DNA of 32,000 bases from Methylonatrum kenyense (lineage in GTDB: Bacteria > Pseudomonadota > Gammaproteobacteria > Nitrococcales > Aquisalimonadaceae). Position numbers and translations under genes: made by a program. Shown here in pieces: positions 1 to 32,000 of the stretch (positions within the stretch are counted from its first letter, which is position 1; each line of letters opens with the position of its first letter). The notes below the pieces were generated by a model, which saw nothing but the letters and a program-made list of their open reading frames with translations, was not told the DNA's origin and made no database searches. The DNA is taken from positions 4,665-36,664 of the forward strand of contig NZ_JALPKO010000010.1 in assembly GCF_023195885.1 (NCBI RefSeq), in the 5' to 3' direction.

Positions 1-148
1 GCACATTGATCTGGCGATACTCCATGAAGTTGTCCAGCTGCAACGGCCGCAGGCCAACCGCCGAAGCAGAGACCACCACTGCACACACCAGACAGACCAT
101 GAATGCGACCCGCAGCGTGTTGGCTATGGATTCCTTGTCCTGGGTCAT
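1..148 (-). CDS. nqrC: Na+-translocating NADH:quinone oxidoreductase subunit C, N-terminal fragment (runs off the window)
   Basis: The reverse complement reads ATG(148..146) MTQDKESIANTLRVAFMVCLVCAVVVSASAVGLRPLQ..., a typical NqrC N-terminal membrane anchor. It starts 3 nt after the nqrB stop, in the expected nqrABC order. Confidence 0.75.
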   Translation of the reverse strand, partial: MTQDKESIANTLRVAFMVCLVCAVVVSASAVGLRPLQLDNFMEYRQINV

Positions 149-151
149 GCC

Positions 152-1411
152 TTACGCCTCCCTCCGCCGCATGCGGCGGCGGATGTTGGCCTGAATCACG
201 AAATGGTCGATCAGCGGCGCGCAGAGGTTGCCGAACAGGATCGCCAGCATCACGCCCTCGGGGAACGCCGGATTCACCACCCGAATCAGCACCACCATGG
301 CGCCGATCAGCAGGCCGAAGATCCATTTGCCGGTATCGGTCATGCTGGCCGAAACCGGGTCGGTGGCCATGAACACCAGACCGAAGGCGAAGCCACCCAG
401 GCTCAGGTGCCAGTACCAGGGCATGTCGAACATCGGGTTGGTGTCGCTGCCAATGGCATTGAACAGCATCGCCAGGACGACCATGCCGAGGAACATGCCC
501 AGCATGATCCGCCACGACGCAATGCGGGTGATCAGCAGCACCGCGGCACCGAAGCCGATGACCAGCAGCGAGGTTTCACCGATCGAGCCCTGGATGCCGC
601 CAAAGGCGGTGTGCATCCAGGTCAGGTCCATCTCGTTGGCGGTGGCCGCGGTGCCGGTGAGGCCCGCCGAATAATCCAGTTCGCCGGCCGCGGCCAGTGC
701 CAAGGGCGTCGCGCCGGAGAAGTCGTCCACCGCGGTCCAGACCGCATCCCCGGACATCTGCGCCGGGTACGCAAAGAACAGGAAGGCGCGGCCCACCAGC
801 GCCGGGTTGAGGAAATTCTTGCCGGTGCCGCCGAAAATCTCCTTGCCGACCACCACCCCGAAGCTGATGCCCATGAACACCATCCACAGCGGGATCGTCG
901 GCGGCAGTATCAGCGTGAACAGGATGCCGGTGACGAAGAAGCCCTCGTTCACCTCGTGGCCGCGTTTCCAGGCAAACAGCCCCTCCCAGATGAAGCCGCC
1001 CAGGTAGACCACGATGAAGATCGGGATGTAGTAGACCGCGCCGTGGAAGAAGTTGGACAAGGCGCTGTTGGGGTCGAAGCTGGCAAACATCACTACCAGG
1101 TCGGTGCGCCAGCCGGGGATCGGATCGTAGCCGAATTCGGTGATTTGCAGATTGGCCTGATAGCCCGCGTTGTACATGCCGAAGAACAGCGCCGGCAGGG
1201 CCGCGAGCCAGACCGTGATCATGACCCGCTTCAGATCGATGCCGTCGCGCACATGGGCGGTGCTGCGGGTGGTGCTCGACGGGCTGTACAGCATGGTGTC
1301 GAACATTTCGTAGAAGACGTAATAGCGCTCCAGCTTTCCGCCTTCGTGAAAATGCGGCGAGATGTTCCGGTCGATGAAGTTTCTCAGCCCCACATCAACC
1401 CTCCGCTTCAA
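152..1411 (-). CDS. nqrB: Na+-translocating NADH:quinone oxidoreductase subunit B
   Basis: A 419-aa polytopic membrane protein ([39 protein letters not shown]...) with an NqrB/RnfD-like sequence. It overlaps the nqrA stop and sits between nqrA and nqrC. Confidence 0.93.
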
Positions 1412-2738
1412 TGCGGGTCAGATTGTCCCGCAGGATCGGTCCGTACTCGTACTTGCCGACACACACGTAAGTGCACAGCGCCAGGTCTTCCTCCACCAGC
1501 TCAAGCGCGCCCAGCGCCTGAGCGGTTTCCATGTCGCCAACCACCAGCGAGCGCAGCAACTGGGTGGGCAGGATGTCCAGTGGCATGACCGTCTCGTACT
1601 GCCCCAGCGGCACCATCGCGCGCTCACTGCCGTTGGTTGTCGTGGTGAACGGAAAGCGCTTCCAGGGCATCAGGCGCGACAGGTAGATGTTCATCACCGA
1701 ATGCCGCTCCAGGCCCGGTGACAGGTAGCCGAGCAGCTGGCGCCGGTGACCCTCGCGCAGCACCGAGACCTGATTGGCGAGACGCCCCAGGTAGGCGGTC
1801 GGACCCTTGGCGCGATGTCCGTTGAATACCGAACCGGAAATGATCCGGTTCTCGTCCGTTTCCACCTCGTTGGCGGTCAGGTCCTCCAGCGAGGCGCCGG
1901 CGCGGGTCTTGACCAGCCGCGGGTGTTTGACCTGCGGTCCGGCCAGGGCGACCACCCGGTCGGTATGCAGGCGACCCCCGGTGAACAGCCGGCCGAACGC
2001 GATCACATCCTGGTAACCGACCACCCAGACCCGGTGTTGCATGTCCACCGGATGCAGGAAATGTATGTGCGTGCTGGGGTTGCCCGCGGGATGCGGCCCG
2101 CCGAAAGTCTCTTCGCGAATCTGCTCGTCGGCGAAGGACGGCAGCCTGGAATCCGGTGCGCGACAGACCCAGACCGGGCCGTCGGTCAGCCGCGACAACA
2201 CGGTCAGGCCGTCGCGGAAGGACCGTTGCTCATCGGCGATGATGATGTCGGGGTTGGCGGCCAGCGGATTGGTGTCCATCGCCGGCACGAAGATCGCCTC
2301 GGGAACACTGCCCACCGGCGGCACCTTGCCGAACGGCCGGGTGCGGATGGCGGTCCATTCGCCGGATTCCACCAGCTGGTCCTGAACCCGTTGCCGGTCC
2401 AGGCGGGAGAGCGTTGCCGCATTGTGCGCGGTAAAGCTTTCGTCACCGTCGCCGGAGAGCTCGATCACGACGGAGAGCAGTACGCGGCGTTCGCCACGGT
2501 GGATGGCGCTGACACGACCGGCACCGGGTGCGGTGAAGCGGACGCCCTCGTTCTTTTTATCTTCAAATAACGGCTGCCCGCGCCGTACGCGATCACCCTC
2601 GCGAACCAGCATGGTGGGCTTCAGGCCCGGGTAATCCCGGCCAAGGAGCGCAACGGAGCGTACCTTCTGCCCCCGCTCGATTCCCTGGCGCGGCTCACCT
2701 GCAATCGGTATGTCCAGCCCTTTTCGGACTTTGATCAT
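1395..2738 (-). CDS. nqrA: Na+-translocating NADH:quinone oxidoreductase subunit A
   Basis: The ORF 1395..2777 contains [16 protein letters not shown]..., the canonical NqrA N-terminus. I place the start at the internal ATG at 2738 rather than 2777. Confidence 0.9.
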
Positions 2739-3213
2739 CGGTTTGTCCCAAGGCTTTATTGTCGGCGCTGTGCGCACGCGTTATGGCTTGGTTCGGTCTC
2801 TCCAGTCCCCGCCGGGGCGCTCCTCAACACCCCGTGACGCAGATGCGGTGCGATCTGGTTCTGTCTCGTCCCTCCGTCAGTTGTGGATCCTTTTCACTCG
2901 CACGACCGAACCTTGGCGGATCGTGCCTTGCCATCTGGCAGGATTCCGCCAAGGCCATGAATGGCCGCCGACTTTCCCGGACCGTGTGGTCTCCGTCGCG
3001 ACGGCCGCTTCGGCTCCCGCAGGCATCAGTGTTGCCATGATGGACTGCCGGCATGCCTCAGGGTCAGTATGGTCGACCGAGCCGGTCTTGCCAGTCTGGA
3101 AACGTGACCCAGCTGGCAATTGCGCGATGCGGGTACCGGGGGAAGCATCGAAATCACGGCTGGGCTATGCTGTGCAAAAACCCTGGACGTGCAGGGAGGG
3201 GGAGCAAGTAACG

Positions 3214-3681
3214 ATGGAAACACCGCTGTCTGTAGTGATGACCGAGAAAGCGGCGCTGCTGGCGGAGCGAGGCGACACGCTCTATAGCGTTGGGCCTGAC
3301 ACGCCCGCGAAAGATGCGATTGCGATGATGTGCGACGCCAATATCGGCTGCGTCGTCGTGTTGGAGAACGACAAGCTTGTTGGCATCTTTTCGGAACGCG
3401 ACGTCATGCGCCGGGTTGCCAATGAGAACGTCAAGCCGGATGGCTTGCTGGTGCGCGACGTGATGACCGCGGACCTGGTGACAGTGCGGCCGAACAGCAC
3501 GGTCGAAGAAGCCCTGGTGGAGTGCACCGACCGGCGTATTCGCCACCTGCCCGTGGCCGAGGAGGGCCAGTTGCTGGGCCTGCTTTCGATTGGCGACCTG
3601 GTGCGCTACGTGGTGAAGGACAAGGATCGGGAGATTGCCGATCTGGTGGATTACATTCACGGCCATCAGATTAAGGTCTGA
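3214..3681 (+). CDS. CBS-domain pair protein
   Basis: METPLSVVMTEKAALL...VGIFSERDVMRRV...LLGLLSIGDLVRYV shows two CBS-type repeats. The ATG at 3214 is preceded by GGAGGGGGAG. The long N-terminal extension of ORF 2710..3681 has no coding look. Confidence 0.8.
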   Translation: METPLSVVMTEKAALLAERGDTLYSVGPDTPAKDAIAMMCDANIGCVVVLENDKLVGIFSERDVMRRVANENVKPDGLLVRDVMTADLVTVRPNSTVEEALVECTDRRIRHLPVAEEGQLLGLLSIGDLVRYVVKDKDREIADLVDYIHGHQIKV

Positions 3682-3750
3682 CGCCCTGCCGCGAGTGCCT
3701 TATTGGTGGTACGGTTCCGGGTCGTTTCAACGGATCCGGAACCGTCACTG

Positions 3751-4257
3751 ATGACAGACGTCGATGCTTCCTGTCTGCGCCAGGCGCTGGGTGCATTTGC
3801 CACCGGCATCACCGTGGTGACTGCGCGTGGCACCAACAACCGCCCCATTGGCATGACGGTGAACAGCTTCACCACCGTCTCGCTGGACCCGCCGCTGGTG
3901 TTGTGGAGCGTGGGTCGCGACGGAAACTCTGCCGACGAGTTCGTCGCCGCCGATCACTATGCCGTGCATGTGCTGCACGCCGGGCAGGAAGACCTGTGCG
4001 TGCAGTTCGCGCGCAATACGGATGAGAAATTCGTTGGCCTGGAAACCGAGCCGGGCCTTGCCGGCCTGCCATTGCTGAAGGATTTCACCGCGCGCTTTCA
4101 GTGCCGGGTCGAGCAGCGGCTCGACGGCGGTGACCACATCATCCTGCTGGGCCGCGTCCTGGAACTGGAGCACCGACCAGCCGAGCCCCTCATCTTCTGC
4201 AACGGGCAACTGCTGCGCGCCGAGCGGTCGCTGCCCTCCCGCGGAAACATCGACTGA
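3751..4257 (+). CDS. Flavin reductase-like (FMN-binding split-barrel) protein
   Basis: LRQALGAFATGITVVTA...IGMTVNSFTTVSLDPPLVLWSV...GDHIILLGRV is the flavin reductase (HpaC/RutF-like) signature. The start is taken at MTDVDAS (3751); 3703 is an alternative. Confidence 0.8.
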   Translation: MTDVDASCLRQALGAFATGITVVTARGTNNRPIGMTVNSFTTVSLDPPLVLWSVGRDGNSADEFVAADHYAVHVLHAGQEDLCVQFARNTDEKFVGLETEPGLAGLPLLKDFTARFQCRVEQRLDGGDHIILLGRVLELEHRPAEPLIFCNGQLLRAERSLPSRGNID

Positions 4258-4359
4258 TTCCGCACTGGAGAACACTTGCTTGACTCGCCGCAGGCGTGCG
4301 AATAAATCAGCGTTTCCTTAAACTTCGCAGAAATACTCAAGCTCCGACGGATCAACCTT

Positions 4360-5301
4360 ATGCTGATTGTCACAGGCGGCGCCGGCTTTATCGGCAGCAA
4401 CATCGTCCACGGCCTCAACCAGAAGGGGCGGGACGACATCATCGTCGTCGACAACCTGACCCGGGGTGAAAAGGCCCTGAACCTGGCCGACTGCACCATC
4501 GCCGACTACTACGACAAGGACGAGTTTCTGCGCATCATCCGTGACGGCGGCGGCTTCGGCCGCATCGACGGCGTGCTTCACCAGGGTGCCTGTTCCGCCA
4601 CCACCGAGTGGAACGGCAAGTACATGATGGAGACCAATTTCGCCTTTACCCGGGAGCTGTTCCACTGGTGTCAGGACCGGCAGATCCCGCTGGTCTATGC
4701 CTCCTCGGCGGCCACCTATGGTGGCGGCCGGGAATTCCGTGAGGAGCCGGCCTGTGAGCGACCGCTGAACGTCTACGGCTACTCCAAGCTGGCCTTCGAC
4801 CAGTACCTGCGCCGCCACATGGATGCCTTGACCGCACCCGTGGTGGGCTTGCGCTATTTCAATGTCTACGGGCCGCGGGAGCAGCACAAGGGCAGCATGG
4901 CGAGCGTAATCCACCACTTCCGCAATCAGCTTGCCGAGCACGGCAGGGTGCGGCTGTTCGAGGGCTGCGATGGGTATGCGGACGGTGAACAGGAGCGGGA
5001 TTTCGTTGACGTGCGCGACTGCGTTGCGGTCAACCTCTGGTTCCTCGAGCATCCGGAAGTCAGCGGCATCTTCAACCTCGGCACCGGCAGAGCGCGCCCG
5101 TTCAATGCGGTGGCCGAAGCCACGCTCAAGTGGTACGGCCGTGGCGAGATCGAATACATTCCGTTTCCCGAGCATCTGAAGGGCCGCTACCAGAGTTACA
5201 CCCAGGCCGACCTCACGGCCTTGCGCGCCGCCGGTTGCGACCACATCTTTTATGACGTGGAACAGGGAGTTCCGGCTTACCTCGATGCGGTCTCTGGCTA
5301 A
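4360..5301 (+). CDS. hldD: ADP-L-glycero-D-manno-heptose 6-epimerase
   Basis: [31 protein letters not shown]...[10 protein letters not shown] is near-collinear with E. coli HldD/RfaD, including the GGAGFIGS Rossmann motif. Confidence 0.93.
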
Positions 5302-5330
5302 GCAGGCCAGCGGGTACCGCGCCTGCCACC

Positions 5331-5569
5331 GTAGGGTGGGTCAAGCGAAGCGGACCCACGCGGTGTGATCTGCTGGCAGGACGATGCAGGTTTCGGATAC
5401 GAACGGTGTTAGGACAAACCGGGTCAGGGGCGAGCATCGGCGCTGGCGGAGAGCCCGTTGCCCCGATCCTGACGGATTACACTGCGTGCCTTCGCTGCGC
5501 TTAAGGCACCCTACGACCCCGGACGCCCGGCCTGGCGTAGGGTGGGTCAAGCGAAGCGGACCCACGCGG
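5331..5569. repeat. REP cluster A (3 copies)
   Basis: Copies at 5331..5370 (forward, stem GTGGGTC/GACCCAC), 5475..5514 (reverse, stem GTGCCTT/AAGGCAC) and 5537..5569 (forward, truncated tail). Family consensus: GTAGGGTG-N5-AAGCG(A/C)AGCG-N5-CACGCGGTGTGATCC. Confidence 0.9.
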
Positions 5570-5611
5570 ATTTCAGCAGTCAACGCGCCACCGGGCGCAT
5601 GGAGCACCACG

Positions 5612-6532
5612 ATGAGCAACCCGATTGTTGATGTCACCGCCGAGGCGTACGCCAACCCCGGCGACCAGTTCGAACGGGCGCTGGAGGACGGCCGCATCCT
5701 GCGGTTCGAACCCGGCATGCTGCCGCTGCCGTCGGAGGATGACCTGAACTTCCTGCGCGAGGAGGTCGGCGCCCTGATCACGCTGAAGAACATCAGCTAT
5801 CACCCCGACGGCGACTACATCACCGGCATGAAGAAGGTGGGCGATACCGAGCAGCGGCTGCGCGCCATCCTGCGCAACTACAGCGACACCGTGAACAGCT
5901 TCCTTGGCGCGGCGCTGCCGCATTACGCGGTGAGCTGGCACCAGCAGAAGGTCAACTTCCGCCCGGTGCAGGAGAAGGGACGGCAGATCAAGCGTCATTC
6001 GAACAACGAACTGCTGCACGTCGACGCCTTCCCGGCCGGCGCCACCCACGGCCGTCGCCCGTTGCGCTTCTTCACCAACATCAACACCAGCGAGCCCCGC
6101 ATCTGGCGTATTGCCGAACAGTTCGACCAGTTGTACGCCGCCTATGCGAAGGAGGCCGGCATCGACACCAGCATGTCGGTGCGCGGCAACGCGGCCGAGC
6201 GGGCCTGGTCCGGAGCGCTGGCCGGTCTGGCCCGGCTGGGGCTGCCGCAGCTCCAGGTGATCGGTGACACCTCGCCCTACGACCGGGCCATGCGCAAGAT
6301 GCACAACTGGATGAAGGATAACGATGCCTTCCAGCAGGATCCGGGCAGGGGCGAGGAACTGGCGTTCCAGCCGTTCGAGAGCTGGGCGGTCATGACCGAC
6401 GCGGTCAGCCACGCGGCGCTATCCGGCCAGCATGCGCTGGTGGCCACCTATTACGTCGAGCTGGATGCCTGCCGGCTGCCGGAGCGTGCGCCCTACAACG
6501 TGGTTGCGCGCGGCGCCGATCAGGCGGCCTGA
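5612..6532 (+). CDS. kdoO: Kdo hydroxylase-like Fe(II)/2-oxoglutarate dioxygenase (KdoO family)
   Basis: A 306-aa product with an H136-x-D138 ... H267 facial-triad arrangement (LLHVDAF ... AVSHAAL) and a general resemblance to the Kdo_hydroxy family. It sits between hldD and kdkA, with a 1-nt stop/start overlap with kdkA. The start is set at ATG 5612, because the upstream part of the ORF is REP sequence. Confidence 0.65.
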   Translation: MSNPIVDVTAEAYANPGDQFERALEDGRILRFEPGMLPLPSEDDLNFLREEVGALITLKNISYHPDGDYITGMKKVGDTEQRLRAILRNYSDTVNSFLGAALPHYAVSWHQQKVNFRPVQEKGRQIKRHSNNELLHVDAFPAGATHGRRPLRFFTNINTSEPRIWRIAEQFDQLYAAYAKEAGIDTSMSVRGNAAERAWSGALAGLARLGLPQLQVIGDTSPYDRAMRKMHNWMKDNDAFQQDPGRGEELAFQPFESWAVMTDAVSHAALSGQHALVATYYVELDACRLPERAPYNVVARGADQAA

Positions 6533-7260
6533 TGCAGGCGGCGGAGTTCCGCGACGGCCGTTACCGCTACATCTACGATCAGTCCCTGCCGGCGCCGCCG
6601 GCGGACTGGCTGTTCGAGCCGGCGACGCTGGCGCAGAACGATCTGGTGCTGGAACAGGGCGGGGGCCGCGGCACCGTGATCTTCATTTCCGACCCTTACC
6701 AATCCGGCCGGCAGTGGGCTTTGCGGCATTACATGCGTGGCGGCTCGGTGGCCCGCATGTTCGGCGATCGCTACCTGTGGAGCGGGTTGCATGACACCCG
6801 CGCCTGGCGTGAATGGCACTACACCTCGCAACTGTTCGATGCCGGCCTGCCGGTCGCGCGGCCGGTCGCCGGTCGCGTGGTCCGCGAGGGTCCATTGTAC
6901 CGGGCCGACTTCATCACCGTCCGCGTCCCGGGCGCGGCCTCGTTTGATGACCTGCTCAGCGCCGGCGAAGTCCCCCTGGAGACCTGGTCCGCCATCGGCA
7001 GGACCATCCGCCGCTTCCACGACGCCGGCGCCTGGCACAGCGACCTCAACAGCAGGAACATCCTGGTCGGCCCTGACCCGGAAACCGTGCACATCATCGA
7101 CTGGGATCGCGGTGAGTGGCGCACCGGCAACGGCAAGGAATGGCGTGACGCCAACCTGGACAGGCTCAAGCGCGACCTCGAAAAACGCCTGCGCATCAAG
7201 GACGTCTGGGCCTACACCCCCCAGGGCCACCAGGCCCTGCTCGACGGCTACAAGTCATAG
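6532..7260 (+). CDS. kdkA: 3-deoxy-D-manno-octulosonic acid (Kdo) kinase
   Basis: A 242-aa product with WALRHYMRGG, the catalytic-loop motif HSDLNSRNIL and IIDWDRG, as in KdkA-family kinases. LPS-core context. Confidence 0.85.
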   Translation: MQAAEFRDGRYRYIYDQSLPAPPADWLFEPATLAQNDLVLEQGGGRGTVIFISDPYQSGRQWALRHYMRGGSVARMFGDRYLWSGLHDTRAWREWHYTSQLFDAGLPVARPVAGRVVREGPLYRADFITVRVPGAASFDDLLSAGEVPLETWSAIGRTIRRFHDAGAWHSDLNSRNILVGPDPETVHIIDWDRGEWRTGNGKEWRDANLDRLKRDLEKRLRIKDVWAYTPQGHQALLDGYKS

Positions 7261-7300
7261 GCCAACAGGCAGGCCGACCGGATTCAACCACCCCGCCAAC

Positions 7301-7684
7301 GGATCACACCGCGCGGATCCGCTGCGCTCGATCCGCCCTACGCGGCCCCAAGCGGCACCGGGCCCTGGGTCGTCCGAAAACCTTACTTGTCCGAAAACCG
7401 TCCTTGTACCGCCCCCGAATTACACCGCGCGGATCCGCTGCGCTCGATCCGCCCTACGCGGCCCCAAGCGGCACCGGGCCGTAATCGGGATTCGTAGGGT
7501 GCATTAAGCGAAGCGAATGCACGCGGTGTGATCCGCCCCGATCGCGGCAACGCGCTCTCGGTTACCACGGCCGCCAGCCCTCACCCCGGCCTTGTCTGGT
7601 CCGAACACCCCCCATGTCCGAAAACCTTCCTTGTCCCGCCAACGGATCACACCGCGCGGATCCGCTGCGCTTGATCCACCCTAC
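7301..7684. repeat. REP cluster B (4 copies plus short GTCCGAAAACC-type repeats)
   Basis: Copies at 7301..7341 (rev), 7418..7457 (rev), 7494..7534 (fwd, GCATT subtype) and 7644..7684 (rev). GTCCGAAAACC motifs lie at 7372, 7389 and 7617, with a further one at 7724 just outside the feature's right edge. Confidence 0.9.
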
Positions 7685-7752
7685 GGCCACCACCGGGGCC
7701 AACACCCGCCGCGACTCAACCTTGTCCGAAAACCTCTCTGTCTCCACACCTA

Positions 7753-7780
7753 TTGACACATGACATGCCCTGACTATCAT
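7753..7780 (+). promoter_or_regulatory. Sigma70-like promoter candidate for groESL
   Basis: TTGACA (7753..7758), a 16-nt spacer, then TATCAT (7775..7780). It lies about 80 nt upstream of groES and abuts CIRCE. Confidence 0.45.
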
Positions 7781-7806
7781 TAGCACTCACTAACGGGGAG
7801 TGCTAA
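7780..7806 (+). promoter_or_regulatory. CIRCE operator (HrcA binding site)
   Basis: TTAGCACTC-N9-GAGTGCTAA read directly at 7780..7806. This is a perfect match to the CIRCE consensus, 55 nt upstream of the groES ATG. Confidence 0.9.
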
Positions 7807-7861
7807 CAGTGCGATCCGTAGCTTTCAGGAAACATGTTCCAACATCCAGGAGAGAGTTCAG

Positions 7862-8152
7862 ATGAACATTCGTCCACTGCATGATCGCGTGATCATCAAG
7901 CGCATGGAAGAAGAGCGCACCAGCCCGGGCGGCATCGTCATCCCCGACAGCGCCACCGAAAAGCCGATTCGCGGCGAAGTGCTGGCCGTGGGCAAGGGCA
8001 AGACCGCCGACAACGGCGACGTGAAGGCCCTGGACGTGAAAGTTGGTGACAAGGTGCTGTTCGGCAAGTACTCCGGCACCGAAGTGAAAATGGATGGCGA
8101 AGAGCTTCTCGTCATGCGCGAAGACGACATCATGGCGGTGATCGAGGGCTGA
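7862..8152 (+). CDS. groES: Co-chaperonin GroES
   Basis: [31 protein letters not shown]...: canonical GroES, 96 aa. Confidence 0.98.
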
Positions 8153-8204
8153 TCGCACTCTCCCGCCCCGCATGATTTCGTATTAACCGTATTCAGAGGA
8201 TTAA

Positions 8205-9863
<1,659 letters not shown>

Positions 9864-9886
9864 GCCGCTTCACCCAACGCCCCACG

Positions 9887-9912
9887 AAACCCCGCTCCGG
9901 CGGGGTTTTTTT
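9887..9912 (+). terminator. Rho-independent terminator of groESL
   Basis: AAACCCCGC-TCCG-GCGGGGTTT hairpin followed by a T-run, 24 nt after the groEL stop. Confidence 0.85.
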
Positions 9913-9966
9913 ATGCGCGCGTGGAAGGTGTAGTGGTAATCGAAAGCCTGTTGCCGTCCGCGTTAC

Positions 9967-10732
9967 GGATCACACCGCGTGCATTCGCTGCGCTTAATGC
10001 ACCCTACGAAAACCGCGCCGGTGCGAGCCGCGTAGGGCGGATCGAGCGCAGCGGATCGGCGTGGTGTGATTGGGGTCGGGACAAGGAAGGTGTTCGGGCA
10101 GGAAGGTGTTCGGACCCGACAAGGCCGGGGACGGGCGTTGGCCGCGGAGGCGGGCGTAGGGTGGGTCAAGCGCAGCGGACCCACGCGGTGTGATCTGTTG
10201 GCGGTATGGATCAACACGGCCTCCTGCCGGTGAGATCTGATGACGGGACAATAAAAGGTTTTCGGACAAGGACATGGTGCGGACGAGGCAGGCTCGGGGC
10301 GGACGTTGGCGGCGGTAATCGAAAGCCTGTTGCCGCGGTCATGGCGGATCACACCGCGTGCATTCGCTTTGCTTAATGCACCCTACGACGAGCGTGTTTC
10401 GTTGCGTAACGGCGCGGGGATGCGGCGTTGGACCCGTCAATCGTCGCCCGGGTTTTGGTGGGACGGCCGGATACCGGCACAAGAAGCACTGTGAAGCCAT
10501 CCCTGACAGCCAGATGATCCCATCCTTGGGATCACCTTTCCTTGCCGATATCCGGCCTAGCACTATTCATAGTTGATCCTTTTTTTCAGTGCAATACTTT
10601 CTGTTAATACTTTGGGGTTACTCCCGGACAGTTGGCGCGGTTCCGCCAGCGCAGACTGAAGCGTCCGCGGGGTCTGGAGCCCGATTAAAGCGGATCACAC
10701 CGCGTGCATTCGCTTCGCTTAATACACCCTAC
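9967..10732. repeat. REP cluster C (5 copies)
   Basis: Copies at 9967..10007 (rev, GCATT), 10032..10070 (fwd, degenerate), 10156..10195 (fwd, GGGTC), 10346..10386 (rev, GCATT) and 10692..10732 (rev, GCATT-like). The flank GGTAATCGAAAGCCTGTTGCC is repeated at 9936 and 10315. Reverse-orientation GGACAAGGAAGGTGTTCGG motifs lie at 10079-10115. Confidence 0.9.
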
Positions 10733-10848
10733 GATGGAACATGTGGTTCCGCTGGCGGTTTTTTTCTGCGTTTCTACCTGGCGTCACCTATCGGAACCGT
10801 CATCACGGTGTAATAATTGCGCTCGTCCACCGCGTTGCGCCGTGAATC

Positions 10849-12813
10849 ATGAGCCTGACTGCCCGACTCGCGAAACTGCCCCGGCCGGCAAAGAAGTCAC
10901 TGATGGTGGCCACCGATCTGGTGATGCTACCCATCGCCGTATGGGCCGCCTTCATGCTGCGCCTGGGCGAGGCATTCCCGCCGGTACTGGTCGAGTTGTG
11001 GTGGCTCCTGATAGCCGTGCCACTGCTGAGTCTGCCCTGTCTGGCTTCAACCGGTCTGTATCGCTCGGTTGTGCGCTACATGGGTCCGCAGGCCGTGTGG
11101 GCCGTGGTCAAGGGCACCACCGTTGCCGCAATCTGCTTCGCCGCGCTGGTTACGCTGGCGCGGCTCGACGGCGTGCCGCGCACCACGTTCTGGCTTTTCT
11201 GGATGATGGCGCTGCTGGGTGTCGGTGGCACCCGGATACTGGCCCGCATGTGGTTCCAGTCTGCGCTGCGCAGTGTTCGGATCCGGCGTGAACCGGTTGC
11301 CGTGTACGGCGCGGGTAATGCCGGGGTCCAGCTTGCCGCAGCGCTGGAGAGTGGCCGTGAGTACCAGCCGAAGGTGTTCGTTGACGATAACCGGTCGATG
11401 CAGGGCACGCTGGTCAACGGGCTGCGCGTACACCATCCGACCGCCCTCAAACACCTGATTCAAAAGCACCGAATCAGTAGCGTACTGCTTGCCCTGCCGA
11501 GCCTGTCGCGGCACCGCCGGCGCCAGATTGTCGAGAGCCTGGAAGAGTTGCCGGTGCAGGTGAAGACGGTGCCGACGGTCACCGATCTGGTGGCTGGCCA
11601 CGCGCGCATCGACGATATCCGCGAGGTCGGCATCGATGACCTGCTGGGGCGGGATCCGGTGAAGCCGTCGATGAAGCTGCTGAACCGCTGCATCAAGGAT
11701 CGTCGTGTTTTGGTAACCGGCGCTGGCGGCTCCATCGGGTCGGAGCTCTGCCGGCAGATTCTGCGCCGCAATCCGCGCACGCTGGTGATGCTGGATCAAT
11801 CCGAGGTCGGGCTGTACCAGATCGAACGCGAGCTGGAGGCCATTGCCACGGTCGAATCGCTTGATACCAGCCTTGTGCCGCTGCTGGGCAATGTCCAGGA
11901 CGAGACGCGTCTTCGTCGGATCATGAAGGAGTTCGCAGTCGAGACCGTGTATCACTCGGCAGCGTATAAACACGTGCCCATTGTCGAGCAGAACCTGCTT
12001 GAGGGCGTGAAGAACAACGTGTTCGGAACCCAGGCGGCGGCCTCGGCGGCAATTGCCTCGGGCGTACGCTGGTTCGTGCTGGTTTCCACGGACAAGGCGG
12101 TTCGGCCGACCAACGTCATGGGTGCCAGCAAGCGGCTGGCGGAACTCACCTTGCAGGCACTCGCCGCCGACACCGGGTCACGCACCGTATTCAGCATGGT
12201 CCGGTTCGGCAACGTGCTGGACTCCAGCGGATCCGTGGTGCCGATTTTCCGGGATCAGATCCGCCGCGGTGGGCCGGTGACGGTTACCCATAGGGACATG
12301 ACGCGGTACTTCATGACCATCCCGGAGGCCGCGAGCCTGGTGATTCAGGCGGGTGCCATGGCACAGGGCGGGGATGTGTTCGTGCTGGATATGGGCGAGC
12401 CGGTGAAAGTGCTGGATCTGGCGCAGCGCATGATTCGCCTGAGCGGTCTGCAGGTACGGGACAAGGGCCATCCCGAAGGCGACATCGAGATCAAGTTCAC
12501 CGGTATCCGCCCCGGCGAGAAACTGTTCGAGGAACTGCTGATAGGCGAGAACGTCACGGGCACCGATCACCCGATGATCATGCGCGCGAAGGAAAAACGC
12601 CTGCCGAAATCGGAAATCGACCGCGTGATGGCGGAATTGCGGCAAGCCGCCGAGACGTTCGACTGCAACGCGGCACACCTGGTGCTGCAACAGGCGGTTG
12701 ACGGTTTCGACAGTCGTCATGGCGTCAGTGACACCTTGTGGCGCCAGTCATTGAGTACCACCCCCGAGGCGGTGATCCCCTTCCCTGCTGACCGCCATAG
12801 CCGCGTCGATTAA
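10849..12813 (+). CDS. Membrane-anchored nucleotide-sugar 4,6-dehydratase/epimerase (CapD/WbpM/PglF family)
   Basis: A 654-aa product with N-terminal TM helices, then VLVTGAGGSIGSELCRQI (Rossmann) and YHSAAYKHVPIVE (YxxxK), typical of WbpM/CapD polysaccharide biosynthesis proteins. Confidence 0.9.
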   Translation: MSLTARLAKLPRPAKKSLMVATDLVMLPIAVWAAFMLRLGEAFPPVLVELWWLLIAVPLLSLPCLASTGLYRSVVRYMGPQAVWAVVKGTTVAAICFAALVTLARLDGVPRTTFWLFWMMALLGVGGTRILARMWFQSALRSVRIRREPVAVYGAGNAGVQLAAALESGREYQPKVFVDDNRSMQGTLVNGLRVHHPTALKHLIQKHRISSVLLALPSLSRHRRRQIVESLEELPVQVKTVPTVTDLVAGHARIDDIREVGIDDLLGRDPVKPSMKLLNRCIKDRRVLVTGAGGSIGSELCRQILRRNPRTLVMLDQSEVGLYQIERELEAIATVESLDTSLVPLLGNVQDETRLRRIMKEFAVETVYHSAAYKHVPIVEQNLLEGVKNNVFGTQAAASAAIASGVRWFVLVSTDKAVRPTNVMGASKRLAELTLQALAADTGSRTVFSMVRFGNVLDSSGSVVPIFRDQIRRGGPVTVTHRDMTRYFMTIPEAASLVIQAGAMAQGGDVFVLDMGEPVKVLDLAQRMIRLSGLQVRDKGHPEGDIEIKFTGIRPGEKLFEELLIGENVTGTDHPMIMRAKEKRLPKSEIDRVMAELRQAAETFDCNAAHLVLQQAVDGFDSRHGVSDTLWRQSLSTTPEAVIPFPADRHSRVD

Positions 12814-12867
12814 AGATTCGCGGACGCGGCGGATCCAACCGGCGAGCCCCGCACCGGCGCGGTTTTC

Positions 12868-12908
12868 GTAGGGTGCGTTAAGCGCAGCGAATGCACGCAG
12901 TGTGATCC
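12868..12908 (+). repeat. REP copy (single)
   Basis: GTAGGGTGCGTTAAGCGCAGCGAATGCACGCAGTGTGATCC, forward orientation, with one G:T-type mismatch in the stem. Confidence 0.85.
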
Positions 12909-13036
12909 GAATCGGCGATGGGAAACCGCCTGACGGCTCCACGCCAACTCATTCGGTGGGATCCGACTTATACCGCAGAAGCCCAGCCCCTTGGGGCGAT
13001 CCCGCGGCAAAGTCGCCGGCAAACACTAAACAACGC

Positions 13037-13062
13037 AAAAAACGGCGGCCCGAAGACCGCCG
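13037..13062 (-). terminator. Rho-independent terminator of the acidic lipoprotein gene
   Basis: CGGCGG-cccgaaga-CCGCCG hairpin. On the minus strand it is followed by TTTTTT (the plus-strand A-run at 13037..13042), about 30 nt past the stop at 13091. Confidence 0.75.
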
Positions 13063-13090
13063 CTTTCACTCTCACATGAAGTAGTGCCGG

Positions 13091-14344
13091 TCAGTTGCCC
13101 AGCAGGCCCCCGAGTAGATCATCGATCAGACCACCGAGGATGCCGTCCACCAGACCAAGCAGGTCGGCCAACAGGTTGCTGTCAGCTTCCAACAGGTCCC
13201 CCAGGACCTCGCCGAGCGGACTGTCGTTATCGAGGATGTCTTCCAGCAGTCCCGCATCCAGCAGGTCCAGCGCGTCCGTCCCCAGCAGGTCTTCGACAAC
13301 ACCTTCCACCGATTCGGTCAGCGTCTCGAGAATCTGATCCGGATCACCGCTCTGCAGCGCCGCGCCAACATCGTCCAGGATCGCCTGGACGCCGGCCAGG
13401 GCATCGTCGTCGACGATGTCATCGAGTTCACCGTCGAGTCCCAACACGTTGTTGAGTAGACCGTCGAGCAAATCCTCGATCAAAACGCCGGTGGCTTCGA
13501 GCACATCCCCGAAGAACTCGTTGCCGTCAATCAACTCGACCACCGCAATGGTGTTCAGGACCGTGGTGTTTACGACTTCGATCAGGTTTCGGTAAAGGTC
13601 GGCAGTTTCCTCGTTGCCCGCGATCTCAGCCCGCAGGTCCTCGGTCAGAACGGAGAGCTCCTCAAGCACCTCCTGCAGCGCATTGACAGTGGTGATGTCC
13701 GCGAACGTGTCTCCGCGCGCGAAGAGGATCAGATCGTCAAGGCTATCGAGCCCGATGTCGTCGATCTCATCCGGCGCAGCGACCATCTCGCCGCAAGTCC
13801 CGCTTCCGCCGAGGGCCAGCAGCAAGCCGTCCAGGAACCGGTTGGTGGCGACATCCAGTTGCCGCCCGGCATCCACTGCCGCCTCGTCCAGATCGGCGAC
13901 GTTCTGCTGATGCTGATAATCGCCCAGAAATGTGGCAAGCAGCGCGTCCGGCGAATCGACCAGCGCCGCAAGCCCCTGCGAAATGCAGACTGTGCCGTCG
14001 GCCAGGTCGTCTTCCGCGCCGGTACCGGTATCCAGATCGCGGATGATTCCCTCGGCAAGAATGTCTTCGAGCAGGAAGGCCGTCAGCGTCTGCGCCGGGT
14101 CCAGCGGCCCGGCGAGACCTTCCGGCGCATCGCCGTTGTCCCCGTCGCCATTCTCGCCGTTGCCGTTGTCGCCACCGTTATCGCCGTTGCCGTCCAGGCC
14201 GTCATCGCCATTCTCAACCTGGCCATTGTCGTCGCCGCTCCCGGACGAGCTGCTGCCGCCGCTGCTGCTGCCGCCGCATCCGGCCAGTGCGAGCGGCACG
14301 GCCAGTGCAAGGCAGAGCAGTAGGTATCGAACAGATGTATTCAT
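13091..14344 (-). CDS. Secreted lipoprotein, extremely acidic and lysine-free, with a G/S/D/N-rich N-terminal low-complexity region
   Basis: MNTSVRYLLLCLALAVPLALAGC is a lipoprotein signal with an L-A-G-C lipobox. GGGGA lies just upstream of ATG 14344 and a terminator lies downstream. The rest is D/E/L/G-rich, and I find no K anywhere in the translated ORF. Confidence 0.7.
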   Translation of the reverse strand: MNTSVRYLLLCLALAVPLALAGCGGSSSGGSSSSGSGDDNGQVENGDDGLDGNGDNGGDNGNGENGDGDNGDAPEGLAGPLDPAQTLTAFLLEDILAEGIIRDLDTGTGAEDDLADGTVCISQGLAALVDSPDALLATFLGDYQHQQNVADLDEAAVDAGRQLDVATNRFLDGLLLALGGSGTCGEMVAAPDEIDDIGLDSLDDLILFARGDTFADITTVNALQEVLEELSVLTEDLRAEIAGNEETADLYRNLIEVVNTTVLNTIAVVELIDGNEFFGDVLEATGVLIEDLLDGLLNNVLGLDGELDDIVDDDALAGVQAILDDVGAALQSGDPDQILETLTESVEGVVEDLLGTDALDLLDAGLLEDILDNDSPLGEVLGDLLEADSNLLADLLGLVDGILGGLIDDLLGGLLGN

Positions 14345-14377
14345 TGTCCCCACCCCTGTTTTCGTTTTCCGTTAGCC

Positions 14378-14397
14378 AGCGTGTCAGCTGACACGCT
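14378..14397. promoter_or_regulatory. Perfect 20-bp palindrome upstream of the lipoprotein gene (candidate operator)
   Basis: AGCGTGTCAG|CTGACACGCT read directly. It is 34 nt upstream of the ATG at 14344 on the minus strand. Confidence 0.35.
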
Positions 14398-14604
14398 TAA
14401 GTCCGACGCTATACGGAGGCGGGCCGTTTGGATGCGCCTACTTTAGGGGTCGATCGAAAGGCGTAATCCCGACAACAAATTGACGCTTTGCCAAAGAGTT
14501 ACGAGCAAGGCCAGGCAGGACAAGGGGTGGCCGTCAGCCGCCAGACCACGGCCAGGCCGCGCACAATGGGAGTGCAGGGGTGAGACGTACGTCTAAAGTA
14601 TTGC

Positions 14605-14705
14605 GGACACCGCGCGGGTCCGCTGCGCTTGATCCACCCTACGAAAGCTTGGCCGGCTCGGGCCGCGTAGGGTGGATCAAGCGCAGCGGATCCACGCCGT
14701 GTCAT
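14605..14705. repeat. REP cluster E (convergent pair)
   Basis: Copies at 14605..14642 (rev, hybrid stem GCGGGTC/GATCCAC, mismatched) and 14667..14705 (fwd, GGATC subtype), separated by 24 nt. Confidence 0.85.
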
Positions 14706-14795
14706 TCGGCCAGAAGATAGGAAAAAGCCTGCGGCCAACCACGCCATCGGAGTCCAGTCCGTTGGCGACAAGCGAGCGCCGGAACGCGAACCGAA

Positions 14796-15206
14796 CTAGA
14801 TAAGCCCCGACATCGCTTTCGCGAATTGGCGGAAATCTTCCAGGCCCGCGTGGCTTATGCCATGAACGATGGCCCAGTTGATGTCCTGATACTGGTGAAC
14901 AGCCACATTGCGGAAGCCGACCGCAGCACGCATCCGGTCTCTGACCTCCGGTGTGATTACGCCTTCCGCGGCCAGAAGGTCGAACGCTTCGCCCATGGAT
15001 TGCGGCGCTGGCTGGTCGGTGTCGCTTAGCACATGTGCTGCCATATGCACGCAGAGTTGTACTGCCCGGCTGATGTTCAGGCTCAGGATATCCTGCCGGT
15101 CTGGGTCCTCCGCCAGGGCGTCGGCCGACGCAGCACGTTTTTCCTCAAGCCGTCTGACGCAGCGACGTAACGACTCCAGCTTTTCCGCCAGGATCACGGA
15201 ATCCAT
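14796..15206 (-). CDS. hepT: HepT-type HEPN toxin (DUF86 family)
   Basis: A 136-aa product with the R-x4-H HEPN motif in GFRNVAVHQYQ. It overlaps the upstream nucleotidyltransferase gene by 13 nt. Confidence 0.85.
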   Translation of the reverse strand: MDSVILAEKLESLRRCVRRLEEKRAASADALAEDPDRQDILSLNISRAVQLCVHMAAHVLSDTDQPAPQSMGEAFDLLAAEGVITPEVRDRMRAAVGFRNVAVHQYQDINWAIVHGISHAGLEDFRQFAKAMSGLI

Positions 15207-15604
15207 GCGTTACGACGCTCTTGAAGCATTCGACTGCGGTAGGGTTCGAAGTCGGCGTTATCCAGTAGCATTCTGGAGACAAGCCCGGCGTAAGCCGCCT
15301 GATCCTTGCACAAAATCCGTTTTCCGCCAGCCAGCGCGGACCGCAGGACCGGAAGCCCGGCGGTGCGCAAGTCCACCAGATCCACCGGCCGGCCTGCTTC
15401 CGCTGCCAACTGCCGAATCAGGCGTGCGCGCCGTTCGGCTGACAAGGGTGACCTGCCAAGCACTGCGACATCCAAATCGCTCTCGGGACCATGGTGACCG
15501 GAACCAACAGAACCGAAAACAATTGCCACCAGGACGTTCTCGTCCGCCGAGACCACTTCACGGACACGGTCGAGCACCATCGTCGAATCGCGCAACTCGC
15601 TCAT
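15194..15604 (-). CDS. mntA: MntA-type minimal nucleotidyltransferase antitoxin
   Basis: MSELRDSTMVLDRV...VAIVFGSVGSGHHGPESDLDVAV carries the GSxxxG...DxD nucleotidyltransferase motif. The start is set at ATG 15604, because the upstream part of ORF 15194..15739 is REP sequence. Confidence 0.85.
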   Translation of the reverse strand: MSELRDSTMVLDRVREVVSADENVLVAIVFGSVGSGHHGPESDLDVAVLGRSPLSAERRARLIRQLAAEAGRPVDLVDLRTAGLPVLRSALAGGKRILCKDQAAYAGLVSRMLLDNADFEPYRSRMLQERRNAWIP

Positions 15605-15644
15605 GCCCGGAGTATACAGGCTCGCTCGGTGCCGGATCGCCAAG

Positions 15645-15882
15645 GGATGACACCGCGCGGATCCGCTTCGCTCGATCCACCCTACGAACACATCGTCGAC
15701 TGCCAGCCTCGTAGGGTGCATTAAGCGGAGCGAATGCACGCGGTGTCACCCCTCATGATGTTGGCAACAGGCTCTCGGTTACCACGCCACCACGGCTTTC
15801 CCTGGCTGTGTCTGGTCCGAAAACCTTCGTTGTCCCGTCCCTGATCACACGGCGCGGATCCGCTTCGCTCGATCCACCCTAC
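15645..15882. repeat. REP cluster F (3 copies)
   Basis: Copies at 15645..15685 (rev), 15711..15750 (fwd, GCATT, followed by the GGCAACAGGCTCTCGGTTACCACG flank also seen at 7545-7570) and 15843..15882 (rev, preceded by GGTCCGAAAACCTTCGTTGTCCC). Confidence 0.9.
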
Positions 15883-16013
15883 GAAGACAACGTCTCGCAA
15901 CCGGGGGCCAACTCCACTAGGCTTGCTTTGAATGCAAATAAAAAGGTGCCATGCCACTATCGCGGCCTTCGCCCGCAACACCGCAAATAACGACAATCAC
16001 GAATCACGCCGCC

Positions 16014-16574
16014 ATGCCACGACAGATAAACCACCTGCCCGTCCTCGCGATTATCGTTATCGCGCTCGTCACCATGAACGCTACCCATGCCGATGACCGA
16101 TTCCCTGAAGTGGAGACCAGCATCGGCGTCGGCCTCGCGGCCGGCATGCAGACGTATGATTCCGGTGGCAGCAATGGCACCAGCGGCGCGGTTCAGATCA
16201 CCTACCGCGCGCTGATCGAGAACGACTGGGATGGCCGCTGGCTGTTCGAGCTGGGTTTTGAACATGCGCGCTCGCTCTCCAAGCCGGAAATCCCGGACGA
16301 GGGCCGTGACCGGCAGATCACCTCGAACGGCATCTTCTACCGGCAGAGCTGGGTGAGTCAGGGTGGATTCTACGTCGGCGGCCGGTTGGGCATCGCCCGG
16401 GTTCGCGGTACGCGTGAAAAGCGGGGCGAACTTGATATCGTTGTCGGTCTGCAGGGCGGCTACCGTTTTACTGACCGATTCGAGGCAGGCATCGAGGCCG
16501 TGGTGGCCGAACCCAGCCTCGGTGACGGCATCAAGCCAGGCGACCTGCGCGGCGTTGTTACCGTCAGCTTCTAA
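16014..16574 (+). CDS. Small outer-membrane beta-barrel protein (OmpW/OmpA-beta-barrel-like)
   Basis: MPRQINHLPVLAIIVIALVTMNATHA is a signal peptide. It is followed by alternating hydrophobic beta-strand patterns and a C-terminal ...VVTVSF (terminal Phe). Confidence 0.6.
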   Translation: MPRQINHLPVLAIIVIALVTMNATHADDRFPEVETSIGVGLAAGMQTYDSGGSNGTSGAVQITYRALIENDWDGRWLFELGFEHARSLSKPEIPDEGRDRQITSNGIFYRQSWVSQGGFYVGGRLGIARVRGTREKRGELDIVVGLQGGYRFTDRFEAGIEAVVAEPSLGDGIKPGDLRGVVTVSF

Positions 16575-16603
16575 ACCCTATAAGGCGCTGCGATTCTGCC
16601 AGC

Positions 16604-16840
16604 GGATCACACCGCGCGGATCCGCTGCGCTCGATCCGCCCTACGAAGCCGGCAGCCGCTCGCTCCGGCCTTGCGTGGTGCGAACACCTTTCTTGTCCGA
16701 AAACCTTCGTTTCCCCGCCAACAAGTCACACCGCGCGGATCCGCTGCGCTTGATCCGCCCTACGCGGTACCACGCGGCACCGGGCCGCGATCGGGATTCG
16801 TAGGGTGTATTAAGCGCAGCGAATGCACGCGGTGTGATCC
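16604..16840. repeat. REP cluster G (3 copies; includes a composite doublet)
   Basis: Copies at 16604..16644 (rev), 16724..16763 (rev) and 16800..16840 (fwd, GCATT-like). The stretch 16724..16840 is collinear with 7418..7534, including the spacer ...CGGCACCGGGCCG..ATCGGGATTC. Confidence 0.9.
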
Positions 16841-16936
16841 CGTAGAATGTGGTGCCATCACCCGCCGTCTTGCGTAACCTCCAGAACACGACTACCCTTC
16901 CGTTCACTCATTGAACAAACGCCTTGGTGCCCCCCC

Positions 16937-17278
16937 TTGCTCACCGATGACCTCCGCTTCAAGGCCCTGAAGCATGTGCAGGACAACCCGCAGCTCACCC
17001 AGCGCGAACTGGCGGGGCTGCTGGGCGTGAGCCTGGGGCGCACCAACTACTGCCTGCAGGCGCTGATCGAGAAGGGCCTGCTCAAGGCGGCCAACTTCCG
17101 CAACAGCAAGAACAAGCGGGCGTATATGTACAAGCTCACGCCCAGCGGGCTGCGCGAGAAAACCGCCCTGGCGGTTCGTTTCATCAAGCGCAAGGAACTG
17201 GAACGACAGGCGCTGCTCGGCGAGATCGCCGAATTGCAGCGCGAACTTGAGCAGCAGCCGGCGGAGGAAAAAGCGTGA
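16937..17278 (+). CDS. EPS-associated MarR-family transcriptional regulator
   Basis: LTDDLRFKALKHVQDNPQLTQRELAGLLGVSLGRTNYCLQALIEKGLLKAANFRNSKNKRAYMYKLTPSG matches the small MarR_EPS-type winged-helix regulators. There is no in-frame ATG, so a TTG at 16937 is proposed as the start (uncertain). Confidence 0.75.
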   Translation: MLTDDLRFKALKHVQDNPQLTQRELAGLLGVSLGRTNYCLQALIEKGLLKAANFRNSKNKRAYMYKLTPSGLREKTALAVRFIKRKELERQALLGEIAELQRELEQQPAEEKA

Positions 17279-17775
17279 AACGCTGGTACGCCGCACAATG
17301 CAAGCCGCTGCAGGACGAACGTGCCGAATTCAACCTGGCGGCGCAGGGTTTCGAGGTTTTGCGGCCGCTGGCCAAGGTCCGCAAACGTCGCCGCGGCAAG
17401 GTCTGCACGGTCATCGAATCGCTGTTCCCGCGTTACCTGTTCGTGCATCTGGACGATGTAGCCGAAAACTGGGCGCCGATCCGTTCAACGCTTGGTGTCG
17501 CGGGGCTGGTTCGCTTTGGTGGCCGGGCCGTCGCGGTGCCCGGACGGATGATCCACGACATTCGCTGTCGCCTGCAGGGCACAGATTGCTGTGTCGATCT
17601 CACCGGCCAGAATACGATTGCGCCGGGCACGAAAGTGACCATTGAAACCGGGGCCTTCGCCGGCCATGAGGCGATCTTCCACGCAAGAAAGGGTGAGGAC
17701 CGCGTGATCGTGCTGCTCAACATCATGCAGCAGACGCAACGTATCACCCTCGACGAAGCCGCCATCGCCCGATAA
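17275..17775 (+). CDS. rfaH: RfaH-like NusG-family transcription antiterminator
   Basis: MKRWYAAQCKPLQDERAEFNLAAQGFEVLRPL...ESLFPRYLFVHLD is the NGN domain. It is followed by a KOW-like GTKVTIETGAFAGHEAIF. The GTG start overlaps the upstream stop (GTGA). Confidence 0.85.
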   Translation: MKRWYAAQCKPLQDERAEFNLAAQGFEVLRPLAKVRKRRRGKVCTVIESLFPRYLFVHLDDVAENWAPIRSTLGVAGLVRFGGRAVAVPGRMIHDIRCRLQGTDCCVDLTGQNTIAPGTKVTIETGAFAGHEAIFHARKGEDRVIVLLNIMQQTQRITLDEAAIAR

Positions 17776-17798
17776 CGCGGTTGGCTTTTAGGGGGTTC

Positions 17799-18190
17799 GT
17801 AGGGTGGATCAAGCGCAGCGGATCCACGCGGTGTGATCCCCGTTGGGAAGCCCCCGGCAGCGTAGGGTGCATTAAGCGAAGCGAATGCACGCGGTGTGAT
17901 CCGTCCCGAACGGCGCCACGCCGGCAACACCGCAATTTCATGGGGGTACACCCCAGGCGGTAGCGTGCCCGAACAAAAAATATCGCCGCCCAATAGCCCG
18001 GGCCCCATGGCTAAAATTGGCCCTCGTAGGGTGGATCAAGCGAAGCGGATCCACGCGGTGTACGCCGCCATGAAAATGCTCCAACGCCCGCGGTCCACGG
18101 CGAACCCACGCGGTGTCATCCGTACGAATTATCCCGCGCATCAGGCCCGCGCAGGGTGCATTGAGCGCAGCGAATGCACGCAGTGTGATC
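17799..18190 (+). repeat. REP cluster H (4 forward copies)
   Basis: Copies at 17799..17839 (GGATC), 17862..17902 (GCATT), 18026..18063 (GGATC, start of a ~100-bp composite unit ending about 18120) and 18151..18190 (GCATT-like). Confidence 0.9.
17956..17967 (+). promoter_or_regulatory. ops element (RfaH recruitment site), exact 12-mer
   Basis: GGCGGTAGCGTG read directly on the + strand, identical to the E. coli ops consensus GGCGGTAGnnTG. It lies 181 nt downstream of rfaH, and all downstream genes to 30345 are on the + strand. Confidence 0.7.
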
Positions 18191-18236
18191 AGCCCGGAAT
18201 CCGCTCCGGCCAGCAAGCAGCCCAAATCACGTGACT

Positions 18237-18285
18237 GTATATGTCAACAACATATACACGCGCTATACTCAAGCGTATATCGAGC
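18237..18285 (+). promoter_or_regulatory. Candidate vapBC promoter/operator (inverted repeats)
   Basis: GTATATG-N7-CATATAC (18237..18257), then TATAC-N6-GTATA (18265..18280) with a TATACT -10-like hexamer at 18264..18269. This is directly upstream of vapB. Confidence 0.4.
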
Positions 18286-18304
18286 ATCAGACGGTAAATG
18301 CGCG

Positions 18305-18535
18305 ATGAGCCAGGCAAGCATCTTCATGAACAACCGCAACCAGGCCGTGAGGCTGCCAAAGGACATGGCGCTGCCCGATGGCGTCCGTCGGGTGGAGGTG
18401 CGGCGTATCGGTCGGGCGCGGCTGATCACGCCTGTTGACGCCGGTTGGGACGACTTTTTCGACGGCCCCGGGGTGAGCGACGATTTCATGTCCGACCGCC
18501 AGCAGCCTCCTGCCCAGGCGCGTGACGACCTTTAA
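18305..18535 (+). CDS. vapB: VapB-type antitoxin (AbrB/SpoVT-like)
   Basis: MSQASIFMNNRNQAVRLPKDMALPDGVRRVEVRRIGRARLITP is a typical VapB/VagC N-terminal DNA-binding domain. The start is set at ATG 18305. Confidence 0.85.
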   Translation: MSQASIFMNNRNQAVRLPKDMALPDGVRRVEVRRIGRARLITPVDAGWDDFFDGPGVSDDFMSDRQQPPAQARDDL

Positions 18536-18570
18536 ATAACCGCCCGGCAGGCTGAAACAGGGAGCGTTTC

Positions 18571-18975
18571 ATGCTGCGCTACATGCTGGACACCAACATC
18601 TGCATTTACGTGCTGAAGCAGCGTCCGCCACAGGTCCGTGACCGATTCAACCGGCACGCTGCACAGCTTTGCACATCGTCCGTTGTTGCTGCGGAACTGT
18701 ACTACGGCGTCGAAAAATCCAGCGCCCCGGCCGGCAATCTTGAACAGGTGGAAGGTTTCCTGGCCCGGCTCGACGTTCTGCCGTTCGATACCCGTGCTGC
18801 CGGGCACTTCGGGCAGATCCGCGCAGCGCTGGAGTCCGACGGGCAGCCCATCGGTGCCTACGATTTCATGATCGCCGCACACGCCCGAAGCCAGGGGCTT
18901 ACCGTCGTCACCAATAACACGCGCGAGTTCGACCGCGTTGGTGGCCTACTGGTCGAAAACTGGGTGCAGGCCTGA
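18571..18975 (+). CDS. vapC: VapC PIN-domain toxin
   Basis: MLRYMLDTNICIYVLKQRP...VVAAELYYG...AYDFMIAAHARSQGLTVVTNNTREF carries the PIN acidic residues. 134 aa. Confidence 0.9.
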   Translation: MLRYMLDTNICIYVLKQRPPQVRDRFNRHAAQLCTSSVVAAELYYGVEKSSAPAGNLEQVEGFLARLDVLPFDTRAAGHFGQIRAALESDGQPIGAYDFMIAAHARSQGLTVVTNNTREFDRVGGLLVENWVQA

Positions 18976-19027
18976 CGCGCCTCACACCGCGCGTACGGGT
19001 CCGGCGCCACCATCGCCCGCGGCCCGC

Positions 19028-19124
19028 GTAGGGTGGATCAAGCGCAGCGGATCCACGCGGTGTACTCCGCCACGAACATGGTCCACCGCTCATGGTTCAC
19101 GGCAAATCCACGCGGTGTGATCCG
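19028..19124 (+). repeat. Composite REP unit (REP plus GTGTACTCCGCC...ATCCACGCGGTGTGATCC extension)
   Basis: Collinear with 18026..18120, 20406..20499 and (truncated) 23096..23165. Confidence 0.85.
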
Positions 19125-19152
19125 TAACGAATGTGAACCCCCGGGAGGCGCC

Positions 19153-20385
19153 ATGCGTACCCAGCTCCTGAAACTGCTATCGCCCATCGCCGCAGCTTTA
19201 GCCCTGACAGCATGTCTCAGTGGCGGTTCCAGCGGATCTTCGTCTCCGTCATCCGGCTGCGAAAGTTTCGAAAACGCCGACCGCATCACCGACGGTGGTG
19301 AGGCTGCCGGTGAGGCGTTCTCGGTGGAACTGCTTGCAGGCTGCCTCGAACACCCCTGGGCACTGGCCTTCCTGCCCGGTGGCGACGAGGCACTGGTTAC
19401 GGAGCGTCCAGGACGTCTGCAGCGCGTCTCCCTGAGCGGCGACGGTGTGATGACGGAAATCGCCGGCGTTCCCGAGGTCGCCGCTGGCGGCCAGGGTGGC
19501 TTATTGGACATTGCCCTGCACCCGGATTTCGCGAACCAGCCCTACGTGTATCTCACCTACGCTGTGTCGAACAGCGAGGGAGAGCTGACAACCGAACTCG
19601 GTCGAGGGCGACTGGAACCCGGCTCCGACGAACTGACCGACTTTGAGGTGCTATTTACCGCAACACCGTTCACCGATGTCCGGGACGGGCATTTCGGTTC
19701 CCGCATCGTCATTGACGGCAACGACAGGCTTTTCATGACAGTCGGTGACCGGCGAGACCCGGACAGCGCGCAGGACCTCAATGGCCATCACGGCAAGGTT
19801 CTCCGCCTGAACCTGGATGGATCGATACCGGCCGACAACCCGTTCACGGACAATGACGGCGAGACAATGGCCATCTGGTCCTATGGTCACCGCAACACCC
19901 AGGGCATGGCCATCAATCCGGCCACCACGGAGATTTGGATAGCCGATCACGGGCCCCGCGCCGGCGATGAAGTGAACATCCTGCCGGTCGCGCCGACCAC
20001 CGACAGCAACTACGGTTGGCCGGAAGTGAGCTACGGGCGCACCTACGGTAGTGATGAACCCTTCGCCCCAGATCCGTCACCGGGCGATGGTTTCATCGAA
20101 CCGATCTACTTCTGGGACGAGGAATCATTCGCCCCGTCCGGCATGAGCTTCTATGAAGGCGATGCATTCCCGGCCTGGCAGGACAGCGTGTTTATCGGCT
20201 CGCTCGTGCAGGAAAACCTGACCCGACTGGAGCTTTCCGGCGACACGATCATCGACGAACAGGCACTGCTTGAGGAAGAAGGTTGGCGAGTCCGCGACGT
20301 CCGCGAAGGCCCCGATGGCTTCCTTTATCTGCTGGTAGACGAAGCCGACGCGCCCTTGGTACGCCTGACCCCAGCCGTCGAATAG
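19153..20385 (+). CDS. PQQ-dependent soluble sugar dehydrogenase (YliI/sorbosone dehydrogenase family) lipoprotein
   Basis: MRTQLLKLLSPIAAALALTAC is a lipobox signal. Further motifs: HPWALAFLPGG, GGQGGLLDIALHPDF, HFGSRIV, HHGKVLRLNLDGSIPADNPF, YGHRNTQG and NYGWPEVSYG. The start is set at ATG 19153, because upstream ORF sequence is REP. Confidence 0.85.
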   Translation: MRTQLLKLLSPIAAALALTACLSGGSSGSSSPSSGCESFENADRITDGGEAAGEAFSVELLAGCLEHPWALAFLPGGDEALVTERPGRLQRVSLSGDGVMTEIAGVPEVAAGGQGGLLDIALHPDFANQPYVYLTYAVSNSEGELTTELGRGRLEPGSDELTDFEVLFTATPFTDVRDGHFGSRIVIDGNDRLFMTVGDRRDPDSAQDLNGHHGKVLRLNLDGSIPADNPFTDNDGETMAIWSYGHRNTQGMAINPATTEIWIADHGPRAGDEVNILPVAPTTDSNYGWPEVSYGRTYGSDEPFAPDPSPGDGFIEPIYFWDEESFAPSGMSFYEGDAFPAWQDSVFIGSLVQENLTRLELSGDTIIDEQALLEEEGWRVRDVREGPDGFLYLLVDEADAPLVRLTPAVE

Positions 20386-20405
20386 CCCCGTAGCCTCGTC
20401 ATCTC

Positions 20406-20499
20406 GTAGGGTGGATTAAGCGAAGCGAATCCACGCGGTGTACTCCGCTATCGAAATGGTCCAACGCCCGTGTCACGGCGGATCCACGCGGCGTCATCC
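20406..20499 (+). repeat. Composite REP unit (GGATT subtype)
   Basis: GTAGGGTGGATTAAGCGAAGCGAATCCACGCGGTGTACTCCGC...GGATCCACGCGGCGTCATCC. This is the last REP before the AT-rich leader of the phosphonate cluster. Confidence 0.85.
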
Positions 20500-20640
20500 G
20501 TCTCGGAAAAGCAACCCTGAACAGAGACATTTCGACTGACCACCTATTGCGGATGCTATTCCCCAACAATAGCGCCCAAAATATCGTGTTTTTATTTCAA
20601 TTTAATGAACCAACAACCTGCAAAGTGAGACCTCAATAAC

Positions 20641-21957
20641 GTGACTGACCAAGGAAAAACCGTTTACGTCGGCATGAGCGCCGACCTCGTCCACCCCGGC
20701 CACCTGAACATTTTGTCCGAGGCTCGCAAGCTCGGCCGCGTGGTGGTTGGCCTGCTGACCGATAGGGCCATTGCCAGCTACAAGCGCCTGCCACACATGA
20801 CCTTCGAGCAGCGCAAACAGGTGGTTGAAAACCTCAAGGGTGTCGATGAAGTCATTGCCCAGGACACGCTGGATTACGTCCCGAACCTCCGGCAAGTCAA
20901 ACCCGATTACGTGGTGCACGGTGATGACTGGCGTCAGGGTGTGCAAAAGCAGACCCGGCAGCGGGTGATCGATGCCCTTGCCGAATGGGGTGGCGAACTG
21001 GTTGAGGTGGCGTACACGCCCGACATCTCTTCCACGCAATTGAACACCAGCGTGAAGTCCTACGGCGTCACGCCTGGCCAGCGCTTGAGCCTGCTTCGCC
21101 GCATCATCGACGCCAAGCCTCTGGTGCGTTTCATGGAAGCTCACAATGGCCTCACCGGGCTTATTGTCGAGAACATCCATGAGGACAAGGACGGCCAGCG
21201 TCTGCAATTCGATGGCATGTGGCTCTCCAGCCTTACCGACTCCACCGCCAAGGGAAAACCGGATATCGAGGCGGTGGACGTTACCTCCCGCATGCAGACG
21301 CTGAACGACATCGTCGAGGTGACCACCAAGCCGATCATCTATGACGCCGATACTGGAGGGCGGCCCGAACACTTTGCCTTTACGGTGCGCACGCTGGAAC
21401 GCTTTGGCGTGTCGGCCGCCATCATTGAGGACAAGGTGGGCGCGAAAAAGAACTCGCTGTTCGGCACCGAAGTGGCTCAGACCCAGGCCACCATCGAAGA
21501 GTTCTGCGAGAAGATCGAGGTGGGCAAGCGGGCAAAGGTCACCAGCGACTTCATGATCATTGCCCGCATCGAGAGCCTGATCCTGGACAAGGGTCTCGAT
21601 GATGCCGTGGAGCGTGCCAGAGCCTACATCGCCGCCGGTGCCGACGGCATCATGATCCACAGCAGGCAGAAGACCGTCGATGAAATCGCCGCGTTCTGCG
21701 CCGAGTTCAGCAAGTTCGACACCAAAGTGCCATTGATCGCCGTGCCCTCCAGCTACAACCACGTTTATGACCATGAGTTGGAAAAGATGGGCGTGGATGT
21801 CGTGATCTACGCCAACCAGCTTTTGCGCAGCGCCTACCCAGCCATGCTGGAGACCGCCCGCTCCATCCTCACCAACGGCCGATCCCAGGAAGCCGATGAC
21901 CGGTTGCTGTCGATCAAGGACGTGCTGACCCTCATTCCGGAGGGGGACTGGCTGTGA
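20641..21957 (+). CDS. Bifunctional cytidylyltransferase-domain / phosphoenolpyruvate phosphomutase fusion (Fom1-like architecture)
   Basis: The N-terminal ~130 aa carry [20 protein letters not shown] (HxGH) and [10 protein letters not shown] (RTxGISTS-like), as in TagD-type cytidylyltransferases. The C-terminal ~300 aa carry the PEP mutase signature [21 protein letters not shown] start at 20641 is assumed. Confidence 0.85.
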
Positions 21958-23099
21958 TTTCACCCAAGGCATTCTATGAAGCATTGGCCGAGAGTGGCGT
22001 CAACTTCGCGGTCGGCGTGCCGGATTCCCTGCTCAAGGAATTCTGCGCCTTCGCCGACGCTGCACTGCCCGCAGATCGACACCTGATCGCCGCCAACGAA
22101 GGTACCGCGGTCGGCATCGCAGCCGGCGTGCACTTGGCCACGGACGGTATCCCGCTGGTCTACTTGCAGAACTCGGGTCTGGGCAACACGGTGAACCCGC
22201 TGTTGTCGCTGGCGGACAAGGAGGTCTACGGCATTCCGCTGGTGCTGCTGATCGGTTGGCGCGGCGAACCCGGCGTCAAGGACGAACCCCAGCACGTCAA
22301 GCAGGGGCGCGTTTCCCCGGCCATGTTGGAGTCAATGGAAATTCCGTTCGAAGTGCTGGACGGCAATGCCCAGGAAGCCGACCGCATCGCCCGCGCCGCC
22401 GTTGAGAAGGCCCGAGAGCGCAGCGCTCCGGTTGCAATCCTTGTACGCAAGGGCGCGTTCGGCAAGGCGGAAGAACTCCGCCAGCCGACGCCGCGCGGTG
22501 ATGACCTGTTGGAGCGGGAACAGGCCATTGAAGTAGTGACCGGCACCCTGCCACCCGCAGCCACCGTCGTTTCCACCACCGGCCACATTTCGCGGGAACT
22601 CTATGAGCAGCGCGAACGGGCCAGCCAGGACCGCGCAAGTGATTTCCTTACGGTCGGCTGCATGGGGCACTCATCGCAGATTGCCTTGGGCATCGCGCTG
22701 ACCAAGCGCGATTCACCGGTAGTGTGTCTCGACGGCGATGGCGCGGCGCTGATGCACATGGGCGGCCTCGCCACCGTCGGCACCAGCGACGCGGAGAACT
22801 TCGTGCACGTGGTCCTGAACAATGGCGTGCACGGCTCGGTGGGGGGCCAGCCCACGGTCGGTTTTGACATCAGCCTCACCGATGTGGCCCGTGCCTGCGG
22901 CTACAAGACCGTTCTGGGCCCAGTCACCAGCGAAGCCGATATTCGCAACGCCGTTACCGAACTCCTCCAGGCCAAGGGCCCCACGTTCCTGGAAGTCCAC
23001 GTCAAACCCGGCGCCCGCGCCGACCTCGGCCGCCCAAAAGAAACCCCGGCCGAAAACAAGCGCCTTTTCACCGAACGCCTCAGGAGCATCTCTTCGTAG
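21954..23099 (+). CDS. Phosphonopyruvate decarboxylase (ThDP-dependent)
   Basis: A 381-aa product. [30 protein letters not shown] is a typical Ppd/AepY/Fom2 N-terminus, and the ThDP motif [11 protein letters not shown]...[13 protein letters not shown] is present. A 4-nt ATGA-type overlap with the mutase gene. Confidence 0.88.
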
Positions 23100-23165
23100 G
23101 GTGCATAAGCAACGCGAATGCACGCGGTGTACTCCGCCAAAATGGAACCATCCAACCCACGGATA
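23096..23165 (+). repeat. Composite REP unit (truncated) between ppd and the ADH gene
   Basis: GTAGGGTGCATAAGCAACGCGAATGCACGCGGTGTACTCCGCC.... The ppd stop codon TAG (23097..23099) lies inside the REP 5' end. Confidence 0.8.
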
Positions 23166-23175
23166 ACCATCCAAA

Positions 23176-24367
23176 ATGCCCGAACTAGATGACATCAAAC
23201 CACCATATTCCCCGGCAAAATCCTGGTCCTTCCACAACCCGGTGCGCATCCACTTCGGCCGCGACGTACGCGCCAAACTGCCCGAGGAAATCGGTAGCCG
23301 CCGTTGTTTGATCGTCTCAACCCAACGCGGCCGAAAGCAATTCACCGAGGATCCACACCTGGGAGCAATTGCCGCCGCCACCGGCCACAACTGGCTGGAC
23401 ACTGTTACCGAAAACCCAGGCCTGCATTACCTGCAAGGGGAAATCGACCGTCTGGCGGGCAAGCCCTTCGACGCCATCATCGCCTTCGGGGGCGGCAGCG
23501 CCATGGACGCAGCCAAGGTACTGGCCATCGCCTTGTCCGACGCCGGTACGGGGAAAACCCTGGCAGACCTGCTTGCCAACCCGGATCTGCACAAGGATGC
23601 CCAGCCAAAGCCTGTGTACGCGATCCCCACCACGTCAGGTACCGGCAGCGAGGTAACACCCTTTGCCACGGTGTGGGACCACGAAACCAAGAAAAAACAC
23701 TCCCTGGCGGGGCCTGCAATGTTCCCCCATGCGGCCTATGTGGACCCGGCGCTGACCGACACTGTGCCACCTGAAGTGACACTTTCCACAGGCCTGGACG
23801 CAATCAATCAGGCCGCAGAGTCCATCTGGAACAAGAACGCGATCCCGATAACCCTGGATTTCGCCACCCGGGCGCTCCAACTGGGATTCGCTGCACTTCC
23901 CAAGCTGTTTGAGGGAACCGGCGGACAGGGAGAGCGGGACCAGATGAGCGAGGCTAGCCTGTTAGCCGGGTTGGCGATCAGCCATACCCGGACTGCCTTG
24001 TGCCACTCGATCTCGTATCCGCTCACCGCGCATTTTGGAGTGCCTCATGGGTTGGCGTGTGCGTTTACCATGCCTGCAGTTTTAGAGCTAAATGCGAACT
24101 TTGATGACGGGCGATTGGAAAGGTTGGCGCAACAGTTATTGGCGAACAATGCAGAGCTGACTTTGTTAACAACGGAATTTCGCCGACTTAATGAGAAGGT
24201 TGCTGTCTCCAGTATTATCAAAGATTACTGCGGGACGATCGAAAATATAAAGAATCTTTGTGCGGAAATGTATACTCGAGGACGGTCTGATCAAAATATG
24301 ACCAACGTTGATCAGAGTGTGCTTTTGTCGTTAATCGAGAGCGCTTGGTTCTCAAGGACACTTTCCC

Positions 24368-24378
<11 letters not shown>
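23176..24378 (+). CDS. Group III iron-containing alcohol dehydrogenase, probable phosphonoacetaldehyde reductase (PhpC/FomC-like)
   Basis: GGGSAMDAAK and the His-rich CHSISYPLTAHFGVPHGLA motifs of Fe-ADHs. It is positioned directly after the mutase and decarboxylase. Confidence 0.75.
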
Positions 24379-28067
<3,689 letters not shown>

Positions 28068-28084
28068 GTCAGGAGTTCGATCTC

Positions 28085-29374
28085 TTGAGTCTTCGGAAAA
28101 CTCGAGTTGCTATCGTCATTCCGGCGAGATACGGCTCGTCCCGGTTGCCAGGAAAACCTCTGGCGGATCTCAATGGTAAGCCGATGATCCAGCACGTCTA
28201 CGAACGGGCGTGCGAGGTGCCATCCTCTGATCGTGTTCTGGTAGCAACGGACGATGCCCGTGTTGCAGAGGCGGTGGAAGGCTTCGGCGGCCAATGTGTC
28301 ATGACGTCGATCCAGCATCCTTCGGGGACGGATCGACTGGTTGAAGTCATGGACCATGTGGAAGCGGATGTCTACGTGAACCTGCAGGGTGACGAACCGC
28401 TGGTAAGGCCGTCGGATGTCGAAATGCTGTGCAAGGGAATGATTGCGGGTGACGGTATCGAAGTCGGCACCTTGTGCCATCCGATCGGTCATGACGAGGC
28501 CGAGAATCCGAGCACGGTAAAGGTTGTGCTGGGTGAAGGAGGCGATGCGCTGTACTTCAGCCGTTCGCCCATCCCGTATCCGAGAGACGGTGAAGGACAC
28601 ACAGAATACCGGAAGCATGTAGGAGTCTACGCGTACAGCCGGTCTGTCCTCATGAAATACTCGACGCTTCCTGTGCCTGAGATCGAGCGCTTGGAAAAGC
28701 TGGAGCAGTTGCGACTGTTACACGCCGGTATACGGATTCGGGCCTTTCAGGTGGAGCCCACTGCTCCTGGGGTGGATACCCCCGAATGCCTGGAGCGCGT
28801 ACGGGCGCTGATGCTTGGGTCCGTTCTGCCGCAACCAGCGAGACTTGAGGATGTAAAGCTGGTTATCACGGATGTGGATGGCGTCCTGACAGACGGTGGC
28901 CTCTATTACAACGACCAAGGGGAATGCCAGAAGCGCTTCAATGTGCGTGATGGTCTGGGAATACGGTTGCTGGAAGAATGCGGGATAAAAGTCGCGGTAG
29001 TCTCTGGTCGGGACTCCCCTGCATTGCAACGAAGAGTCAGTGACCTTGGCATTAGCCTATGCCGATTCGGTATCAAGGATAAGGCTTCCGTGGCCCGTGA
29101 GCTCATGGTGTCATCGGGCGCAGGTCCCGAGGAAACGGTGTGTGTCGGAGATGATGTTATTGATATTCCCCTGTTCTCCGAATGTGGCCGGTCTTATGCG
29201 GTCGCTGATGCGCCGGCATACGTTCGATCTTTTGCAACAGACGTGCTTACCCTGCCGGGCGGACAGGGAGCATTTCGGGAACTTGCCGACGCAATCCTGA
29301 TTGCTCGGGGGCGAGGCGATGTCCTCTGCTCCGTTGCAGGTTTCTCATCCGTAATGAGTGGAGTCGCACAGTGA
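28085..29374 (+). CDS. Fused CMP-Kdo synthetase (KdsB) and Kdo8P phosphatase (KdsC)
   Basis: N-terminus: VAIVIPARYGSSRLPGKPLADLNGKPMIQHVYERA, as in KdsB. C-terminus from about aa 255: LVITDVDGVLTDGGLYY...GDDVIDIP, the HAD KdsC motifs. A TTG start at 28085 with AGGAG 9 nt upstream is assumed. Confidence 0.85.
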   Translation: MSLRKTRVAIVIPARYGSSRLPGKPLADLNGKPMIQHVYERACEVPSSDRVLVATDDARVAEAVEGFGGQCVMTSIQHPSGTDRLVEVMDHVEADVYVNLQGDEPLVRPSDVEMLCKGMIAGDGIEVGTLCHPIGHDEAENPSTVKVVLGEGGDALYFSRSPIPYPRDGEGHTEYRKHVGVYAYSRSVLMKYSTLPVPEIERLEKLEQLRLLHAGIRIRAFQVEPTAPGVDTPECLERVRALMLGSVLPQPARLEDVKLVITDVDGVLTDGGLYYNDQGECQKRFNVRDGLGIRLLEECGIKVAVVSGRDSPALQRRVSDLGISLCRFGIKDKASVARELMVSSGAGPEETVCVGDDVIDIPLFSECGRSYAVADAPAYVRSFATDVLTLPGGQGAFRELADAILIARGRGDVLCSVAGFSSVMSGVAQ

Positions 29375-30345
29375 AATCCGTACCCAAGGAAAACGAAGTG
29401 TCCGCCATCGAGACAGCCAAGGAGGTCTTTGCAGAACAGGCAACCGCTTTGCGCACTACCGGAGAAGCTGTCGGCGTTGAGTTCGAGCAAGCGGTTTCGA
29501 TGATTCTCAATGGAAAAGGGCGTGTGATTGTCTCTGGGATGGGCAAGTCCGGTATAATTGGTCAGAAAATAGCTGCAACGTTAGCGTCTACCGGAACACC
29601 CAGTTTTTCTGTTCATCCCGCCGAGGCATATCACGGTGACCTTGGGATGATAACCAACCAAGACCTCGCAATCCTTATTTCCTACAGCGGGGAAACTGAA
29701 GAGGTCATCCGTTTAATTCCTTCGTTGCGTCACTTTGGGACATCGATTATTGCGCTAGTTGGCAATAAGGAATCGACTCTGGCAAAAAATGCAGATGTTG
29801 TTTTGGATGTGTCGGTCCAACGAGAGGTCTGTCCAAACAATCTGGCCCCGACGACGTCAACGACGGTAGCTCTGGCTATGGGAGACGCCCTCGCCGTCGC
29901 GCTGATTAACCGGCGAGATTTCAAGCCCGATGATTTCGCGGTTTTTCATCCCGGTGGAAGCCTTGGACGTAGATTGCTGACGACGGTTAACGACGTCATG
30001 CATCGTGATTTACCGACCAATAGCCCTCGAGACAGCATTCGGGATGTAATTGTGGAGATGACAAAAGGCGGGCTTGGAACGTCTGTCGTGGTGGAGAAAG
30101 GCAGGTTGCAAGGCATTATCACCGATGGAGACTTGCGTCGTTCTCTGTTTTCCCATGATGAAATTAATGACCTTTGCGCGAAGGATATTATGACACCTGA
30201 GCCAATGACCGTTTGTGGGAAGACTAAATTCGCCGAGGCAGAAATGATCATGCTCGATCAGAAAATAACCTCCCTTGTCGTCGTAGACGAAGAATACCGC
30301 CCTCAGGGAATTTTAAAACTGCATGATGCCGTATTAGTCGGTTGA
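29371..30345 (+). CDS. kpsF: Arabinose-5-phosphate isomerase (KdsD/KpsF; SIS plus tandem CBS)
   Basis: GKGRVIVSGMGKSGIIGQKIAATLASTGTPSFSVHPAEAYHGDLGMI is near-identical in pattern to E. coli KdsD/KpsF. There is a C-terminal CBS pair. The GTG start overlaps the upstream stop (GTGA). Confidence 0.9.
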   Translation: MKSVPKENEVSAIETAKEVFAEQATALRTTGEAVGVEFEQAVSMILNGKGRVIVSGMGKSGIIGQKIAATLASTGTPSFSVHPAEAYHGDLGMITNQDLAILISYSGETEEVIRLIPSLRHFGTSIIALVGNKESTLAKNADVVLDVSVQREVCPNNLAPTTSTTVALAMGDALAVALINRRDFKPDDFAVFHPGGSLGRRLLTTVNDVMHRDLPTNSPRDSIRDVIVEMTKGGLGTSVVVEKGRLQGIITDGDLRRSLFSHDEINDLCAKDIMTPEPMTVCGKTKFAEAEMIMLDQKITSLVVVDEEYRPQGILKLHDAVLVG

Positions 30346-30378
30346 AATCATAATAAACAATGATCCGCCGAAGAAGAG

Positions 30379-30790
30379 TTAACTATAATTGGTCTTCGCG
30401 GAGCGGTTTCGACAGCACACAACGGAGATTCTCACGTCTGTTGTTGAAGCGAAACTCTGTCTCTTTAAATTGAGATAGAAGGTTTTCGAGCGTATTCTGT
30501 CGCAGCCGGCGAGTCGCCGCGTGGTAGCGAAACTCCAGAACGAGTCGAGACCATTGATATAGTTATTGCCTCGAGTGAAATGATTGTCCGAGTAACGAAT
30601 ATGGGCATAGGAGGCGTAGTCTACATCAACCAAGATTTATTAACCGGGTCAGTGACCGGAGAGCATGACACTGTCGAGACTGACATCGCCGAGAATGGCG
30701 CGCTGGGGCTCGAAGTAGGATTCATCGACTTCGACATGGCTGCGCAGCGACGAGTCAGGCGCAGGTAGATCGCGTTGATCGATCACACCT
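30379..30790 (-). pseudogene. IS1595-family (ISXO2-like) transposase remnant, disrupted
   Basis: Minus-strand translation gives ...HVEVDESYFEPQRA..., then a stop, then ...YINGLDSFWSFATTRRLAGCDRIRSKTFYLNLK.... These match the EVDEsYfG and hiNgiEsFWs.aKrrl blocks of IS1595 transposases, but with stops and deletions. The remnant may extend to about 30900. Confidence 0.6.
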
Positions 30791-30980
30791 TAAGCTTGGT
30801 ATCCATCGAACCGCATTATTTGCTGTCAAGTTCACCGAGAAGCCACACAAGAGCGGCGAATTATCGCCTCTGATATTTTCGCATGTTCGTAGCAGCGATT
30901 CCACAGCGTGCTTAGGACATTGAGCTGCCTTTGGATTCTCTGCTTCTCAAGTTACAAGAGAAAATTATTAGGAGCCAACG

Positions 30981-31832
30981 ATGAAGAATCCTGATCTTTA
31001 TGTTTGTGGTTTCGGGTGGTCTGGCTCCGGTGCTTTAATTGATTTTCTTTTAGATAGTGGGGTATACAAAAAATTCCCCGGCGGTGAGGTCCAGTTTATA
31101 AAAATAAATGGAGGATTTCTAGATCTTTTTAAGGCCGCGAAAGAAAAAAAAGAATTTTCTGCAGATGATCTGGATATTTTTTTAAGGCATTTTACCGGAA
31201 ATCTTAATAAAGAAGTTAATTATTCATTGAAAGCAAACCAGAAAAGTGCGAAGCTATGGACAAAAGCGGGGCCTGCTTATTCGAGCTGGATTTTCGAATC
31301 ATTTAGTAGAATGGTTGGGGTCGATGGCAGGGGTGAAAATCCCTCATCGGTTGTCGAGTCGATTTATCATAAATTTATAGATATTTTCAGGTTCTCAGGC
31401 TCGTCTTTTGTTCTAGATCAGGCGATTAGGCCAACTAATTTAGATCCGTTAAATTTTGTTGGAGATGGGAAAGTAATTATTGTAGATAGGGATCCAAGGG
31501 ATAGCTATTATGAGCGGCGCGCTTTTCAAGGATCTAGATTTACTTTGACCCCGGAGCAGTACGCCGAGAATTATTTAAAAAGAAGAAGAAAAATGAAGAG
31601 GTCACTTGCGGGCAATCTAAGTGACCGCGTTAAGATCGTCGGGTTTGAAGAGTTTGTTCGCTCTCCTGACGTGCGTTTTGAGATTTGTCAATGGGTTGGT
31701 GTTCAACATCATTTCAAGCCGGAAAGATTTAACCCGGACGTGTCGAGAAATAATATTGGAATACATAAAGGCTCAGATGAGCCGTGGTTTTATGAACGCT
31801 TGACGGATATTTTAGATCTGAGTGGTCCGTAA
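30981..31832 (+). CDS. Sulfotransferase-like protein (tentative)
   Basis: A 283-aa product at about 38-40% GC. The N-terminal LYVCGFGWSGSGALIDFL resembles the 5'-PSB loop and VIIVDRDPRDSYYE resembles the 3'-PB RDPRD motif of PAPS-dependent sulfotransferases. AGGAG lies 7 nt upstream of the ATG. Confidence 0.45.
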   Translation: MKNPDLYVCGFGWSGSGALIDFLLDSGVYKKFPGGEVQFIKINGGFLDLFKAAKEKKEFSADDLDIFLRHFTGNLNKEVNYSLKANQKSAKLWTKAGPAYSSWIFESFSRMVGVDGRGENPSSVVESIYHKFIDIFRFSGSSFVLDQAIRPTNLDPLNFVGDGKVIIVDRDPRDSYYERRAFQGSRFTLTPEQYAENYLKRRRKMKRSLAGNLSDRVKIVGFEEFVRSPDVRFEICQWVGVQHHFKPERFNPDVSRNNIGIHKGSDEPWFYERLTDILDLSGP

Positions 31833-32000
31833 TATAATCAGTAGACTGCGTCCGATAGATTACCCTAAATGTTCTGACGAATTTCAGGATAGTTTCCCCA
31901 TTGGGTTGCATTATAATTAAAAAGTTTCGATTTGAAAAAGCGTTGGGGGGTGGTGAGGCACCTCTTGCAGGAAGACATAGATTGTTAGCTAGATGCTGAG

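Follow-up and report, generated by a model that had tools for sequence, protein, structure and literature searches.

A canonical ops element and an abutting stem-loop beside a cis-encoded rfaH, ahead of a phosphonate/Kdo glycan cluster of Methylonatrum kenyense

The 32-kb stretch of Methylonatrum kenyense DNA analyzed here (32,000 nucleotides; hereafter, the window) carries, shortly past an rfaH gene that is coupled to a gene for an EPS-type MarR regulator (MarR_EPS), an exact copy of the ops element which, judged by its conservation in related loci, is a genuine, evolutionarily conserved loading site for RfaH. Comparison of loci likewise indicates that MarR_EPS, rfaH, a hairpin, and ops constitute a conserved cassette, which borders polysaccharide clusters on their 5' side in many nonenteric Gammaproteobacteria of several orders. 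By analogy with the enterobacterial system, we consider it probable that the ops element and its stem-loop are a working third part of the MarR_EPS-rfaH cassette, serving antitermination through vapBC and a glucose/sorbosone dehydrogenase (GSDH) gene into the ppm/Kdo operon. RfaH, ops, and JUMPstart are textbook knowledge for enterobacteria, and the RfaH/ops switch itself is known; what appears to be new here is that a canonical ops is combined in cis with an rfaH whose product has a noncanonical reading head.

RESULTS AND DISCUSSION

An exact ops element downstream of rfaH

The 12-nt consensus of ops is GGCGGTAGnnTG, which includes G5, T6, and the T11-G12 pause dinucleotide, and the 12-mer of the window, GGCGGTAGCGTG, agrees with it at all positions. 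The element lies at positions 17956 to 17967 of the + strand and is the sole exact copy within the 32-kb window. The rfaH stop codon ends at 17775, leaving a gap of 180 nt to ops, and a further 2673 nt separate the 3' end of ops from the start of ppm (20641). The original prediction of an exact ops 12-mer on the + strand just past an RfaH-like gene is hence borne out. The ORF and domain map also confirms that ops is on the nontemplate strand for rightward transcription and that the genes up to 30345 (the credible ones lying between 18305 and 30345) are all on the + strand. A pause at T11 of this element (17966) would be expected by analogy with E. coli.

As had been claimed, such an element is not to be expected by chance; the expectation for an exact copy of GGCGGTAGCGTG per window is 0.02 by dinucleotide shuffles and 0.009 by base composition, and it falls to 4e-5 for the + strand of the 300 nt after rfaH. 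Matches to ops with one or two mismatches are, in contrast, at the chance level (6 found in the window versus 3.9 expected), and hence only the exact copy carries weight.

The RfaH protein and its MarR_EPS partner

The rfaH gene (17275 to 17775, + strand) begins with GTG, has a GGAGG 6 nt upstream of this start, and encodes a protein of 166 aa that is recognized by the RfaH equivalog HMMs (TIGR01955, 154.1 bits against a cut-off of 144.5; NF006534, 126.2 bits against 124), whereas it reaches just 35.9 bits on the NusG model TIGR00922, whose cut-off is 135.7. The Pfam NusG NGN domain occupies residues 2 to 97. In a phmmer search of the PDB sequences, E. coli RfaH is the best match (2e-23, versus 7e-07 for NusG), and a Foldseek search with the AF2 model gives 8phk_P, an RfaH on an ops-paused complex, as the top match. 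That model, built from a 42-sequence alignment, has its C-terminal domain (CTD) as a beta-barrel (pLDDT 87, pTM 0.64), a prediction by which AF2 cannot decide fold switching; with the CTD predicted as a beta-barrel, activation of this protein at ops through a switch of fold would be conjectural. An exact-sequence look-up of the window RfaH returned no contig on record.

The GTG of rfaH (17275 to 17277) overlaps the TGA of the preceding MarR_EPS gene (17276 to 17278) by 4 nt (GTGA). The latter gene, on the + strand, probably extends from a TTG at 16937, a start chosen as in the gene call of a close relative (L081), to 17278 and encodes a winged-helix regulator of 113 aa, in a frame that is open from an ATG at 16847. 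The regulator scores 141.9 bits on TIGR04176 (cut-off, 88), contains the Pfam domains HTH_24 and MarR_2, and is 71% identical to its counterpart in L081. The overlap and the TIGR04176 match agree with the proposal that rfaH is translationally coupled to an EPS-type MarR gene. Comparable scores of 142 to 157 bits are seen for the partners in five other loci (L016, L024, L070, L083, and L087), while 200-aa MarR_EPS-like forms and the gene of L089 fall below the cut-off, at 62 to 73 bits.

Four side chains of E. coli RfaH, K10, H20, R23, and R73, contact ops (PMC5995543). Of these, the window RfaH keeps K10 alone, the others being replaced (H20N, R23A, and R73L), with Q24 and T72 also retained; K10, Q24, and T72 scarcely vary, if at all, among the fetched RfaHs (L001 to L087). 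Two of the substitutions are enriched among the RfaHs with a cis-linked ops, N20 being present in 21 of 27 and L73 in 16 of 27, as against L73 in just 4 of the 51 without a cis-linked ops. The ops-reading head therefore differs from that of E. coli RfaH, although ops itself is invariant. The autoinhibition of E. coli RfaH is enforced by E48, I93, and F130 (PMC7593976); all three are present in the window RfaH, as is R138, and E48 is absent from 9 of the 27 RfaHs with a cis-linked ops.

Conservation of the cassette across RfaH loci

Loci from species-representative genomes (80 in number and 1.2 Mb in total) were fetched via an alignment of RfaH homologs. They contain 25 copies of the exact 12-mer on the rfaH strand and 0 on the other strand. 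Of these loci, 72 extend downstream for 1.5 kb or more, and 21 of the 72 have ops no more than 2.5 kb after rfaH, versus an expectation of 0.01 to 0.03. The usual position is 55 to 900 nt downstream of rfaH and ahead of a polysaccharide operon, in one of two gene orders: MarR_EPS, rfaH, ops, and operon; or rfaH, a 200-aa MarR_EPS-like gene, ops, and operon. Seventeen loci have a MarR_EPS-like gene adjoining rfaH, and an ops element is present in 16 of them. The genes directly after ops code for Polysacc_synt_2, Ugd, NeuB, Wzz, an epimerase, or ABC exporters, and the hosts include Spiribacter, Spongiibacteraceae, Chromatiales, Arenicellales, Sulfurifustaceae, Wenzhouxiangella, and Thiotrichaceae, among others. 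No ops was found near rfaH in the closest GTDB representatives, Thioalkalivibrio and Aquisalimonas, or in most Ectothiorhodospiraceae MAGs, and a search of the closest relatives (L001 to L020) with the covariance model R1 revealed no divergent ops except in L007 and L011.

These data bear on the notion that the 12-mer is an accident of GC-rich intergenic DNA. The chance-level frequency of its near matches would suit such an origin, but the very low expectation at that position and strand and the exact conservation at the same relative position in relatives do not; the comparative data already refute a chance origin, and we give it practically no credence.

A covarying hairpin abuts ops

In the centroid fold, a stem-loop, TGGGG-GTACA-CCCCA (17941 to 17955, + strand), directly abuts the 5' side of ops. 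The same TGGGG...CCCCA hairpin, with other loops, is found in L081, L083, L089, and L095, and when the 34 nt preceding ops are folded to minimum energy, 32 of 32 distinct instances give a hairpin whose 3' end falls between -2 and +2 of the element. In an alignment of 16 sequences, 82% of the cells are paired, compared with 24 to 51% when the partners are slid; both sides change in 9 of the 10 stem pairs, and such values are attained in 0 of 500 shuffles. An alignment of 35 sequences fitted to a covariance model agrees with this covariation. The stem ranges from 5 to 10 bp, its sequence and the loop being free to vary among elements, and G-U pairs are common in it, to the point of being the commonest pair at one position. 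The covariation together with the frequent G-U pairs therefore fits a single-stranded structure of the + strand and not a duplex operator.

These features also weigh on another reading of the site, namely, that the hairpin and 12-mer are bound by MarR_EPS or some other regulator of duplex DNA rather than by RfaH. One could cite for it the five loci (L046, L056, L062, L089, and L095) in which a MarR_EPS-like gene lies directly 5' of ops with no adjacent rfaH, the ops of the first three sitting further from rfaH, as well as the lack of conservation of the ops-reading residues of RfaH. However, the 12-mer is throughout the E. coli RfaH site, inclusive of the RfaH-contacting bases that are unneeded for pausing (PMC5995543); it is not palindromic and shows a strict strand bias (25 to 0). 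Moreover, the arms of the stem are free to change and contain G-U pairs, a latitude that an operator for a protein would not have. We regard a duplex operator as very improbable and RfaH as the probable reader of the site.

At the Rfam gathering threshold, there is no match in the window and no JUMPstart in 15 related loci. Below the gathering score of 35 for JUMPstart (RF01707), the window reaches 16.4 bits and L033 reaches 20.4 bits, and such matches cover just the ops half of the element; the E. coli rfb and waaQ leaders, used as controls, score 60 and 55 bits. Conversely, the covariance model R1 does not recognize the stem of the E. coli JUMPstart and matches only in the ops half. The JUMPstart stem-loop was noted by Weinberg et al. 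in 2010 (PMC2864571), and in the rfb and waaQ leaders it comprises a 5-bp stem and a loop of 8 to 9 nt, followed by a 1-nt spacer and then ops. The elements studied here share this geometry, and the hairpin and ops of the window together probably form a divergent JUMPstart-type element.

The 3' end of the stem is 11 to 12 nt before the T11 pause position. A hairpin-to-pause spacing of 11 to 12 nt is typical of hairpin-stabilized pauses, and by this analogy the hairpin might have a role in pausing. In two loci, a sigma-70-like -35/-10 pair, discerned by eye, ends a few nucleotides before the hairpin (L016, 10520 to 10580, TTGCAG-17-TGTAAT; L035, 10745 to 10790, TATAAT); in such loci, the transcript may begin with the hairpin and ops themselves. 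We also observed polysaccharide regions with two hairpin-ops elements, each preceding a gene block of its own (L089, 5079 to 5090 and 9950 to 9961; L058, 10662 and 12243).

Constant cassette, changing neighbors

In L081, whose RfaH is 87% identical to that of the window, the order is an OMP gene, MarR, rfaH, REPs, ttggggtacaccccaGGCGGTAGCGTGcccgaaca, and then a gene for an AAA ATPase. In L083 to L085, with an RfaH that is 73% identical, groEL, MarR, and rfaH are followed by TGGGGagccacaCCCCA-AGCGGTAGCGTG and then by PDDEXK_3, Ugd, OMP, a REP, and vapB; the VapB of L084, which there follows the OMP gene, is 98.7% identical to that of the window. Thus, in these loci, the hairpin and ops are kept after MarR-rfaH while the next genes are swapped and vapBC shifts relative to ops. 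The intactness of ops and hairpin across lineages with different downstream genes argues for continuing selection. The OMP gene and REP-vapB are adjacent in L084, downstream of ops (3904 to 4845), whereas the window has its OMP gene (15951 to 16574) and REP-vapB (18148 to 18535) separated by the MarR-rfaH-ops cassette. From the gene orders, it seems that the cassette or its neighbors has moved by rearrangement near REPs.

Further loci were collected with Ppm as the query. The original prediction had suggested looking in related genomes for an ops directly preceding the glycan genes where vapBC or the dehydrogenase is absent, and this is precisely what is seen in L089 and L095 (Ppm 84% and 82% identical, respectively), in which an exact ops is 39 and 63 nt before ppm-ppd-FeADH, a MarR_EPS-like gene directly precedes the hairpin-ops, and neither vapBC nor the dehydrogenase is present. 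The linkage is not universal, however, because ppm has no nearby ops in L092 or in Halorhodospira (L093 and L094). In L088, Ppm is 100% identical to that of the window and the same leader follows right after a REP composite, but the contig begins 230 nt before ppm, inside this composite, and is hence uninformative on the upstream region. Further downstream on this Logan contig (1 to 11546), the genes differ and include Methyltransf_21 and a LicD-domain polymerase of 1237 aa; the difference from the window looks like a strain-level exchange of cassettes inside the glycan cluster.

The DNA between ops and ppm

The region between ops and ppm is punctuated by repeats. A 106-nt REP composite occurs in exactly three + strand copies in the 32 kb, at 18019 to 18124, 19021 to 19126 (87% identical to the first), and 20399 to 20504, thereby bracketing vapBC and the GSDH gene, as had been noticed in the form of direct units of about 100 bp around each. 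The core REP, CGTAGGGTGGATCAAGCGCAGCGGATCCACGCGGTGTGA, is a palindrome of 38 to 45 nt that recurs in both orientations, more than 20 times in all, in nearly every intergenic region from 5330 to 23143, and two copies (17788 to 17911) stand in the gap from the end of rfaH to ops; these, along with 7293 to 7342, 9965 to 10070, and 16595 to 16841, exemplify it. Being so widespread, the core REP tells nothing of insertions; the 106-nt composite alone does.

The toxin-antitoxin pair vapB (18305 to 18535) and vapC (18571 to 18975), both on the + strand, scores 109 bits (NF040493) and 178 bits (NF010285). A sigma-70 promoter is predicted for it at 18241 to 18269 by a promoter scan; a palindrome, gtatatgtcaacaacatatac, at 18238 to 18262 overlaps this promoter and is likely the VapB operator. 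The gene that follows codes for a soluble glucose/sorbosone (PQQ-type) dehydrogenase (19033 to 20385, + strand; PF07995 GSDH, 1e-119, residues 105 to 444), whose true start is probably downstream of 19126, since that of the ORF is inside the REP. A second toxin-antitoxin module, a HepT/MNT (nucleotidyltransferase) pair, is on the - strand at 14796 to 15739, such that HepT/MNT and vapBC flank the regulator cassette. A 268-aa + strand frame, orf268 (14908 to 15714), was rejected as a gene, the - strand there encoding the HepT/MNT pair.

The suggestion that vapBC and the dehydrogenase gene are secondary insertions gains support from L089 and L095, which lack them, and from the contexts in L081 and L084, where different genes after ops and a vapB located elsewhere fit a status as accessory insertions. 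On this comparative evidence, both most likely entered the stretch from ops to ppm at a later time. A scan for promoters and terminators found vapB's as the sole promoter and none for ops; the terminator-like sites were weak, and on the + strand from ops to ppm no convincing intrinsic terminator was detected. The third REP composite is followed by a 136-nt AT-rich leader before ppm (20505 to 20640), which could carry a promoter of its own.

It could consequently be argued that ops is a relic, which once abutted ppm and was uncoupled by the insertion of vapBC and the dehydrogenase gene; the glycan operon would then use its own promoter in 20505 to 20640, ops would serve at most vapBC and GSDH, and RfaH would act elsewhere. 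The separation of 2.67 kb, the predicted promoter of vapBC, the AT-rich leader, and the retention of this leader right after the REP composite in L088 are all compatible with such a history. Against this, the 12 bases and hairpin are intact here and in L081 and L083 to L085 despite their different downstream genes, no strong + strand terminator lies between ops and ppm, and E. coli RfaH remains bound for whole operons (PMC7819879). A relic ops hence appears unlikely to us, and we favor an ops that still works for the genes beyond the insertions.

The glycan cluster and its surroundings

The cluster opens with a cytidylyltransferase-PEP mutase fusion, Ppm (20641 to 21957; TIGR02320, 396 bits, and Pfam), which is followed, all on the + strand, by genes that Pfam identifies as a phosphonopyruvate decarboxylase-like TPP enzyme (Ppd-like; 21954 to 23099) and an Fe-alcohol dehydrogenase (23176 to 24378), and then by a 960-aa TagF-like/KpsC-S-like protein, a glycan polymerase by its domain matches (24368 to 27250), KdsA (27183 to 28067), a KdsB-HAD phosphatase fusion (28085 to 29374), and KpsF/KdsD (29371 to 30345). 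The G+C content declines from about 62% to 43 to 47% at 24 to 28 kb, across the 960-aa polymerase-like gene and kdsA, and is 40 to 48% at 30 to 32 kb. By composition, the distal glycan genes look like products of horizontal transfer, and the cluster looks like a mosaic; AT-rich distal genes are typical of RfaH targets (PMC7593976). The Ppm fusion (20641 to 21957; P0128 and P0129) shares 83% identity with its counterpart from a bacterium of another phylum, Desulfurivibrio alkaliphilus, and this suggests a recent transfer among haloalkaliphiles. Upstream of groES/EL, at 5384 to 7260, are genes for a KdoO-like Kdo hydroxylase and a Kdo/WaaP-family kinase; as predicted from sequence, these point to a modified inner core in a maker of Kdo-containing glycan.

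A proposed path of antitermination and its implications

Taking these findings together with what is established for E. coli, we propose that a rightward RNA polymerase would transcribe the hairpin and pause at T11/G12 of ops, whereupon the nontemplate strand of ops would fold into a small DNA hairpin. RfaH made from the gene just upstream would then bind this ops hairpin and the polymerase, displace NusG, and stay bound, with the consequence that pausing and Rho-dependent termination would be suppressed over the next 12 kb or more. The path would here lead through vapBC, the dehydrogenase gene, and the three REP composites and then into the ppm-ppd-adh/Kdo operon with its AT-rich, foreign-looking distal half. 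For this genome we infer the pausing, the loading of RfaH, and the read-through of 2.7 kb into ppm; control of the ppm/Kdo cluster by ops is likely, and it too is what we infer because 2.67 kb of probably inserted DNA intervenes.

It is still an open question in the field how RfaH-like factors are recruited when their genes adjoin those of their targets. In the conserved cassettes, ops follows rfaH by 55 to 300 nt or comes directly behind a MarR_EPS gene that follows rfaH; on a speculative reading of this placement and of the geometry of a hairpin-stabilized pause, the polymerase would be held just past rfaH while fresh RfaH loads onto the same complex. One could then see in the cassette an antitermination module that loads itself and stands between the cis-acting NusG paralogs proposed as ancestral and the trans-acting E. 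coli RfaH, a speculation that we advance tentatively and consider less likely than not. If it were true, cis-encoded RfaHs would not be independent of ops, and, with cis-linked RfaHs mostly having N20 and L73 while ops is invariant, recognition of ops would be older than the E. coli reading head and would use other contacts. A canonical ops with a covarying hairpin right after a cis-encoded rfaH offers a testable counterexample to the ops-independent recruitment in cis that is proposed in a 2026 bioRxiv preprint (PMC13015549), and the RfaHs without H20 and R73 offer another; together, they form a natural series for asking which contacts read ops. In practical terms, the MarR_EPS-rfaH-ops cassette marks where hypervariable surface-glycan loci of uncultured haloalkaliphiles begin on their 5' side, the locus being the phosphonate/Kdo cluster in the present case.

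Comparison with known systems

In E. coli and Salmonella, RfaH acts at ops in the JUMPstart (RF01707) of the rfb, waa, kps, hly, and tra leaders, the 12 nt being identical to those of the window. The window shares with E. coli a nontemplate ops before a long polysaccharide operon, a stem-loop ending 0 to 1 nt before ops, an RfaH that passes the equivalog HMM, and AT-rich distal target genes. However, the E. coli-type rfaH is a stand-alone gene that is unlinked to its targets, whereas that of the window is 180 nt upstream of ops and coupled to MarR_EPS; the element of the window is without the conserved 5' box and loop of the E. coli JUMPstart (16 to 20 bits, versus 35), and its RfaH has H20, R23, and R73 replaced.

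A second parallel is offered by RfaHs that are encoded in cis. Wang et al. 2020 (PMC7593976) describe RfaH clusters CL2 to CL8 as neighboring envelope genes, with CL4 neighboring an HTH regulator, and the 2026 preprint (PMC13015549) proposes that cis-encoded, putatively monomorphic RfaHs of Idiomarina and Pseudidiomarina act without ops; both papers favor a recruitment in cis that does without ops. The window resembles both sets in having rfaH by a long LPS/polysaccharide operon with an HTH neighbor, in missing some of the ops-binding residues, and in the beta CTD of the AF2 model, but it differs from them in that a canonical ops is conserved just downstream and E48, I93, and F130 are kept. 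In the parts consulted, neither paper reports an ops beside a cis-encoded rfaH, and our literature searches (MarR with RfaH and ops; TIGR04176) met with no description of the MarR_EPS-rfaH-ops cassette.

Finally, UpxY of Bacteroides, LoaP of Bacillus, and TaA of Myxococcus are NusG paralogs that are encoded in the operons that they antiterminate. The signals that recruit them are located in the leader 5' of the paralog gene and are not known to be ops, and the window RfaH is far under the UpxY and LoaP cut-offs (68 bits versus 100 and 44 versus 125, respectively). Like UpxY, LoaP, and TaA, whose genes head clusters for polysaccharides or secondary metabolites, the paralog of the window is encoded at the head of the cluster that is presumably under its control.

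Follow-up and report, generated by a model that had tools for sequence, protein, structure and literature searches.

Alternating sugar/alditol-phosphate chains of group 2 capsules are made by polypeptides that combine a TagF-like transferase, a glycosyltransferase and a helical/TPR domain, namely Cps3D and Cps7D of A. pleuropneumoniae and Bcs3 of H. influenzae, and for Cps3D the arrangement of TPR, TagF-like and GT parts in one polymerase has been described (PMC11666461). Homologous TagF-like and KpsS/KpsC-like modules occur in kps loci, namely the E. coli K24 locus, K122/K117-like loci and those that the analysis located in Pseudomonas, Rahnella and Acidovorax. The K24 polymer contains alpha-Kdo and is one that we take to be a Kdo-glycerol-phosphate chain, and its locus holds TagD-like, TagF-like, TPR and unclassified GT genes. 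O-antigen chains are capped by WbbB, a GT99 enzyme. Together with GT107 (KpsC/KpsS) and GT140 (KrkA), GT99 represents the retaining beta-Kdo transferases; of these, WbbB and KpsC are characterised (PMC12887879).

A further point of comparison is Fom1 of fosfomycin synthesis, in which a PF01467 cytidylyltransferase (CyTase) is fused to PEP mutase (Ppm) and converts 2-hydroxyethylphosphonate (HEP) into CMP-HEP (PMC6697681), there a transient intermediate for methylation. Ppm-fused nucleotidyltransferases also activate phosphonates for cell-surface attachment in PntC systems and for the HEP conjugate of the Stackebrandtia exopolysaccharide; unlike the locus described here, PntC-type systems and phosphonoglycans mostly pair AEP with lipid enzymes or with transferases of the LicD type, and our literature search turned up no phosphonoglycan system for which a TagF-like/Kdo-transferase partner or HEP as an in-chain unit is reported.

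Predicted donor supply of the locus

The analysed stretch of 32,000 nt (the window) stems from Methylonatrum kenyense, a soda-lake bacterium, and contains the following features:

17275..17775, + strand: RfaH paralog (TIGR01955, 154 bits, cutoff 144.5)
20641..21957, + strand: bifunctional cytidylyltransferase-PEP mutase, a Fom1-type fusion (ppm; Pfam, NCBIfam and PDB matches)
21954..23099, + strand: phosphonopyruvate decarboxylase, Ppd (TIGR03297; TPP_enzyme_N and TPP_enzyme_C)
23176..24378, + strand: Fe-dependent alcohol dehydrogenase (adh; Pfam Fe-ADH and ADH_Fe_C)
24050..27700, no strand: low-GC recombinant patch of ~3.6 kb spanning the transferase (GC3)
24368..27250, + strand: 960-aa two-module transferase (Pfam, AF2 model, Foldseek, profile comparisons, motifs)
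27225..28067, + strand: KdsA, Kdo-8-phosphate synthase of the capsule-locus type (NF009109, 518.6 bits, cutoff 457)
28085..29374, + strand: fused KdsB-KdsC in one ORF (CTP_transf_3 and Hydrolase_3; NCBIfam)
29371..30345, + strand: KpsF/KdsD arabinose-5-phosphate isomerase (SIS and CBS; TIGR00393, 348 bits, cutoff 203.7)
30981..31832, + strand: sulfotransferase-fold candidate extra member, ORF283 (NCBI 'hypothetical protein M0534_11630'; fold, motifs, co-occurrence)

The sequence-only reading had postulated seven co-directional genes joined by four stop/start overlaps, and all of these ORFs (+ strand, 20641-30345, mostly overlapping) and overlaps are present in the sequence. Both ppm/ppd (21954-21957, 4 nt) and kdsBC/kpsF (29371-29374) share a GTGA, the GTG start of the transferase at 24368 precedes the adh stop (24376-24378), and the kdsA ATG at 27225, which is favoured by profile alignment and an upstream GGAG, precedes the transferase stop at 27250. 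HMM searches recovered each predicted domain, with the TagF-like and Capsule_synth-like modules above cutoff, and profile, structure and comparative tests supported the postulated HEP pathway, CMP activation, full CMP-Kdo pathway and two-module TagF-like/Kdo-transferase-like enzyme.

In the fusion gene (Pfam PEP_mutase E 5e-59, CTP_transf_like E 1e-14), a CyTase domain (~nt 20656-21060) is followed by the Ppm domain (~nt 21082-21942), which carries the signature EDKxxxxxNS and matches TIGR02320 with 396 bits (cutoff 319). The earlier idea of a CMP-HEP donor has a direct precedent, as the N-terminal domain shares ~70% identity with the CyTase domain of Fom1 (PDB 5x3d, E 1.6e-61). Ppd reaches 467.5 bits with TIGR03297 (cutoff 312.5), and the top NCBIfam model of the dehydrogenase is the phosphonate-type TIGR03405 (Phn_Fe-ADH), at 324.6 bits and thus under its cutoff of 423.7. 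The Ppm domain would hence convert PEP into phosphonopyruvate, Ppd would decarboxylate this to phosphonoacetaldehyde, the Fe-ADH would act as phosphonoacetaldehyde reductase yielding HEP, and the CyTase domain would finally form CMP-HEP from HEP and CTP. No NRPS, ATP-grasp or FomD-like gene was detected in the window and, as had been claimed, no aminotransferase, Fom3/Fom4 or MpnS-like gene either; with Fom3, FomD and Fom4 all lacking, the role of CMP-HEP would be that of a donor for transfer. The broader claim that tailoring genes are missing stands for the Fom3/Fom4/MpnS types but not for the downstream sulfotransferase-fold gene, which tracks HEP pathways elsewhere.

The second donor, CMP-Kdo, would be supplied by KpsF, KdsA, KdsC and KdsB. 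The fused ORF comprises CMP-Kdo synthetase (KdsB, ~nt 28085-28819; NF009905, 316 bits) and Kdo-8-P phosphatase (KdsC, ~nt 28838-29329; NF007019 and TIGR01670). The gene order transferase-kdsA-kdsBC-kpsF is shared with kps loci of the Kdo/glycerol-phosphate type, whose Kds proteins are 68-76% identical to those of the window; the same range is found between KdsA and its counterparts in capsule loci of Pseudomonas and Acidovorax.

In composition, the locus is mosaic. GC3 amounts to ~0.38-0.47 in the patch versus 0.70-0.85 in the host-like flank; it drops from 0.70 to 0.45 inside adh at ~nt 24016-24076, leaving the final ~120 codons of this gene low in GC, and the other junction lies inside kdsA. 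The imported DNA therefore already had adh, transferase and kdsA in this order. A host REP-like 22-mer occurs up to nt 23137 and not beyond.

The two-module transferase and its relatives

The transferase consists of a TagF-like N-module (~nt 24428-25417; Glyphos_transf, 31.5 bits, cutoff 22.1), a helical TPR-like middle domain (~nt 25550-26137) and a Kdo-transferase-like C-module (~nt 26165-27202; Capsule_synth, 21.9 bits, cutoff 20). Its AF2 model (pLDDT 82.8) matched Cps3D, TagF, TarL and WbbB in Foldseek, Cps3D being the best PDB match by both structure and sequence. Profile comparisons linked the N-module to Cps3D (E 1.4e-15) and TagF (5e-8), and the C-module family to WbbB (1.7e-6) and KpsC (9e-4). 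In the public gene model (P0001), the start is placed 61 codons too far downstream, and family-invariant residues are lost.

Whereas Cps3D, Cps7D and Bcs3 draw on CDP-glycerol or CDP-ribitol, the window enzyme would be fed with CMP-HEP from ppm-ppd-adh. Its second module is of the CMP-Kdo transferase type where those enzymes have a UDP-sugar GT, and its helical domain lies in the centre, not at one end. Further, the N-terminal subdomain is too diverged for alignment, and throughout the family of the window transferase Gly replaces Arg in 'PTWR'.

The C-module has in common with the retaining beta-Kdo transferases a GT-B-like fold, the (K/R)xHP CMP motif (KKHPLC, 26747-26764), the Gln of QxxxD and the NSxVG phosphate-binding loop. 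In the subclade of the window, however, the nucleophile Asp is replaced by Gly (QSTRG, Q761-G765, 26648-26662) and the ribose-binding Glu by Gln (NSGVGLQ in place of NSGVGxE). D-to-A, D-to-C and D-to-N variants of one retaining Kdo transferase are inactive (PMC12887879). With Gly in the place of this essential Asp, Kdo transfer by the C-module is not assured. As the Asp nucleophile is absent, the module may use direct displacement, giving alpha-Kdo.

Most two-module relatives are preceded, ~400 nt upstream, by a small TagD-like cytidylyltransferase gene, sometimes in true kps capsule loci. A Pseudomonas locus (L011) encodes TagD, the transferase, KdsA, KdsBC, KpsF, KpsC and KpsS, together with an exporter resembling KpsD, and E. 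coli has a split version of the transferase in kps region 2. The window, in which no TagD-like gene was found, therefore resembles this scaffold after a swap of its donor module. In at least five lineages beyond M. kenyense (L007, L038, L043 and the surroundings of P0006 and P0007), ppm-ppd-adh lies directly upstream of a homolog of the two-module transferase, and KpsF or KdsA is often encoded close by; adh abuts or overlaps the transferase gene in six lineages. A literature search gave no description of this cassette.

Residue 115 of the N-module (codon 24710-24712) is Ser in all nine ppm-linked members and Gly in all 20 TagD-linked ones. It thus tracks donor type, a split that is confounded by shared ancestry; in Kdo/glycerol-phosphate-type loci, Gly115 accompanies a TagD-like protein of ~130-157 aa, whereas the window combines Ser115 with the HEP pathway. 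Three Ser-type relatives (L008, L041, P0005) have no ppm within the DNA available for each.

Proposed assembly and alternative readings

Domain families, motif states and gene linkage together lead us to slightly favour a route in which two CMP-activated donors are built and coupled into a surface glycan by one bifunctional enzyme. The N-module would transfer hydroxyethylphosphonyl from CMP-HEP onto a hydroxyl of Kdo, with a phosphonate ester as product and CMP as leaving group, the C-module would place Kdo on the free 2-OH of HEP, and repetition of both transfers would yield an alternating Kdo-HEP chain, held by the helical domain as by the TPR domain in Cps3D. A teichoic-acid-like Kdo/HEP polymer is accordingly the most likely product. 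If true, it would be a phosphonate analogue of the teichoic-acid-like Kdo/glycerol-phosphate capsules; the literature search found no description of a Kdo surface polymer with HEP in place of glycerol-phosphate. Since no export genes (KpsMT/DE, Wzm/Wzt) are present in the 32-kb window, the designation 'capsule' is unproven.

The same lack of kps export genes would also suit a single addition, with Kdo and/or HEP as side group or terminator on an O-antigen, LPS core or capsule made elsewhere. LPS-core genes (KdoO, Kdo/WaaP kinase) and WbpM do lie upstream in the window, Kdo-transferase modules also function outside capsule polymerases (WbbB, KpsC; PMC12887879), and known phosphonoglycans bear phosphonates as conjugates (PMC8942020). 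The S. daejeonensis homolog carries a LicD domain and has other glycosyltransferases (GT4 and GT2) as well as a pair of ABC-2 transporter genes for neighbours, a setting that would suit decoration better than a homopolymer backbone. We nevertheless regard this as unlikely, albeit worth serious consideration, because the operon brings its own four-enzyme route to CMP-Kdo and encodes no further glycosyltransferase, both catalytic modules share one polypeptide with a helical domain just as they do in Cps3D, a proven polymerase, and the glycerol-type counterparts occupy the serotype-specific region of kps loci. One could further read the motif changes, given the inactivity of Asp variants, as the mark of a dead C-module, so that the protein transfers HEP only and CMP-Kdo is used by enzymes of the KpsC/KpsS type whose genes lie beyond the window; neither KpsC nor KpsS was found within it. 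This appears doubtful: the (K/R)xHP, motif Gln and NSG CMP/Kdo-binding elements are conserved in four sequences only 35-40% identical, conservation of the variant motif LQST[RK]GLE[ED] itself indicates selection, Kdo genes stay nearby in all three subclade members with context, and alpha-linked Kdo capsules exist that require a so far unidentified inverting enzyme (PMC13171606).

Use of CDP-glycerol or another CDP-alcohol by the TagF-like module, with HEP attached by a different enzyme such as ORF283 acting on CMP-HEP, is quite improbable. A Wzx/Wzy-type locus (L091) does combine the Ppm fusion, Ppd, Fe-ADH and an ORF283 homolog without a TagF-like gene, and the ORF283 family tracks ppm, but the missing TagD-like gene, the recurrent adh/transferase linkage and the split at residue 115 all speak against this reading, as does the fold of ORF283, which matches PAPS sulfotransferases. 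We give hardly any credence to a fosfomycin-like small molecule whose genes came to lie beside the Kdo and transferase genes by accident of horizontal transfer; such an origin could draw on the Fom1-like CyTase and the mosaic composition, yet tailoring genes of the types named above are missing, the genes overlap, the recombination junctions fall within adh and kdsA, and the linkage recurs in other lineages.

Neighbouring genes

ORF283 probably belongs to the functional unit as well. It shows a weak Sulfotransfer_3 match (Pfam) and the motifs CGFGWSGSGA and RDPRD, and its homologs were present in six other ppm-linked loci versus none of ~74 non-ppm loci. Because all of its top Foldseek matches are PAPS sulfotransferases, ordinary sulfation is the simpler reading of this gene.

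Lastly, it is possible that the RfaH paralog regulates the downstream co-directional genes; the link is a weak one, formed by a single exact copy of the ops core, GGCGGTAG (17956-17963, + strand), where chance alone would give about one.

The gene cluster and its predicted donor

Seven co-directional open reading frames (ORFs) fill 20641-30345 of the window:

20641-21957, + strand, cytidylyltransferase (CyTase) domain fused to PEP mutase (Ppm)
21954-23099, + strand, ppd, phosphonopyruvate decarboxylase (Ppd)
23176-24378, + strand, adh, Fe-ADH
24368-27250, + strand, two-module transferase, 960 aa
27225-28067, + strand, kdsA
28085-29374, + strand, kdsBC
29371-30345, + strand, kpsF

The overlaps listed in the sequence-only reading are all present, namely GTGA at 21954-57 and at 29371-74, a GTG at 24368 eleven bases ahead of the adh end, and an ATG at 27225 before the transferase stop at 27250, and each domain predicted there was confirmed by profile search.

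The Ppm carries the EDKxxxxxNS motif (ten residues, at residue 263) and reaches 396 bits with the equivalog model TIGR02320 (cutoff 319.55), while Ppd reaches 467.5 bits with TIGR03297 (cutoff 312.5). For the Fe-ADH, the best model is the phosphonate-associated TIGR03405, at 324.6 bits and hence under its cutoff of 423.7; the position of adh directly after ppd supports a role as phosphonoacetaldehyde reductase (PhpC/FomC-type). The CyTase domain fused N-terminally to Ppm is the sole PF01467 domain in the window and of the Fom1 type, matching PDB entry 5x3d, which we take to be the CyTase domain of Fom1, with an E-value of 1.6e-61 and ~70% identity over 135 residues. The fused domain of Fom1 transfers CMP from CTP onto 2-hydroxyethylphosphonate (HEP) to give CMP-HEP, and PF01467 fusions account for 23.6% of Ppm proteins (Rice et al., PMC6697681). 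A stand-alone TagD/TarI-like gene for the supply of CDP-glycerol or CDP-ribitol is absent from the window. The 32 kb also hold no export gene and, as had been claimed before, neither an aminotransferase nor an antibiotic-type tailoring gene, and on these grounds AEP or an antibiotic was rejected as the product. Because a Fom1-type CyTase occurs together with Ppd and Fe-ADH and without a transaminase, CMP-HEP is a well-supported prediction for the activated donor, with the enzyme activities assigned from sequence. The CMP-Kdo pathway is complete (A5P isomerase, Kdo8P synthase, Kdo8P phosphatase and CMP-Kdo synthetase), all four enzymes lying above curated cutoffs or being identified by their top subfamily match.

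The two-module transferase

Among 1.84 billion representatives, 1150 relatives of the transferase were found in an exhaustive HMMER search, dozens of which are two-module proteins of about 870-1240 aa; only three clusters (P0002, P0006 and P0007) reach 35-36% identity over the full length. The 960-aa protein matches both Glyphos_transf and Capsule_synth in profile searches. It is 100% identical to an NCBI protein from M. kenyense. Its public gene model (899 aa) begins only at Met62 and so drops a stretch (window 24368-24550) with the family-invariant and confidently modelled residues F25, W28, N29, F31 and Q32; the GTG at 24368, preceded at ten bases by AAGGA, is preferable as start. An AlphaFold model built on a 28-sequence alignment (pLDDT 82.8) consists of two alpha/beta modules with a helical region between them at about residues 395-590. 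Foldseek ranks the TagF-like capsule polymerase Cps3D first; next come TagF, TarL, generic GT-B epimerases and WbbB with CMP-Kdo bound.

In the N-module, Glyphos_transf scores 31.5 bits (gathering cutoff 22.1), and the family profile of the module finds Cps3D (1.4e-15), TagF (5e-8) and TarL (4e-6). The profile alignment starts at GxPR and takes in the donor-site elements YAPTW, R-x-H and DYS(S/G)xxxD, such that R209-P-H211 and S252..D257 of the transferase correspond to key residues of Cps3D named in PMC11666461. The N-terminal subdomain, in which the catalytic His of an HGTP loop was sought, aligns with no solved TagF-like protein; the family instead carries an invariant QY[S/G]xxK, part of a near-invariant LQY[S/G]xxK with residue 115 within it, and a match of this residue to the TagF catalytic loop could not be shown in the profile alignment.

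The C-module resembles Kdo transferases, with 21.9 bits for Capsule_synth (cutoff 20), a Foldseek match to 8csb (E 1e-5) and a family profile that, among glycosyltransferases, finds only WbbB (1.7e-6) and KpsC (9e-4). Common to the retaining beta-Kdo transferases of GT99, GT107 and GT140 are a (K/R)xHP motif that binds CMP and a QxxxD, the 'absolutely conserved' Asp of which forms a covalent Kdo adduct; the corresponding D-to-A, D-to-C and D-to-N variants are inactive (PMC12887879). In the transferase, (K/R)xHP is present (K794-K-H-P-L-C799) and the Asp is absent (Q761-S-T-R-G765), as it also is in P0002, P0006 and P0007, while the other 24 aligned family members and the homologs at loci L007, L038 and L043 have kept it. 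The wider two-module family, including these three loci, reads QxxxD and NSGVGxE; the transferase and its three closest clusters read LQST[RK]GLE[ED] and NSGV[GA]LQ, with the motif Gln and KxHP retained.

In view of the inactive Asp variants, the alternative to be weighed is that the Asp-less module has lost its Kdo-transferase activity. Conservation of the variant motif at only 35-40% identity suggests, from our point of view, a working enzyme with changed chemistry, and it is a reasonable guess that such a module performs a direct inverting transfer, yielding alpha-Kdo. A survey of E. coli capsules (PMC13171606) notes that those with alpha-Kdo need an inverting Kdo transferase, an enzyme that still awaits identification and for which the Asp-less module is a candidate. 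In two stand-alone C-module proteins of 549-574 aa (P0019 and P0026), which are 38-39% identical to the C-module of the window, Gly likewise replaces the Asp of QxxxD (LQSPPG and LQSPAG), so that fused enzymes are not the only ones with the Asp-less variant.

Related loci and the proposed glycan

The window proteins were compared with 80 loci that surround transferase relatives; the pattern used for the genome scan was SD[YFM]SG[AVS]IFD, outside of which the window's own SDYSGFIFD falls. Most two-module relatives have a small TagD-like cytidylyltransferase ~400 nt upstream, and several share the order transferase-kdsA-kdsBC-kpsF, with Kds proteins 68-76% identical to those of the window. The Pseudomonas locus L011 adds a KpsD-like exporter, KpsC and KpsS and is hence a true kps-type capsule locus, and in E. 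coli SCU-102 (L093) a split version lies between kpsMT and kpsS/kpsC. These glycerol-type loci carry kps export and linker genes, whereas KpsMT/KpsDE export genes and KpsC/KpsS linker enzymes are absent from the 32-kb window.

In L007 (Rhizobiales), L038 (a Pseudoxanthomonas MAG) and L043 (Stenotrophomonas daejeonensis), the two-module gene is immediately preceded by CyTase-Ppm, Ppd and Fe-ADH. P0006 and P0007, both on metagenomic contigs, have Ppd and Fe-ADH in this position, preceded in P0007 by the 3' end of ppm, and KpsF or KdsA is nearby; the context of P0002 (L001) shows no ORFs in 1 kb upstream. The gene order, for which a search in other genomes had been proposed, recurs in these five cases as a ppm-ppd-adh-transferase linkage and, against the TagD-linked background, makes the window one case of a recurring design. 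As judged from gene content, this design is a Kdo/alditol-phosphate capsule scaffold in which the predicted CMP-HEP pathway takes the place of the CDP-glycerol supply gene.

When 53 N-modules are aligned, a single column tells the two groups apart: residue 115 is Ser in 9/9 ppm-linked and Gly in 20/20 TagD-linked sequences, with a Fisher P of 1e-7 that is naive, as the lineages are not independent. The Ser-type sequences are placed at several points in a crude NJ tree; no Ser-type member has a TagD and no Gly-type member a ppm. The Ser-type loci L008 and L041 have no ppm within 10 kb on either side, and Ser-type P0005, which had been set beforehand as a test of the Ser115-HEP rule, has no donor genes in its 6.5 kb.

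A further gene, ORF283 (30981-31832, annotated as hypothetical), lies outside 20641-30345. Proteins of 647-682 aa in L043 and L038 match it with their C-terminal half (E 1e-23 and 7e-20), and it has further homologs in L004, on the P0006 and P0007 contigs and in L091, a Wzx/Wzy-type locus with a Ppm fusion, Ppd and Fe-ADH and without a TagF-like gene; among ~74 non-ppm loci there are 0 homologs (Fisher P 4e-4). All top Foldseek matches are sulfotransferases, at a TM of only ~0.45 and a model pLDDT of 72, and the Pfam score of 17.2 bits is under the cutoff of 27. Together with CGFGWSGSGA and RDPRD, found where 5'-PSB-like and 3'-PB-like motifs were sought, the modelled fold bears a modest resemblance to PAPS sulfotransferases. 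We consider ORF283 a putative enzyme that probably sulfates the glycan or HEP, a modification with a precedent in the sulfated Kdo-containing capsules of halophilic Gammaproteobacteria (PMC11766843); less probably, it may act in phosphonyl transfer.

Profile, structural and comparative evidence uphold the observation and the core interpretation of the sequence-only reading. We lean, by a modest margin, towards a CMP-HEP plus CMP-Kdo system in which a single TagF-like/Kdo-transferase enzyme would add both HEP and Kdo to a surface glycan, with an alternating chain as the likeliest form. Formation of HEP and CMP-HEP is held with greater confidence than this full reading, and a polymer rather than a decoration with less. 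In such a polymer, HEP would link neighbouring Kdo residues, bound to one as a phosphonate ester and carrying the next as a glycoside on its hydroxyl; the resulting glycan, 'phosphono-teichoic-acid-like', should escape the usual cleavage by phosphodiesterases. The Kdo-transferase module would have given up the retaining mechanism with its Asp adduct in favour of direct inverting transfer (alpha-Kdo), one Gly-to-Ser substitution in the TagF-like module would signal that CMP-HEP had replaced CDP-glycerol as donor, and the sulfotransferase-fold partner would modify the polymer further. That a main-chain C-P polymer, an inverting Asp-less Kdo module, the Gly-to-Ser donor switch and the sulfotransferase-fold partner all hold together is a tentative proposal, to which we give somewhat less than even chances.

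Our literature search found no Kdo/HEP glycan and no ppm with a glycerophosphotransferase; the sequence-only reading likewise knew of no Kdo-linked phosphonate capsule locus of such architecture. What is new is the combination of two kinds already known, TagF-like capsule polymerases and the tailoring of surfaces with CMP-phosphonates. A work cited in PMC8942020 describes polysaccharide-esterified HEP as a major phosphonate form in marine dissolved organic matter, and the inventory in PMC8942020 holds only two HEP-branch gene-cluster families with isolated products. Few producers of HEP glycans or transfer enzymes are known, and the present locus type, found in several lineages of Proteobacteria and in metagenomes, offers a concrete and testable route in which a Fom1-type CyTase would make CMP-HEP and a TagF-like module would install HEP. 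If the polymer reading is true, this would be a natural replacement of phosphate by phosphonate in a capsule backbone, a matter of relevance to phosphatase resistance, the phosphorus cycle and glycoengineering that uses modular TagF-like polymerases.

Several features of the fetched loci may be added. The 131-aa gene of kps region 2 in L093 (11594-11989, NZ_CP051753.1), annotated as 'pantoate--beta-alanine ligase', is by position and size the TagD-like cytidylyltransferase of a TagF-like/KpsS-like capsule cassette, and the ORF sizes of L093 match the K122/K117-type loci of PMC13171606. E. coli K24 contains alpha-Kdo and has a locus with TagD-like, TagF-like, TPR and unclassified GT genes; a literature search for the K24 composition gave nothing. 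The S. daejeonensis homolog (L043 10004-13624, 1206 aa) has an extra C-terminal LicD domain and adjoins an ABC-2 transporter pair, GT4 and GT2 enzymes, a methyltransferase and an acyltransferase-3/SGNH protein. The ORF283 family (L004, L038, L043, L083/84, L086/87 and L091/92), often fused to a ~330-aa helical N-terminal half, accompanies ppm-ppd-Fe-ADH across ABC-type, kps-like and Wzx/Wzy glycan-assembly systems. Between kpsF and ORF283, 30346-30980 (635 nt, intermediate GC) has no + strand ORF and only an 84-aa minus-strand ORF without a Pfam match; it could be a remnant of this N-terminal half, of which tblastn found no trace there.

Composition, repeats and neighbouring genes

The cluster is a mosaic in its third-position GC content (GC3). 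Values are 0.78-0.79 for ppm and ppd and ~0.70 for the first ~280 codons of adh (host genes, 0.71-0.85), then ~0.45 for the last ~120 codons of adh, 0.43 for the transferase and 0.38 for the first ~160 codons of kdsA, followed by 0.5-0.65 for the rest of kdsA, kdsBC and kpsF and 0.36 for ORF283. Each junction falls within a gene, so the imported patch of ~3.6 kb had the adh-transferase-kdsA order on arrival; together with the linkage recurring elsewhere, this speaks against a chance juxtaposition, a reading that was rejected.

A dispersed REP-like 22-mer of the host, GAATCCACGCGGTGTACTCCGC (<=3 mismatches), has 7 copies in the window versus 0 expected:

7515-7536
10344-10365, minus strand
10690-10711, minus strand
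18047-18068
19049-19070
20427-20448, upstream of ppm
23116-23137, ppd-adh spacer

The copies sit in spacers or at the 5' edge of mechanically called ORFs, and none was found in the low-GC DNA past 23137. Since one copy lies inside the GSDH ORF, the listed start of the latter (19033) is probably too far upstream.

Counts from promoter and terminator scans of 20-32 kb were not above those of shuffles. Upstream of the co-directional gene run that ends in the cluster, two features were found:

17275-17775, RfaH paralog
17956-17963, + strand, exact ops core GGCGGTAG, ~180 nt after the RfaH paralog

The ops search gave this one exact match, with about one expected by chance. Elsewhere, the window encodes NqrA/B, GroES/EL, a WbpM-like dehydratase, toxin-antitoxin genes, RfaH and a glucose/sorbosone dehydrogenase. 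A 420-aa ORF without a Pfam match (13091-14353, minus strand) lies between the WbpM-like gene and a HepT/MNT toxin-antitoxin pair. The LPS-core genes of the window are those for KdoO (Kdo hydroxylase) and a Kdo/WaaP-family kinase, which adjoin at 5384-7260 and suggest a modified, Ko-containing and phosphorylated LPS inner core in M. kenyense.
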